Assembly (NCBI GenBank): GCA_965261975.1
Contig: CBDHEC010000008.1
Span: 64,001 to 128,000, forward strand
Source: Alphaproteobacteria bacterium
Lineage (GTDB): Bacteria; Pseudomonadota; Alphaproteobacteria; UBA6615
Length of the DNA stretch: 64,000 bases
Direction: 5' to 3'
Shown in pieces: positions 1 to 64,000 of the stretch; the stretch's first letter is position 1; every line of letters begins with the position of its first letter. The notes below the pieces were generated by a model. It ran no database searches, was not told where the DNA came from, and saw only the letters and a program-made list of their open reading frames with translations. Made by a program: the position numbers and the translations under genes.

Positions 1-62
1 GCGCCTTCGCCCCGCTCGAACGAGACGGTCGGATAACCGTAATTCGGCATCACCGCATTCAT
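1..62 (-). CDS. argD: 5' fragment of a probable acetylornithine aminotransferase (runs off the window edge)
   Basis: Not in the ORF track. The minus strand reads MNAVMPNYGYPTVSFERGEG after GGAG. MPxY...FERGEG is the typical class-III aminotransferase/ArgD N-terminus. Confidence 0.55.
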   Translation of the reverse strand, partial: MNAVMPNYGYPTVSFERGEG

Positions 63-167
63 GATCTCAATCTCCAAACTCGCCGATACGCGCGGCGCCC
101 AAATGCGCCCGCGAAAAAGGCGGTGACTATCGAAAAAGGCGCTGCGGAAGTCAACGGCGCAGGAGCC

Positions 168-989
168 CTAGGTCTTCATCCTGTAACCCGCTGCAAACAG
201 CCGATACACGATGATCCAGAGAACCAAGATCACGGCAATGCACACGCCCGCACCGACCCAGGGATTCGCATCCGCGCGGCCGGTGATCGCGAATCGGATC
301 CCGTCGACGATGTAGAAGACCGGGTTGGCCCGGGCAAATGGCTGTGCCGCGGCCGACAGCTCATCGATCGAAAAGAACACGCCCGACAGGAAAACAAAGG
401 GCATGAAAATGAAGGTCTGCACGGATTCCAGATAGTCCCATTTACGTGCCCAAAGGCCGGTGATCTGGCTGAACAGCCCGATCATCAGGGCACCAATCGC
501 GATAAAGAACACCAGGGTCAGGAGCGACACAGGTACCGCACCGCCCACCAGCAGCAACGCGGCCCAGACGACAGCGCCCACGATGAGGCTCGCCGAGACC
601 GACGCCGCCGCGTAGCCAAACACGATCTCGCCCGGCGTGAGCGGCAGCATGGCCAGATCCACGAATATCCCTTCATTCTTGTCGTAGACGATGGAGAAGG
701 CGCTGGACTGGAATGACCGTTCCAGCGCAGCCACCGCAACGAGACCCGGCAGGAGGAAATCGATGAAGGGCATGCCGCCCATCATGGCGCCCGGCCGGTC
801 GATCGCCAGCCCGAACACGCCGGCGAAAAGCAGTGCACGGACCGTCGGTGCCGCCAGGGTGATGCCCCAGATTTTGAACCCGCGCAGCATCTCGCGCATA
901 TACATCGTCGCCAGGCCACGATAATTGACGACGCCAAAACGGCGCGCGACCGGCCGGCCACCAAGGATTATGCCTTCGCGCGAGGACAT
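168..989 (-). CDS. ABC-2 type transporter permease (YadH-like)
   Basis: About 6 TM segments, FLLPGL motif, PFVFLSGVFFSI and NPVFYIVDGIR. Start moved to MSSREG. Confidence 0.85.
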   Translation of the reverse strand: MSSREGIILGGRPVARRFGVVNYRGLATMYMREMLRGFKIWGITLAAPTVRALLFAGVFGLAIDRPGAMMGGMPFIDFLLPGLVAVAALERSFQSSAFSIVYDKNEGIFVDLAMLPLTPGEIVFGYAAASVSASLIVGAVVWAALLLVGGAVPVSLLTLVFFIAIGALMIGLFSQITGLWARKWDYLESVQTFIFMPFVFLSGVFFSIDELSAAAQPFARANPVFYIVDGIRFAITGRADANPWVGAGVCIAVILVLWIIVYRLFAAGYRMKT

Positions 990-996
990 CGCGCGC

Positions 997-1836
997 TCAG
1001 GATTTGAGTTTGTAGCCGGTGACGAGCATGCGGTAGACAATCAGGAACAACACCAGGTCGGTGCCAAGCATCACGGCGGCGCCGAGCCAGAAGCCGGCGT
1101 CCCCCTGCCCGATGAATCCGTAACGGAAGCCGTCGATGGCATAAAAGAACGGGTTGAACTGAGCGAAGTATTGCCACGCTTCGGGCAGCCGCTCGATCGA
1201 GTAAAACGTGCCCGACAGGAACGAGAGCGGCACGATGACGAAGTTCGTGATCGCAGCCATATGGTCGAACTTGTCGGCCCAGATCCCGCCGATCATCCCG
1301 AGCAACGCCAGCATGACCGAGGCCGACAGCGCGAAAAAGGCGATCGCCGCAGGATACGCGAACGGCAGGTCGACCAGAAAAAACATCGCCGTGGTCGATG
1401 CAGCCGCAACGATCATGCCTCGGGTCACACCGCCGGCGATATACGAACACATCATCTCAAGCGGGCTGATCGGCGGCATCAGCACATCCACGATATTGCC
1501 CTGCACCTTCGAGACCATGATCGAGGATGACGTGTTGGCGAAGGAGTTCTGCAGAATCGTCATCATGATCAGGCCCGGAGCCAGAAACACGACAAATGGC
1601 ACCGACCCGACCGTACCGACGCGATTTTCGAGCGCCACGCTGAAGATGGTGTAGAACAATAACGTGGTGACAACGGGGGCTGCTATGGTTTGGGTGAACA
1701 CCTTCAGAAAGCGTTTGACCTCGCGGTGATACAGCGTCCACACACCCCGCCGGTTCACGTAGCCGAAACTGCGCACGCGCGGCGCCGTGCTCGTACCTGC
1801 CCGGCCCCTCGTCATTTCCGTCATACCCGTTTCCAT
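997..1836 (-). CDS. ABC-2 type transporter permease (YadH-like), paralog of the downstream gene
   Basis: REVKRFLKV, FLAPGLIMM, PLSFLSGTFYSI and NPFFYAIDGFRYG motifs. Confidence 0.9.
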   Translation of the reverse strand: METGMTEMTRGRAGTSTAPRVRSFGYVNRRGVWTLYHREVKRFLKVFTQTIAAPVVTTLLFYTIFSVALENRVGTVGSVPFVVFLAPGLIMMTILQNSFANTSSSIMVSKVQGNIVDVLMPPISPLEMMCSYIAGGVTRGMIVAAASTTAMFFLVDLPFAYPAAIAFFALSASVMLALLGMIGGIWADKFDHMAAITNFVIVPLSFLSGTFYSIERLPEAWQYFAQFNPFFYAIDGFRYGFIGQGDAGFWLGAAVMLGTDLVLFLIVYRMLVTGYKLKS

Positions 1837-1883
1837 GGGGCGGAACTTATGCGCGTGACCGGCACACGGCAAGCGGCGGGCCG

Positions 1884-2522
1884 ATGAGCGACGAACAGAC
1901 GAATGACGAGTTTCCGACGGAAGAGCGCGCCGTCAGCGGACGCGACGGCAAACCGCGCCGCAAGCCCAAGCCCGCGACCCAGGAACGCCTGCGCAAGGCC
2001 GCCCTGTCCTATATCGATCGCTACGCCACCTCGGCGGCCAACCTGCACGAAGTTCTGATGCGCCGGGTCCGCAGGTCGACGCGCCTGCACGGCACAGACA
2101 TGGAAGAAGCCACACGGTGGGCAGACGACATCGTCGCGGACTTCGTCCAACGAAAGCTGGTGAACGACAGATTATACGCCGAGAACCGGGCAGCGAGCCT
2201 GCATCGGTCCGGTGCCTCGAGGCGCAAGATCGAGATGTCCCTGAAGATGAAGGGCGTCGGCCAAAGCGATATCGCGGCCGCCATGCTGGCGTTGGAAGAA
2301 TCCGACCCGGACGCCGAGTTCACGGCCGCGTGCCGTCATGCCCAGCGCCGCCGCCTCGGCCCGTGGCGGCGCGACGACCGGGACGCACGGCGCGACCGCG
2401 ATCTCGCGGCGATGGCTCGCGCGGGTTTCGGATACCGATTGGCAAGCCACGTAATCGATGCGACTGACACCGAGGCCCTGGAAGACGAGGCGGTGCGACG
2501 CGCGGAAGAACGCCGGGGCTAG
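1884..2522 (+). CDS. recX: RecX family regulatory protein
   Basis: ALSYIDRYATS...L, VNDRLYA, GASRRKI..L..KGV and ARAGF motifs of alphaproteobacterial RecX. Confidence 0.85.
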   Translation: MSDEQTNDEFPTEERAVSGRDGKPRRKPKPATQERLRKAALSYIDRYATSAANLHEVLMRRVRRSTRLHGTDMEEATRWADDIVADFVQRKLVNDRLYAENRAASLHRSGASRRKIEMSLKMKGVGQSDIAAAMLALEESDPDAEFTAACRHAQRRRLGPWRRDDRDARRDRDLAAMARAGFGYRLASHVIDATDTEALEDEAVRRAEERRG

Positions 2523-3748
2523 CCCTCGCCGTCTCCCGACACGTTACCGACAGCGGCGGCGGCCTGAACGGCGGCGGATGCCGACGGCGTGTCGACGGGT
2601 TCATCGGGCGGGGTGTAGGTCTCCGGACCGCTGCCGGGCAACGCCTCGACATAGAGTGAGCGGCTCGGGAAAGCGAAACCGGAGCCCGCGCCCTCGACGA
2701 TGGCCTTGATCCGGTAGGCGAGCGCTTCCTTGATCACCAGCCATTCGCCCCAGTTTGTGGTCTTGGTGAAGCAGTAGACCATGATGTCGATGCTGCTGTC
2801 GTTGAAGCTGTCGATACGCACGAAGGTGGCGACATCCTTGGGGTCTGCGAAGGCCTCGTCGCCAATGATATAGGCCTCGATCCCCTCGCGAATTTCGCGC
2901 AGCTGGGCCGCCGAGGTGTCGTAGAGCACGCCGATCTTCCAGTAGATGCGCCGATGGGTCATCTCCGAGAAATTGATTACCGCGGTGTCGGCGAGCTTTG
3001 CATTGGGCACCTGGACGGCCGCCTTGTCGAACTGGCGTACCATCGTCGAGCGGAAGCCGATTGTCTCAACCGTGCCTTCGACGACACCGTCCACCTTGAT
3101 CCAGTCCCCGGGACGGAACCGCTTCTCGCCAAGGATCAGCACACCCGACAACAGGTTCTTGAACAGATCCTGCGCCGCCAGGGCGCCCGCCAGGCCAAAC
3201 AGGCCAAGCCCGGCGATGAGCGGCCCGATCTCGATGCCCCATAATTCGAGAATGGCCGCCGCGCCAATCAACCCGAGCACCAGCTTCATTGCCTTGATGA
3301 TCCACGCGACCATCGTGACCGACAGAACGTCGCGCAAGTTCGAGAATATCCGCGACATGGGTTCGACCAGCGCGATCACCCCCCAGAAGAGGGTGAGAAC
3401 GATCAGGGATTCGGTCACCCGCAACGCGATCCTGTCGAACGTGCCGGTCAACTGAAGCATCTCGGTCACGATGAAGAAGCCCAGAACGATCGGCGCAAAC
3501 CGAAGCGGCTTCTCGAGAGAATCGATCATCTGGTCGTCGACGGTGTTCCGCGTCTTGCGGGCCAGCCGCTTGAGCCATCCGATGAAAAAGCGCGCGAAAA
3601 TCCCGCGCAAGACCAGGAGCAGCGCGAAAACGAACATCGCGACCAGAATGCGCCCGAAACTCGTGCCGAAAGCCGTGTCACGGAGCACGTCCACGGTCAG
3701 CTTCCAGAAATCAACCAGCGAGGCCCAGAACTCGGTCGCGAATTCCAT
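2519..3748 (-). CDS. Small-conductance mechanosensitive channel (MscS family)
   Basis: AGLGLFGLAGALAAQD, F..GDWI, GTVETIGFRST and FAFPSRSLY motifs. Confidence 0.9.
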   Translation of the reverse strand: MEFATEFWASLVDFWKLTVDVLRDTAFGTSFGRILVAMFVFALLLVLRGIFARFFIGWLKRLARKTRNTVDDQMIDSLEKPLRFAPIVLGFFIVTEMLQLTGTFDRIALRVTESLIVLTLFWGVIALVEPMSRIFSNLRDVLSVTMVAWIIKAMKLVLGLIGAAAILELWGIEIGPLIAGLGLFGLAGALAAQDLFKNLLSGVLILGEKRFRPGDWIKVDGVVEGTVETIGFRSTMVRQFDKAAVQVPNAKLADTAVINFSEMTHRRIYWKIGVLYDTSAAQLREIREGIEAYIIGDEAFADPKDVATFVRIDSFNDSSIDIMVYCFTKTTNWGEWLVIKEALAYRIKAIVEGAGSGFAFPSRSLYVEALPGSGPETYTPPDEPVDTPSASAAVQAAAAVGNVSGDGEG

Positions 3749-3843
3749 TTTCAATAACCCGTACAACGTTCAACGATTGGCGACGCACACGCTACGGTTC
3801 AGCGAGAAAATGTCAATTCGCAGATCATGTGGGCAGGGTCGGA

Positions 3844-4521
3844 TCAGCGGTGAACGCGGATGATAATCCGGCGGTTCTTCGCCTGGCTCTCGGGCAGCGG
3901 GTTGCCCGTGGCATCACGGTTCGGGACCTTCGGCTGGGTCTCGGCAAACGCGACAGCGCGCATCCGATGGACGGGGATATCAACATCGCTGAACAACCGC
4001 ACGACATTGGTCGCGCGCGCTGCGGACAGTTCCCAGTTCGACGCGAAACGGTCATTGGAAATCGGGTTGTCGTCCGTATGACCTTCCACGGCAATCTTGA
4101 ACTTGCTGTAGACCGGTGAACGCAACGCGTCTGCCACGCTCTCGAGGATCGGGCGTGCCTCGGGCCGCAATATCGCCGCGCCCGGTTGATAGAACGCGTT
4201 CGCCGCCAGCTCGAGCACGATACCGCGCTCGAAAGTGTCGATGCGCACCGCATCGGCAACGCCGAGGGAATCGACCAGTGTATCCAGTTCAGCACGAAGT
4301 TGTGCTGCCGGCCGCGTGATCGAGCGCTGGCCGAGGTCGCGTGCAATGCCGGCCTTCACTTGCTCGAAGGTCAGCATATCGACCTTCGAGAAACTCACCA
4401 GCATGACGAAAAACGCCAGCAACAGCGTCATGGCGTCGGCGAAGGTCAGCAGCCATGCGTTGTCACCATCCGACTCGGTCTGACGCAGCGGGCGGTAGAA
4501 GGATTTGCGGGGGCCGAGCAT
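3844..4521 (-). CDS. motB: MotB/PomB-like stator protein (OmpA-type peptidoglycan-binding domain)
   Basis: WLLTFADAMTLLLAFFVML TM segment with the conserved Asp, plus EGHTDD, NWELSAARA and NRRI. Confidence 0.85.
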   Translation of the reverse strand: MLGPRKSFYRPLRQTESDGDNAWLLTFADAMTLLLAFFVMLVSFSKVDMLTFEQVKAGIARDLGQRSITRPAAQLRAELDTLVDSLGVADAVRIDTFERGIVLELAANAFYQPGAAILRPEARPILESVADALRSPVYSKFKIAVEGHTDDNPISNDRFASNWELSAARATNVVRLFSDVDIPVHRMRAVAFAETQPKVPNRDATGNPLPESQAKNRRIIIRVHR

Positions 4522-4529
4522 TTCCTGCC

Positions 4530-5396
4530 TCAGGCAGCCGCGCCGGCAGGTTTTGCCTTGCCCTTGGCGGGCGTGTCGGCGGGCTTGCCACCCGGCCGGC
4601 CTTTGAGTTGCCGGTCGATATCGTAACGGATGGTCGGGTCGAGATAGCTGTTCATATGATCCTGGATGACCCGCGGGCTCGCCTTGTCCGCCAGCATCGA
4701 AAGACCTTCGACGATCATATAGTTGCGGAAGCGGAAAATTTCCTCGCGCTGCTGGAGCTTCGCTGCGGCGGGTGCGAACACCAGGCGGGCAAGCATGATC
4801 CCGTAGAGCGTCGTGACCAGCGCAACGGCCAGTCCGGCACCGATCTGGCCTGGGTCATCGCCCATGCTGTCGAGCATGATAATCAGGCCGATCAGCGTGC
4901 CGACCATCCCGAACGCGGGCGCGGCTGTCGCCATGCTGCGCAACACCTGCGCGCCGACCATGTTTCGCTCATAGGTCGATTCGATCACGTTGCCGAGGAT
5001 CGACTGAACTTTCGCACCGTCATATTCCGAGGTGAGAAGTTCCACGCCGAAACGCAGGAAACCACCGTCCCAGCCGGGAGTCTTCTTGGCTTCGGCATCA
5101 AGGCTGACGATGCCTTCCTTCTGGACCAGGTAGGCCCAGCGAATGACCCGGCCAACCTCGGCATTCAGACGCGAGCGACCCCGGCGGTCGATCCTGAAAG
5201 CGCGCATAATGCCGCGCAGTCCAGCGAACACATAGGTGTACTCGTAGCTGATGAAGGTGGATGCAAGGGTCCCGCCGAGCACGAGGATCGCGCCCGCGCC
5301 ACTCAGGAACACGTAGTAGTTGTTCGTGCTCAGGGCGATCGCCGCAATGAAAAGGCCAAAGCCGACCAGAACGGCGACGAGTGTGTTCAGTGACAT
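4530..5396 (-). CDS. motA: MotA/PomA-like stator protein
   Basis: APAFGMVGTLIGLI and AVALVTTLYG motifs. Directly upstream of motB. Confidence 0.85.
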   Translation of the reverse strand: MSLNTLVAVLVGFGLFIAAIALSTNNYYVFLSGAGAILVLGGTLASTFISYEYTYVFAGLRGIMRAFRIDRRGRSRLNAEVGRVIRWAYLVQKEGIVSLDAEAKKTPGWDGGFLRFGVELLTSEYDGAKVQSILGNVIESTYERNMVGAQVLRSMATAAPAFGMVGTLIGLIIMLDSMGDDPGQIGAGLAVALVTTLYGIMLARLVFAPAAAKLQQREEIFRFRNYMIVEGLSMLADKASPRVIQDHMNSYLDPTIRYDIDRQLKGRPGGKPADTPAKGKAKPAGAAA

Positions 5397-5461
5397 GGAA
5401 ACCTTCCCGCATGGCCGGAAGATCACCTTCCGGCACTGGCGAACAGGTTATGCGCAGCGAA

Positions 5462-5476
5462 TTGAAAAACGGTTAA
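5462..5476 (-). promoter_or_regulatory. Putative CtrA-like box (TTAA-N7-TCAA) upstream of motA
   Basis: One mismatch to TTAA-N7-TTAA, about 65 bp upstream of the motA start. Confidence 0.4.
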
Positions 5477-5501
5477 TACCCGAAAAACGGGTAGATCCCC
5501 G

Positions 5502-6734
5502 CTAGTCGTTCTTGGGAACCGGGTGTCGGCGCAAAATCATGAAGGCGAGCCCGGCAGCGAGTGCCATATAGCCCGCGCACGCCGAGGTCACGATCTCGAT
5601 CGAGACACCGAGATCGAAGGTGTATCAGAACGTGGCCGGGGCGGCGGCAGCGGACAGCACCATCGCGGACACCGACATCGCGCGGATACCACCCAGGTTC
5701 CGGACCCCGTACATCTCGGCAAACATGGCCGACATGATGGGCTGCAACATCCCGATCCCGACCCCCAGCGCGCCCAGGAACACATAGGGCATCAACGGGT
5801 TATTCGATGCACCAAGGGCCACGAAACACGCAATAAAGGGCAACGCAGAGCCCGATACCAGGCGCACCGCACCGCGGCGATCGATCATCGGCCCGATCAC
5901 AAGCGACGTGACAACCTTCATGAAAGCCATCGAGATGAGACCCGTGGCGAGCAGCTCGATCGGCCAGCCGCGCACCTCGGCGATGAAGGCCTGGTGGAAC
6001 AAGACACCGGTGGACACGAAGGGATAGGCCAGCAACAACGCCATCGCCCCCAGGTAACGTGGGTCACGAAGCACCTCAAGGCGGGTCCAGTCACGACCGG
6101 CACCCGGCTGGCCCGCAGCCCGGGATTGCCGCGCAAGGTAATCCGCGTGCCGACGCTCGAAGCCTTTCAGAGCCATTGGCACCAACACCAGGAGCGCCGC
6201 CGCCGTGACCAGGCCCGTCGCCAGCCACACATTCCGCCAGCCGATCGCCGCGATCAGCGCCACCGTCGTGATGGGCAGGATCGTCTCACCGGCCGCCAGA
6301 CCAAGCCCCGAGAGGCTCAGCGCCTTGCCGCGATCCTGTGCGAAATACCGCGCCATGGCGGTGCCCATGATGTGAAACATCAGCCCCTGCCCGCACAACC
6401 GGGTGACGAAAAGCGCCAGCGCGAACAGCCAGAGCACATGCGCGAAAGACAGCGCAATCATCGAGCCGGTCAATGCAATCAGGGCGAACGCCGTATAACG
6501 GCGCAGATCGACCCGGTCGATCAGCCGTCCGAGCCAGATCAGAGATATGGCAGACGCGATGCTGACGGCGGAGAAAACGGCACCGAAACTGCCATGACCG
6601 AGCCCGAACTCGGCGCGGATCTCCGAGCCGTAAAGCGCCACGTAGAAAGTCTGGCCATAGCTCGACAACATAGTCAGGAGGAACCCGAAGCCGATGAATC
6701 TAAAATTGGCGCGCAGGAAGGTGAGATAGTTCAT
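5502..6734 (-). pseudogene. MFS transporter with an in-frame TGA near the C-terminus
   Basis: MFS motif GRLIDRVDLR. TGA at 5625-5627 (PATF*YTFDLG). The same frame continues for 40 hydrophobic codons (last TM helix) to TAG at 5502-5504. Confidence 0.75.
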
Positions 6735-6891
6735 TTACAAAAGACCGCCATCAATCATGCGCGCCATAGCACGTGCCCGCCGCCCGCGTCGCGCCTCGTT
6801 ACTCGCGCAACGGCCGGATGATGATATAACCCGCCGCAGCGAAATCCACCGGCATCCAGATGCCGGACACGAAACGGGGAGTATTTGTTCC

Positions 6892-7779
6892 ATGACGAAG
6901 CGCATCGGCCTTGTCGGCCTGGGTATTATGGGGTCCGCCATCTCGGGCAATTTTTTGAAATCCGGCTACGCGGTCACGGGGTTCGATCTCGATCCCGCGC
7001 GTTCCGACGAGCTCACGGAAAAAGGCGGCACGGTGGCCGCGTCTCCCGCCGAGGTTGCCCAGGCATCCGACATCGTGATCACGTCACTGCCCACCACGGG
7101 CGCCCTGGATGCGGTGTGCACCGGCGACAACGGAATCGCGTCCGCCGGCAACGCAGATGTCATCATCATGGAATGCTCGACCTTCCCGATCGAGGACAAG
7201 CAGCGCAACCATGACGCGCTCGCGGCCGCGGGCGTGACCATGATCGACGCGCCCCTGTCGGGCACCGGCGCCCAGGCGCGCGAGAAGGATCTCGCGGTCT
7301 ACCTGAGCGGTGATGAGGCCGCCGCCAATATCTGCGCCGAGGTGATCGAAGGCTTCGCGCGCGCGCATTACTATGTCGGCGAATTCGGCAACGGCAGCCG
7401 CATGAAATATGTCGCCAACCATCTGGTCGCGATTCATAACATCGCCGCCGCCGAGGCCATGGTCATGGGCATGAAGGGCGGGCTCGATCCGCAGGTCATC
7501 TACGATGTAATCAGTGACAGTGCGGGCACATCACGCATGTTCGAAGTGCGCGGCCCGATGATGGTCGCCGATGATTATTCCGATGCAACGATGAAGATTT
7601 CGGTCTGGCAGAAGGACATGTCGGTGATCGGCGCGTTTGCGAAATCGCTCGACTGCCCGACCCCGCTGTTCACCACCTGCTCCGACATCTACGTTGCAGG
7701 CATGGCCCAGGGCCGCGCCGAAGAGGACACGGCCGCCGTCTGCGCTATCCTGGGTGAGGCGGCACGCCTGAAAAGATAG
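6892..7779 (+). CDS. NAD(P)-dependent beta-hydroxyacid dehydrogenase (3-hydroxyisobutyrate/tartronate semialdehyde reductase family)
   Basis: IGLVGLGIMG Rossmann motif, DAPLSG, G.GSRMKYVAN and KD motifs. Confidence 0.9.
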   Translation: MTKRIGLVGLGIMGSAISGNFLKSGYAVTGFDLDPARSDELTEKGGTVAASPAEVAQASDIVITSLPTTGALDAVCTGDNGIASAGNADVIIMECSTFPIEDKQRNHDALAAAGVTMIDAPLSGTGAQAREKDLAVYLSGDEAAANICAEVIEGFARAHYYVGEFGNGSRMKYVANHLVAIHNIAAAEAMVMGMKGGLDPQVIYDVISDSAGTSRMFEVRGPMMVADDYSDATMKISVWQKDMSVIGAFAKSLDCPTPLFTTCSDIYVAGMAQGRAEEDTAAVCAILGEAARLKR

Positions 7780-7785
7780 TCACCC

Positions 7786-7822
7786 AAACACGGGACCGGG
7801 CGCATCACCCGGTCCCGTGTTT
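7786..7822. terminator. Bidirectional rho-independent terminator
   Basis: Perfect 15-bp inverted repeat aaacacgggaccggg/cccggtcccgtgttt between convergent genes. Confidence 0.8.
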
Positions 7823-7823
7823 G

Positions 7824-8324
7824 CTACATGGGCTCGATAACCCACTCGATGTGGAGGTCGACACCGGCGTCGCGGATCAGGTTGCTGACCGGGCAGCGTT
7901 GCTCGACATTTGCCTTGAGCTTCTCGACCCGCTCCGGGCTCTCATTGGTGCGGAAGACCTTCTTTACCGTGACCTTCTCGAAGTATGGGCGCACACCCGT
8001 AACACCCTTTGCACCGCGAACGTCGATTTCGGCGTCGCAAGTGTAGTTCACATCGCCATACTCGAATTTCATGATATGCGCGACCTGGTGGGTGATCGCC
8101 GCATCGCAGCCACACAGGCCGCCCATCACGGACTCGACCGGGGTCGGCCCCATGTTGGTGCCGCCGCGTTCCGTCGGCTCGTCGATGACGAAGCCCGGCG
8201 TGTCGCGCACGGACACCACGGTGCGCGCGCCGCCTGCTGGATTCTCGCAAACCACGTTGCGGTAGCCGATAACCTTCTTTTTGGGGTCAACGGACGGTTC
8301 GAGAAGTTCACTGTCGCTCATCAT
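7824..8324 (-). CDS. OsmC/Ohr family protein
   Basis: DEP..RGGTN.GPTP.E, LCGC and RCPV Cys motifs. Start uncertain. Confidence 0.85.
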   Translation of the reverse strand: MMSDSELLEPSVDPKKKVIGYRNVVCENPAGGARTVVSVRDTPGFVIDEPTERGGTNMGPTPVESVMGGLCGCDAAITHQVAHIMKFEYGDVNYTCDAEIDVRGAKGVTGVRPYFEKVTVKKVFRTNESPERVEKLKANVEQRCPVSNLIRDAGVDLHIEWVIEPM

Positions 8325-8423
8325 GCTCTCCATTCTGACGTTCGGGCCCACCCGCATCGCGTGCGGACATGGCATAGTATTGACTAAACGTGCTCATACC
8401 ACAGAAGGCGGCGGAACCGACCC

Positions 8424-9224
8424 ATGACCTACACCGAACTCATGCTCGACGTGCACGACAGCGTTGCAACGCTGACACTCAACCGGCCCAAGGCGCGTAA
8501 CGCACTGGGGGGTGCACTGCGCGACGAGTTCGCGGACGCGGTGGTGCAAATCTCGAAACGCGCGGGGAAGGATATCTCCGCCGTCGTCCTGACGGGGGCG
8601 GGCAAGGCCTTCTGTGCCGGCGGCGATTTGCGCGTGCTGCAGGAGATGTCCGCCAAAGGTCCCGATGCCATGCGCGCGCGCATGCACGAATCCCATACCA
8701 CGCTCGAAAGGTGGCTCGACTTGCCGATACCGACCATCGCGGCCGTCAATGGTGCGGCAGCCGGTGCGGGGTTTTCCCTCGCCATCGCCTGCGACTTCGT
8801 GTTTGCCGTGAACAATGCCCGTTTCATCATGTCCTTCGGCCGGATCGGCCTCGTGCCCGACTGGGGGGCCATGTATCTGTTGCCACGCCTCGTCGGCCTG
8901 CAACGCGCCAAGGACCTGGTACTGACCGCGCGCGAACTCAACGCCGGGGACGCGCAGGACCTTGGGCTGGTGCTCGAAACTTTCGATGGGGACCAGTTGC
9001 TGGACCACGCGCAGGCCTTCGCGGCGAAATTCGCCAACGCCTCGCCGGATGCCATCGGGATCGCCAAGCGGGTGATGGGATCGGCCCTGGAAACCGATCG
9101 CACCACCGCGCTGTCCGCCGAGGCCCACGCCCAGGCCGAAGCCAACGCCAGCGACTATCACCGCGACGCGGTAAAGCGCTTCCTGGCCAAGGAACCCGCC
9201 CTGTTCGACTGGGACCGGGAATAA
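8424..9224 (+). CDS. Enoyl-CoA hydratase/isomerase family protein (PaaG-like)
   Basis: LNRP..RNAL, AFCAGGDL, AAVNGAAAGAG and GLVPDWG motifs. Confidence 0.9.
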   Translation: MTYTELMLDVHDSVATLTLNRPKARNALGGALRDEFADAVVQISKRAGKDISAVVLTGAGKAFCAGGDLRVLQEMSAKGPDAMRARMHESHTTLERWLDLPIPTIAAVNGAAAGAGFSLAIACDFVFAVNNARFIMSFGRIGLVPDWGAMYLLPRLVGLQRAKDLVLTARELNAGDAQDLGLVLETFDGDQLLDHAQAFAAKFANASPDAIGIAKRVMGSALETDRTTALSAEAHAQAEANASDYHRDAVKRFLAKEPALFDWDRE

Positions 9225-9233
9225 GAAAGTTCG

Positions 9234-9857
9234 TCAGGTGCCCGCACCAAGACGGCGGGCCACGATGTGAAACACATGCCAGTGTTTCGACTCGCCACGC
9301 GGGGTGGTCGAGTCATCCTCTTCCTCGACAAAATGTTCGACGTCGAAACCCGCGAGCAGGCCCTCGATGTCGGCGCGACTATGGAAGGTCATCCCTTCGC
9401 GGCCCATCCAGCTGTCCCGCTCCCCGTAAAGCTGCCCGGCAAACCGACCGCCGGGACGGAGCGATGATTCAATCCGTCGCCATACCGAGTTGAAATCCGG
9501 TGGCGCACAAAGCGGCAGGGCGAAACTGCTGTTCACAAGGTCGCATGTGGGCCATGCCGCGTCCTCGAAACGGGACACGAGGCCGGCCAGATCGGTGCCT
9601 GGCGGCAGGTCGGGACGCGCTTTCAGGGCGTCGATGGCGTCCGGCTCGGCATCAATGGCCAGCACCCGCCAACCGCGGCGCAGCATCTCGATGGCATCCC
9701 GGCCCGCGCCCGAGCCGAGATCAACGGCAAATCGCGCGCCATCTGCGGGGTCTTCTTCGAACCGGTCGAGGGCGAAAATCAGTGTATTGCGCGGCGGGCG
9801 GCCAATGGTTTTCGCATAATAGGCCGCCCAGTCGCGGTCTTTGGGTGACGTGCTCAC
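9234..9857 (-). CDS. Class I SAM-dependent methyltransferase (TehB/TPMT-like)
   Basis: VDLGSGAGRD and LRPGGRFAG motifs. The start overlaps the stop of the Fe-S subunit gene. Confidence 0.8.
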   Translation of the reverse strand: MSTSPKDRDWAAYYAKTIGRPPRNTLIFALDRFEEDPADGARFAVDLGSGAGRDAIEMLRRGWRVLAIDAEPDAIDALKARPDLPPGTDLAGLVSRFEDAAWPTCDLVNSSFALPLCAPPDFNSVWRRIESSLRPGGRFAGQLYGERDSWMGREGMTFHSRADIEGLLAGFDVEHFVEEEDDSTTPRGESKHWHVFHIVARRLGAGT

Positions 9858-10705
9858 CCGCTCAATCTGATCTCGCCGAGACTGATGCTCTCACCGAGAG
9901 TTACCTCACGCTGCTCGGCACCCAGGCCTTCGGCGGAAATCGAGACGACATAGACGCCGCTCTCCGGAGCCACCCGGTCGATCTTGAAATCCCCATATCC
10001 ATCCGTGGTGGTTTCGGCGACGGTTTTTCCGTCCTGCGTCAGCACGATCCGGGCGCCCTCGACGCAATCTACGATCCCTTCACGTTCGGCCGAAACCGTC
10101 CCGCCAACAAAGCACTCGGCATATCGCCAGAGATTCTTGTAGTGCACACGGGCCTTGGTCTTGAGGTCGGGCCGGAGTGGTTCCAGGCCTTCTTCATCAG
10201 ACACTTTCTGCATGGCACCATCATCGACCTTGAGCGAGCGTAAAGCACCCGTCGGGCAAACATCGACACAGCGCGGCTCGGTCCAGCCGGCGTCGAGCAG
10301 ATGAGCATCGAAGATCCAGTGCTGAGGTATCTCCAGCTCTTCGTTCCAGAAAATCGCGCCATAAGGACACGCGTCGACGATCTGGCGCTGACCCTTGGAT
10401 TTTTCCGGATCGATCACGACGATCCCATCCGGGCGTTTCTTGATGGCGTCATCCTTGGCCGCAGAGATGCACGGCGCGTCGTCGCAGTGCTGACACATGG
10501 TCGGCAGGTAGGCGACGTCGGTCATGGTCCCCTGCCCGCGTTCTCGCCGCTTGATGTCGATCCAGCGATGCCCATGCTTGGGCATCTCGGCTGCATATCC
10601 GGCAAAGCTGTTGCCCACATGCTCGTCCTGCACGGCCAGGGTACAATTGTTGCAGTTCGTGCAGTTTGCGACGTCGACGATCAGGTTCCATTTGGGCTGA
10701 CTCAT
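9854..10705 (-). CDS. Fe-S (beta) subunit of a pyrogallol transhydroxylase-type molybdoenzyme, with a C-terminal beta-sandwich domain
   Basis: CxxCxxC...[16 protein letters not shown] and C..VCPTG. C-terminal [12 protein letters not shown] domain as in BthL-type subunits. Confidence 0.85.
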
Positions 10706-13692
10706 GCCACGTCTCCCACGCTCACCGGTTCAATCCGCTCATACTCGACGACCCCGTCCCAGGGCACGATCTCGACCATGGTCGTGCTGTTGGCCATCGA
10801 GTGGGAATTCTTGATCTGCGATCGCCGGGGCGACAGCAGGTTGAGACAACCACCTCGGTCGACCGAACGTCCGGGCTCGCCCATGGGTTCGTAGACGGCC
10901 GCGGATTCGTAACCATGAGCGACGCCGGGCTGCAAACGCTCGGTCAGGAGTGCGGCGCACAGAACCGCGCCGCGATCGTTGAAAACCTTCACCAGATCAC
11001 CGGTCGAAATGCCACGCGCGGCTGCGTCGGTCGGGTTGAGGCGAAGCACCCAGTAATAATGACCGTCGATCAGCACCCGATGATCTGGGATGTCGTTCAG
11101 GAAACTGTCCTTGCCATCGCCATGGCTGTGGAAGCTGAAACGCGAATGGGGCGTGAGCAGCTGAAGCGGATAGCGATCGCCCAGCCCGGCGACCTTCGGC
11201 CCCTCCCAGGCTGAAGCATATTTCGCGATCGGCGGCCTCTCGGGGTCATCGGGCGCGAAACGTTTCAGGCTCGAACTCTCGAACTCGAACAGGCCCGACT
11301 GGGTTTGCAGCCCTTCGAGGAACTGCTCGGTGTAGTCGCCGGGCAACGGCATCGCTTCGGGAATGTTCTTCTTCTCGCCGTCGGCGAACCATTTATAGGC
11401 CGTCGGTGCACGAAGCTCGGGCGCCTCGGGCGGCACCACGAAATAGCCGCGCTCGATGAACTTCTTCCACGAGATGTGCTGCGGCAGGTCGGACGCATCG
11501 AACATCCGCTTCACCCAGTCGATGTCACGCATGCCCTCCGTATAGTAGGCGCCAAGGCCCAGCCGGCAGGCCAGGCGCGAGAAGATCTCGTAGTCGGATT
11601 TCGATTCCCCGACCGGCTCGATGCATTTGGCCTGGAAGGTGATGATCCGGTTGTTGGTCTGGGAATGGAAATGGGCCCCGTAACCACCGGCATTGGCCCA
11701 CTCGCCGATATCGTAGCGTTCCATGCTCGTACAGGCCGGCAGGATGACATCGGCAAACCGGGTATCGCCCTCCTCCCAGATCGCCTGGCTGACGGCGAAC
11801 TCCAGGTTGGGCGACCGGTACATTTCCACGAAACGGTTGGAATCACTCAACGTGCCCAGGATCGCCGTGCCGTAGCGATAAAGCATGTGCACGGGCGAGT
11901 GACCCTGTTTGGGATAGCTGATCTTGGTGAACTGACCTTCCATCGAAAGCGCGTCCCACAAGAACCCCTCGGCATGTCCGTCGATGATCGCGTCGGGCAG
12001 ACGCAAGCGCGGAATTTTCTGGGTCGAGGGATTCATCGTCGGCAGTTGGGGCATGCGCTGATAGAGCGCGCCGGCCAACGCGGTGTTGTTCAGATCACCC
12101 GAGATGCCGCCTTCGGCATAGCCGGGGAAATAGAAACTGAAATCATGCGGCACGCCGAGCTGAAGATTGCTGACATTGATCCCGGGCTTGCCCAACCCCT
12201 GCATGCCCATGAGGCAGACGAGCATCCGGGTCCACTGGCTGCCCGTCGCGTTTCGCGCGGCACCGCCGAACGCGTTGCCCATGCTGCCGGCGGCCAGGTA
12301 GGTCCGCTTGGAGGCCCATTTGCGCGCCAACGCGCGGACGTCCTTGGCGGGGACACCGGTTTCGGTCTCCTGCCATTCCGGTGTCTTCGCGATTCCGTCT
12401 TCGGTCCCGAGGATGTAGTCGCGCCATGTCTCGAATCCCTTGGTCCGGGTCGCGACATACTCCTTGTCGTAGGTTCCTTCGGTGATCCAGACATGCGCGA
12501 TGGCCAGGGCCAGCGCCGGCGACGTGGTCGGCTTCGGCGCAATCCATTTGCCGCCGAGGAATTGTGCGGTGTCGTTGTAGTAGGGATCGATGTGGACAAT
12601 CTCGATGTCGATATCGCGCAGCCACTGACGCCGGACCGTGCCTTCCTGCCCACCATAGACGCCGCTGGTCGCCTCCGGATTGCTCGACCAGAAGACGATC
12701 ATCTCAGCGTTCTCGAGGCAGTCCTCGATGGTGCCGAAGGGTTCGCCACCGCCGACGCGCAAACTGCCGCCCCAATGGTGCAACGCCCCCCAGTACCAGC
12801 CCTCCCAGCTGTCGGGATTGTGGTGCACGTCGGTCGTGCCGATGGCATTCATGAAGCGCAGCTTGGCGCTGAGGTAGTAACCTATGTTGCCCCAATTGTG
12901 ATGGGAGCCGTTGCTCGACGCGATCGCGCCGGTGCCATGCTCGCGCTTCATGCGCTTGATTTCACCCGCGACAATGTCCAGCGCCTCGTCCCAGCTGATG
13001 CGCTCATAACCGGACACACCCCGATTCTGGATATTGCGCTCCCCATTCGGGTCGAAATCGACACGCTTCATCGGATACTGAATCCGGTTCGGCGCGTTGA
13101 CCATCGCCTTCCAGTTCATCGCATGGGGCGACAGCATACCCTTGCGCGGCGGGGTGAATTCCCTGCCCCGCGCCTTGATCGTCCAGGTCCCGGCGTCTTC
13201 TCCATCGAAGGCAACCGGCGTGGTGCGCAGAATTTCACCGTCGCGGACATAGACAAATAGCGGCCCGCCATTGGTCATGGTGCAGAAGCGCGTGGTCCCG
13301 TCTTTCATCTTGCGCCCGAACTTCCAGCCGGCCGACAGGGCGGCCATCACGGTCTGGGCGAACCACAATGCGTCATCATCGGGACCTTCCAGACGCACCA
13401 GAAAATTCTTCAACGCATCAATCTGTTCCAACTGATCAATCGGCGGCATCAACAACCGGGCCCCGATCTTGGCTGTCTTGAAGACCAGCGATACGGTCGG
13501 CGCGTCGTGCAAACCCGCGCCCGATCGCACGCGACCATCTTCAAAAATTATGTAGCGACCCGATTTGCCGTCCTCGCTGCGGATCTGAACCACGATATTG
13601 CGTTCGCGCAAACGCGCCCGGAAGGCCGGATAGCGCCACCCGGAAACCCGGAACATCCACGACAGACCCCAAAGGATGATCTTGAACAGCAT
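10702..13692 (-). CDS. Mo/W-bis-PGD oxidoreductase large subunit, pyrogallol-phloroglucinol transhydroxylase (AthL)/resorcinol hydroxylase clade, with an N-terminal SCP2-like extension
   Basis: [55 protein letters not shown] and PHSRFSFH motifs. No Tat signal and no N-terminal Fe-S motif. Confidence 0.85.
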
Positions 13693-13722
13693 GCGTCTTC
13701 CCCAACCCCGCGACAGGCAGGC

Positions 13723-14556
13723 CTATTCGGCGGTGTAACCACCATCAATATAAAGCGTGTGACCGGTCACATAATCGGACGCCGGCGACAGAAGATAAAT
13801 CAGTCCGCCCATTAGATCGTCTGTCTCCGACAGCCGGCCGACAGGCACACGTTCGAGCATCGCTTCGCGCGTGGCCTTGCCCGGATCCTCGTCCGAGAAC
13901 ATCCATTCCGACAGCGGTGAGCGAAAAACCGTCGGCCCGATGGCGTTGATATTGGCGTTCTTGCCACCCCATTCACAGGCCAGCGCCCTGACCATGCCGT
14001 CCAGCCCCGCCTTGGATGCGCAGTAACCGGTATAGCCCGTCGGCAGGCCATGGCGGCCGCGCGTGGACGAGACCACGACCACTTTCGACCGTCCGCGTTC
14101 GGTCGGTTGCTTGGCGAATTGTCGGCCTGCCGCCTGACAGGCCAGCCAGTAACCGTCCAGGTTGGCGGACATCACGTTGCGCCAGCTTTCGTAGGATTGT
14201 TCCTCGATATAGCCGACATCATTCATGCCCGTGGCAACAAACATCAGGTCGAGAGCGCCAAAGGCCTCGACCGCGGCGGAAACCATATTCACCGCGTTGG
14301 TCTCGCTGTCCGGCAACCCGATCGCCGTGGCGACCCTGGCGCCGGTGTCGCGCAACTCGTCGGCCTTGGCTTCGACCTTGTCGGGGTTGAGATCCGCGAT
14401 CGTTACATCGCAGCCCATCTGCGCCAGCGCTGTCGCCGCCGCGCCGCCGAAGGAGCCGGTTGCGCCCATCACAAGGGCGGACTTGCCCGAAATATCGAAC
14501 ATGGAAAGTGGTGAATTCTGAGCCAAGGTTAGGTTCCCCGTGTTGGTCGTCATCAT
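13723..14556 (-). CDS. SDR oxidoreductase, phloroglucinol reductase-like
   Basis: GATGSFG, catalytic YxxxK in GYTGYCASK, PTVFRSPLSEWMF and DGGY motifs. Confidence 0.8.
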   Translation of the reverse strand: MMTTNTGNLTLAQNSPLSMFDISGKSALVMGATGSFGGAAATALAQMGCDVTIADLNPDKVEAKADELRDTGARVATAIGLPDSETNAVNMVSAAVEAFGALDLMFVATGMNDVGYIEEQSYESWRNVMSANLDGYWLACQAAGRQFAKQPTERGRSKVVVVSSTRGRHGLPTGYTGYCASKAGLDGMVRALACEWGGKNANINAIGPTVFRSPLSEWMFSDEDPGKATREAMLERVPVGRLSETDDLMGGLIYLLSPASDYVTGHTLYIDGGYTAE

Positions 14557-14593
14557 TTGATGGCGACCAGACTACCCGGTTTTGCGCGCGGGC

Positions 14594-16171
14594 TCACCAG
14601 TGCCCGATCAGCACACCCGATTTACCTTCCTTCACCTTGAATTCGCGCACGAAGGATTCGGGCGACGTGACCCGATACTTCAGCCCGCTCTGCCAGTCGG
14701 CGAGCCGGCGATGCAGCCGGACACGCTCGGCTTCATGGGCGGGGTCGGCACCCAGATCCTGCAGTTCATCGGGGTCGGATTCGAGATCAAACAACTGTGC
14801 GCGGTAGCCTTCATAGGCAATGTACTTCCAGCGCCCCTCGCGCACCATGAAGGTGCGGCACTGGTCCGTCGGCCGTTCCAGCGGGTCACGCACATCGGAA
14901 TAGAAGGCGTAGTCGAGCTCGCTGAAGACCGCGTCACGCCAATCGTCGGGGTCTTCCCCGCGCAACAGCGGCAGGAGCGATCGGCCCTCGACGATATTGT
15001 CGGGAATCTCGAGACCGGCGGCATCGAGGATTGTCGGGACCACATCGATCGCCTCGGCAAACCGGTTGTCGACCGTGCCGCGCGTGCTGTCGGCCGCGCT
15101 GTCGGGGTCGTAGACGATGAGCGGGATGCGCGAAGATTGCTCATGATACATCTCCTTCTCGCCCATCCAGTGATCACCGAGATAGTCACCATGGTCGCTG
15201 GTGAAGACGATCATCGTGTCGTCGAACCGCCCCGCCTTGTCGAGCGCTTCGAACACACGACCTAGATGGCTATCGATCTGCGCGATCAAACCCATATAGG
15301 CCGGGATGACGGTTTCGCGAACTTCATCGCGCTGAAACTCGCGCCCCTCTTCGCGGGCCATGAAGGCCTGGATGACTTCATGATCGGTGTCGCGTTCCTC
15401 GGCAGAGCGCACTGCCGGCAGAATATCGTCGACGCCATACATGTTGTGATAGGGCGACGAGACGATATAGGGCCAGTGAGGCTTGATGTAGCTGAGGTGC
15501 AGACACCAGGGGTCATCCCCCTGCTCGGCGATGAACTCGATGGCCCGATCAGACATATAGGCCGTCTCGCCCATCTCATCGGGCACGACCGCGGGCAGGC
15601 CGCAATTGCGCATGTTCCAGCCGCTCAGAACATTGCCGTCAGGGTCGGTCGCCGAGTTGGCGAAGTCATGCCAGGGATTGTCGCTGTCGAAGCCGTTCGC
15701 GCGCAGATAGTTTGCATAGTCGGATTCGATACGACCCGCGGCGGCCGGGTGGATGCCGTCGTCGCGAACCACATAGTCGAACCCACCTCGCATCAAGCCG
15801 CTCCCGGCTGCGCTGTCCGGCTCGATGCCGAGGCGCGCCATGCCCGTCTTGTCTGCGAAGTGATGGGTCTTGCCCGCCAGTGCGACACGCATATCAGACG
15901 GGCGAAGCAGATCGCCGAGCATCATTTCCCCGACCGGTAACGGTACGAAGTTCCAGAACGCGCCATGACTTGCCGCGTAGCGCCCGGTGTAAAAGGACAT
16001 GCGTGACGGCCCACAAACCGGCGCCTGAACATAGGATTTCGCGAAGCGCACGCCGCGCGCGGCCAACGCATCGATATTGGGCGTTTTCAGGGTCGGATGC
16101 CCTGCGCACGACAGGTAATCAGCGCGCAGCTGATCACACATGATGAATAAGACGTTCCGGACGGTTCCCAT
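14594..16171 (-). CDS. Cytoplasmic formylglycine-type sulfatase/phosphonate monoester hydrolase family protein
   Basis: NVLFIMCDQLR, CGPSR (CxPxR), GKTH, KPHWPY and TSDHGDYLGDH motifs. No signal peptide. Confidence 0.9.
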   Translation of the reverse strand: MGTVRNVLFIMCDQLRADYLSCAGHPTLKTPNIDALAARGVRFAKSYVQAPVCGPSRMSFYTGRYAASHGAFWNFVPLPVGEMMLGDLLRPSDMRVALAGKTHHFADKTGMARLGIEPDSAAGSGLMRGGFDYVVRDDGIHPAAAGRIESDYANYLRANGFDSDNPWHDFANSATDPDGNVLSGWNMRNCGLPAVVPDEMGETAYMSDRAIEFIAEQGDDPWCLHLSYIKPHWPYIVSSPYHNMYGVDDILPAVRSAEERDTDHEVIQAFMAREEGREFQRDEVRETVIPAYMGLIAQIDSHLGRVFEALDKAGRFDDTMIVFTSDHGDYLGDHWMGEKEMYHEQSSRIPLIVYDPDSAADSTRGTVDNRFAEAIDVVPTILDAAGLEIPDNIVEGRSLLPLLRGEDPDDWRDAVFSELDYAFYSDVRDPLERPTDQCRTFMVREGRWKYIAYEGYRAQLFDLESDPDELQDLGADPAHEAERVRLHRRLADWQSGLKYRVTSPESFVREFKVKEGKSGVLIGHW

Positions 16172-16246
16172 CGATACACCTGCAGCTTCCCCACAATATC
16201 GCCGACAACTCTATGCAACCAATGGATGACGACAGCCGACATTTCC

Positions 16247-16272
16247 GGAGGTTTTCGTGCAGTGAAACCTCC
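16247..16272. promoter_or_regulatory. Inverted repeat, putative IclR operator
   Basis: GGAGGTTT-N10-AAACCTCC in the divergent intergenic region between the sulfatase and the regulator. Confidence 0.45.
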
Positions 16273-16318
16273 TGCTAGATTGCGCGCCTGAATTATCCAA
16301 AATCCTCGGCGAGATTAG

Positions 16319-17119
16319 ATGACAGGCCTGCAACCCATACGTGCGATCGAACGCGGCATCTCCGTGATGCGCGCGCTCGAAGAGTTGGGGACCGCCAGCC
16401 TGCATCAATTACACGAGAAAACCGGGCTGCACCGCACGACCCTGCTGCGCATTCTTGTGACGCTCGAGCAACAGGAGCTGGTTCGCCGTGGGCTCGGCGA
16501 CGGCCTGTACCGGAACACCTTCGGTCTGCGCCGCATGACCGGGACACTGGACGAGTTCGACCGGTTGGCCGAGATCGCCGGCCCCGTCCTCGGCCGGCTG
16601 TGCGAAACGGTCAAATGGCCGTCCGACCTGATGGTGCGCAATGGCGATTTCATGGAGATCAAGGAGACCAGCCGGCGCCAGACACCCTTCCTGATGAACC
16701 GCGACGAGATCGGCCATCAGGTCGCATTCGCCGTGACCGCCGTCGGCCGCGCCTATCTGGCATTCTGCCCCGAACACGAACATGACGAGATCGTCGCCGG
16801 CCTCAGCAAATCCTCCCACCCTGCAGACCAGATCGCCCGCACACCGGAGAAGCTGGAGGCCATCCTCGACGAGGTCCGCGCCAACGGCTACGCCACCCGT
16901 GACGAGTTCTATCTCGGCGGAAACTATGGCGAGAACACGTTCTTCGACGACGGCCTCAGCGCGATTTCCGTGCCGCTCCGGGTCGAAGACCAGGTCCTGG
17001 GTTGTGTCAATCTTGTCTGGATGCGGCAGGCGGTGCCGGTGGAAGAATTTGTCGCGAACCATCTGGCGGATTTACGCGCGGCTGCCGACGAGATCGTTAC
17101 CGCCTATATCGAACCCTAG
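16319..17119 (+). CDS. IclR family transcriptional regulator (MhpR-like)
   Basis: N-terminal HTH (TGLHRTTLLRILVTL), plus WPSDL, TAVGRAYLAFC and ISVP motifs. Confidence 0.9.
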   Translation: MTGLQPIRAIERGISVMRALEELGTASLHQLHEKTGLHRTTLLRILVTLEQQELVRRGLGDGLYRNTFGLRRMTGTLDEFDRLAEIAGPVLGRLCETVKWPSDLMVRNGDFMEIKETSRRQTPFLMNRDEIGHQVAFAVTAVGRAYLAFCPEHEHDEIVAGLSKSSHPADQIARTPEKLEAILDEVRANGYATRDEFYLGGNYGENTFFDDGLSAISVPLRVEDQVLGCVNLVWMRQAVPVEEFVANHLADLRAAADEIVTAYIEP

Positions 17120-17130
17120 GGACGCCGGCG

Positions 17131-17937
17131 CTATTGCGCCGCGAACGAAAGCCGCCCACCCGCCGGCAGACCAGCGATCTCCGGTGGCGCGATCCCGGCA
17201 ACCTCGAGAATCATTTTCTTCAACACCGCCTCGGCAAAGCTGATCGTCTCGTCGACGGTCACGACAAAAGCCCCCGTGCCGCCAATGATCTGTTCGCGGA
17301 ACTCCTGCTCCAGCGAGACCGCGCGCGGCGGGCGGGTGCTGCCCGGCCGGCTGATGGCCAGGCCATTGATCGTGATGCCCGTGGCGACCGCATTGCCGCG
17401 CGCCAGGGCCAACGGCATCCCCCCGATATTCCCGGCATCGGCGGAGATATCAATAATCCGCCGCGCGCCGCGATAGGGGTTGGCCTCGATCAGATTCTGG
17501 GAATAGGCAATGGCGTTACTGATCGAGTTAAATCCCCAGGCCTGGCGCGGGGCATCGACCAGCGCGGCGCCGAACGCGGCCGCCGATTCCGGGCCGTCGA
17601 TCACGGTCTAGTCCACAATCGTGTGCTGAGATTCCGCACTGCCCCACTCGACATAGGCAATCACGCTCCGACCATGGATGCCGCCGGTCAATAATTCCAG
17701 GACACGCGGATTGCGCACGGCATCGGCATAACCTTCGCGCTGCAGCGCCAGTTCGGCATCGTCGATGGACCCCGAGCCGTCGGCCGCAAGCACAAGTTCA
17801 AGATCGACCGGTTGCTGCGCAGCAGCCATACCGGCAGCCAAGGTGCCACCGAGGATCACCAGCGCGGCGGCAATTCTGTTTATCTGTTGATAAATGACAC
17901 CTCTCCCCTGAATGGCGCCCGCGTGAAGACCGAGCAT
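17131..17937 (-). pseudogene. DUF1194 (vWA-like) secreted protein interrupted by TAG
   Basis: VDLELVLAADGSGS and IIDISAD..N / GITINGLAI halves lie in the same frame, separated by TAG at 17608-17610 (IVD*TVID) where Trp is expected. Confidence 0.8.
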
Positions 17938-17993
17938 TCCCTACCCACAATAGAAGCTCTATTCTCGATACGCACCCAACAAGGCAGGCTACC

Positions 17994-18539
17994 ATGCGCA
18001 TCTCCGAAATCGACCCCGACACCCTGACCGCCGAACAGAAAGAAATTTATGACAGGATCACCGCCGGCCCTCGTGGCCAGGTGCGCGGCCCCTATCACGC
18101 CTATCTCCTGCATCCCGGCGTGTGTGAAGGGGTCGAGCGGATGGGACACTTCCTGCGCTTTGCAGCGACCTTGCCCGGAAACCTGCGCGAGCTGGCGATC
18201 CTTGTTGTCGGACGCCACTGGAAGGCCGAGTTCGAATGGTTCGCCCATGCCCCCATCGCCATCCGCGAGGGACTGTCCGAAGACATCGTCGAAGCGATCC
18301 GCGCGGGAACGCCCCCCGGCTTCGCAAACGATGACGAGGCGGCTATCTATGGCTTCGTGCGCGCACTTCTCGAGACCGGGCGGGTCGACGACGATGTCTA
18401 TGCCGACATGAAATCGCGCTTCGGCGAAGATGGCATCGTTGAACTCACGGGGATCGTCGGCCACTACACCGGCGTGGCAATGACCCTCAACAGTTTCGAG
18501 ATCGTGCCCCCCGACGGCGAGCGGCCGACCTTCCCCTAG
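17994..18539 (+). CDS. Carboxymuconolactone decarboxylase/AhpD-like family protein
   Basis: GPRG..RGP, LRELAIL, EFEWFAH and VELTGIVGHY motifs. Confidence 0.85.
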   Translation: MRISEIDPDTLTAEQKEIYDRITAGPRGQVRGPYHAYLLHPGVCEGVERMGHFLRFAATLPGNLRELAILVVGRHWKAEFEWFAHAPIAIREGLSEDIVEAIRAGTPPGFANDDEAAIYGFVRALLETGRVDDDVYADMKSRFGEDGIVELTGIVGHYTGVAMTLNSFEIVPPDGERPTFP

Positions 18540-18554
18540 CCGCCGGCAGCGCGC

Positions 18555-19736
18555 CTAGAAAATCTCGAACAGGCCGGCCACGCCCATGCCGCCGCCGACA
18601 CACATGGTGACGACGGCGTTCTTGGCACCGCGACGATGCCCCTCGATGAGCGCATGCCCGGTCATCCGGTTGCCGCTCATGCCATAGGGATGCCCGATCG
18701 AGATCGAACCGCCATCGACATTGTATTTTTCCGGGTCGATGCCCAGCGTGTCTCGGCAATAGAGCGCCTGGACAGCGAACGCTTCGTTCAATTCCCAAAG
18801 GTCGATATCATCGACGTTGAGGCCATTACGCTCCAGCAGGCGCGGTACGGCAAACACCGGCCCGATGCCCATCTCGTCGGGCTCACACCCGGAAACGGCC
18901 AGGCCGAGATAGCGCCCGAGCGGCTCGAGACCGCGCTGCTCGGCGAGCTTCTCATCCATCACCACGCACGCGCTGGCACCATCGGAAAGCTGGCTGGCGT
19001 TTCCCGCAGTGACCGACCCGCCCTCGCGCACGGCGCCGAGGCCGGCCAGGCTCTCCGAGTTCGTCGTTGGCCGGTTGCATTCGTCACGATCAAGGGTCAC
19101 AGCCTTCTCGCTGACCTCGCCGGTCTCCCGGTCCTTCACCATCATGGTTGTCTCGACGGGGACGATTTCATCGTCGAAACGGCCCGCCTGCTGAGCCGCT
19201 GCGGTGCGCATCTGGCTCGACAAGGCATACTCATCCTGGCTCTCGCGGCTGACGTCATATCGATTGGCCACCGTCTCGGCCGTGTCGAGCATGACCATGA
19301 AGATCTCGGGTTTCACATCGCGCACATGAGGGTCCTCGACCCGCATATCGGCCTGATGCGCCGGGTCCAGGGCGCTGATCGCCTCGATGCCTCCGGCCAC
19401 GGCGACCGGCACCTTGTCCATGACCACGCGGTTCGCCGCCGAGGCAATCGACTGCAGGCCCGACGAACAGAAGCGGTTGATCGTGGCCGCGCCTGCGGTC
19501 ACCGGGACACCCGCCCACAACGCCGCATGGCGGGCAAAATTCTGTCCGGTCGCACCCTCGGGGTTGGCACAGCCCATCAGCACGTCTTCAACCATGTCAG
19601 GTTCGATCCCGGCGCGCTCGACCGCGTTCTTGATCGCGATCCCACCAAGTTTCGCCGGCGTGGTGTTGTTGAAAGATCCGCGATACGCCTTCCCGATCGG
19701 GGTCCGGGCGGTGGATACGATAACGGCACTGGTCAT
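18555..19736 (-). CDS. Thiolase (acetyl-CoA C-acyltransferase)
   Basis: NRFCSSG, NEAFA, GHPYG and MCVGGGMG motifs. Confidence 0.95.
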
Positions 19737-19760
19737 TCTCTCTCTCCTACTGGCAACGGC

Positions 19761-20342
19761 CTAGACATGGCCGAAGCGCCAACGCTCGATTGTAAGGCTG
19801 CGGCCCTCGGGACCACGTGACAGAGGCTCATCGGCCAGCAACGCATCCGCGCCCGCCCGATCATCCATATCGACGACATAGAGTGCGCCGGTCACGGTGT
19901 CGCGCTTGTCATTCAGCAGCGCCCCGGCAAAGACGACCCGCTCGCGATACTTCGCGAGGAAGTTCGACACATCCCCCGGCACATGGTCCGACGATCGCGG
20001 GTCGGTGCGCGCGATGACAATGAACTGGGCCCGTCCCTCGGTCTGGGCATAGTCGCGCTGTCGCACATCGGTCCAGGGCTGCAGCGGCTCGATGTCGATA
20101 CGACGGAAAATCTCGGCTGTCGTATAGGGGTCGGTGTCGATGTAGGTCTTCGCGTCGGCGCGGTCGGGAAAATCAATGACCCTGAAACTGCCATTCGCAT
20201 TCGAGCCATCGCCGACCATCATCGGCCCGGAATACCAGGTCTCGGCCTTGAACTTGTCGAGATGGGCCTTATGCGCCTCGAGGGTCGCTTCGCGGGTCGC
20301 GGCCATGTCCGGCTTGGATACACATTTGATCATCCACTCCAT
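19761..20342 (-). CDS. Tandem YciI-domain protein
   Basis: Two repeats of the R...H...L..(S/A)G(P/A)...GS/GA......A.....DP(Y/L) pattern. Confidence 0.75.
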   Translation of the reverse strand: MEWMIKCVSKPDMAATREATLEAHKAHLDKFKAETWYSGPMMVGDGSNANGSFRVIDFPDRADAKTYIDTDPYTTAEIFRRIDIEPLQPWTDVRQRDYAQTEGRAQFIVIARTDPRSSDHVPGDVSNFLAKYRERVVFAGALLNDKRDTVTGALYVVDMDDRAGADALLADEPLSRGPEGRSLTIERWRFGHV

Positions 20343-20354
20343 GGAAACGCCCTC

Positions 20355-21671
20355 TCAATTCGCCTGCGGCACGGCCTCGGCCAGGCGCGGCGCCACGCGT
20401 GAAACATATCGATCGTAGCCCGGCGTGCCGGCCAACAGCATGCCGATGGGCATATCGCCCGCACCCAGCCCGGACGGCATCGAAACGACCGGCCCGCCAA
20501 GCGCGGTCCAGGGCGCGATGAACCGCCTGTCCCCGGTCCATTCAAGCCCTTCCGGCGCCGTCGCCGGTGCCGCCGGCCAGAGCACCAGGTCGGTCGGTTT
20601 GATTGCCCCCATAAACGTCACACGCATGGCGTCGATCTGGCGACGTTCGGCCTGATAGACCTCGTCGTCGATCTCATTGCCGTCGATGACCGACTGCCGC
20701 AAGGCCGCCCCGACCTGACCCTCGGGAAACCCCAGCAAGCCGGCATGCAGGCGCGCCAGTTCATAGACGGTCGTATGTCCCTGCAGTTCGTTGAGGTCCT
20801 CGAGTGAAATCGGCGATGTCATCTCGACAACATCATGGCCCGCATCGCGCAACCGGGCCGCCACATCGTCACGCGCCGCCATGACCTCGTCGCTTGCCTC
20901 GGACAGAAACGGATCGTTCAACACGACCACCCGCACTTCATCCTCGAGACCCGCGTCCGGCCGGCCATGGGGCGGGCGGACGGCGTCATACATGTAGCAG
21001 GCATCTGCGACCGACCAGCCATACAGGCCCGGCGTATCGTAGAACGGCGCCAGCGGCGCGATACCGTATGTGGCCATGCTGCGGGTCGACGGTTTGAAGG
21101 CGGCAATCCCGCAATAGGCCGCTGGCCGGTTTACCGATGCGACCGTCTGGGTGCCGATTGCCGCGGGCACCATGCCGGCGCCGACAGCTGCGCCCGAGCC
21201 ACTGCTCGAGCCGCCGGGGGTATGCCCGATATTGTGCGGATTCCGCGCCGGTGACGGATCGTAGTAAGCAAACTCGGTGGTGTGGGTCTTGCCCAGAATG
21301 ATAGCTCCGGCCGCGCGCAACGCGGCCACGATCTCGGCATCGGCGGAAGCCGGCTGCACATCGGCGCGGGTTCGACTGTTGCATCGGGTCGGCCATCCGG
21401 CGACGTCGCAAATGTCCTTGATGGCCACCGGAACACCGTGCAGCGGCCCCCGCAACATGCCGTCATTGGCTTCCCGATTCATTTCCGCGGCGGTGGCCAG
21501 CGCCCCCGAGGAATCCACGGAAACCCAGGCCTTCACATCTTCATCGACATCCGCGATCCGGTCGAGACAGGCCTGCACCGCATCCGTGGGCGTATAGCTG
21601 CCCGCTCGGATATCTGCGGCAATATCGACAACCCGCCCGGGTGATGCCGCGAAGGAGACCTGTTTTGCCAT
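20355..21671 (-). CDS. Amidase signature family enzyme
   Basis: [30 protein letters not shown] and [12 protein letters not shown] motifs. Confidence 0.9.
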
Positions 21672-21807
21672 GATGGGATACCTTTCAATTCAAACTGCGT
21701 ATCAAGGCTAGCATATCCAAGTCCGGACAGGCAGAATCGCCCTCGGATCATCGTATGCGCAGGTGATGCGCGCACGGCAATGCCCCGGCTGACGTTAGAG
21801 TTTCGAA

Positions 21808-22125
21808 ATGTCGAGAAAAGCGTTCGTTTTGGTCACACTCGGACTGATCATTCTGGCGGCGTGCACGCACCGCCGTGAATGGAGCACACATGATGTTGCG
21901 ATCACATCGGACCCGCCCGGTGCGCGATGCACCTTCGAGCGTGACGGCCTGACCACCCGTCCCAACAAAATTACGCCGTTCGACATCACGCTGACGAATG
22001 TTCCATCCGACATCATCATCCGCTGTTCGCTATATGGCTATCGCCCGGCCGAGACCAGGATTTCCACCCGCTTTCGCGGCACCATCAATTTTGGCTTCGC
22101 GCCGGACCCGACAATTCAGCGCTAA
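21808..22125 (+). CDS. Small hypothetical lipoprotein (PEGA-like), possibly truncated
   Basis: Lipobox ILAAC, then ITSDPPGARC, TP and C...GY pattern. Confidence 0.55.
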   Translation: MSRKAFVLVTLGLIILAACTHRREWSTHDVAITSDPPGARCTFERDGLTTRPNKITPFDITLTNVPSDIIIRCSLYGYRPAETRISTRFRGTINFGFAPDPTIQR

Positions 22126-22138
22126 CGCAGGCGCGCCA

Positions 22139-23398
22139 CTAGACCGCGAGCGAACCTTCCGGCCCACCAGTGGGATCGAAATGCGGGATCGCCGCGATCA
22201 GAGCCTTCGTATAATCATTGCGGGGTCGGATCAGGACATCCGATGCGGTTCCCGATTCCACAATCCGCCCCTTGTTCATCACGATCACCCGATCGCAAAG
22301 CAGTCGCACGACGTTCAAGTCGTGACTGACAAACAAATAGGTCATGCCCAACTGTTGACGCAGGCGTGCAAGCAACTTCAAAACCACAGCCTGGACTGAC
22401 ACATCCAGCGCCGAGGTGGGTTCATCCAGAACGAGGAGTTTTGGTCGCAGAGCGATCGCCCGGGCAATTCCCACACGCGCCTTTTGGCCGCCCGACAACT
22501 GGTGCGGAAAGCGGGTCAGCAGATGATCGGGCATTCCGACCATCTCGGCCAGTTGCCGTACTTCCAGCTCGATATAGTCGCCGATGGTGATCGAGCGGTC
22601 GAGCAGGATGATGATGCCCGACACGAAGTTGGAGGCGATCTGTTGCAATCCGAAACCAAGGCCGACACCGAGCGCACCGCCAAACACCGCCAGCGCCGTC
22701 AGGTCGATCCCGACGATGTTCAGCAGCAGCAGGAGCATCAACACGTAGACGCCAATTTCGAACAGCTTGGCGATCACCTCGCGGGTGCTGATATCGAGCC
22801 CCGTGCGGTTGCGGATCACCCGCTGGCCGGTGGAGTTGGAAACCCGGCCGAACCAGAACAGCAGAATGCCGAACAGGAATGTTCGCAGAACGGCGAGCAA
22901 CGTGACTTCGATGTTGCCGATCGCGAAGGACACGCTGTCCAGATGACCGGTGACATCGTCCAGCAGCCCAACGATGAAGAGCAGCGCGATCGGCACGCCG
23001 ATCCAGCGCAGAATGAAGATGATGGTCGTACTGGAGATGAAGTGATTGGCCAGGCTGAAGGCCAGGAGAATGAATGCGATGCCTTGGGCGGCGCGTACCA
23101 GCCAGGCCTCGCCGATCATCGATGCGGCAACCGGCGTGACGACGCCGAGGAGCAGTGCCGTGAGAACCGGCAGCACAAGGTCGCCGGCATTGTGGAGCGC
23201 CATCCGCATGTCCAGCAGCGCGCCGGACGTTGGTTCTTCGCGGAAAATCCTGACCCGCGCCTTGATGCCCAGGGTCAGCGCCCATGCCGCCAGGAGCGCC
23301 ACGATCACAAACCCGATCTGGGAATAGAATGTCGGGGACGCGAATTGAACGAGAATGCTTTCCCAAGCCGTGTTCAACTGTTCGATCAATCGATCCAT
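22139..23398 (-). pseudogene. In-frame chimera: MscS N-terminal part fused to the C-terminal half of a DppF/OppF-type ABC ATPase
   Basis: MscS GALGVGLGFGLQ...IGDYIELE is joined at 22561/22562 to VRQLAEMVG...PHQLSGGQ...LDEPTSALD...SHDL. No Walker A motif. Confidence 0.85.
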
Positions 23399-23480
23399 CG
23401 CAAAATTTCTCCAACGGGGCGCTGATCACACGATAGGCGCCTCAACCCCTGCCCACAATCGGATGGGCGCGGACTTTGGT

Positions 23481-24668
23481 TTACCTGTCTTGTGCGAATA
23501 GCACCCCGCGCATGTAGAGATCATCGACCGCCGCGGAATCCATCTCGAGCAACTCTCCCAAAACCTCGCGCGCCGAACCGCCGAACGGGGCGACCCAGCT
23601 GCGGGCACCCACAGCCGCATCGTCCATCGCAAAGGGCGGATTCGGAACCTGGAAACTTCCCGCCCCGTCGGACACAGTCGCGAATGCTTCGCGGTGCGCC
23701 AGCTGGGGGTCGTCGAACAGTTCTTCCACCTCGCGGTAACGCGCGCAGGGCACCTTGCCCGCCATCAGGATGCGCTCGCATTCGGCCGCCGTGCGGGTCG
23801 ACGTCCAACCCTCGACCAGTGCCATGAGATCGGCATAGTTCCGGTTGCGATCGGGATGAGTCAAAAATCTCGGATCCTCGATCCACTCCGGCGCACCCAT
23901 CGCGCGCGCCATGCTTTCGAAGGTGATCTGCCCGCCGGGCGCGACCATCACGAAGCCGTCGCTGGCTCGCACGGGCCGATAATAACCGCGCGGCGTGTCG
24001 AGCGGATTCTGCGCCAGCTGGATTTCATAGACGAGCAGCCAGATGACACTTTCCATCAGCGAGACGTCGATATATCGACCCGCTCCGGTGCGTTCGCGCG
24101 CAAACAGAGCCGCGTTGATCGCCCCGAAGGCCTGCACCGCCGCCATCACATCTGCCAGGAACACCCCGACGAACCCGGGACGGGTCATTTCGGGCTGCTG
24201 CTCCAGTGTGGCCATCTCGTAACCGGAGGCCGCCTGGACGACGGGCGCGTAGGCCGGGTTCTGGGCATCCGGGCCGGTCTGGCCGAAGCCCGAAATCGAG
24301 CAGTAAACAACGTCCGGCCGAACCTCCCGGATCGCCGCATGATCGAGCCCCAACCGGGCCATGACGCCGGGCCGCGCATTCTCGACGACCACGTCGCAAT
24401 GACGCGCGAGATCGAGCGCGATACGGTGCCCTTCGGGTGATTTCAAATCTATTGCCAGGCTGTGCTTGCCGCAATTGAGGTGGCCATAGACCGCGCTCTC
24501 ACCGTCGCGGATCGGGGCCGCACGGCGATTCTGCTCACCGGAGGGCGCTTCGACCTTGATGATCTCCGCACCCAAATCGGCGAGTTGGCGCGTGCAATAA
24601 GGCCCCGCCATCATGGTCGTAAAATCCAGCACCCGGATGCCGTCGAGCAATCCCGTCATGGACACCAT
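23481..24668 (-). CDS. Family III CoA-transferase (CaiB/BaiF)
   Basis: LDGIRVLDF, AGPYC...LADLGAEIIKVE, VENARPG and SISGFGQTGP motifs. Confidence 0.95.
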   Translation of the reverse strand: MVSMTGLLDGIRVLDFTTMMAGPYCTRQLADLGAEIIKVEAPSGEQNRRAAPIRDGESAVYGHLNCGKHSLAIDLKSPEGHRIALDLARHCDVVVENARPGVMARLGLDHAAIREVRPDVVYCSISGFGQTGPDAQNPAYAPVVQAASGYEMATLEQQPEMTRPGFVGVFLADVMAAVQAFGAINAALFARERTGAGRYIDVSLMESVIWLLVYEIQLAQNPLDTPRGYYRPVRASDGFVMVAPGGQITFESMARAMGAPEWIEDPRFLTHPDRNRNYADLMALVEGWTSTRTAAECERILMAGKVPCARYREVEELFDDPQLAHREAFATVSDGAGSFQVPNPPFAMDDAAVGARSWVAPFGGSAREVLGELLEMDSAAVDDLYMRGVLFAQDR

Positions 24669-24691
24669 AAACTCCCGCGCTTCCGCGACAT

Positions 24692-25849
24692 CTACTTGAG
24701 AATATCCCGCGCGATCAGCATGCGCTGGATCTGGTTGGTGCCCTCGAAAATCTGGGTCACCTTGGCATCGCGCATCATGCGCTCCACCGGAAATTCTTTC
24801 ATATAGCCGTAGCCACCCAGAATCTGGACGGCGTCTGTGGTGACCTTCATCGCCGCGTCGCTCGCCAGCGTCTTCACCATCGCCGACAGACCGCCATAGC
24901 CGTCCATCTCTCCCCGGTCGTAACGCGCCGTCACCTCATAGAGCAGCGCGCGCGCCGCCTCGATCTGCATCGCCATATCCGCCATCATGAATTGCAGGCC
25001 CTGAAACTCGGAGATCGGCTTGCCGAACTGCTCGCGTCCCTTCGCGAAGGCCACCGCCTGATCCAGCGCGCCCTGGGCGATCCCCAGTGCCGACGCCGAC
25101 ATGGCGGGACGGTTAAACTCCATGCATTTCATGGCGATCGCGAACCCCTCGCCGTCGCCGCCCACCATGGCGTCGCCAGGCACGCGGACATCCTCGAAGA
25201 AGAAATCGCAGTTCGGGGTGGCGCCGTTGTAGCCCATCTTCTTGTTCTTCGGGCCACGCGTGACCCCGTCCAATGACGTGTCGACAATAAACGCAGACAC
25301 GCCCTTGGCGCGCGGCGCGTCGTTGGTCCGGGCGAGCACCAGCACATAATCGGCCACCGGTCCGCAGGTCACGAAAATCTTGTTGCCCGTGATCAGCCAG
25401 TCGTCGCCGTCACGCACCGCGCGGGTTCGCAGCGCGGCCGCATCCGACCCCGCCTCGGGCTCGGACAGGGCGAAGGCGACGAGAGTGCGCCCTTTCGCGA
25501 GGAGGGGAAAATACTTCTGCTTCTGCGCGTCCGTACCTCCGAACAACAACGGCAGCGCCATGCCATTGCCGTTCTCACCAACCATCACGGACAGGGACAG
25601 GGAGTATTTCGCCAGCTCCTCACGCGCGATGCAGAGCTTGGTGAGCGAACCCTCGGGCCCACCAAACTCCGCCGGTACGCTCCATTGCAGCAGGCCCAAA
25701 TCGCCGAACTTGGGGATCACCTCGTCGGGGAAGCGGTCCTCATGGTCGATCTCGTCGGCGATCGGCGCGACCTCGCGCTCGGCAAACCGTCGGATCTGAT
25801 CCTGGAAGATCCTGTCTTCCTCGCTGAAGTGGATCGGGGTGAAGCCCAT
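24692..25849 (-). CDS. Acyl-CoA dehydrogenase
   Basis: ALSEPEAGSD, GNKIFVT, REQFGKPI, GGYGY and IFEGTNQIQR motifs. Confidence 0.95.
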   Translation of the reverse strand: MGFTPIHFSEEDRIFQDQIRRFAEREVAPIADEIDHEDRFPDEVIPKFGDLGLLQWSVPAEFGGPEGSLTKLCIAREELAKYSLSLSVMVGENGNGMALPLLFGGTDAQKQKYFPLLAKGRTLVAFALSEPEAGSDAAALRTRAVRDGDDWLITGNKIFVTCGPVADYVLVLARTNDAPRAKGVSAFIVDTSLDGVTRGPKNKKMGYNGATPNCDFFFEDVRVPGDAMVGGDGEGFAIAMKCMEFNRPAMSASALGIAQGALDQAVAFAKGREQFGKPISEFQGLQFMMADMAMQIEAARALLYEVTARYDRGEMDGYGGLSAMVKTLASDAAMKVTTDAVQILGGYGYMKEFPVERMMRDAKVTQIFEGTNQIQRMLIARDILK

Positions 25850-26004
25850 ATTCTTGTTTCCGTTTCAGGCGTGACGGCCCGGCCCCCAAAAGATTGCGCG
25901 GCTCCATCGCGACCATTGGAAAATTGGGCCAAGCAGTCGATTCGCCCCGACAGAAATATGCACAGGACTTTGCGCTCCCCCCAAACGCACAATAAGGTTT
26001 CGCC

Positions 26005-26826
26005 ATGGCCCGCCACCTGACCACGGATCAAGTCGAACGCTATCAACGTGACGGGTATCTGTTCCCGCTGCCGGCGATATCGCCGGCTGATGCACAGCGG
26101 TACCGCATCAGCCTCGAAGCCATGCAAGAGAGCCACCCGGACCTGATGCACGGTGTCGAGGCACAGAAGCTTCACCTGGTGACAACCTGGATGGCCGACA
26201 TCGTGCGGACTCCCGATATTCTCGACGCGGTCGAGAGCCTGATCGGGCCCGACCTGTTGTGTTGGACGTCGACCCTGTTCGTGAAGCCGCCAGACGGAAA
26301 ATCCTTCGTTTCCTGGCATCAGGACGGAAACTACTGGGGACTCGAGAACCCCGAGATCGTCTCGGCATGGCTTGCGCTAAGCCCGGCCACCGTGAAGAGC
26401 GGCTGCATGCGTATGATCCCCGGCTCCCACCAATGGGACGCGACGGCCCATCACGAGACCTTCGACGACGACAATCTGCTGTCGCGCGGACAGGTGATGC
26501 AGCGTGACATCAACGAATCAGACGCCGTCGACCTGGCCCTGAAAACGGGCGAGATTTCGCTGCACCATGTGAATGTCGCGCACGCATCCAACCCCAACCG
26601 GTCGAACGACAGCCGCATCGGGATCGCGATCCGTTACGTGTCGCCAAACGTGCGCCAACAGTTGATCGAAAAAGACAGCGCAACCCTCGTGCGCGGCGCG
26701 GACCGGGTGGGCAACTTCGAGCATGAAGAACCGCCCGCCCATGATTTCGAACCTACCGCGATGCGGCGGCTGGCGCAGGTCGTTGCCCGGCGCAACGCCG
26801 CTGTTTATCAAGACACACCCGAGTAG
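26005..26826 (+). CDS. Phytanoyl-CoA dioxygenase (PhyH) family Fe(II)/2OG oxygenase
   Basis: WHQD...H facial triad, IPGSH and SNPNRS..R motifs. Confidence 0.9.
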   Translation: MARHLTTDQVERYQRDGYLFPLPAISPADAQRYRISLEAMQESHPDLMHGVEAQKLHLVTTWMADIVRTPDILDAVESLIGPDLLCWTSTLFVKPPDGKSFVSWHQDGNYWGLENPEIVSAWLALSPATVKSGCMRMIPGSHQWDATAHHETFDDDNLLSRGQVMQRDINESDAVDLALKTGEISLHHVNVAHASNPNRSNDSRIGIAIRYVSPNVRQQLIEKDSATLVRGADRVGNFEHEEPPAHDFEPTAMRRLAQVVARRNAAVYQDTPE

Positions 26827-26840
26827 CATCCGAGATTTCC

Positions 26841-27683
26841 ATGTCCCCTGCCCACACCATAAACGCTCACGGCGCCGCCATTCCGGCGGTCGGCTATGGC
26901 ACCATGCTCTTCCCCGAACCCGAACGCGCGGTCGAGCTCATTCTCCATGCACTCAGTTGCGGCTACCGTCACATCGATACGGCACGCAAGTACGGCACGG
27001 AGCAATGGGTCGGTGAGGCCATCCGCGCCTCCGATGTGCCGCGCGACGAGATTTGGGTCACCACGAAAGTCACGGAAGAGAATGCGAAGGCAGACGATTT
27101 TGCGCGCTCGGTCGAGACCAGTCTTGAGACAACGGGCCTCGACCATGTCGACCTTTTGTTGATCCACTGGCCACAGCCGAATGTGCCGCTGGCCGAGACA
27201 CTCGGCGCGCTCGCCAAAGCCAAACGCGACGGCCTGGCGCGGCATATTGGGGTTTCGAACTTCACGATAGCATTGCTTGAAGAGGCCGCGGCCAAATGCC
27301 CGGAACCCCTGGTGACCAATCAGATCGAGTATCACTGCTACATCAATCAGGAGCGACTGATCACGGCGTGCCGCAACCACGGCCTGCTCGTCACATGCCA
27401 CGCCCCTCTGGCACGCGGCGCCATGCTCGACGACCCCGTCATCGTCGAGATCGCGGCGACCCACGGCAAGACCCCGGCCCAGATTGCGTTACGCTGGACG
27501 GTGCAGCAGCCGGGGATCGGTGTGGTCCCGCGGGCCCTCGAATTTTCCGAGATCGAGGAAAACATCGCGATCTTCGACTTCACACTGAGCGACGTGGAAA
27601 TGGACCGCATCGGGCAACTCAAGGAACGAAATCTGCGGGTCATCGACCCCGAGATACGCCGGCCCGTCTGGGACGAAATCTAG
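26841..27683 (+). CDS. Aldo/keto reductase (DkgB-like)
   Basis: GYRHIDTA..Y, TTKV, DLLLIHWP, IGVSNF and NQIEYH motifs. Confidence 0.93.
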   Translation: MSPAHTINAHGAAIPAVGYGTMLFPEPERAVELILHALSCGYRHIDTARKYGTEQWVGEAIRASDVPRDEIWVTTKVTEENAKADDFARSVETSLETTGLDHVDLLLIHWPQPNVPLAETLGALAKAKRDGLARHIGVSNFTIALLEEAAAKCPEPLVTNQIEYHCYINQERLITACRNHGLLVTCHAPLARGAMLDDPVIVEIAATHGKTPAQIALRWTVQQPGIGVVPRALEFSEIEENIAIFDFTLSDVEMDRIGQLKERNLRVIDPEIRRPVWDEI

Positions 27684-27795
27684 TCGCACGCCCGTGGAAA
27701 GGGATAGGCGCATACCGCGGTTCTTCTCTAAGCTTGTTCCGAAGTCATGTGATCCCCGTCGGTGTCACAGCAAACAATTGCCCCAGGGAGTGCAC

Positions 27796-28146
27796 ATGAA
27801 ATTACGAACCAGAGTAATCGTGTCGGCGGTCGGCCTCGTGGCTGCATTCACGCTGTTCACGATCGCAACACCGGGACCGCAAACAGCGACGGCACAGAGC
27901 GCCGAACGAAATACCAACGCAGTCGCGATCATCGATTGCCGACGGACGGAGTCCTCCGGCCCAAAGATGGAACTCACGGCCTGGTCCGGCAGCAAGAATG
28001 TGGCACCGATCGTGCGGGGCACCGGCTGCGCCACGGCCATGCATCAACTGCTGGAGCGCGGTTTCGACCTCCGCACCAGCGATTCCGCGACGAACCCCGA
28101 GCGGTCCGCGAACTTCGTCACCCGATACGTCTTCATAAGGCCCTAA
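27796..28146 (+). CDS. Small secreted hypothetical protein
   Basis: GGAG RBS, a signal peptide ending ATA-Q, and two Cys in the mature part. Confidence 0.55.
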   Translation: MKLRTRVIVSAVGLVAAFTLFTIATPGPQTATAQSAERNTNAVAIIDCRRTESSGPKMELTAWSGSKNVAPIVRGTGCATAMHQLLERGFDLRTSDSATNPERSANFVTRYVFIRP

Positions 28147-28180
28147 GCGGTCTGCGTAACGGGCCGAGCCGGACAGATGT

Positions 28181-28501
28181 CTAGCTCAGCTCGACCGGTT
28201 CGCCATGGGGCGTCGAAAGATAGGCCTGCGTCCACGCCGCGCGCAGTTCATTCAGACTGTCCTGATCCGCATGGTCGTGCTCGATGAGGAAGGTCTCGAG
28301 CGCCCGAAGCCAGACGTCGTAATAATCCGACCCGTCCGTCGGGCCGCTGGCATCGAGCGCCTGCCTGAGCGCGCGCCCGAAGTGGGCCGCCCAGTCGGGC
28401 CAGGTAAACGTACCGGCCGCTGCCAGCGCATGGGTCAACCCGAAGATCTGCGCCTGCCATGGCTCGGCAAAGGGCCGCGTCGGCTCAGGCGGCCGGGACA
28501 A
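28181..28501 (-). CDS. Nitrile hydratase accessory/activator protein (P14K-like)
   Basis: FAEPWQAQ.F, FTW..W, YY..WL.ALE and TPHG.P motifs. Third gene of the NHase operon. Confidence 0.9.
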   Translation of the reverse strand: MSRPPEPTRPFAEPWQAQIFGLTHALAAAGTFTWPDWAAHFGRALRQALDASGPTDGSDYYDVWLRALETFLIEHDHADQDSLNELRAAWTQAYLSTPHGEPVELS

Positions 28502-29150
28502 GATAACTTTCCCAAAGATCCGCCGTCACGCTGTGCCCGGGCTCCGCATCGTCGCCCCACATTTCGCGCCCGTCGAAGCGCACCGCATAGAGATGCTGAG
28601 GCGCTTCGCCGTCCATCGTATAGCTGGCATCGGGGAAAACATGGGCCCCGTGGTGCAGAACGATCTCGCCGACCCGGTCACGCAGATAGCGCGGCAACCG
28701 GGTGTGACCCGAATGCATGTGCCGGGCCGTGCGAACCCGGTCACCGGGACGAAAGCCCGGCGCCGCCTCGATCTCGCGGCTCGAGGGACGGCCCTTGGGC
28801 AGGAACGACAGCAGGCCCGCCGCATCCACGGGCGGGGTCATCCGCTCCGCATCCGTGTCGGGGCGGCCGTTGCGAACTTCGTCGCGGGTGATCAAACCCT
28901 TCTCGATGGCAATGTTCACAAGGCCGGAAGCCCATTTCTCGTAATAGCTCATCGTCAGATAGTCGCCCGGCGGCAGCCGCTCGAGCGAATGCCGGTTGGC
29001 GTCGATGTTCCACCGCCCCCAAAAGCCCATGAGGACTCGCGTTCCCAGAATCCGGCCCTCCCAGGTGTCATGGAAGACGGGCTCATCCGTCTCCACGGGA
29101 ACGGAACCGAACCCCTCCACGCCGCCGAGATCGTGGACGCTGTCCATCAA
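28485..29150 (-). CDS. nthB: Nitrile hydratase beta subunit
   Basis: [30 protein letters not shown] and DLWESYL motifs. Confidence 0.95.
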
Positions 29151-29788
29151 ACGGCTCCCGGGTTTAACGCCAGCCCGGTCCCGATCATGGAATCGCGCGT
29201 GACCAGGCCGGCCAGGCCGGTCTCGTCCAACCCGTCAGACCCGTCCGGGCGCTGCGGGACAACGAGGTAGCGGATTTCAGCAGTCGAATCCCAAACGCGT
29301 ATCTCCACATCGTCGGCGAGCTCAAGGCCGAACTCCGCAATGATCGCGCGCGGCTCGCGCACCACGCGGGCGCGATATTCGGGCGACTTGTACCAGACCG
29401 GCGGCAACCCCAGGACCGGCCACGGGTAGCAGGAGCACAATGTGCAGACGACCACATTGTGCACGTGATCCGTATTCTCGACCGCCACCATGTGCTCGCC
29501 CTGCATGCCCGAAAAGCCGAGCTCGGCGATCGCCGCCGTCGCATCGTCGAGAAGGCGTGCGCGATAGTCCGAGTCGGTCCAGACGCGGGCGATGACCTGC
29601 GCCCCGTTCTGCGGGCCAATGTCATTGGAGAAGGTGTCGACCAGCGCATCCACGGCGGCCGGGTCTACCAGTCCCTTGTCGACCAGCAATGTCTCGAGCG
29701 CCTTGGCGCGTAACGCCGGATCCGACGGCAACAACGAATGCGCATGTTCGTGCTCATGCGCGTGATCATGATCTGCTTTCTTCGCCAT
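29147..29788 (-). CDS. nthA: Nitrile hydratase alpha subunit, cobalt type
   Basis: [10 protein letters not shown] metal-binding motif (Thr indicates the Co type). His-rich N-terminus. Confidence 0.97.
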
Positions 29789-29931
29789 ATCGCCCGCAAT
29801 CCGCACCTAAATAGTGATCCTCACCACTATTCAACATAATCGCGCCGAATTCAAAACGCCGCCACGCGGAGCCGGATTGCGCCACGAGCAGACACAGACT
29901 TGGGGGCAAAACTCAGATGATTTGAAATCCT

Positions 29932-30008
29932 TGGCGCGCCCGGGAAGATTCGAACTCCCAACCTCCTGATCCGTAGTCAGACGCTCTATCCAGTTGAGCT
30001 ACGGGCGC
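29932..30008 (-). tRNA. tRNA-Arg (anticodon ACG), CCA encoded
   Basis: The reverse complement GCGCCCGTAGCTCAACTGGATAGAGCGTCTGACTACGGATCAGGAGGTTGGGAGTTCGAATCTTCCCGGGCGCGCCA folds as a 77-nt cloverleaf. Confidence 0.97.
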
Positions 30009-30026
30009 TTTGGCCAAGGCGCGCGG

Positions 30027-30055
30027 AAGCTAATCAAATGCCTCGCCGATTGCAA
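30027..30055 (-). promoter_or_regulatory. sigma70-type promoter of the tRNA
   Basis: TTGCAA-N17-TAGCTT followed by a GC-rich discriminator. Confidence 0.6.
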
Positions 30056-30244
30056 GTATCTGAAGACCGGTATCCCTGTCTGCGAAATGTCGCGAAAATC
30101 CGGTCCAAAAGCCGCTTGCCCGGTCCAATGCCAATCGGTAACATCCGGCGCAACCATTTGGCTAATCAGCAATTTTTGTGCGTTCGCCGCTTCTGCGGCA
30201 TTATTTGGGGGACGCGCAGGGGCATTTGAGGGACAAGGGAGCGG

Positions 30245-31393
30245 ATGACCATAACACGCACCTGGTCGGCACTGGCCGGCGCAGCGCTGCTACTCGCGGC
30301 CTGCGATTTCACAGACGACGCACTCATTCCGTCCCTGACGGGCGAGCCTCCTTCCGGCGGCGACCGGCAGGTGATTGTCGCGAGCGCGGCTGAAAGAAAC
30401 CCGCAACCGACCATCTCCGGCGCACCACCGCAGCTTGGCCAGAATAATTTCCAGCCCGGTGGCGTGACGGCCGGGCAGCCCACGGGCACCGAAGTCGGGC
30501 GACGCGTGGAACGCCTGCGCGGCGACCTTGGACGCCTGCAGGCAAGTATCGGCAATGGCAACGAAGTGCTTCAGGGACTGCGCCAGCAGACCATCGCAAA
30601 CGCAAACACCTACCAAAGCCTCGTCGCCGACATTCAGGCACGCCTCCAGGTGGGTACGACACCGGGCAACCCGAATCTTGTCGCAGCCTGGACCCAGGCC
30701 CAGATGACGCTCGATCAGATTTCCGACGGTGTCGGACAGATGAACGGCCTGTCGAACAGCGTCGCGGACAGCAGCGCGCTGGCTGCGTTCATTCTGGAAT
30801 CCGTACGCGCCACCTACGGCCTCACCGGTGCGATCGACGAAGACCATCGCCAGCTCGCCATTCTCGAGGATGAGGTCAACCGCACCGTGGTGCTGATCGA
30901 CCGCCTGCTCAACGAACTGAGCGAAGACATATCGCGCCAGACCAACTATGTCGGTCGCGAGCGCAGCAACGTCACCGTGCTGTCACTCGCCGTGAAGAAC
31001 GGCGAGCTGTTCGGCACCAGCCTGGCCAACCGCGCCTTCGGCACCGCCGCGCCTGCGCGCGGCCCGTCAAACCCGGTGGCCAATCTGGCGAACCGCCGCC
31101 CGCTCGTGGTGATCCGCTTCGACCGCCCGAACGTGCCCTATCAGGAGCCGCTCTTCACCGCCGCCAGCGAAGCGCTGAACCGGCGCCCGGGTGCGGTGTT
31201 CGACATCGTCTCGATCGTGCCCCAGCAGGGCACGCCGGCACAGGTCGCGCTGTCCGCCAACCAGTCGCGGCGCAACGCCGAGCAGGTGCTCCAGACGCTG
31301 ATCCAGATGGGTCTGCCGAGTGATCGCCTGTCGCTGAGCTCCACTTCCAGTGCGGATGTGGGCAGCAACGAGGTGCATATCTACGTCAGATAG
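30245..31393 (+). CDS. Hypothetical lipoprotein with a helical/coiled-coil core and a degenerate OmpA-like C-terminal domain
   Basis: Lipobox LAAC and GGAG RBS. C-terminus IRF...RRNAEQV...L...GLPSDRL...EVHIYVR. Confidence 0.7.
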   Translation: MTITRTWSALAGAALLLAACDFTDDALIPSLTGEPPSGGDRQVIVASAAERNPQPTISGAPPQLGQNNFQPGGVTAGQPTGTEVGRRVERLRGDLGRLQASIGNGNEVLQGLRQQTIANANTYQSLVADIQARLQVGTTPGNPNLVAAWTQAQMTLDQISDGVGQMNGLSNSVADSSALAAFILESVRATYGLTGAIDEDHRQLAILEDEVNRTVVLIDRLLNELSEDISRQTNYVGRERSNVTVLSLAVKNGELFGTSLANRAFGTAAPARGPSNPVANLANRRPLVVIRFDRPNVPYQEPLFTAASEALNRRPGAVFDIVSIVPQQGTPAQVALSANQSRRNAEQVLQTLIQMGLPSDRLSLSSTSSADVGSNEVHIYVR

Positions 31394-31434
31394 TCCGGGG
31401 CCCGGCTCACACCGGGATCTCCCGCCATGTCTGT

Positions 31435-33813
31435 CTAGCGGTCGCGCTCGTCGAGCGCGCGGTCGAATGCAGCCAGCCGTTCGGCGACCCGCGCGTAGAC
31501 ACTGCCGGCAGGATAGTTGCCGTCCGAGTCGGGCACCCCTGCTTCCATCCCGGTGAACAATTCGACCGCTTCGTCCACATGGGCTGCCGAATAAGCGTGG
31601 AACCGACCCGCCGTGACATCCGCCGACATCTCGTCATCGAGGATGAGGCTCGGTTCGTTGGACCGGGGGAAAACGACCCCCTGGTCGCCCGTCAGCGGCC
31701 CCGCCTCCACGCAGGTGCGATAGAAGCCCTCGGCCTTCTCGATCAACCCGCCAATTGCCTGCACCTCACCGCGCTGGTTGACCGAGCCCGTGACCGCAAG
31801 GTCCTGGCGCAACGGCACATCGGCGAGATCCGACAGGATTGTCAGAACCTCGGCCAGCGAGGCGCTGTCTCCCTCGACCCCGCCATAGCTCTGCTCGAAG
31901 GTGATCGAGGCGTTGAATGACAACGGCGTGCGCCGCGCGAAAAGCCCGGCGAGGAACCCCTGGATGACCATCGCACCCTTTTGCTGGATCGGTCCGCCGA
32001 GCGAAGTCTCGCGTTCGATATTGGTCACGCCGCGGCGGCCGATCGATGTCCGCGCAGTCACGCGTGACGGCGTGCCGAAGGCATGATCACCCATGTCGCG
32101 GACAGTCAGCCCGTTGACCTGGCCGACCTCACTGCCAGACGTGGAGATCATCACCGTACCGCGATGGATCGATTCCTGAGTCCGGTCCTCGATCCGCGCA
32201 TTGCGGTTGCGGCGGCTTCGGCGTGACGCGCGCACAGCCTCGGCATCAATCTGTGTCGCGCCATTCGCGCGGGCCGTGTAGATCGCTTCGTTGACGATAT
32301 CCTCGACCAGTTCAAAACGTGCCGACAGCTTGGTCCGGTCGGCCGCGATACGCGCGGCATAACCAAGCAGGTAATGGATCGCATCGGGCGTACAGGTGGT
32401 GGCGCCATGCTTGTTCGCGTAGCCCTGAAGCAGCCCCGCATAGCAGGCGAGGTTCCCGCTGTTGGCTTCCATGTCGGCATCGATCTCGGCCTTCACCTTG
32501 AAATAGGCCTGAAACTCTGGGTCGACAGAGAAGAAGGTGTAATACCATTGCGGCGCGCCGACGATGACCACCTTCACATCGAGGGGGACCGGCGCGGGCT
32601 TCGGCGCTCCGGCCACGGGGATTCCGCCGGCGCGATACTGCTCCTCCATACGCACCATGCCATCTCGCAGCGCGCCCTTGAGCTGGTCCCAGCCACCCGC
32701 CTGGGCGGCGATAGCCTCGGCGCGCAACACCAGGACACCCCCATTCGCGCGATGTAACGCACCGGGCTGAATGAGCGAATAATCGGTCTGCAGGACACCC
32801 CCGACCTGACGATACTCGATCTGGCCGAAGAGATTGGCGTAGGTCGGGTTGCCCTCAAGCACGATGGGTGGCCCGGAGACATCTCCATTGTCGACCAGCA
32901 AATTGACCGCGTAGCGCGACTCTGCCGTCGGCGCTGCGGGTTGCAGGCCCGCAGGCGAACCCTCGGCCGCCTCGGCGGCCGGCTGAAACAAGGCCAGGTT
33001 CTCAAGCAGGTCGACCCGGAAGGCGACCAGCCAGCGGTTGAGGCCCTGCACATCGGAAAAGCGTGAAATCAGCTCGTCGACCAGACCGCCGACCGCGTTC
33101 TCAGCCACCGCACGGTTCAACTCGCGCACATCTTCCGCCAGCTTCGCCTGGCGGCGCGCGGCATCCCGGTTGATCTCGGCGAGCATCTGGCTGACACGCT
33201 GACCGGCCTCTTCCAAGGCCTTGCGCTCTGCCTCGGGCAGGTCTGAGACATCGCGCGGCTTACCGTCATCGTCCATTGCGGCGACCGCCAATCCCTGCGG
33301 CGACTGCACGAGGGACAGACCGGCGGCTTCCGCCTCCGCACGCGCCGCCTCGATGGCGGTGCCGATCTCGGCACGCATCGCGGAATCTTCGTCATGCAGA
33401 CGTTGTTGGTACTCCTCGCGCGCGAAGGCCTGGTGAAGCGCGTCGCGCAGCTGCGGGACAAGTGCTGCCATATCGTCGCGGAATTTCCGTCCCTCGCCAG
33501 CCGGCAGGCGCACGGCCAACGGCTCGTTCGAACGGCGGAAATTATTGAGGTAAATCCAGTCATCGGGGCGCGGACCATCACCCAGCGCCTCGTCGAGGTA
33601 GGAGAGTGTCGCGGTCATGCGCCCGCTGCGGTCTTCGCCCACGACAAAGATGTTGAACCCCGGATCGCGCGCACCGAGCCCGAATTCCAGGGCCTCGCGC
33701 GCACGCGCATGGCTCGACAGGGAAAACACCCGGACGTCGGGTGTCCCATCGGTGTCCGTGATCTCGAACGCCGGAAACCCCGCGTCGACCGATTCGATTT
33801 CCCTGACTGGCAT
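31435..33813 (-). CDS. Lon-like protease (LonC/AAA_32 type, S16 domain)
   Basis: DWIYLNNF, GALHRANGG, GQVNGL, FEQSYGGVEGDSAS and the Lys of the Ser-Lys dyad. Confidence 0.9.
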   Translation of the reverse strand: MPVREIESVDAGFPAFEITDTDGTPDVRVFSLSSHARAREALEFGLGARDPGFNIFVVGEDRSGRMTATLSYLDEALGDGPRPDDWIYLNNFRRSNEPLAVRLPAGEGRKFRDDMAALVPQLRDALHQAFAREEYQQRLHDEDSAMRAEIGTAIEAARAEAEAAGLSLVQSPQGLAVAAMDDDGKPRDVSDLPEAERKALEEAGQRVSQMLAEINRDAARRQAKLAEDVRELNRAVAENAVGGLVDELISRFSDVQGLNRWLVAFRVDLLENLALFQPAAEAAEGSPAGLQPAAPTAESRYAVNLLVDNGDVSGPPIVLEGNPTYANLFGQIEYRQVGGVLQTDYSLIQPGALHRANGGVLVLRAEAIAAQAGGWDQLKGALRDGMVRMEEQYRAGGIPVAGAPKPAPVPLDVKVVIVGAPQWYYTFFSVDPEFQAYFKVKAEIDADMEANSGNLACYAGLLQGYANKHGATTCTPDAIHYLLGYAARIAADRTKLSARFELVEDIVNEAIYTARANGATQIDAEAVRASRRSRRNRNARIEDRTQESIHRGTVMISTSGSEVGQVNGLTVRDMGDHAFGTPSRVTARTSIGRRGVTNIERETSLGGPIQQKGAMVIQGFLAGLFARRTPLSFNASITFEQSYGGVEGDSASLAEVLTILSDLADVPLRQDLAVTGSVNQRGEVQAIGGLIEKAEGFYRTCVEAGPLTGDQGVVFPRSNEPSLILDDEMSADVTAGRFHAYSAAHVDEAVELFTGMEAGVPDSDGNYPAGSVYARVAERLAAFDRALDERDR

Positions 33814-33901
33814 GGCTTCCTCCCTATGAGGACGAACTATACAGCCTCGGCCAATCATCGTCCCGCTCGCAACGACGCGTGACAGCCGCCATAATCTTCA
33901 C

Positions 33902-34339
33902 ATGTCCGTCACCGTTCGCTCTTTGCTGGCCGTGTTTCTTTTGTGTCTGATAGGGGCCGTCCCGGCTGGGGCAGAACCTGCGGCACCGACAAAAGACAGC
34001 CGCGCCTTCGCAACGGTGATCGAGAGCCAGATCGCGGCCTTCGCCCGAGACGACGCGGACGCCGCCTTCGCCCTGGCCAGCCCGGACATTCGCCGCACTT
34101 TCATGACCGCGGAACGGTTTATGCAGATGGTGCGGTCGTCATTCCAACCGGTCTACCGGCCCCGCACCTACAGTTTCGGCGACCCGGCCCTGGTCGGGGG
34201 CATCCCGGTACAACCGGTGCGCGTGATCGGTCCGGACGGGCGCGGCGTGGTGGCGCTGTACCGCATGGAAAGGCAATCCGACGGTAGATGGCGTATCGCC
34301 GGCGTCACGCTGCACCCCAGCGGCGAACGCGGCATCTAG
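33902..34339 (+). CDS. DUF4864-like secreted protein
   Basis: Signal peptide, [11 protein letters not shown]...AF..ASP.I...F...F..MV, and WRIAGV. Confidence 0.8.
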
Positions 34340-34449
34340 CATCGCGCGACAGTTGGTCCACAGCCAAGTCCACAGCGACGATTGCACCGCCCCACGGTGC
34401 CCGCTTTAATACCCGCTGTTCAATTCTCCGCAATCAGATCGGTTCCGAC

Positions 34450-34917
34450 ATGGCCAGCTCTCAGCATGATTTTCCTGTTTCCTGGGAACAACTACACCGC
34501 GACGCCAAGGCACTCGCATGGCGACTGAAGGAGAGAGGCCCCTGGAATCAGATTGTTGCCATCACCCGCGGCGGGCTGGTGCCTGCTGCGATCGTCGCGC
34601 GCGAACTCGAGCTGCGTCTGGTCGACACCGTATGTGTGTCGTCCTATGACCATCAGGCACAGGGCGAACTCACAATCCTCAAGAAAGTTGAGGGCGATGG
34701 CGAGGGCACCTTGATCGTCGACGATCTGGTCGATACCGGGAATACCGCGAAGATCGTCCGCGAAATGCTGCCCAAGGCCCATTTCGCCACCGTCTATGCA
34801 AAGCCCGCCGGCCGGCCGCTGGTTGAAACCTTCGTGACCGAGGTCAGCCAGGACACCTGGATCCATTTCCCATGGGATCTGGAACTGCAATTCGTCCAGC
34901 CGATCGCCGCAAACTAG
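34450..34917 (+). CDS. gpt: Xanthine phosphoribosyltransferase
   Basis: [27 protein letters not shown] and [10 protein letters not shown] motifs. Confidence 0.93.
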
Positions 34918-34932
34918 ACAAAGCGCGGCCGC

Positions 34933-35799
34933 TCAGCCCGCCCGCGCCGTTCGCAGGCGCGGGTCGAGCACATCACGCAGCCCATCCCCGAGCAGGTTCA
35001 GGCCCAGCACGGCGAGCGCAATCGCCAGCCCGGGCAGGATCGCCAGCTTGGGGTCGAGCGCCATAAACGTCTGCGCATCGAACAGCATCCGCCCCCAGCT
35101 CGGGGCGGGCGGCTGGGTGCCAAGCCCGAGATAGGCGAGCGCCGCCTCGGCCAGGATTGCCACGGCAAACTGGATCGTCGCCTGGACGATCAGCACCGGG
35201 GCAATATTCGGCAGGATGTGGTCACGGGTTACGGCCGCCGGTGATTTTCCGATCGCAAGTCCCGCGCGGGCATATTCCTGGCCCCAGACCTGGTTGGCAG
35301 CACCGCGCGCAACCCGCGCAAACACCGGCACGTTGAAAATACCGATGGCGATGATTGCGTTGACGGCACCGGGCCCGAAGATCGCGGTGATCAGGATGGC
35401 CGAGACAATCGCAGGGAAAGCGAACACGATATCTGCGCCGCGGGCCACGAGATCATCAACCCAACCACCCCGTGTCGCCGCGAGAAGGCCCAGGCTCACC
35501 CCGACAACGAGACCGATCCCGACGGCCACCACGCCGACCATGATCGAATTACGCGCACCGATCATCAGCCGGGTCGCGATGTCGCGCCCGAAATGGTCGG
35601 TCCCGAGCCAATGCGCCGCGCTCGGCCCCTGCATGCGCTGGGTGATCGACACGGCGTCGAAAGCATGCGGCGTCCAGATTAGCGAGACCAGCGCGACCAG
35701 CATCAGAGCCCCAGTCAGGATTGCCCCGATCAGGAAATTAGGATGACGCAGCAAGCGCGACACCCGCCCCGGCTGCATTGATTGATGCGTCAGGCTCAT
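34933..35799 (-). CDS. Peptide/nickel ABC transporter permease (DppC-like)
   Basis: HWLGTDHFGRD, HILPN and LGLGTQPP.PSWG motifs. Confidence 0.92.
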   Translation of the reverse strand: MSLTHQSMQPGRVSRLLRHPNFLIGAILTGALMLVALVSLIWTPHAFDAVSITQRMQGPSAAHWLGTDHFGRDIATRLMIGARNSIMVGVVAVGIGLVVGVSLGLLAATRGGWVDDLVARGADIVFAFPAIVSAILITAIFGPGAVNAIIAIGIFNVPVFARVARGAANQVWGQEYARAGLAIGKSPAAVTRDHILPNIAPVLIVQATIQFAVAILAEAALAYLGLGTQPPAPSWGRMLFDAQTFMALDPKLAILPGLAIALAVLGLNLLGDGLRDVLDPRLRTARAG

Positions 35800-36743
35800 G
35801 GTGCGCGCCGCGTGCGCGGGTCGATCGCGGTGGTGGCGACATCGACCAGGAAGTTCACCACAACAACAAGTCCGACGAGCAGCAGGGTCACGTCGCGCAA
35901 GACCACCAGATCGCGCTGGCTGACGGCCTGAAAAATCAGCCGCCCGACGCCCGGCAGGGCAAACACCACCTCTATCACGATCGAACCGGCGAGCAGGAAT
36001 GCAAACTGCAGTCCGATGATCGTGATCATGGGAATGAGTGCGTTGCGCAACACATGGCTCCACAGGACCCGCCGTGACGCCAGCCCCTTGGCCCGAGCCG
36101 TGCGCACATAATCGGCCCCCAGCGTGTCGAGTACCGACGTTCGCGTCACCCGCGCGAGAATCGCCGCTTCGGGCAGGGCCAGCGAAAGCGCCGGCAACAC
36201 AAGGGCCCAGAGGGCCGCCCCCAGGCCGGCGTCCCAGCCCGGAAAGCCAGAGGCCGGAAACCAGCCGAGCGCGACGGCGAAAATCAGAATCGAGAGGATC
36301 GCAAACCAGAAGTTCGGGATTGCCATGCCGACCTGACTGAAACCCATCACGCCATAATCACCGGGCCGTCCCCGGCGGGTCGCCGCCAGCATCCCGAGTG
36401 GAATGGCAATCAACGTCGACAGCGCCAAGGCAATCAGGGCCAGCGGTACCGTCAGTGTCAGGCGTTCCCCGATCAGCTGCGAGACGGGGACATCGTAGGT
36501 GTGGCTGATGCCGGTCGTACCCGACGCAAGCCCGCCGATCCAGGCGAGGTAGCGAAACACCGCCGGCCGGTCGAGACCCATCTGGCTGCGCAGCGCGGCC
36601 AGCGTGTCGTCCTGTGCTTCGGTTCCCAGGATCAGAAGCGCGGCGTCACCGGGCAGGATCTCCAGCACGAGGAAGATGACCAGGCTGGCCACCAGCAACG
36701 TGACCAGGAGCACCATTACCCGACGGGCGAGATAGGTCAGCAT
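35796..36743 (-). CDS. Peptide/nickel ABC transporter permease (DppB-like)
   Basis: LPGDAA, GLDRP, YVRTARAKG, HVLRNALIP and IDPR motifs. Confidence 0.93.
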   Translation of the reverse strand: MLTYLARRVMVLLVTLLVASLVIFLVLEILPGDAALLILGTEAQDDTLAALRSQMGLDRPAVFRYLAWIGGLASGTTGISHTYDVPVSQLIGERLTLTVPLALIALALSTLIAIPLGMLAATRRGRPGDYGVMGFSQVGMAIPNFWFAILSILIFAVALGWFPASGFPGWDAGLGAALWALVLPALSLALPEAAILARVTRTSVLDTLGADYVRTARAKGLASRRVLWSHVLRNALIPMITIIGLQFAFLLAGSIVIEVVFALPGVGRLIFQAVSQRDLVVLRDVTLLLVGLVVVVNFLVDVATTAIDPRTRRAP

Positions 36744-36770
36744 GATGGGTGTCCGGCGAGGCCCGGGCGT

Positions 36771-38255
36771 CTACTCCCAGCGAACGCCGGTGACGTCGGT
36801 TGCCTGTACCGGCGCGTTCCGCCACATGCCCTTGAGCCCCTTGCGCCAGACGCCCAGCTTGGCGAGCTGGAACATGTAGGCGTTCACCGCGTCCGATGTG
36901 ATCGTGCGCTGGGCCTGCCCGAGAATGCGGTTCCGCGCCGCCTGATCGCTTGTGTTGTTGAGGCGGGCCATCAGCGCCTTGAGCGAGGGGGAATCATAGT
37001 TGAAGTAGTATTTGTCGCGCGCGTAGATGCCGATATCGACGGGCTCGGTGTGGGACACAATCGTCAGGTCATAGTCGTCGCCGCGGAACACCTGCTCGAG
37101 CCACTGCGCCCACTCGACCGGGATAATCTCCACTTCAATACCCGCCTCTTTCAGCTGGGCCGCGACGATCTCCCCGCCGCGTCGCGCATAGGTCGGCGGC
37201 GGTAATTTGAGTGTAAGCTCGAGATCGGCCTGACCTGCATCCGCCAGCAGCGCACGCGCCCGGTCCGGGTCATGGGGATAGGTTTCGAGCAAATCCACAT
37301 AAGCCGGATGGTGGGGTGCGAAATGGGTGCCGATGGGCGTGCCGAAGCCAAACATGGCACCATCGATGATCGCCTGCTGATCGATCGCATGGGCAATGGC
37401 CTGCCGGACCCGGACATCATTCAGGGGCGGCCGGCCATTATTCATGGCAAGAATGGTCTCGCCCTCGGTTGAGCCGATCGCGACCTCGAAATTCGGGTCG
37501 GCCTGCAACGCGATGACCGCCTCGGGGGCCTGCAGGTTCACGACCGCATCGATGTCACCCGCCTTGAGCGCCGCGACCTGTGCCGATGGATCGGGGACGA
37601 AGCGGAACGTCACCTTGCGGATCGCGCGCGTATCATCGGTTGCCACAAGCCGGATCTGCGAGCCGCGCACCCAGCGGTCGAACTTGAAGGGCCCGGTCCC
37701 GATCGGGGCCACCTTGTTCGTCGCGGCCGATTCCGGTGCGACGATCACCGCATCCCCCCAGCCCAGATTGAACAGCAACGCGCCTTCCGGCCGAGACAGG
37801 GTGATCCTTACGGTTCGAGGGTCCACCGCTTCGACCGCGTCGATCGCCGCAAACAGGGGCTTCTGGGCATTCACCGAATCATCCGCCCGGGCGCGGTCGA
37901 GTGAAAAGACGACATCGTCGGCATCGAAATCCGTGCCGTCATGGAACGTCACGCCGTCCTTCAGTGTGAAAGTGTAGACCCGGCCGTCACCGGAAACCTT
38001 CCAGCTTTCAGCGAGCTGGGGCTGGACTGCGCCATTCTCGTCGATCCGGGTCAGCCCCTGGAACAGGTTGGCATAGACGATTTCATCGATCGCCGCGGCG
38101 GCGCCCGCCGTCGGATCGAGATGCGGCGGCTCGAGGGTGAGCCCGATGGTGAGAGAGTCTTTCGGCTGGGCCTGTGCGCCCGGCGCTGCCAGGAAGGCCA
38201 GGCCGGAGGCGACCACTATGGCTGCGGCAAAGCGCTTCGTCTTCATATCGACCAT
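36771..38255 (-). CDS. ABC transporter substrate-binding protein, family 5
   Basis: Signal peptide, LEPPHLDP, FHDG..FDADDV and GTGPF motifs. Confidence 0.93.
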   Translation of the reverse strand: MVDMKTKRFAAAIVVASGLAFLAAPGAQAQPKDSLTIGLTLEPPHLDPTAGAAAAIDEIVYANLFQGLTRIDENGAVQPQLAESWKVSGDGRVYTFTLKDGVTFHDGTDFDADDVVFSLDRARADDSVNAQKPLFAAIDAVEAVDPRTVRITLSRPEGALLFNLGWGDAVIVAPESAATNKVAPIGTGPFKFDRWVRGSQIRLVATDDTRAIRKVTFRFVPDPSAQVAALKAGDIDAVVNLQAPEAVIALQADPNFEVAIGSTEGETILAMNNGRPPLNDVRVRQAIAHAIDQQAIIDGAMFGFGTPIGTHFAPHHPAYVDLLETYPHDPDRARALLADAGQADLELTLKLPPPTYARRGGEIVAAQLKEAGIEVEIIPVEWAQWLEQVFRGDDYDLTIVSHTEPVDIGIYARDKYYFNYDSPSLKALMARLNNTSDQAARNRILGQAQRTITSDAVNAYMFQLAKLGVWRKGLKGMWRNAPVQATDVTGVRWE

Positions 38256-38309
38256 TCCCTTGCGTGAATTCCTGTCGCGCGAAACCTAGCAAATCCCGGC
38301 GATCAGCGT

Positions 38310-39360
38310 CTATTGCGCGGGTCCGCCGGAGACCGGGTAGGTATCCTTGTAGGCCGGCCAGTCACCCTGACCCGCCGCCTCGAAAACGCCACGCGCCACC
38401 GCGCGTGCGAGGCAATCCGCCGCCGCCATACCGATCCGCGCCACGTCATGGACCGGATCCGTGACCGGGGTGTGACCGGTGGCGAGCGCAAACACCACAT
38501 CGCCGTCCATCGGCGTGAAGACAGGCCGGATCGCACGCGCCATGCCGGCCTGGGCCATCCGCGCAACCCGGGCCGCCTGCGCCTTGGTCAGTGTCGCGTC
38601 GGTCGCCACCACGGCCAGGGTCGTGTTGGACGGATCCTCGCGGTGGCCATACTTATCGAGTGGATGGTCGAGCACCTCAACACGGGTCGCACCGCCCAAC
38701 CTGCCAAACTCGTCGCCACGCTCGAGCGCACCGGCCAAGAATTGGCCCGCACTGTTCGCCACAACCGACCCCAGCGCGTTCACCGCGGCCAACGCCCCGA
38801 CCGTCACACCATCATCCAGGACAACCGACGCCGTCCCCTGTCCGCCCTTAAGTGCGCGGCCGTCATGTCCGGTTGTGGTGGCACCGAACCCTGCGCCCGC
38901 ATTCCCCAACGCGACCTCCAGGCCGGCGCCCGCAACGGCGGCACGGGCCAGGGTGCGATAGGGAAGCGCCGTGTCGGCGTTGGCTCGAAAAGCGGTTTTG
39001 TCCCCGCCGTTCAGCAGATCGAACAGGATCACGGCCCGGCACGAGCGGCACATGTAAATCACCGACGGAGAACCCCCGCCCCTGCTCGGCGAGCCATCCC
39101 ATAACGCCGTCCGCTGCCGCCAGGCCGAAGGCCGATCCGCCGCCCAGCACAATCGCGTCCACCGCGTCCATCATGGCGTCCCCGCGCAGCAATTCGAGCT
39201 CCCGCGTTCCCGTGCCGCCGCCCTGCACATCCACGGCGGCGACCGCGCGCGAATCGGGCAAAATCACCGTCACCCCGGTGCGGATATCGGCGTCATCGGC
39301 CGCCCCGACTTTCAGACCGGCGACATCGGTAATGGCATTGCGTGGACCAACCTTGCTCAT
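38310..39360 (-). pseudogene. P1/DmpA family (S58) peptidase with a +1 frameshift
   Basis: The N-terminal half (NAITDVAGLKVG, GGGTGTRE, GGSAFGL) and C-terminal half (ILFDL, GNAGAG, NTTL, DGDVVFAL) are in different frames. There is one extra G at about 39035-39037. Confidence 0.85.
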
Positions 39361-40646
39361 TCGCTACCCCGCAACAGTTCCAGCCCCGCCGCCGCCATGA
39401 CCTTGGCCGACACAACCATGTCATCGATATCGATATACTCATCGGGTTGATGCGCGAGCTCCAGAATTCCCGGACCATACGCCACGCAATCCTTGAGTTT
39501 GCCGACCCGCCAGACATGCTTCTGGTCGTAGGTCCCCGGCGATGCCACATGACGCGACGGCGTTCCCAGAACCCGCTCGATGTTTCGGTCCAGTGCGCGC
39601 ACCAGGGGCGAGTCCGGTTCGGTCAGGGTCGGCGGCACCGACCAGAGTTCGCGCAGTGCATAGTCAAACTCTTCACGCTCGGCCGACAACCGGTCGAGGA
39701 TGTCGACCACCTCGGCACGCACCTCCGCCTCGTCCTCTTCCATCAGGTAACGCCGGTCGAGGACGACCCGGCATCGGTCCGCGACCAGCGCGGATGGAAA
39801 TCCCGAGGCCATGTCCTGTTCATCGAGCCCGCCATGGATCGAGTTGTAGTTCAGCGTCGACTGGCGCGCGGCGTCGGGAATGACCGGCATCGCGGTACGA
39901 CGTTCCGCGAGCCGGGGGTAGAGCTCGTTTTCAACCTTTTCCAGGAACGCTGCCATGCCGCGGATCGCCGACACGCCGAGAAACGGCATCGAGCCGTGGG
40001 CGATCCGGCCGAGCACCTCGATCTCGGCCCACCATACGCCGCGATGGCCCAGGCACACGCTGTCCTTGTATAGCGGCTCGGGAATGATCACATGGTCGAC
40101 CCGCGGCCTGGAGAAATGGCCGCGCTCGGCAAGCCAGGCCACGCCGGCATAACCGCCGGACTCCTCGTCCACCGTGCCGGATATCTCGATCGCACCGGGA
40201 AAGGGTGCTCCCGATTCAAGCAGCGTCTCGACGGCGATCACGCTGGCAGCCAGGCCACCCTTCATATCGCAGGTACCGCGCCCATAGACCCGGCCGTCGC
40301 GCACCAAACCGGCGAACGGATCGACGGTCCATCCCTCGCCCGGTGCCACCACGTCGATATGGCTGTTGAAGTGGATGCACGGGCCCGGACCGTCACCTTC
40401 GATACGCGCCACCACATTGGTTCGCGGATACGCGTCGCTATCGCCGAGCGCGCCCTCGGCACGCAGATACTCGACCTCGAACCCACGCGCTGCGAGGCGT
40501 TCTCCCAGGAAACGGGCGCAGGCCTCGTACGCGTCACCCGGCGGGTTGATCGTCGGAATGCGCACCAGGTCAGCCGTCAACGCGGCGAGCGCATCTCCCT
40601 GGCCGTCGATAAGGCGGAAAAGATCATCGATTTCATGTCCGGACAT
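39357..40646 (-). CDS. M20 family deacylase (ArgE/DapE-like)
   Basis: NSHIDVV, GRGTCDMKGG, DEESGG and AHQPDE motifs. Confidence 0.9.
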   Translation of the reverse strand: MSGHEIDDLFRLIDGQGDALAALTADLVRIPTINPPGDAYEACARFLGERLAARGFEVEYLRAEGALGDSDAYPRTNVVARIEGDGPGPCIHFNSHIDVVAPGEGWTVDPFAGLVRDGRVYGRGTCDMKGGLAASVIAVETLLESGAPFPGAIEISGTVDEESGGYAGVAWLAERGHFSRPRVDHVIIPEPLYKDSVCLGHRGVWWAEIEVLGRIAHGSMPFLGVSAIRGMAAFLEKVENELYPRLAERRTAMPVIPDAARQSTLNYNSIHGGLDEQDMASGFPSALVADRCRVVLDRRYLMEEDEAEVRAEVVDILDRLSAEREEFDYALRELWSVPPTLTEPDSPLVRALDRNIERVLGTPSRHVASPGTYDQKHVWRVGKLKDCVAYGPGILELAHQPDEYIDIDDMVVSAKVMAAAGLELLRGSE

Positions 40647-40700
40647 AAAGGCAAGCTAGAGCGGTTCAATCTGTCGGGACAAGGCTTTAGAGTGCCGCCG

Positions 40701-41909
40701 ATGACAGCTCTGGCAGAAACTCTCCCCACGCTTCCCGAAATTCGTCTCCAGGCCGGGCGCCACAAGCGCGCCCGCCAGGGTCACCCATGGATATTTTCCA
40801 ACGAGATCGAGATGGATGCGGACGCCAAGGCGCTGCCGCCCGGCGGGCTTGTCCAGTTGATCGACGCGAGCAAACGGCCGCTCGGCGTCGCCACCTTCAA
40901 CCCCCACCCGCTGATCGCAGCGCGCATCCTGAGCCGCGACCCCGAAACGCCGATTGACGGAGACTTCGTGAATGCGCGCCTGCGTGCCGCACTCGCGGTG
41001 CGCGAGGCGCTTTACACCGTGCCCTACTACCGGCTGGTGCATGCCGAGGCTGACGGGCTCCCGGGCCTGATCATCGACCGGTTCGGTGACGTCTGCGTGG
41101 TTCAGGTGAACACCGCAGGCATGGAGAAACTCAGCGACCATCTGACGGCGGCACTACAGGACGTCCTGACGCCAAAGACCATCCTGTTCCGCAACGACAG
41201 CGCCGTGCGCAACCTCGAAGGGCTGCCCCAGGAGATCCGCGTCGTCGGTGACCCGCTTGAAGGCCCGATCGAGGTCATGGAAAACGGCGGCGTGTTCAAG
41301 GCCGATCCGCGCGAGGGACAGAAAACCGGCTGGTTCTATGATCAGCGCGACAACCGCGCCTTCGTGGCCGCACTCGCCAAGGACAAACGTGTGGCCGATT
41401 TCTATTCCTACACCGGCGGGTTCGCCGTCACGGCGGCGCTGGCGGGTGCAGGCGAAGTACATGCCTTCGACCGGTCCCAGGCGGCCCTCGATTTCGCGAC
41501 CCAGGCCGCGGCGGCCAATGGTGTTGCAGAGAAGTTCTCCGCCACCCGCGGCGATGCCTTTCAACTGCTACACGGCTTTGCCGCGTCCGGCGAGACATAC
41601 GACGTGGTGGTTGTGGACCCGCCGGCCTTTGTCAAATCCAAGAAAGACTATCAGGCCGGCATCCGTGGCTACCGCAAGCTGTTCAGGCTGGCTGCGCAGA
41701 TCGTCGCCCCGGGCGGGTATCTGTTCGCCGCATCCTGCTCACACCATGTGGACCCACCCAGCTTCGCCGACGCCGTGCGCCGCGCACTCGCCGACACGGG
41801 CCGGTCCGGGCGCATCCTGCGCAGCTCGGGTGCCGCGCCAGACCATCCGGTCCATCCCTTCCTGCCCGAGACGGGCTATCTCAAGGGGCAGATGATCCAG
41901 CTCGACTGA
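40701..41909 (+). CDS. RlmI-like class I SAM-dependent rRNA methyltransferase
   Basis: GHPWIFSNE, EADGLPGL, GQKTGWFYDQR and DPPAF motifs. Confidence 0.9.
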   Translation: MTALAETLPTLPEIRLQAGRHKRARQGHPWIFSNEIEMDADAKALPPGGLVQLIDASKRPLGVATFNPHPLIAARILSRDPETPIDGDFVNARLRAALAVREALYTVPYYRLVHAEADGLPGLIIDRFGDVCVVQVNTAGMEKLSDHLTAALQDVLTPKTILFRNDSAVRNLEGLPQEIRVVGDPLEGPIEVMENGGVFKADPREGQKTGWFYDQRDNRAFVAALAKDKRVADFYSYTGGFAVTAALAGAGEVHAFDRSQAALDFATQAAAANGVAEKFSATRGDAFQLLHGFAASGETYDVVVVDPPAFVKSKKDYQAGIRGYRKLFRLAAQIVAPGGYLFAASCSHHVDPPSFADAVRRALADTGRSGRILRSSGAAPDHPVHPFLPETGYLKGQMIQLD

Positions 41910-41917
41910 CGCTGCAC

Positions 41918-42781
41918 CTAGCGAACGACCTCGTTCAGGGACCAGTCATAGTCGTAGCCGCCGATTTCGTGAATCAGCTTGAGATCACGCGCCAGCTCCG
42001 GGCGGGCATATTTGCGCAGATGTGCCAGAACGCCGGTCTCTGATCCGCCGAAATCCTCCTGGAACCAATCATAGATGCTCGACGCGGTCAGGGACCCGCC
42101 CCGCAGCTCCGCACCACGCGGATGGTTCACATAGGCAATCGCATTTGCCTCGAGCAAAGCGTCCACCCGATCGGCCGTGTAGGCCGTATCAATCAGGTTC
42201 GGGCAGCCGATCGATGCACAATTGACCGCATAGTGAATGCGCGGGTCCTGCCAGATCGGGCGCAGGATGCGGTGCTCGATATCGTCGAGCGAGATATCTT
42301 CGCCCTCAACGGAGATCAGTTTCTTGCCCCAGGGGCCGATGGAGAAAAGCCCCGGCGAGATACTGATCTTCAGGATCGAGCTCACCGGATAATGGTCGAC
42401 GATCAATTGCACGGTCAGCGCGTTGTAGAGATTGATCCAGTAGGCGAGCTGTTCGTCGCGGTTCAGGCCACTGACCGGGGTCTCCGCCATCCGCACGATG
42501 TATCCATCGAGGGCCGGCCGGTCGCCGTCGGCCAGGCCGGCATAGTCGAAACGAACCACGCCGTCATCGGATGGGCGGGTATATTTCTGCAGGAGACGCG
42601 TCCACTCCTGATGATCGACCGTCTGCGTCGACGCCGGGTCATGGGCCGACCAGCGCGGCCAGAGTTTGGACTTGGGGGCCGCCATAACGGGCATCGCCAG
42701 GAGCGCGAGCAGGAACGCAGCGCCCAGAAGGGCTGCGAGCAGAAGACAGGAAGGGTAAGCGCGGGCGAGAGAATTTGTCAT
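41918..42781 (-). CDS. DUF547 family secreted protein
   Basis: LAYWINLYNA, LDDIEH.ILR, RIHYAVNCASIGCP and YDWSLN motifs. Confidence 0.9.
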   Translation of the reverse strand: MTNSLARAYPSCLLLAALLGAAFLLALLAMPVMAAPKSKLWPRWSAHDPASTQTVDHQEWTRLLQKYTRPSDDGVVRFDYAGLADGDRPALDGYIVRMAETPVSGLNRDEQLAYWINLYNALTVQLIVDHYPVSSILKISISPGLFSIGPWGKKLISVEGEDISLDDIEHRILRPIWQDPRIHYAVNCASIGCPNLIDTAYTADRVDALLEANAIAYVNHPRGAELRGGSLTASSIYDWFQEDFGGSETGVLAHLRKYARPELARDLKLIHEIGGYDYDWSLNEVVR

Positions 42782-42947
42782 ACCGGTTATGTTGGTTCGC
42801 CGTCGCAGGATCGAAAGCGGGCTCACGCCGATTTGAGCGACCCGTTAGCGCGGATCGCCGCATCGACAGCGCGCGAACAACCCGGCAAAGTGGCCGTCGT
42901 TTTCGGGTTGATGATCGCCCGGCGCTCTCTTTATTCGGATTAGGCTG

Positions 42948-43379
42948 ATGACCCCGCGTCCATGCCAGTTTCCTCTAGACCCGCATGAGCAACTGCTGGT
43001 GTTCGATGGCATCTGTCGCGTGTGTAGCGGTTGGGCTCGGTTCCTGCTCCGTTTCGACACGAATGCCCGGATCAGCCTCACGACAATTCAATCGAAAACC
43101 GGCGAAGCCATCCTCAGCGAACTCGGCCTCGACCAAGCACCTCTCGAGACGCTCGTGTTTGTCACCAACGGCATCGCCTATTTCCAGACCGATGCGATCC
43201 TGCGGGTCCTGGGACAATTGCCCGCCGGCTGGCGATTCCTGCTGCTGCTATACGTAATTCCCCACCCGATACGTGACTGGCTCTACGTTCGGCTGGCACG
43301 AAATCGCTATCGTTGGTTCGGGCAACGCGACACCTGCTTCGTTCCCGATGCTTCGACCGAAGCCCGATTCCGGAACTAG
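42948..43379 (+). CDS. DCC1-like thiol-disulfide oxidoreductase (DUF393)
   Basis: FDGICRVC (DxxCxxC) and RDWLY...ARNRYRWFG motifs. Confidence 0.88.
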   Translation: MTPRPCQFPLDPHEQLLVFDGICRVCSGWARFLLRFDTNARISLTTIQSKTGEAILSELGLDQAPLETLVFVTNGIAYFQTDAILRVLGQLPAGWRFLLLLYVIPHPIRDWLYVRLARNRYRWFGQRDTCFVPDASTEARFRN

Positions 43380-43406
43380 CACGGGCGAAACTGCACTTGA
43401 TGCCGG

Positions 43407-44825
43407 TTAGCCCTCGGACCGGAAGGTCAGCCTGAAGACCGTGCCGTCGTCGCCCGACGCGGCGAGCTCGAGGTCTCCGCCATGGGCCTGCATCACGTCG
43501 CGGGCGATCACCAGGCCGAGACCGGTACCGCCCTGGCGGGCCGAGCCCTTGAAGGGCTTGAACAGGCTTTCGCGTGCCGCGTTGGCCAGACCGGGGCCAT
43601 TGTCTGCCGCCTCCACAGTCAATTCACCATTGGCAGACGAACTGACCGAAATCGTGACCCGGCGCGCACCCGCCTCGAAGGCGTTCCGGCCAAGATTCGA
43701 GAACACCCGGTAAATCTGGTCACGGTCCGCCTCGACGATGGTGTCGTCAGGCACCTCGTTGACGACCTGAGGGCCGGCGCCCGCGTCACCACGCTCACTC
43801 TCCGCGAGCACCGCGAGATCGGATGCAACGTCGCCGATCAGCTCGTGCAGGCGAAACCGCGTATGGGTCAACTCCGGGCCTTCATCGCGCGCGTAGTTAA
43901 GCGTGCGGGTGCACAGATTGATGGCGCGATCGATGGCCTGGATCAAAGGGCTGGCGACCCGTTTGACCTCCGGATTGTCGACACCGGACAAGCGGTCGGA
44001 GAGCAGGACGGCCGTCGACAGGATGCCGCGCAGATCATGGTTGATCTTGCTCATGGCCGAACCGAGGGCGGCCAGGTGTTCCTGCTGGCGAAGCGCGCCG
44101 CGCAGATCCTTCTGCATTTCCGCCAGCACCGTTTGTGCAACGCCGATTTCGTCGGTCCGCCGGGTCTCCTTCAGGCCGACGGTGGAGTCCTTGGGGTCTT
44201 GCGAGAACCGGGTCATGTCCTCGGTGATCCGGCGCATCGGCCGCACCATGAGCCATTGCAGGGAGAGGTACAAAAGCAGCCCGGTAATCAACGAAATGAC
44301 GACCGAAAGGAGCAGGATGTTGCGCGAATAGCCGATCATCTCCGCGCGCAGCTGCGCCTCGTTCAGCACCACCTCGACCTCGAGATCGGGATCTTCTTCC
44401 GTGGGGCTGATCAGGCGTAACGTGGGATCGCCGGCGCGGGCCATGGTCGCAAACGCCGCGCCGATATTCCCAAAAAGGGAGCCGTCCGCCAGGTTCACCG
44501 TGACATCAACCGGCGGCGGCGGGGCCGTGAAGAGAAGCAATCTCCGGTCGGCGCGTTTCAGGACAACCGCATAGGCGTCCGCGCGCGACAGAAGCTGCGC
44601 CTTCAGATCTTCGCTGATCAACTCGGCCGGCGCGGCCTCGAGCGCCAGAATGGCGATATGCGCAGACTCCGCCTGATCCTTTAGCCAATTGGTCCGGAAG
44701 TTGGACACCGACGGCGCATAGATCAACACTTCGGCGAGCATGACGAACAGGACCGTCAGGACCAGCAGACGGGCCGACAATGAACGCGCAAAAGGCGGGA
44801 GCGAGAATTTCCGCGACCGTATCAT
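43407..44825 (-). CDS. HAMP-domain sensor histidine kinase
   Basis: Two TMs, HAMP (DEIG), H-box NHDLR, N-box NL.RNA, DNGPG and GTGLGL motifs. Confidence 0.92.
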   Translation of the reverse strand: MIRSRKFSLPPFARSLSARLLVLTVLFVMLAEVLIYAPSVSNFRTNWLKDQAESAHIAILALEAAPAELISEDLKAQLLSRADAYAVVLKRADRRLLLFTAPPPPVDVTVNLADGSLFGNIGAAFATMARAGDPTLRLISPTEEDPDLEVEVVLNEAQLRAEMIGYSRNILLLSVVISLITGLLLYLSLQWLMVRPMRRITEDMTRFSQDPKDSTVGLKETRRTDEIGVAQTVLAEMQKDLRGALRQQEHLAALGSAMSKINHDLRGILSTAVLLSDRLSGVDNPEVKRVASPLIQAIDRAINLCTRTLNYARDEGPELTHTRFRLHELIGDVASDLAVLAESERGDAGAGPQVVNEVPDDTIVEADRDQIYRVFSNLGRNAFEAGARRVTISVSSSANGELTVEAADNGPGLANAARESLFKPFKGSARQGGTGLGLVIARDVMQAHGGDLELAASGDDGTVFRLTFRSEG

Positions 44826-44882
44826 GACGCGCGCATGTGTAGCAGAAATCTGCTGTTCCGGTCAGTCACACGACCTTGTTCA

Positions 44883-46313
44883 TTATCCGAACCTCGCAAG
44901 GAAACGCACGATCTTGCGTGTCCGCTCGGAAAAGAGCGACGGCGTGTAGTAGGAACCGGCGGCCCTCTTGTTGATCTCCCCCAGAGTCGGATAGGGCGCG
45001 ATGATCTGCGCCATCGCACCGATCTTCATTTTCTGGGAGACAGCCAAAATCCAGGGCTGGATCAGCTCGCCGGCATGAGGCCCGACAATTCCCGCCCCGA
45101 GGATTCGACCCTTGGGGCCGATCACGGCCTTGACCATACCCTCGGTACGACGCTCGGTGCGCGCGCGGTCATTCTCGTCGAAGCTGGCCGTGACGATGCG
45201 GATGTTGTCGCCATGTTTGTCCCGGGCGGCCGCCTCGGTCAGGCCCACATTCGCCAACTCGGGGTCGGTGTAGGTGACCCAGGGTACGGCGTCGTAATTC
45301 ACCTTGGCTGGCATCCGAAACAGCACATTCCGGATCACGATGCCGGCGTGATAACCGGCAATATGGGTGAACTGGTAGCGACCGGCGACATCGCCGACAG
45401 CGAACACGCGCTTGTTGGTGGTGCGCAAACTTGCATCCACCTCGATGCCCCGCCGGTCAAATTTTACACCTGCGGCCTCGAGATCGAGGCTCGCCAGGTT
45501 CGGCGACCGGCCCACCGCAACAAGAATATGCGTGCCCGTCACTTCGAAGCTTCGGTCGTCATGCTCGCAAACCACCGCGACGCCCTCTGGCGCGGCCTTT
45601 ACCTCGACAACTTTCGTATCTTCGTGAACATCAATGCCTTCGGCGATCAGGCGCGAGCGAACCACGGCGACCAGGTCCCGGTCATCGGGGCCCATCACCT
45701 GGAACGCTTCCAGTACCGTGACCTTCGATCCCAGCTGGCGGTGGGCCTGAGCCATCTCGAGACCGATCGGCCCGCCCCCGACAACGATCAGGTGACTGGG
45801 GCGCTCGCGCAGCTCAAAAACCGTTTCATTCGTCAGATAGCTGACCTGATCGAGGCCCGGGATGGGCGGTACGGCCGGCGAGGAGCCCGTGGCGACGACG
45901 AAACGCCGCGCGCGCACCCGGGTGCCGTTCTCGCCGAGCACCTCGCGGGGGCCGACAAACTTCGCACCCTCCTCGAACACCTCAACACCCAGATCGGTAA
46001 AACGCTCGACACTGTCATGGGGTGCAATGCCGGCGACCACCCCTTGGACGTGATCGTTGACGGCCGCGAAGTCGATGTCCGCCGCCTTGCCGTTCACGCC
46101 GAACTGGCTGGTATGACCGTAATGGGCGGCGGCATGACCGGCCGCCAGCAATGCCTTGGACGGCACGCAACCATAGTTCAGGCAATCACCACCCATCTTG
46201 CCGCGCTCGAATAGGGCGACGCTTGCACCCATCTGCACCGCACCGGCAGCGACGGACAAACCGCCCGAGCCAGCGCCGATCACGCACAAATCCACGTCTC
46301 GCGTTTCACTCAT
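44883..46313 (-). CDS. Class I pyridine nucleotide-disulfide oxidoreductase (dihydrolipoyl dehydrogenase/MerA-like)
   Basis: GAGSGG, GGDCLNYGCVPSK, GGGPIG.E and PYPT motifs. Confidence 0.9.
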   Translation of the reverse strand: MSETRDVDLCVIGAGSGGLSVAAGAVQMGASVALFERGKMGGDCLNYGCVPSKALLAAGHAAAHYGHTSQFGVNGKAADIDFAAVNDHVQGVVAGIAPHDSVERFTDLGVEVFEEGAKFVGPREVLGENGTRVRARRFVVATGSSPAVPPIPGLDQVSYLTNETVFELRERPSHLIVVGGGPIGLEMAQAHRQLGSKVTVLEAFQVMGPDDRDLVAVVRSRLIAEGIDVHEDTKVVEVKAAPEGVAVVCEHDDRSFEVTGTHILVAVGRSPNLASLDLEAAGVKFDRRGIEVDASLRTTNKRVFAVGDVAGRYQFTHIAGYHAGIVIRNVLFRMPAKVNYDAVPWVTYTDPELANVGLTEAAARDKHGDNIRIVTASFDENDRARTERRTEGMVKAVIGPKGRILGAGIVGPHAGELIQPWILAVSQKMKIGAMAQIIAPYPTLGEINKRAAGSYYTPSLFSERTRKIVRFLARFG

Positions 46314-46361
46314 GACAACACCAATATCTGCAATTCAGGGAAGACAAAGCCGAGCGCCCAA

Positions 46362-47126
46362 TCAGGACACCACGGAGGGAGACCGGTTCTTCCGGGCCTG
46401 GATCCGCTTATAGATCACCGGCAGCAGCGCCAGCACCGCCAGGCCGACCAGTGGACCCAGAATTTCGGGCCGGAAGATAATGCCCAGATCGGGATCCTGC
46501 CCGGCGTCGATGAGTGCACCAAGGCCATTACCGACCGATGCGTAAACGAAGGTGCCGGGGATAATGCCGAAGAAAGTACCCACGACGTAGGTCGTGGTCG
46601 ACACCCCCAGGAACGCGGGCACAAGGTTCACCAGCCAGAACGGAAACAACGGGATCAGGCGGAGAACAAGCAGGTAGCTGAGGGCGTTCGCGCGAAACCC
46701 ATCCTCCATCTTCGACACGAACGGGCCGGCCTTGGCGTGCAGCACATCGCCCAGGGCAGTCCGCGCAATCAGGAATAGTGCGGTGGCGCCAACCGTCGCC
46801 CCCACCACCACGATCAGGCCACCACCGATGGCACCGAACAAAAAACCGCCGGTGAGGGTCATGATCAACCCACCGGGCAAGGAGAAGGCGATGACGGTGG
46901 CGTAAATCGCGGCAAATGCCAGGATCGCAACGATTCCATTGTCGCTCACCAGCATGCGGAGCGTTTCGCGGTTCTCTTTGAGCGCCTCAAGCGACACAAA
47001 ACGGTTCAGGTCGAGTGCAAAAAAGGCCACAAAACCGGCGATCAGGATCGTAATCGGCAGAATTCGCCGCAGCAAAACCGTCTGAAACGAGCTTTTTGGC
47101 GGCGTCGGCGTGGAAGATTCGTTCAT
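46362..47126 (-). CDS. TVP38/TMEM64 (DedA/VTT) membrane protein
   Basis: SLPGG...TL.GGFLFG and LRLIPLFPFWLVN motifs. Confidence 0.9.
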   Translation of the reverse strand: MNESSTPTPPKSSFQTVLLRRILPITILIAGFVAFFALDLNRFVSLEALKENRETLRMLVSDNGIVAILAFAAIYATVIAFSLPGGLIMTLTGGFLFGAIGGGLIVVVGATVGATALFLIARTALGDVLHAKAGPFVSKMEDGFRANALSYLLVLRLIPLFPFWLVNLVPAFLGVSTTTYVVGTFFGIIPGTFVYASVGNGLGALIDAGQDPDLGIIFRPEILGPLVGLAVLALLPVIYKRIQARKNRSPSVVS

Positions 47127-47232
47127 CGCGTTCTTATCCTTGTTTGTTGCGAAACTACTTGGTGCATCATGACAGCCTGAACCATTCACCAATGCGTGAC
47201 TTTGCATGCTCTGTTAACACCGCGAGGGTGCG

Positions 47233-47261
47233 TTGACTTCCATCGGCCGAAAACGTATACA
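47233..47261 (+). promoter_or_regulatory. sigma70 promoter of the rpmH operon
   Basis: TTGACT-N17-TATACA upstream of rpmH. Confidence 0.7.
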
Positions 47262-47303
47262 GCGCGCCGACTTGCAAGGCCTTAAAGGCAATGGAGAATT
47301 CGC

Positions 47304-47438
47304 GTGAAGCGGACATTTCAACCGAGCAATCTGGTGCGCAAGCGCCGCCATGGATTTCGTTCCCGCATGAAGACGGTGGGTGGACGTCGTGTTTTGGCGC
47401 GCCGGCGTGCGCGAGGCCGCAAAAAGCTGAGTGCCTGA
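47304..47438 (+). CDS. rpmH: 50S ribosomal protein L34
   Basis: Missed by the ORF track. GTG start after GGAG; [44 protein letters not shown]. Confidence 0.97.
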
Positions 47439-47494
47439 ACAGTGCCGGGCGCGGATCACACCGCGCAGGCACGAGCACCGGGATTGATGAACTC

Positions 47495-47917
47495 ATGACG
47501 ACGGCGGAGGCAACAACGCCGGGTACGGTCGGCCGCACGGTTTCGACAATCGCGCGCTTGCCGAAGCGTCGTGATTTCTTGCGTATCGCGGCCGCCAAAC
47601 GCCGTTGGGCCGAGCCCGGCCTCGTCCTCCAGACAGCCCCGATCCCTGACGACGCCGAGAAAGACACGGGCACAATTCGTGTCGGCTTCACTGCCACCCG
47701 CAAGATCGGTAATGCCGTGGTGCGAAACCGCGCGCGCCGCCGCCTGCGTGCCGCCGTTCGCGAGATTATTCCAACACGAGCCCGCCCGGACCTGGACTAT
47801 GTGCTGATCGCGCGCGCGACCACGGGTGCGCGGGACTACGCCGCCCTCAGAGACGATCTCATCACGGCCCTGGAACGCTGTGATGCGCTGTTGGGCGATG
47901 GGGTAAACCAGGCATGA
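47495..47917 (+). CDS. rnpA: Ribonuclease P protein component
   Basis: [24 protein letters not shown] motif and synteny. Confidence 0.95.
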
Positions 47918-48228
47918 TGAAACTCATCTCCTATCTCCCGGTGGCCCTGCTGAAAGTCTTGATCCTGTTCTGGCAGTGGGTCTTGTCGCCGGTGCTTGGT
48001 ACGAATTGCCGTTATCAACCGAGCTGCTCTCATTACGCGGCCGAGGCACTTTCACGCCACGGCGCCATTCGCGGCAGCTGGCTGGCCACGCGACGGATTC
48101 TCAGTTGCAACCCTTGGGGCGGTGCGGGTTATGACCCAGTCCCGAAGGTTCATGACTGCGTCGAACATGACGTTATCGAACACGACCACACACCGCATGG
48201 CACAGCCATGCCCACGCCGCGGAGCTAG
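47914..48228 (+). CDS. yidD: Membrane protein insertion efficiency factor
   Basis: [10 protein letters not shown] and [13 protein letters not shown] motifs. Confidence 0.93.
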
Positions 48229-48234
48229 GCGAAG

Positions 48235-49980
48235 ATGGATACGAAAAACCTCATTCTCGCGATCGCGATGTCGCTCGCCATCCTTCTCGGCTGGCAGACT
48301 TTCGTTGAACAGCCGCAGCAGGCCGAGCGCCGGGCCGAACTTGAACGCCAGGAGCAGGCCGCCGGTCGCGACCCCGACACGATCGGTGTCCCGTCTGTCC
48401 CGTCCGCAAGCGGGGCGCAGACCGCCGTCGCCGCCGAGCCGCGCTCGCGCGAAGAGGTCATTGCCGAAACAGACAGGATCACGATCAACACGCCCGCCCT
48501 CAGCGGGACGATCAATCTGGTCGGCGGCCGTTTCGACGACCTGACCCTGCGCGAGTATCGCGACACGGTCGAACCGGACAGCCAGCTGATCAAGCTGCTG
48601 TCGCCGCGCGGTTCCGAAGACCCCTATTTCGCCGAGTTCGGCTGGTTGACCGGTAACGGCACCGTCTCGGGTGGCGGGCAAACCCGTTGGGTCGCCAATC
48701 AGAAAGAGCTCACGCCGGAAACGCCTGTGGTTCTGACCACGCGTACCGATGACGGGATGGTGCTCACACGCACCATCGCGGTTGATGACCATTTCATGTT
48801 CACCGTGACCGACCGCATACAGAACGCCAGCGGGGCACCTGTGAATGTCAGCCAGTTCGGCCGCATCACCCGGGTCAACGAGCCTGACACGCTCGGCTTC
48901 TTCATCTTGCACGAAGGGCCGATCGGTATCCTCGACGACACGCTGCACGAGATCGACTATGACGACCTGGAGGATGAGCCCGAGGCACCGCAGGCCTTCG
49001 AGTCCGAAGGTGGCTGGCTCGGCTTTACCGATATTTACTGGCTGACGGCGCTTATCCCGGATCAGGACACGAAGATCGATGCGCGCTTCCTGTTCGACAC
49101 CACGCCCAGCGGCGCCAACCTTTATCAGACCGACTACCGGGGCAACGCGATTGCCCTGGCACCCGGCGAGCTCGCCGAGGTGACCAGTCGTTTCTTCGCC
49201 GGCGCCAAGGTGTTCAACACGTTGACCGAGTATCGCGATAATCTCGGAATCGAGCGGTTCGAGATGTCGATCGATTTCGGCTGGTTCTTCTTCCTGACCA
49301 AACCACTGCTCGACGTCATCATTTTCTTCGCCGAATGGCTGGGCAACTTCGGCCTGGCAATCCTGCTGGTGACAGTCATCATCAAGCTGTTCTTCTTCCC
49401 GCTCGCCAACAAGTCCTACAAATCGATGAGCGCCATGAAGGCCCTGCAGCCAAAGATGCAGGAGATGCGCGAGAAATACGCCGACGACAAACAGGGCATG
49501 CAGCGTGAGTTGATGGCGCTGTACAAGCGCGAGAAGGTCAACCCGGTATCGGGCTGCCTGCCGATCGCACTCCAGATTCCGGTGTTCTTTGCGCTGTACA
49601 AGGTGCTGTTCATCTCCATCGAAATGCGTCACGCACCCTTCTTCGGCTGGGTGAAGGACCTGTCCGCGCCCGATCCGCTGAACATCCTAACCCTGTTCGG
49701 CGCCGTTCCCTGGGATGTCCCCTTCGGCCTCGCGCTGGGCGTCTGGCCGATCCTGATGGGCATCACCATGTTCCTGCAGCAGAAACTCAACCCGGCACCG
49801 GCCGATCCGGTGCAGGCCAAGATCTTCCTGCTCATGCCGGTATTCTTCACCATCTTCCTGGCCAGTTTCCCGGTCGGGCTGGTGATCTACTGGACCTGGA
49901 ACAACCTGCTCTCGATTACACAGCAATACGTCATCATGCGACGTATGGGCGTGTCTGTCGGCGGCGGGAAAACCAGCTGA
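48235..49980 (+). CDS. yidC: Membrane protein insertase
   Basis: DFGWF, GNFGLAI, NPVSGCLP and YWTWNN motifs. Confidence 0.97.
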   Translation: MDTKNLILAIAMSLAILLGWQTFVEQPQQAERRAELERQEQAAGRDPDTIGVPSVPSASGAQTAVAAEPRSREEVIAETDRITINTPALSGTINLVGGRFDDLTLREYRDTVEPDSQLIKLLSPRGSEDPYFAEFGWLTGNGTVSGGGQTRWVANQKELTPETPVVLTTRTDDGMVLTRTIAVDDHFMFTVTDRIQNASGAPVNVSQFGRITRVNEPDTLGFFILHEGPIGILDDTLHEIDYDDLEDEPEAPQAFESEGGWLGFTDIYWLTALIPDQDTKIDARFLFDTTPSGANLYQTDYRGNAIALAPGELAEVTSRFFAGAKVFNTLTEYRDNLGIERFEMSIDFGWFFFLTKPLLDVIIFFAEWLGNFGLAILLVTVIIKLFFFPLANKSYKSMSAMKALQPKMQEMREKYADDKQGMQRELMALYKREKVNPVSGCLPIALQIPVFFALYKVLFISIEMRHAPFFGWVKDLSAPDPLNILTLFGAVPWDVPFGLALGVWPILMGITMFLQQKLNPAPADPVQAKIFLLMPVFFTIFLASFPVGLVIYWTWNNLLSITQQYVIMRRMGVSVGGGKTS

Positions 49981-49993
49981 CGAACCCGGCGCC

Positions 49994-50644
49994 ATGACGG
50001 AACCGATCGGCGCAGCGGCCGACGCCGACCTCGCGGCGGCGCGACATTTGTTCGCGCAGGAATGCACCTTCGTGCGCGGCGTGGCGCGCCTGCCCGATTT
50101 GCCCGATCCGTCATTACCCGAGATCGCTTTCGCCGGACGCTCGAATGTCGGCAAGTCGAGCCTGTTGAATGCGCTGACCAATCGCAAGACCCTGGCCCGA
50201 ACCAGCAACACGCCCGGCCGGACCCGCGAGTTGAACTTTTTCGACCTCGCCGGCCGCCTGATGATGGTCGACTTGCCCGGCTACGGATATGCCCGCGCAC
50301 CGAAGACCGAGATCGCCCGCTGGAACACGACCTTACGCGATTATCTGCGCGGCCGCCCCAACCTGCAGCGGCTCTGTCTGCTGGTGGATTCACGCCGCGG
50401 GATCAAGGATGGCGACCTTGAGATGATGGCCATGCTGGACACCTCGGCAGTCGTTTATCGGGTAGTCCTGACCAAGGCCGATAAACTCAAACCCGACGAG
50501 CAGGCGCGCCTGGTCGAGGCCGTGGCCGCGGAAATGAAGAAACACCCTGCAGCGTTGCCCGACCCCATTGTCACCAGTTCGCGCAAAAGCATTGGAATCG
50601 ACGAACTGCAGGTAGATTTAGCCGCGCTGGCGGATGCGGGTTGA
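49994..50644 (+). CDS. engB: Ribosome biogenesis GTPase YihA/YsxC
   Basis: GRSNVGKSS, DLPGYG and TKADK motifs. Confidence 0.95.
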   Translation: MTEPIGAAADADLAAARHLFAQECTFVRGVARLPDLPDPSLPEIAFAGRSNVGKSSLLNALTNRKTLARTSNTPGRTRELNFFDLAGRLMMVDLPGYGYARAPKTEIARWNTTLRDYLRGRPNLQRLCLLVDSRRGIKDGDLEMMAMLDTSAVVYRVVLTKADKLKPDEQARLVEAVAAEMKKHPAALPDPIVTSSRKSIGIDELQVDLAALADAG

Positions 50645-50704
50645 TTTGGGCTAAGTTCCCGCCGGTCGCCAACCAAGCAAAGACTGCAAAAACAAACGGA
50701 TAGC

Positions 50705-51616
50705 ATGATGGCTCAAGACAACGCGCCAGCACCCGAGGAATTGCTCGCCAAGGCAGGTGTTCTGGCCGAGGCGCTTCCCTACATGCGCCAGTTCAATGGC
50801 CGGCGATTCGTCATTAAGTATGGCGGACACGCGATGGGGGATACCGCACTTGCGAGCGCATTTGCGCGCGACATCGTGCTGCTGAAACAGGTCGGCATCG
50901 AGCCGGTGATCGTGCATGGCGGCGGGCCGCAGATCGGGGCGATGCTCGAGCGGCTCAAGATCAAAAGCGAGTTCATCGATGGCCTGCGTGTGACCGATGA
51001 GGCAACCGTCGAAATCGTCGAGATGGTTCTGTCCGGCTCGATCAACAAGCAGATCGTGTCCGCCATCAACGCCGCCGGCGGCCGGGCCGTTGGCCTGTCC
51101 GGCAAGGACGGCGGCCTGATGTCCGTCCGTAAGTTGCGGCGCACCCGGCGCGAAACAGATTCGAATATCGAGAAAATTCTCGACCTCGGCTTCGTTGGCG
51201 AACCATCTCGGGTCGACCCCGAACTGCTGACCACGCTGACCAAGTCAGACATCATCCCGGTTATTGCGCCGATCGGTATCGGCGACGACGGCGCGACATA
51301 CAACGTCAACGCCGACACGGCCGCGGGCGCCATTGCCTCCGCGCTTGAGGCCACGCGTCTGCTCATGTTGACCGATGTCACCGGCGTGATGGGCAAGGAC
51401 GGCGAGCTGATCGCCGACATGGGCGTGGACCACGCCCGTCAACTGATCGCCGACGGCACCATCAACGGCGGCATGATCCCGAAGGTGGAAACCTGCATCG
51501 ATGCAGTCGAGAAAGACGTCGAGGCGTCGGTCATCATGGACGGCCGCGCCGCGCACTCATTGCTGATCGAGATCTTCACGGAGCATGGTCTCGGCACGGC
51601 GATCTGGGCGGCCTGA
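50705..51616 (+). CDS. argB: Acetylglutamate kinase
   Basis: [21 protein letters not shown] and GGMIPK motifs. Confidence 0.97.
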
Positions 51617-51646
51617 CCGCAGCCGAAACACGCCGCGTCAGACGGC

Positions 51647-52810
51647 TCAGGCCGAGACGCGCAGGTTGCCGACGGCCGAGCGGCGCATATCAAACAGAAT
51701 CGAAAGCGTGTCGGTCAGTTCGTTGAATTGTTCGTAGCGTAGCCGTTTCCCATAGGTATCGATGGTCTTCGACCAGATATTGAGGGCGTGCACATTCGCG
51801 CTCAGACAGGTCGCCAGGTTCGTGTAGTCCTCATCGGCCGTCGACAGGAAATCCTTGAACGCGCGCGGCTGGTTATCATTGATAAACGCTCGATAGCTCT
51901 GCTCGTAGTTGCCCAGAACCAGTTTGATGCTGCGATAGGTGTCGCGCACCTTGTCGCGCAGCCCGAGCAGGGAATACTCGACCCGGTCTCTGTCATCGGG
52001 CATCAGCCGCACCCAGTCCACGGGAATGGCGAGCTTGTCGTCACCCAGCCACGAAAAGAAGGATTTCATCTGCGGCAGGAAATCTTCGAACTGAACCTGA
52101 TAGTAACAAATCGCCTTCCAGGCGAAGAACAGTTCCGGCGCACGGTCTTCGGGAATATCCATGCTGCGCACGAAATCCTCGATCCCCTCAATGTCCTTGG
52201 CCTCCCATATCTTGGACAGGAAACGCGAGACATGCTGTTCCATTTTCTCCACCGAGACATCACCCTCGCCCGTGTAGGCGCGGCGCACCAGCGTGCGGAT
52301 TTTGGTGCGAATGGGAGAACGAATTCGCTTCCAGTCTTCTTCACTGATGTTGAAGTAGAAGGGGTGGATGCGGTCGTCGAGGTCGAGCTGTTCGGATTTA
52401 CTCTTCAACAGAAACGGGTCGAGGGTCGGCAGGGAATAGATCATCTCGAGGATTTCCAGGTCCATCACATAGTCGACCTGGCTTTCCTCGCTTTTCGAAT
52501 CCGCCCCGGTCTTCACGCGAAGCATTCGGTTGAAACCGGGATCGTCGAACAGAATCGAATCGCCGCCCTCGTAGACGTTCCCCAGATTGTAAGGGAAGTA
52601 CATCAGCGTCTGCACGGTCGAGACCGTGTGATACTGGGTCTCGTTGCGTTCCATGATTTTGAAGAAAAGGGTTTCGTTCAGGGTCTTGTTACGGAACAGC
52701 CTGCCGACAGGGTCGCTCGCCGGAATCCGCCGTCCGATGTCATAAACATTGAACGCGGTCGAGCGACCGGCGTTGATGACCTTCGAAAGCGAGCCACGGT
52801 CCATCGGCAT
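51647..52810 (-). CDS. Hypothetical cytoplasmic protein (LPTLDPFLL motif)
   Basis: 387-aa ORF with an RBS, 29 bp downstream of the DUF2336-like gene. No family recognised. Confidence 0.75.
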   Translation of the reverse strand: MPMDRGSLSKVINAGRSTAFNVYDIGRRIPASDPVGRLFRNKTLNETLFFKIMERNETQYHTVSTVQTLMYFPYNLGNVYEGGDSILFDDPGFNRMLRVKTGADSKSEESQVDYVMDLEILEMIYSLPTLDPFLLKSKSEQLDLDDRIHPFYFNISEEDWKRIRSPIRTKIRTLVRRAYTGEGDVSVEKMEQHVSRFLSKIWEAKDIEGIEDFVRSMDIPEDRAPELFFAWKAICYYQVQFEDFLPQMKSFFSWLGDDKLAIPVDWVRLMPDDRDRVEYSLLGLRDKVRDTYRSIKLVLGNYEQSYRAFINDNQPRAFKDFLSTADEDYTNLATCLSANVHALNIWSKTIDTYGKRLRYEQFNELTDTLSILFDMRRSAVGNLRVSA

Positions 52811-52839
52811 TGTGAGGGTTCCTCTCTCCAGCTACAGCG

Positions 52840-54249
52840 TCAGCCACCGTCGGCCATGCCGGCGACAAACTCGAGCTGCCAGTTCATCTCTTCGGGAGAG
52901 ATGGGGTAGCCGTCGGACGCGGTGGCGCGAAGCACACCGCTCGGGGGGATCTTGGCGAGGTTCATTTGCAACCGCGTGGCAAGGCGCATCGACAGTCCGG
53001 ATTTCCAGGCAAGCGCCACGAGCGCCTTGGCGTTCTGCAGAGACGCGGCTTTTCGCACGACATCATTCGGCACTTCGGCGAGAAGCGAAATCGCGACAAT
53101 CACGAAATCAGTTTCACCACCATTGAGCGCGGCCGATACATGCTTTTCGGCGAGCGACCCCTTCTTGTGCAATTTGGTCGCGCGCTTGACCTGCGCCGGA
53201 TTCATCTCGGGCTGTTTCTTGGTTGCCCAAGTGGGATCCGATTTTTTGTCGGCGGCAGCGCTCGAGCCGGAATCTCCCTTCGACTTTGCCCAGTTCGGAT
53301 CCTCGACACCTGCGGTGTCCTTCGAGCCGTTCGGCTTATCGGACCAGATTTCCGCGAGATCCTCGATCGATCGACCATCCAGCCGCCGCTGGATGACAAG
53401 GTCGATCGCGGCCACGGACCCATCATCCAGATCGGTCCGCTTCTTGAGTTCCACCAGCAATGTCTCGGAAACGATATCCGCAATCCGCCGCATGGCGTCG
53501 ACATGCAGGCCAGGTCGCTGAACCAAGGGCCCGTGCCAACCTGGCTGACCCGGGGCCTCGTCGACAATCCGATCGAGCGTCTCTTCGCGAATTTGCGCAC
53601 TGTCATTGCCAAGCAATTCAGCGACCGCTTCTGCGTCCCCGGAGTTGACGATCGCATCTGCCACTTCCTCGCCCAATGCGACGCGCCGCGAGATGGCCTT
53701 CAGCGCACCCTGCACCGGCTCGCTGTTGAGTACCCGGATCAGAAATTCGTCGTCCAGGATGGGTGAGTTTTCGAGGACCAGCCCGCTCACGGTCAGTTCC
53801 CGATCCATCGCCAGCATCTCGACGATATGAACCGGCGCTCCAGGACTGTCTTTCAGGGTTTCCGCCAGAATCTGACGCACACGAACCAGCTGATCGCCGG
53901 CCAATATCTCCAAAGCCTGCATCGTGACCTTGTAGACGTTGGTCTACTCGCTTTCATCCAGGGTCAGCGATGACGTCGCGATCTTGCCGGCCACGTCAGA
54001 ACGAACCCGGTCATCATCGTCCTGGGCCAGCATGAGATCGGCATGACGCGGGGTCAGATCATTCTGTGCGATTTGCCGGCGTACACCAGGATCCGGGTCT
54101 CCCGCCAGGTAGTAGAGAATCTCGGGGCGAACATCTTCACGCCCGGCCAGATCACGCCTTTCATCATGACTCCCATCGCGCGCCATGCGTTTCTGGTCGT
54201 CATAGGTGATCATGTTGTCCGGATCTGCGTTGATCTGTGCATCGGTCAT
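52840..54249 (-). pseudogene. DUF2336-like protein with N-terminal HEAT-like repeats, interrupted by TAG
   Basis: PEILYYLA.D....VR, LA.DQLVRVR and VLENSPIL motifs. In-frame TAG at 53944-53946 (DESE*TNVY). Confidence 0.8.
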
Positions 54250-56024
54250 CGCTCCGCGCCTCCACCAAGCGGCGCGACCGCTTCCCTTTCTGCCGAAGCA
54301 CCGTCGTCACACGCGCCCGTCAGATCATTAGTTTGTCCCGCGACGGCCCAGTCGTTCTTGCCGTTCTTCTTTGCCGCATACATCGCATCATCCGCGCGAA
54401 TGAGAAGGTTCCGCAAAGATTCGTCGGAGGCCGGATCAAAGCGTGCGAGCCCGATCGACGCCCCGAGCGGTTTTGCGGGATCGCCGGATCGATCGGCCAA
54501 ATGCGACAGCATCGCCAGAAGCTCGTCAGCGCGCTTTGTCGCGCTATCGAGATCGAGATCATTGAGCCAGATCGCAAACTCATCACCGCCGATCCGGGCA
54601 ACCAGGTCGTATATTCGACTGCAAGACGTCAGGATGTCGGAAATGTCGCACAAGACCGTGTCACCGGCCTCGTGGCCGCGATTGTCATTGATGGTCTTGA
54701 AGTTATCGAGATCGATGTACAACAGCACACCTGGTCTTTCCTCGCGCACCGCGCGCGCCATGGCCGCCTCGAGCCCGTCATGGAATGCACGCCGGTTCAT
54801 CAGTCCGGTCAGGCCGTCGGTCTTCGACATACTTTCGAGTTCACGCTGGTCGGCGATCTGGCGCATGGCAATCGCGAGCTGTCCAGAGACGGCACTCAGT
54901 ATGGCATGCTCATCCTCGTGCCAGTGCGGTGCCATGATATTGCGCATCAGCAAAACCGACCCGTTGACGGCCCCGTGGTACCAGGTCCGGCGACCAAACA
55001 CGCGATACTCACCAAAATCCGCTTCGAACGTATCGCCGCCATCCGTCAGATGCGCGGCCAGATGTGACGCATCGATTGTCTCGGGCCAGCTCCCATGGGT
55101 CGCCAGGATCCGCCACCCCTCTTCCGGCGCATAGCTCATGACGGCCGCCTCGGAAGACGTGGCACGCCCGAGCATGGATGCGGCTGATTCGAGCATCGCC
55201 TGTGGCCGTGCTTCCTCGCGCACCTGATTGACGATATAGGCGACGACCTGCTCGCGCACCTTCGACTGGGCAAGTTCGCTGTCACGCAGGCGTTCATGCG
55301 TTACATCGCGGCACAGGCCGCGCGCGCCGAGCCACACCCCCTCGGGTCCAACAACCGGAACCGCGGAAGCCAGAAGGCACGCCTCGTTATTCTCGATATC
55401 CCGCAACCATACTTGCTCCTGCACGATGGGCTGGCGCGCCTGGAAGGGCAGTTCGACATTGGTCGCTCCGGACTCGACGAGAAACTCGTCCGGACACCGG
55501 CCCAGCAAATCCTCCGGCGAATACCCGAGTGCGCCATGTGGCGACACAAAAACGAACCGGCCCTCGGCGTCGGTCTCCCAGGCAAAATCGCTCGAGATGG
55601 TCACCAGATCACGGTAGCGCTGGCGGGATTCGAACAGCGCCTGACGAATATTGACGTCATAGGTATTGTCACGTGCGAGGACGAACACACGATCGCCGGT
55701 AGCTGGCAACGCCATGCAGTCGAACCAGCGCGTTGTGCCTTCGACCGAGACCTCGACCTTGTCGCTCACACTACCCTGTGTCTGATGCGCGAGCGTGACG
55801 AGACCGACGACCGGTGACCCGACTTTCTTCATCGATTCGCGCGCGACATGCGCGCCCATATCGTTGGCACCGATAACGATGCCGTTGGCGGCAAACTCGA
55901 TCACCGCACCGGGCCAGCCGGCAAGCGCGCGATCCATCCCGTCCATGTTCGGGAATGGCAAATCTTTCCAGAAATCGGGATTGCTGGGGAACGCAACCAC
56001 GGGGCTCGCATCCATCGGGCTCAT
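54246..56024 (-). CDS. PAS-GAF diguanylate cyclase
   Basis: SSDFAWETD PAS, DGLTGLMNRR, DLDNFK..ND..GH..GD, RxxD I-site and GGDEF. ATGA overlaps at both ends. Confidence 0.93.
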   Translation of the reverse strand: MSPMDASPVVAFPSNPDFWKDLPFPNMDGMDRALAGWPGAVIEFAANGIVIGANDMGAHVARESMKKVGSPVVGLVTLAHQTQGSVSDKVEVSVEGTTRWFDCMALPATGDRVFVLARDNTYDVNIRQALFESRQRYRDLVTISSDFAWETDAEGRFVFVSPHGALGYSPEDLLGRCPDEFLVESGATNVELPFQARQPIVQEQVWLRDIENNEACLLASAVPVVGPEGVWLGARGLCRDVTHERLRDSELAQSKVREQVVAYIVNQVREEARPQAMLESAASMLGRATSSEAAVMSYAPEEGWRILATHGSWPETIDASHLAAHLTDGGDTFEADFGEYRVFGRRTWYHGAVNGSVLLMRNIMAPHWHEDEHAILSAVSGQLAIAMRQIADQRELESMSKTDGLTGLMNRRAFHDGLEAAMARAVREERPGVLLYIDLDNFKTINDNRGHEAGDTVLCDISDILTSCSRIYDLVARIGGDEFAIWLNDLDLDSATKRADELLAMLSHLADRSGDPAKPLGASIGLARFDPASDESLRNLLIRADDAMYAAKKNGKNDWAVAGQTNDLTGACDDGASAEREAVAPLGGGAER

Positions 56025-57719
56025 TCCGCCGCCTCCAGTGCCGCTTTCTTCTCGGGCGTGAAGGAAATCGGACGCGGGCTTTGAAACGATGTGATCAGCT
56101 TGTCCGGTCTGCCATAGAGATACCCTTGGCCGTAATCGATGCCGCACTCGCGCACGAGATCAGCCACGCTCTCCTCTTCGATCATCTCCGCAACGGTGGT
56201 CACACCCAGGTCCCGGCACATGCTGGCCATGGCTTTCAACAGGGCCTTGCCGCGCTTGTTGTTGATCGCATCGATGACGTAAGCGCCGTCGATCTTGACG
56301 CAATCGACATGCAAGGCGCTGAGATACTGGAAGGCCGACACACCGGCGCCGAAATCATCCAGACACACCACATGACCGGCCTGCCGCAGCGCCTGAATGA
56401 TCTTGTCTGCGGCCTCCAGATCGTGAAGCTTGGCCGATTCAGTGACTTCGAAAAGGATGAACTCGCGCGCGGTGGAAAATTCATCAAGCAGGTCGATCAG
56501 GCTCTGAACAAATGTCGGCGTGCTGGGGGATCGTCCCGAGATATTCGCGGCGACCATATAGCGGTAGCCTTGCCCGTTGATCTCATCGAGCCAGGTCAGG
56601 ACCTTGCGGCACATCGCCAGGTCGAAATCACAGATGATCCCGACCTCTTCCGCGAAGGTGACAAACTCAAACGGGGTCGCTTCGAAATTCTCGTGATCGA
56701 AACGTACCAGCGCCTCGAAATGATGCGGCCGGCCGGTTTTCATGTCGCAGATGGGCTGGAACGCGACATCGAAAGCGCCCTTCTGAATCATATCGACGAA
56801 CTTGTTGCGCCGCTCGACCGTGTCGGACGCCAGGCTGCTAAAGCCCTCGGACAGCTCGCGGACGGTGAAATCTCCCACCGTCTCGTCACAGAACTTGTTG
56901 ATCGTATAAACAAGCGCTTTCGCGGTATCCGCCTCGCTCATGATCCCCGGCTGGACATCGACCGTGGCCGCCTCGACGGACAGGCCCTCGCCCTGTGGAT
57001 CAACCTCACGCGCATAGGATTCGATCTGGTCGGACATCGGCATGCATGTCGTGGACCACGCCAAAGCGATTGTCGTCCAGCTGGCCCGCGAGATCACCAT
57101 GCAGCGAATTCGCCCGAAACATGGAACCCATCGTCGCGGACAACTCGTCTTGCGCTTCCTCGGTCAGGCGCTCGCGGAGCTCATCATAGTCGCCCAGCTC
57201 GATCATCGTGAGCTGGCAATCCTCGCCCTCGGTTCCGGCCTCGGAGAGGACCCGCGTCGCAACTTCGGCGAACGAGCCCTTGTCGTAGACCTCCATGCCC
57301 TCGACGCGAACCGCGTCCTCATCGGCGATCGGAATGACCGATTGCTTTACCCTGAACGACAAATAGGTGTGGCCACCCAGGTCACTCATATGGAAGCCGC
57401 TCAGGTTCAGGACAACGGACTGGCCCGTCGGCGTGCAAAACGTAATCAGCGCGTCGTCTATCAGCGTGCCGGCGCGCGCATCCCGCAACAGCCGGTCAAG
57501 CTTTCTCTTGTCGGCTTCATGAACGAGATCTTTCAGACGCGCGCCCTTGAGGTCTTCGGCGTCGCTGCCGGTGAAAGCTTTCGTCGCGCCGACCGCAAAG
57601 GTTACTTCCCCGGTAACGTCGACTTCGAAAAGCAGGTCCGCATTACAGAATGCGAGCGCGACGAACCGGTCACGCTCGGCACGCAAATCGCCCACATCCC
57701 GGCGCGCGTCGTCAGACAT
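56021..57719 (-). pseudogene. PAS - degenerate GGDEF - EAL phosphodiesterase, frameshifted
   Basis: The PAS/GGDEF-like N-terminal part (frame of 57006..57746) shifts at about 57030-57040 into the EAL domain (FEALVR, DDFGAG, KIDG, QGYL). Confidence 0.82.
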
Positions 57720-57834
57720 ACTCAATTTCTCCGGGGATTGACTCAATCCCTTGTCTCCGGTTCGTTTCAGCGACCTGCGCGACGTTATTCACACGCAGAT
57801 AAATTCAAAGCGGTGCGATCCTACCGCCACCGCG

Positions 57835-57850
57835 GTTAACGAAGTCTTAT
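57835..57850 (-). promoter_or_regulatory. Putative CtrA-like box (ATAA-N7-TTAAC) upstream of the c-di-GMP module
   Basis: One mismatch to TTAA-N7-TTAAC, plus an additional TTAACC half-site near 57893-57898. Confidence 0.4.
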
Positions 57851-57905
57851 TGGCGCCGTCGGGTTCTTGCCCCGTCACGCCCGGAATCCCGGGGTTAAGG
57901 AACAT

Positions 57906-58595
57906 ATGAAACCGATTGCGAAACTGAAGGAGACGGAAAGCTGGATTTTCGATCTCGACAACACGCTCTACCCCGCGTCCACGGGGCTCATGGCGGAGGT
58001 GTCGTCGCGGATGACGATGTTCGTCGCGGACCTGCTGAATGTCGAAGCCGAAGTCGCGCTGGTTGAGCAGAAGCGCATGTTCCGCGAACACGGAACCACA
58101 TTGCGCGGCCTGATGAACGACCATGCCGTCGATCCGACCGCGTTCATGGACTATGTGCATGCAGTGGACTACGGACTGGTCGACGAGAACCCACGCCTGT
58201 CACAAGTCTTGCGCAGCCTGCCGGGGCAGAAAATCGTCCACACAAACGCCTCGGTACCGCATGCCGAGACGGTGCTCGACCGCCTCGGTATCGCGGATGC
58301 TTTCTCGGGCATTTTCGATGTCGCGGCCGCAGACTATGTACCCAAGCCGAACCCTCGCCCCTACGACCTCCTGGCGTCGCGCCACGGGGTCGACCCGTCG
58401 CGGGCGGTCATGGTCGAGGATATCGCACACAATCTGGAACCCGCCGCCGCGATGGGCATGACCACGGTCTGGGTCCGCGCCGACGGGCCGGTCGATGCCT
58501 ATTGGGCAGCACCATCCGAAGACGATGATTACGTGCACCACCAGACCGACGACCTGATCGGATGGCTGGAAAGCGTCGCGGCACATGACCAATGA
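57906..58595 (+). CDS. Pyrimidine 5'-nucleotidase (HAD family)
   Basis: WIFDLDNTLY, HGTTLRGL, PKP and EDI..NL.PA...GM motifs. Confidence 0.92.
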   Translation: MKPIAKLKETESWIFDLDNTLYPASTGLMAEVSSRMTMFVADLLNVEAEVALVEQKRMFREHGTTLRGLMNDHAVDPTAFMDYVHAVDYGLVDENPRLSQVLRSLPGQKIVHTNASVPHAETVLDRLGIADAFSGIFDVAAADYVPKPNPRPYDLLASRHGVDPSRAVMVEDIAHNLEPAAAMGMTTVWVRADGPVDAYWAAPSEDDDYVHHQTDDLIGWLESVAAHDQ

Positions 58596-58704
58596 ACAGG
58601 CTCAAGCGCGTTGACATCGGGGCCTGACCGCCGCCATCTTCGCGCCGCCAGTTCAACGACACAGAAACACAGGCCCCAACAGGGCGCACTGACAGGAAAA
58701 AGCA

Positions 58705-59550
58705 ATGAGCACAAGTGATCTACAATCCGCGATCGAAACCGCCTGGGACAACCGCGACTCCCTGACTCCGGCCACGACGGGTGCCGACCGGGACGCGGTG
58801 GAAACCGCGCTCGCGCATCTCGACAGCGGTGCGGCGCGCGTCGCCGAGAAGATCGACGGTGCCTGGCAGGTCAACGAATGGCTCAAGAAGGCCGTCCTCC
58901 TGTCCTTCCGGCTGAACGATATGGAGATGATCTCCGGCGGCCCCGGCGACGGGACGGCATGGTGGGACAAGGTCCCCTCGAAGTTCGCCGGCTGGGGGGC
59001 TTCCGACTTCGAGACCGCCGGTTTCCGCGCAGTCCCGAATGCGATCGTTCGCCATTCCGCCTTCATCGCGCCGGGTGCGGTGCTGATGCCGAGCTTCGTC
59101 AATCTGGGAGCCTATGTCGGCAGCGGCACCATGGTCGACACCTGGGCGACCGTCGGCAGCTGCGCCCAGATCGGGGCCAACGTGCATCTTTCCGGCGGTG
59201 CCGGAATCGGCGGTGTCCTGGAGCCGCTCCAGGCCAACCCCGTCGTCATCGAGGATAATTGCTTTATCGGTGCGCGTTCGGAAGTCGCGGAAGGCGTGAT
59301 CGTCGAGGAAGGCGCCGTGCTTTCGATGGGCGTGTATCTCGGCGCGTCGACCAAGATTGTCGATCGCGAGACCGGCGAGACAATGACCGGCCGCGTGCCG
59401 GCCTATTCGGTGGTCGTCCCCGGCAGCCTGCCCGGCAAGCCGCTGCCCGACGGCAGCCCTGGCCCGAGCCTCTATTGCGCGGTGATCGTAAAGCGGGTCG
59501 ACGCACAGACACGGTCCAAGACCTCCATCAACGAGCTGCTGCGCGACTGA
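58705..59550 (+). CDS. dapD: Tetrahydrodipicolinate N-succinyltransferase
   Basis: [17 protein letters not shown], hexapeptide repeats and [10 protein letters not shown]. Confidence 0.97.
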
Positions 59551-59564
59551 GTATTGCACCTGCC

Positions 59565-60746
59565 ATGACCACGCCCACCAATGATCCGATCGCACTTTCC
59601 CAGGCGTTGATCCGCTGCCCGAGCGTCACGCCTGCGGAAGGCGGCGCGCTCGATGTGCTGGGCGCGGCGCTGGGCTCTCTTGGCTTCACCGTCGACCGGT
59701 TGCCGTTTTCCGATGCGGACACGCCGGATGTCGACAACCTCTATGCCCGTTTGGGCACGGCGGGGGCGAATTTCTGTTTCGCGGGGCATACGGATGTTGT
59801 CCCGGTTGGCGACATGGATGCCTGGACCGACGATCCGTTCGCGGGCGCGGTGGTCGACGGCAACCTCTATGGTCGCGGCGCGGCCGACATGAAAAGCGCC
59901 ATCGCGGCCTTCACGGCCGCCACCGATCGGCTGATTGCGCGCCACGGGACACCCGACAGTTGGGAACGCCCGGGCTCAATCAGCCTGCTCATCACCGGTG
60001 ACGAAGAAGGGCCCGCGATCAACGGCACCCGCAAGGTCCTTGGCTGGCTTGCGGACAAGGATGAAACCCTCGATGCCTGCCTGGTTGGGGAGCCCACCAA
60101 CCCCGACGCGATGGGCGACATGATCAAGATCGGGCGGCGCGGCAGCATGATGGGCTATCTGACGGTCCGCGGCGTCCAGGGACACGCGGCCTATCCCCAT
60201 CTTGCCGACAACCCGGCCCACCGTATCGTGCGTCTGCTCGATGCGCTGACCGCCGAACCGCTCGACGAAGGCAGCGAACATTTCCAGCCCTCGACGTTGC
60301 AGATCACCACGATCGATATCGGCAACCCGGCAGAGAATGTCATCCCGGCGGAGGCGCGGGCGACATTCAACATTCGGTTCTGCGACCTGCACACATCGGA
60401 AAGCCTGAAGGCCCGTCTCCACGAGATGCTGGATGCCGCCGGTCCGGACACCGATTATTCCCTCGATTTCCGCATCACCGGCGAATCCTTCCTGACCCCG
60501 CCGGGGCCGCTGAGTGAGGCGATTTCAGGCGCCGTCGAGGCGGTGACCGGCCGGCAACCGGAGCTCAGCACGACAGGTGGCACGTCGGATGCGCGCTTCA
60601 TCAAGGACTTCTGCCCGGTCGCCGAATTCGGCCTGGTCGGCCAGACCATGCACAAGGTCGACGAGAATGTGAGTTGCGCCGACATCGAGACACTCACAGA
60701 AATCTACCTCAAGGTGCTCGAAACCTATTTCGGGTTGAGCCAATAA
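59565..60746 (+). CDS. dapE: Succinyl-diaminopimelate desuccinylase
   Basis: [27 protein letters not shown] and GGTSDARF motifs. Confidence 0.96.
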
Positions 60747-60774
60747 CGATCGGGGAAGCGCCGCGGCGCGCGAC

Positions 60775-61350
60775 ATGAACCCATTGGAAGCTGCACACGG
60801 CGTATTTGGTGCCTGGCGCCTGCTGCATTTCGACCGATCCGGGCTTAGCCATTTTCGTGCGACCCCGGAAGGGTTCTGGAACTCGTTCTGGGTGGCGCTC
60901 ATCGCACTTCCGGCCGAGGCGATCATGAGCCTGCTGGTCCTGACCGCACTACCCGAGACCGCCCCCGAAGCCAGCCTCGGACGCGTCACCCTGGTGTTCG
61001 TGTTCATCTTCGCTGTGCGCTGGCTCACCTACCTGGCGGTAATCGCCGAACTCTCGGAAGTCATCCTGCGCCGCGATCATTTCGTCACCTATGCGATCGC
61101 TTACAACTGGTCCCAGGTGATCCGAATCGCGATCCTGCTGCCGGCGGTCGCAATATTTGCCGTCGATGGGGTCGATGGATCCGGGTGGGGATTTGCGATC
61201 TTCTACGCCGCCCAGATCGGCCTCTGGGTCTATTCCTGGGTGATCGCGCGGATCGCCCTCGATGCGTCACGCGGCGCGGCATTCCTGACCGTCGTCGTCG
61301 AAATCGCGGTCACCGGCATGTTCGCCCTTCTGTTCAACGCACTCGTCTAG
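60775..61350 (+). CDS. Hypothetical membrane protein
   Basis: GFWNSF and AYNW motifs, about 5 TM segments. Confidence 0.75.
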   Translation: MNPLEAAHGVFGAWRLLHFDRSGLSHFRATPEGFWNSFWVALIALPAEAIMSLLVLTALPETAPEASLGRVTLVFVFIFAVRWLTYLAVIAELSEVILRRDHFVTYAIAYNWSQVIRIAILLPAVAIFAVDGVDGSGWGFAIFYAAQIGLWVYSWVIARIALDASRGAAFLTVVVEIAVTGMFALLFNALV

Positions 61351-62549
61351 TCGCGACACGCCCGCAGACCGACGACACCGGCCACGAGAATCAACGCAGA
61401 CGCACCGGCCACGCAAACCGCCAGCGGCCAGGCCGTGCCGTCCGGCGTCAAACTGACAAAAAACGCACCCGCCGCGGCACCGGCCATCTCGAATGTCGCC
61501 AGCATCGCCGCACTCATCCCCCGGCCCTGGTCGCCTGCCTGCTGGAAAACCAGAACCGGCGCCGAGGCAAACAACGGCCCCAACGCGAATGCAAACACGC
61601 TCATCGCCGCCGTCAGTGTGAGTGGCGTGTCACCCAACGCGACGGCCAGCAGCATGAACAATCCCGAGACGGCGGCGGCGGCGACGCCAAACCCGTAGAG
61701 CCGAGCGACCCCGATCCGGCCGACGACACGGTTCGACAAGAGACTGCCGAAGAAAAATGCCATTACGATCGCGGCCTGGAACAGGCCGTAATACCGGGTC
61801 GCAACGCCGTGGCGGTCAATGAGCAGGAAAGGTGCTTCGGTGATGAATGCGAAGATCGCACCAAGCGCCAGACCAAGGGTCAACGAGATCGCAACGAAGC
61901 CACACAGCGACAGGAGCCGGGCATAGCCCGATACGACCGAGCCGACCCGCAACGCCACCCGCTCACCGGTCGAAAGGGTTTCCGGCAGGCGTAGCACCGC
62001 CAGCGCGAGCACCGCCGCGACGATGACGGCAAGCAGGATGAAGTTTGCCTGCCAGCCAAACCATTCAAAAACGAACCCGCCGATGATCGGACCAACCGCC
62101 GGCACCAGCGCGATGATCATGCCGTAGATCGCGTAAATTTTGGCCGAGTCCTCGGACTTGTAGATATCACCGATGACCGCGAGAACGATCACGGCCTCGA
62201 CACTGGCCGACGCCCCCATCAGGATGCGCGCTGCCAACAGCTGCCCGATCGTCTGCGACAAGGCCGCGCCCACGGCCGTAAACAGAAACGCGGTGATGCC
62301 GATCAGGAACACGACCCGGCGGCCATATCGGTCACTCAGCGGCCCCCAGACAAGTTGAGCCAAGGCGAAGGCTGCCACATTTAGCGCCATGGTGAGCTGC
62401 ACCGTCTCGGCGCTGGTGCCGAAATAACCCGGCAAATGCGGCAGCGACGGCGCATAGAGATCCGTTGAGAGAAGCGACGCGCCGCCGGCCGCAATCAGAA
62501 TGAACAGGATCAGTCGGGACGGGTGCTGGGATTCGGAAGCCTGTGTCAC
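61347..62549 (-). CDS. Bcr/CflA family MFS efflux transporter
   Basis: TDLYAPSLP, GPLSDRYGRR, P.IGG...GW..NF and LPET motifs. GTG start directly after truA. Confidence 0.9.
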   Translation of the reverse strand: MTQASESQHPSRLILFILIAAGGASLLSTDLYAPSLPHLPGYFGTSAETVQLTMALNVAAFALAQLVWGPLSDRYGRRVVFLIGITAFLFTAVGAALSQTIGQLLAARILMGASASVEAVIVLAVIGDIYKSEDSAKIYAIYGMIIALVPAVGPIIGGFVFEWFGWQANFILLAVIVAAVLALAVLRLPETLSTGERVALRVGSVVSGYARLLSLCGFVAISLTLGLALGAIFAFITEAPFLLIDRHGVATRYYGLFQAAIVMAFFFGSLLSNRVVGRIGVARLYGFGVAAAAVSGLFMLLAVALGDTPLTLTAAMSVFAFALGPLFASAPVLVFQQAGDQGRGMSAAMLATFEMAGAAAGAFFVSLTPDGTAWPLAVCVAGASALILVAGVVGLRACRD

Positions 62550-62550
62550 C

Positions 62551-63288
62551 TCAATATTCCACGCGAATGAGACTGAGCCCATCGGGTGGTGCGGTCGGGC
62601 CGCCCGCGGTGCGATCACGCGCCGCCAGCGCATCGCGCACATCCGCGCGCGTCCACTTCCCCTCGCCGACCAGCTTGAGCGTGCCGACGATGTTGCGCAC
62701 CTGGTGATGCAGGAAGGACGGCGCCGAGGCCTCCACGACGAGTTCCTGCCCGTGTCGTGAAACATCCAGGCGGTCGAGCGTCTTCACCGGTGATTTTGCC
62801 TGGCACAGCGTGGCGCGAAACGACGTGAAGTCGTGATGCCCGAGAAGTTCCTGCGCGGCGTCTGCCATCGCATCGGCATCGAGCCGGACGCGAACCCACC
62901 AGACGCGCCCCGCATCCAGGGCGGGTTGCGGTCGGCGATTCAGAATGCGGTAGCGGTAGTGACGCGCTGTCGCCGCATATCGGGCATGAAACCCATCATC
63001 GACCGCCTCTGCCTGCAAGACCGAGACCGGGACATCCAGCAGGAAATGGTTCATCGCGTCGCGCACCGTGTCGGCGTCGACATCCTTCTCGATATCCACA
63101 TGCGCGGTCTGGGCTTCCGCATGGACACCGGCATCGGTACGACCCGCGCCGTGAACGATCGCGTCCTCGTCGCTGAACGCATGCACCGCGCGCTCGAGCT
63201 CCGCCTGGATCGAGGGGCCATTATCCTGACGCTGCCAGCCGACATAGCCGGTCCCGTCATACTCGATTGTGAGCTTGTAGCGGGTCAT
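62551..63288 (-). CDS. truA: tRNA pseudouridine(38-40) synthase
   Basis: YDGT...[20 protein letters not shown] and [11 protein letters not shown] motifs. Confidence 0.97.
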
Positions 63289-64000
63289 GCGAACACCACA
63301 CCCGCGGCGATCGGTCGTCCGCGGAGATAGTCTGCGGCCGCCATGGCCGCCTTGCCCGCCCGCTGGACCGTGACCAGCCGCAATGCACCGTCACCGCAGG
63401 CCACGGTGAACGCGTCGTCGAGCACCGTCCCGGGCGCTCCCTGACCCCCAACGACTTCCGCCGACAGGACCTTGATTCGCTCACCTTCATGTTCGAACCA
63501 TGCGCCGGGCCAGGGTGCGAAGGCACGCACATGGCAATCCAGAACCGCCGCCGGCTGCGCCCAGTCGATCCGCTCCTCGCCGCGTTCGATCTTCGCCGCA
63601 TAGGTCTCGCCCGTGTCCGGCTGCGCGATTGCCTGCAGTGTCCCTGCCTCCAGACCCGTGAGCGCGTCCACGATCAATCGACCGCCGAGCGCCGCCAGTG
63701 CGTCGTGGAGCATGCCCGCGTTTGTTTCTGCGGCGATCGGCACGGCTTCACGCAGCAATTCCGGGCCGGTATCGAGGCCGGCATCCATCTGCATGATCGT
63801 GACACCGGTCTCGGCATCACCGGCCTGGATTGCGCGCTGGATCGGCGCCGCACCGCGCCAGCGCGGCAGCAGGGAGGCGTGAATATTGATGCAACCGAGC
63901 CGCGGCGCATCAAGCACCGCCTGTGGAAGAATCAAACCGTAGGCGACGACCACAGCTGCATCGAGATCAAGCGCCCCGAAATCCGCCTGGGCCTCCTCGT
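63285..64000 (-). CDS. fmt: Methionyl-tRNA formyltransferase (5' end outside the window)
   Basis: [26 protein letters not shown] and MDAGLDTG motifs. Confidence 0.95.

Follow-up and report, generated by a model that had tools for sequence, protein, structure and literature searches.

The window analysed here is a stretch of 64,000 nucleotides from an uncultured alphaproteobacterium, and it carries the six genes and smaller features collected in Table 1. The genes stand as they were called in the first-pass annotation: their open reading frames (ORFs) were confirmed, their domains were confirmed by Pfam and NCBIfam, and the spacing is as noted there: two gaps measure 37 and 30 bp, and two further gene pairs overlap by 4 bp. 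An alignment of the upstream DNA across relatives points to a TTG at 14526, with a purine-rich site ahead of it, as the SDR start, so that the gap between the sulfatase and SDR genes becomes 67 bp. A contig from run X1, which may be where this DNA came from, covers positions 8000-23600 with zero differences. The core unit of the locus is IclR – SDR – Mo enzyme (αβ).

Table 1. Genes and other features of the locus (positions in the window).
Feature	Position	Strand	Remarks
IclR-family regulator, MhpR-like	16319..17119	+	divergent; Pfam HTH_IclR + IclR_C
Candidate operator, inverted repeat	16247..16272	.	8-bp arms, 10-nt spacer
Formylglycine-type arylsulfatase, cytoplasmic	14594..16171	-	CGPSR at residue 53; PDB matches
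Conserved element ending TAGTCT, before SDR	14569..14583	-	alignment of related loci
Phloroglucinol-reductase-family SDR	13723..14526	-	PDB 5g4k match, tree, motif, contexts (ORF 13723-14556)
SCP2-fold domain, N-terminal, Mo subunit residues 1-129	13306..13692	-	AlphaFold, Foldseek, VIA
Mo-bisPGD catalytic subunit, AthL/RehL family, 996 aa	10702..13692	-	PDB 4v4c_A match
BthL-like Fe-S subunit	9854..10705	-	alignment to BthL
SAM-dependent methyltransferase	9234..9857	-	resident chromosomal gene

The best PDB match of the SDR was 5g4k (E 9e-49), which we take to be the clostridial phloroglucinol reductase, ahead of gluconate 5-dehydrogenase, and both segments quoted earlier as common to the two reductases lie in this alignment. 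In a FastTree phylogeny of 129 rows, the SDR is nested with a support of 99 among the SDRs of cyclase/TfD/TAL clusters, separate from the other SDRs of the same genome, in line with the proposal of a phloroglucinol-reductase relative. As for contexts of the SDR family, the cyclase adjoins in 52/80 metagenome loci and TfD likewise in 52/80. The NADPH-binding motif of phloroglucinol reductase is T-R-(S/N) (PMC10470551); it is absent from the SDR studied here, which reads ADLN where 5g4k reads TGRN, with an Asp at the end of strand β2. This Asp is present in 31/31 branch loci at ≥60% identity and in 0/69 loci of canonical clusters, and the motif suggests that the SDR belongs to an NAD(H)-type branch of the phloroglucinol-reductase family. 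No ring-opening cyclase was found in the 30 genomes with the Asp-type SDR, and no match was a cyclase orthologue (≤30%); among the 46 genomes of the order the cyclase occurs in two (G380 and G382), both with a canonical reductase and without the Asp-type SDR and the Mo enzyme. Compared with the PGR-DPGC-TfD-TAL pathway of Clostridium scatologenes (PMC10470551), the SDR is of the same family and has the substrate-side motifs in common with 5g4k, but it differs by its Asp-type (NAD) site, its other neighbours and the missing cyclase. Cyclohydrolase, TfD and TAL are not clustered with the SDR, TAL being present but unlinked, elsewhere in the genome.

The Mo large subunit aligned to PDB 4v4c_A across residues 135-981 with 946 bits, the beta subunit reached 245 bits to BthL, and the large subunit is Tat-less as previously stated (no RRxF motif in the first 60 residues). 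Ser175 (the Mo ligand), His144, Asp174, Tyr404 and Tyr560, which we take to be the functional residues of AthL, are all retained, while Arg153 and Cys557, presumably the pyrogallol/cosubstrate site, are replaced by Tyr273 and Ala668, and Trp354 by Phe. Among 89 family members, Arg153 is found in 0/89 and Tyr in 87/89, and position 557 is Cys in 1/89 and non-Cys in 88/89. In the Fe-S subunit, C23, C126 and C129 of BthL are replaced by V, W and D, with W and D at two of these positions in 77/77 relatives; the full Cys set for three [4Fe-4S] clusters is not present in this subunit, and judging from the usual ferredoxin pattern it probably holds two. The SCP2-fold domain was recognized from an AlphaFold model (pLDDT 76), a Foldseek match to UbiJ-SCP2 (TM 0.65, E 3e-5) and a VIA Z of 11.6 to SCP2. 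With these replacements and the added domain, it seems unlikely that the enzyme is a true transhydroxylase, and the database label “pyrogallol hydroxytransferase” of the large SCP2-fused Mo branch is probably wrong. The enzyme resembles AthL/BthL (PgtL/PgtS) of Pelobacter acidigallici (PDB 4V4C) in catalytic body, beta subunit, Ser ligand, lack of Tat and cytoplasmic location, but it has the extra SCP2 domain and its host is an aerobic-type alphaproteobacterium. Four points did not figure in the first-pass annotation: the SCP2 domain, the cofactor site of NAD type, the loss of Fe-S ligands and the partner genes that are unlinked.

The accessible part of PMC10100899 places RehLS and DbhLS in the same RhL/PgtL family. 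Comparison with RehLS of Aromatoleum anaerobium and DbhLS of Thauera aromatica AR-1 was made through proxies, family members linked to BtdL/BqdL/M24 genes, and in the FastTree phylogeny our Mo enzyme falls into a separate clade from those of the proxies. The SCP2 domain, Tyr153, non-Cys557 and the beta-subunit W/D are common to family members beside BtdL/BqdL/M24 gene sets, whereas compared with hydroxyhydroquinone-type members position 354 is Phe instead of His and position 557 is Ala instead of Leu/Thr. Unlike those of RehLS/DbhLS, the Mo genes here are linked to a reductase and a sulfatase under IclR; btd/bqd genes stand under sigma-54 regulators in the systems covered by the available text of PMC10084136. 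None of the btd/bqd genes is in this cluster, and such a set lies on contig C29, with a BqdL-like protein 75% and an M24 protein 87% identical to those of L055, and a BtdL-like gene only 34-38% identical to the model-cluster ones. The BqdL-like gene occurs in 7/25 genomes and the Mo enzyme in 18/25.

The best NCBIfam model of the IclR protein was PRK09834 with 183 bits (model cut-off 269). Its gene stands directly ahead of the SDR gene in L010, L013 and L016, and it was part of the ancestral cassette; several relatives have lost it or keep a decayed copy. The inverted repeat noted earlier between the IclR and sulfatase genes was found again; a repeat of such kind appeared in 53/2000 dinucleotide shuffles of the 147-bp intergenic region. 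Its 15-bp palindromic core (16253-16267) is conserved also in relatives without the sulfatase, and 17/238 loci match it with one site each, the pattern having been built from these sequences and several loci being from the same genome. Repeat and core are probably an operator, which the IclR protein would bind. The TAGTCT-ending element is kept in 9/9 related loci aligned and is possibly the -10 region of an internal promoter; no sigma-70 consensus site was found in 8300-17300.

Across the 46 genomes of the order, 25 have both the SDR and the Mo enzyme, side by side in 20 of them, while the Asp-type SDR without the Mo enzyme is found in 5, the Mo enzyme without the SDR in 3, and neither in 13, including the two with the canonical cluster; these counts are drawn among kin and are not independent. 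The five-gene pathway proposed earlier was not supported. In 5/5 outgroup genomes tested the methyltransferase gene occupies this DUF1194-MTase><ECH site with no cassette beside it, and it persists where the Mo genes are gone; it is a long-standing resident of the chromosome, the cassette having been inserted behind it, and stands outside the pathway. The sulfatase orthologue is found in 6/46 genomes, all in one genus, so it is a dispensable add-on in part of that genus, a candidate accessory entry enzyme. Of the expected synteny, conservation within one lineage was found, but 0/61 more distant Mo loci have this sulfatase or methyltransferase.

We also considered a mosaic at an insertion-prone site, in which the SDR, Mo enzyme and sulfatase act on different compounds and share only a regulator or niche, the Mo substrate being another hydroxy-aromatic or an N-heteroaromatic and the sulfatase a passenger. 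In the complete genome G019 the orthologues of the SDR, Mo genes, IclR, methyltransferase and monooxygenase are all far apart, SCP2-type Mo enzymes are found among many different, unrelated gene neighbours, with plasmid-borne acyl-CoA synthetase/VOC/FAH sets among them, and the closest outside relatives of the Mo clade (L018-L024) have no neighbours in common. The methyltransferase also tells that tight spacing here need not imply function. However, the SDR–Mo adjacency is kept across three genera with a conserved operator, the genomes with neither enzyme include both that gained the canonical cluster, and in G382 this phloroglucinol cluster arrived at the same site behind the IclR orthologue, replacing SDR–Mo. 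We regard such a mosaic as doubtful though possible.

The sulfatase gave its best PDB matches with 4upi (581 bits) and 4upl (571 bits), aligned over the full length, which we take to be SpAS1 and SpAS2 of Silicibacter pomeroyi with arylsulfatase activity; it also has the CxPxR motif. The scores to phosphonate monoester hydrolase (241 bits) and choline sulfatase (135 bits) were lower, and those to the NCBIfam models of PehA and choline-sulfatase were under the cut-offs. Unlike the Silicibacter pomeroyi enzymes, it stands first in a phenol cassette, and it clusters with outside sequences, apart from the lineage's own 54-59% paralogues. A further reading follows the order of steps in the first-pass annotation: a brown-algal disulfate of 1,2,3,5-tetrahydroxybenzene would be desulfated by the sulfatase, the Mo enzyme would dehydroxylate the freed phenol reductively with a quinol donor to phloroglucinol, and the SDR would dearomatise the product. 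This order needs all three enzymes, the disulfate is a known compound, reportedly described by Jensen and Ragan (1978), and dehydroxylation of 1,2,3,5-tetrahydroxybenzene is one half-reaction of AthL. Nevertheless, most genomes retain the core although they have no sulfatase orthologue, no cyclase follows downstream, and a gene swap indicates oxidation, which makes this order highly improbable. The swap is seen in the sister genus g11, where an HsaA-like flavin monooxygenase is in the cassette of 3/4 genomes without the Mo enzyme and of 1/7 genomes with it; a monooxygenase replacing the Mo genes fits a hydroxylation step.

Since the SDR nests in phloroglucinol-cluster SDRs and the Mo enzyme is of the AthL/RehL family, the polyhydroxybenzene chemistry first proposed is supported, and the genes probably help this alphaproteobacterium to process phenols such as phloroglucinol, by means of a modified reductase and a Mo enzyme that needs no O2. 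Gene families, domain make-up and distribution are what we observed, and the reaction steps are reasoned from them. Our tentative preference is a route in which phloroglucinol is reduced, dehydrated to resorcinol and then hydroxylated by the Mo enzyme. An IclR-controlled cassette for phloroglucinol-type phenols would have come together before three related genera split from their ancestor, out of genes that are scattered in relatives. In strains with the sulfatase, this enzyme would free the phenol from an imported sulfate ester, e.g., phloroglucinol sulfate, and the SDR would use NADH, not NADPH, to reduce phloroglucinol to dihydrophloroglucinol. With no cyclase, the product would lose water to give resorcinol, spontaneously or via an SRPBCC protein (sister genus); dihydrophloroglucinol may undergo this dehydration abiotically. 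A search for the SRPBCC gene in this genome, G008, G010 and G019 gave none, so that dehydration would be spontaneous here. The Mo enzyme would hydroxylate the m-dihydroxybenzene with oxygen from water, as RehLS, the electrons would be taken up by a quinone bound in the SCP2 domain and not by a phenolic cosubstrate, and hydroxyhydroquinone would pass to the BtdL/BqdL-like set on contig C29, with the methyltransferase uninvolved. This route is favoured by the ties of the SDR family to phloroglucinol clusters, the missing cyclase, the pairing of SDR and Mo enzyme, the monooxygenase swap, the features shared with BtdL/BqdL/M24-linked family members and the set on C29; against it count the scarcity of the BqdL-like gene, the low identity of the BtdL-like one, the separate clade of the Mo enzyme and the genomes with one enzyme of the pair.

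A close rival, possible though doubtful, is a dispersed Pelobacter-like route, in which the product of a gene on contig C55 decarboxylates gallate to pyrogallol and the Mo enzyme turns this into phloroglucinol; reduction by the SDR, ring opening by an unrelated hydrolase and cleavage of triacetate by a lyase on C39 would follow. The Mo step would then be hydroxylation followed by dehydroxylation, with the bound quinone replacing the tetrahydroxybenzene cosubstrate, and the sulfatase would free gallate or pyrogallol sulfates. The catalytic residues retained in the Mo enzyme (His144, Asp174, Ser175, Tyr404, Tyr560) agree with this, as do SCP2-type Mo genes adjoining canonical phloroglucinol clusters in L078 and L153, and with 527 bits the C39 protein lies above the cut-off of 430 of NCBIfam NF053538. 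The triacetate lyase in 30/30 and the gallate-decarboxylase-like gene in 28/30 SDR genomes fit this route better than ours. The C55 protein matches AGDC1/PPP2 and retains W35, R39, D40, T60, W61, H86, Y150 and Q192, but not E88, whose mutant is inactive according to the accessible account of AGDC1 residue roles (PMC7862292). Six genomes from other genera (G012, G391, G019, G022, G371, G383) have its orthologue next to the SDR gene or within ~3.5 kb of it. However, G012 (100% complete) and G391 have the decarboxylase, SDR and lyase but not the Mo enzyme, a flavin monooxygenase would be unable to do the work of a transhydroxylase, and the replaced Arg153 and Cys557 and the lack of a cyclase orthologue also speak against this route.

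The most far-reaching reading would be a dedicated route of free-living marine alphaproteobacteria for brown-algal sulfated phenols (phloroglucinol sulfate, tetrahydroxybenzene disulfate). It would combine desulfation, dearomatisation with NADH in a new branch of the reductases, and an oxygen-independent Mo (de)hydroxylase in which an SCP2 domain with its quinone has taken over from the cosubstrate site and one Fe-S cluster, and the known ring-opening cyclase would be bypassed; this we consider unlikely as a whole. Phloroglucinol sulfate is annotated in brown seaweeds in the portion of PMC12432060 available. No new kind of system is represented by this locus, and only part of one genus has the sulfate link. 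A preprint on SAR116, likewise marine alphaproteobacteria (bioRxiv 10.64898/2026.07.17.739263), lists in its accessible part pgthAB and PGR homologues, with no dihydrophloroglucinol cyclohydrolase found; that part gives presence only, proposes detoxification and leaves the sulfatase unmentioned.

The use of phlorotannin monomers and their sulfates by seawater bacteria is poorly known, and surveys find transhydroxylase and reductase homologues without a ring-opening enzyme. Here a compact set is open to testing: a reductase branch of NAD type with which the cyclase does not occur, and an SCP2-fused Mo branch. The natural gene swaps at the locus narrow down the candidate reactions.

The six open reading frames, the gaps between them and the inverted repeat described in the first-pass annotation were all recovered by ORF, domain and repeat checks of the window, which corresponds to contig C8 of a 3.03 Mb genome (G000, 94.6% complete). 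The true start of the SDR is probably a TTG at 14526. By itself, the inverted repeat upstream of the cassette is mildly unusual, being equalled in 53 of 2000 shuffles; because its 15-bp core is retained ahead of the cassette in relatives both with and without the sulfatase, the repeat is likely to be an operator. A promoter scan returned no sites, where 2.5 would be expected. Among named loci, the nearest belong to MAGs that carry the label Alphaproteobacteria or Rhodospirillaceae, some of them titled as marine.

Coordinates of the cassette and of features discussed in the text (C29, C39 and C55 are further contigs of G000; L numbers are gene loci compared)
Feature	Location	Strand
IclR regulator gene	window 16319-17119	+
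Sulfatase gene	window 14594-16171	-
SDR gene	window 13723-14526	-
Mo enzyme, large subunit gene	window 10702-13692	-
Mo enzyme, Fe-S subunit gene	window 9854-10705	-
Methyltransferase gene	window 9234-9857	-
DUF1194 gene (in-frame TAG at 17608-17610)	window 17131-17937	-
MscS/ABC-ATPase fusion ORF	window 22139-23398	-
MotA/MotB-like pair	window 3844-5426	-
3-Hydroxyisobutyrate-dehydrogenase-like gene	window 6757-7779	
BtdL/BqdL-like set (L213)	G000:C29:16891-24467	
AGDC1/PPP2-like decarboxylase gene	G000:C55:9896-10501 (L212:3897-4502)	
Triacetate lyase gene (L214)	G000:C39:6050-6982	
Tandem Mo alpha-beta pairs	L021:3868-11886	
SRPBCC and HsaA-like monooxygenase genes	L216:6893-8502 (also L217, L011)	
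IclR orthologue and unrelated sulfatase (G019)	L239:9750-12286	
Canonical cluster at the cassette site (L221)	G382:C1:469000-476300	

In five genomes (G012, G019, G022, G023 and G380), the methyltransferase lies opposite the enoyl-CoA hydratase with the cassette absent, and in four of these DUF1194 or its small following gene is immediately upstream. Since it occupies the same site without the cassette, the methyltransferase is a resident gene and not the pathway member it was first taken for, and the cassette was inserted between DUF1194 and the methyltransferase. The DUF1194 gene of the window is interrupted by a stop codon, while relatives carry it intact at about 255 aa. Further away, a single ORF begins like MscS and ends like an ABC ATPase, which probably marks a deletion or rearrangement junction, spanned by one contig of run X1, with a related strain in run X2 covered only to about 22.6 kb; a MotA/MotB-like pair, judged by sequence appearance, is syntenic in close relatives. 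The window's 3-hydroxyisobutyrate-dehydrogenase-like gene was considered as BtdL and rejected, being 21-30% identical to the cluster-linked ones and a resident neighbour.

The sulfatase orthologue is present in 6 of the 46 genomes of the order, limited to 6 of the 12 genomes of one genus (g1), and its presence marks one clade in a concatenated tree. Inside this clade, only the last three sulfatase codons and the end of iclR are left at locus L012, so the sulfatase was deleted there; L010 and L015 show a weaker trace. As its nearest relatives (about 60% identical) come from outside the lineage, capture followed by losses would fit. Other sulfatases lie 4.7 kb (G019) and about 7 kb (G383) from the SDR, and a shared origin with that of G019 was rejected, as the two do not group in the tree. 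Also in G019, the IclR orthologue (57%) comes after TRAP genes and precedes an unrelated sulfatase. L056 and L058 combine an IclR-like gene with a Mo pair and have, on the other strand, a further sulfatase that is likewise unrelated. Sulfatases near SDR, IclR or Mo loci elsewhere are a weak hint at a sulfate link; they belong to different subfamilies, and this sulfatase type is common (28/46 genomes). Dehydroxylation of a tetrahydroxybenzene released from a disulfate is a reading we consider highly improbable.

The proposal that the SDR is phloroglucinol-reductase-like held up, with 5g4k as the best solved relative (E 9e-49) and gluconate 5-dehydrogenase behind it (E 5e-34); a protein atlas matched generic SDR clusters only. 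In a FastTree tree of 129 rows, as in all our trees with local support only, built without short loci, stop-containing loci and ten duplicates and with some genomes present twice, the SDR falls within the phloroglucinol-cluster family, where its branch is long and has full support. Asp stands at the end of beta-2 in all 31 rows of this branch versus 0 of 69 in canonical clusters, and in SDRs this residue marks NAD(H) use. The cofactor of clostridial phloroglucinol reductases (PGRs) is NADPH, according to PMC10470551. The family matched 577 metagenome loci; among the 80 best, many on short contigs, a cyclase was near 52, TfD near 52, a cupin near 47 and triacetate lyase (TAL) near 23; at the eight loci with at least 60% identity to the SDR, neither cyclase nor TfD was nearby. 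A cyclase occurs in 2 of the 46 genomes. At L221, a canonical cyclase-cupin-PGR-TfD cluster replaces SDR-Mo at the cassette's chromosomal site; at L218 (G380), such a cluster lies at a different site, followed by an amidohydrolase-family gene. From context, the cassette is probably connected with phloroglucinol.

The Mo enzyme is the only AthL-type protein encoded in G000, its large subunit matching AthL over residues 135-981 (946 bits) and its small subunit BthL (245 bits). Residues 1-129 gave no Pfam match when searched alone; a weak SCP2 match was seen in 5 of 47 aligned family members, and a predicted model of this segment (pLDDT 76) resembles SCP2 proteins, UbiJ among them. A single-sequence fold of the whole 996-aa subunit (pLDDT 34) was discarded. 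Going by this UbiJ-like fold, a quinone held in the SCP2 domain may be the electron exit. With AthL numbering transferred by alignment, His144, Tyr152, Asp174, Ser175, Trp176, Tyr404 and Tyr560 are retained, and Arg153, Trp354 and Cys557 are replaced by Tyr, Phe and Ala; the roles assigned to these residues reportedly come from Messerschmidt 2004, and a literature search on them gave nothing relevant. Among 89 near-full-length members from the collected loci (matches below 800-850 aligned residues and, in the residue mapping above, stop-containing ones were dropped), position 153 is Tyr in 87 and Arg in none, and position 557 is Cys in one. Every one of the 77 beta subunits that span the region has Trp in place of BthL C126 and Asp in place of C129, with eight Cys essentially invariant; by the usual ferredoxin pattern, this replacement would remove the middle cluster.

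The wide SCP2-type branch gave 171 matches in species genomes, with 78 loci retained, and a 50% sequence library reduced it to few representatives; the window enzyme falls in a separate clade of 22 rows. A family search of 326 genomes yielded 16 members, none with Arg153 and none beside a recognisable reh/dbh cluster. Contexts vary, with BtdL/BqdL/M24/cupin sets at L041, L055, L063, L071 and L074, which we name after the resorcinol pathway, partly on the basis of PMC10084136. At L027-L030, L036, L038, L059, L041 and L075, the Mo pair adjoins a second, FdhF-like Mo enzyme, several of these loci also having a fused LigAB (gallate-dioxygenase-like) gene. L021 carries two tandem pairs (55% and 71% to the window enzyme), the first retaining Trp354 and Cys557. 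The 3-hydroxypyridine dehydrogenase HpdA was rejected as a model, belonging to the xanthine-oxidase family (bioRxiv 10.1101/2020.01.08.898148).

Among the 46 genomes, which are kin and not independent, several being incomplete, 30 have the Asp-type SDR, 28 the Mo enzyme and 25 both, adjacent in 20. In other genera, the Mo genes lie away from the SDR, which is accompanied by the decarboxylase, an NMT1-type ABC transporter and often pirin and an alpha/beta hydrolase. That the cassette is a mosaic of functionally separate genes seems to us rather unlikely.

In G000, the decarboxylase is on a separate contig (C55) together with this NMT1-type transporter, and genes for an FrsA-like hydrolase and a pirin-like protein lie close by. 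It is homologous to AGDC1/PPP2, the cofactor-free gallate/protocatechuate decarboxylases of fungi, and retains most of their catalytic residues; AGDC1-like genes occur in 33/46 genomes; the SnoaL-like neighbour of the SDR was rejected as a dihydrophloroglucinol dehydratase, since it matches these decarboxylases including the carboxylate-binding residues. TAL (3,5-dioxohexanoate:acetyl-CoA acetone transferase, above the NCBIfam cut-off) has no linked reductase in G000; at 80% identity or more (80-98%) it is found in 35/46 genomes, including all 30 with the SDR. Decarboxylase and TAL speak for a route like that of Pelobacter acidigallici, which seems to us about as likely as the mosaic. The L213 set (Old-yellow-enzyme, M24 peptidase, BtdL-like dehydrogenase, CobW-like, BqdL-like fused E1 alpha-beta and glyoxalase genes) resembles a hydroxyhydroquinone pathway, with no Mo enzyme beside it; 7 of the 25 relatives tested carry the set, with the same count for its BqdL-like gene.

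The full cassette of the sister genus (g11) runs IclR, SDR, SRPBCC, HsaA-like flavin monooxygenase and Mo large and small subunits (L011 covers it from the SDR onward), and reduced versions are left with Mo alone, SRPBCC and Mo, or the monooxygenase alone (G377, G378). A plasmid search with the monooxygenase gave 41% at best and no named resorcinol hydroxylase, and a literature search returned nothing for GraA. The order of the enzymatic steps is not well supported. Because the cyclase is excluded, a monooxygenase is swapped in and the Mo enzyme is built hydroxylase-like, we tentatively favour a sequence in which the SDR would reduce phloroglucinol, loss of water would give resorcinol and the Mo enzyme would hydroxylate it.

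Prior knowledge was drawn from PMC7862292, PMC12432060 and PMC7028382, and from the reference list of PMC6995553. According to a preprint, SAR116 has pgthAB and PGR homologues, with no cyclohydrolase found (bioRxiv 10.64898/2026.07.17.739263), and the RhL/PgtL family has 285 metagenomic hits in PMC10100899. In the open literature, we found neither a sulfatase-linked version of the cassette nor an NAD-type phloroglucinol reductase branch; clusters or sequences of this sort may be contained in the supplements of PMC10470551 and of that preprint. Plasmids of Ensifer, Salipiger and Burkholderia (L230-L232) carry SCP2-type Mo pairs (53-56%) adjoining acyl-CoA synthetase, VOC and fumarylacetoacetate-hydrolase genes and, coming from cultured strains, are convenient assay material for this branch. 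The cassette is real, lineage-specific and catabolic, and a variant of already known polyphenol chemistry.
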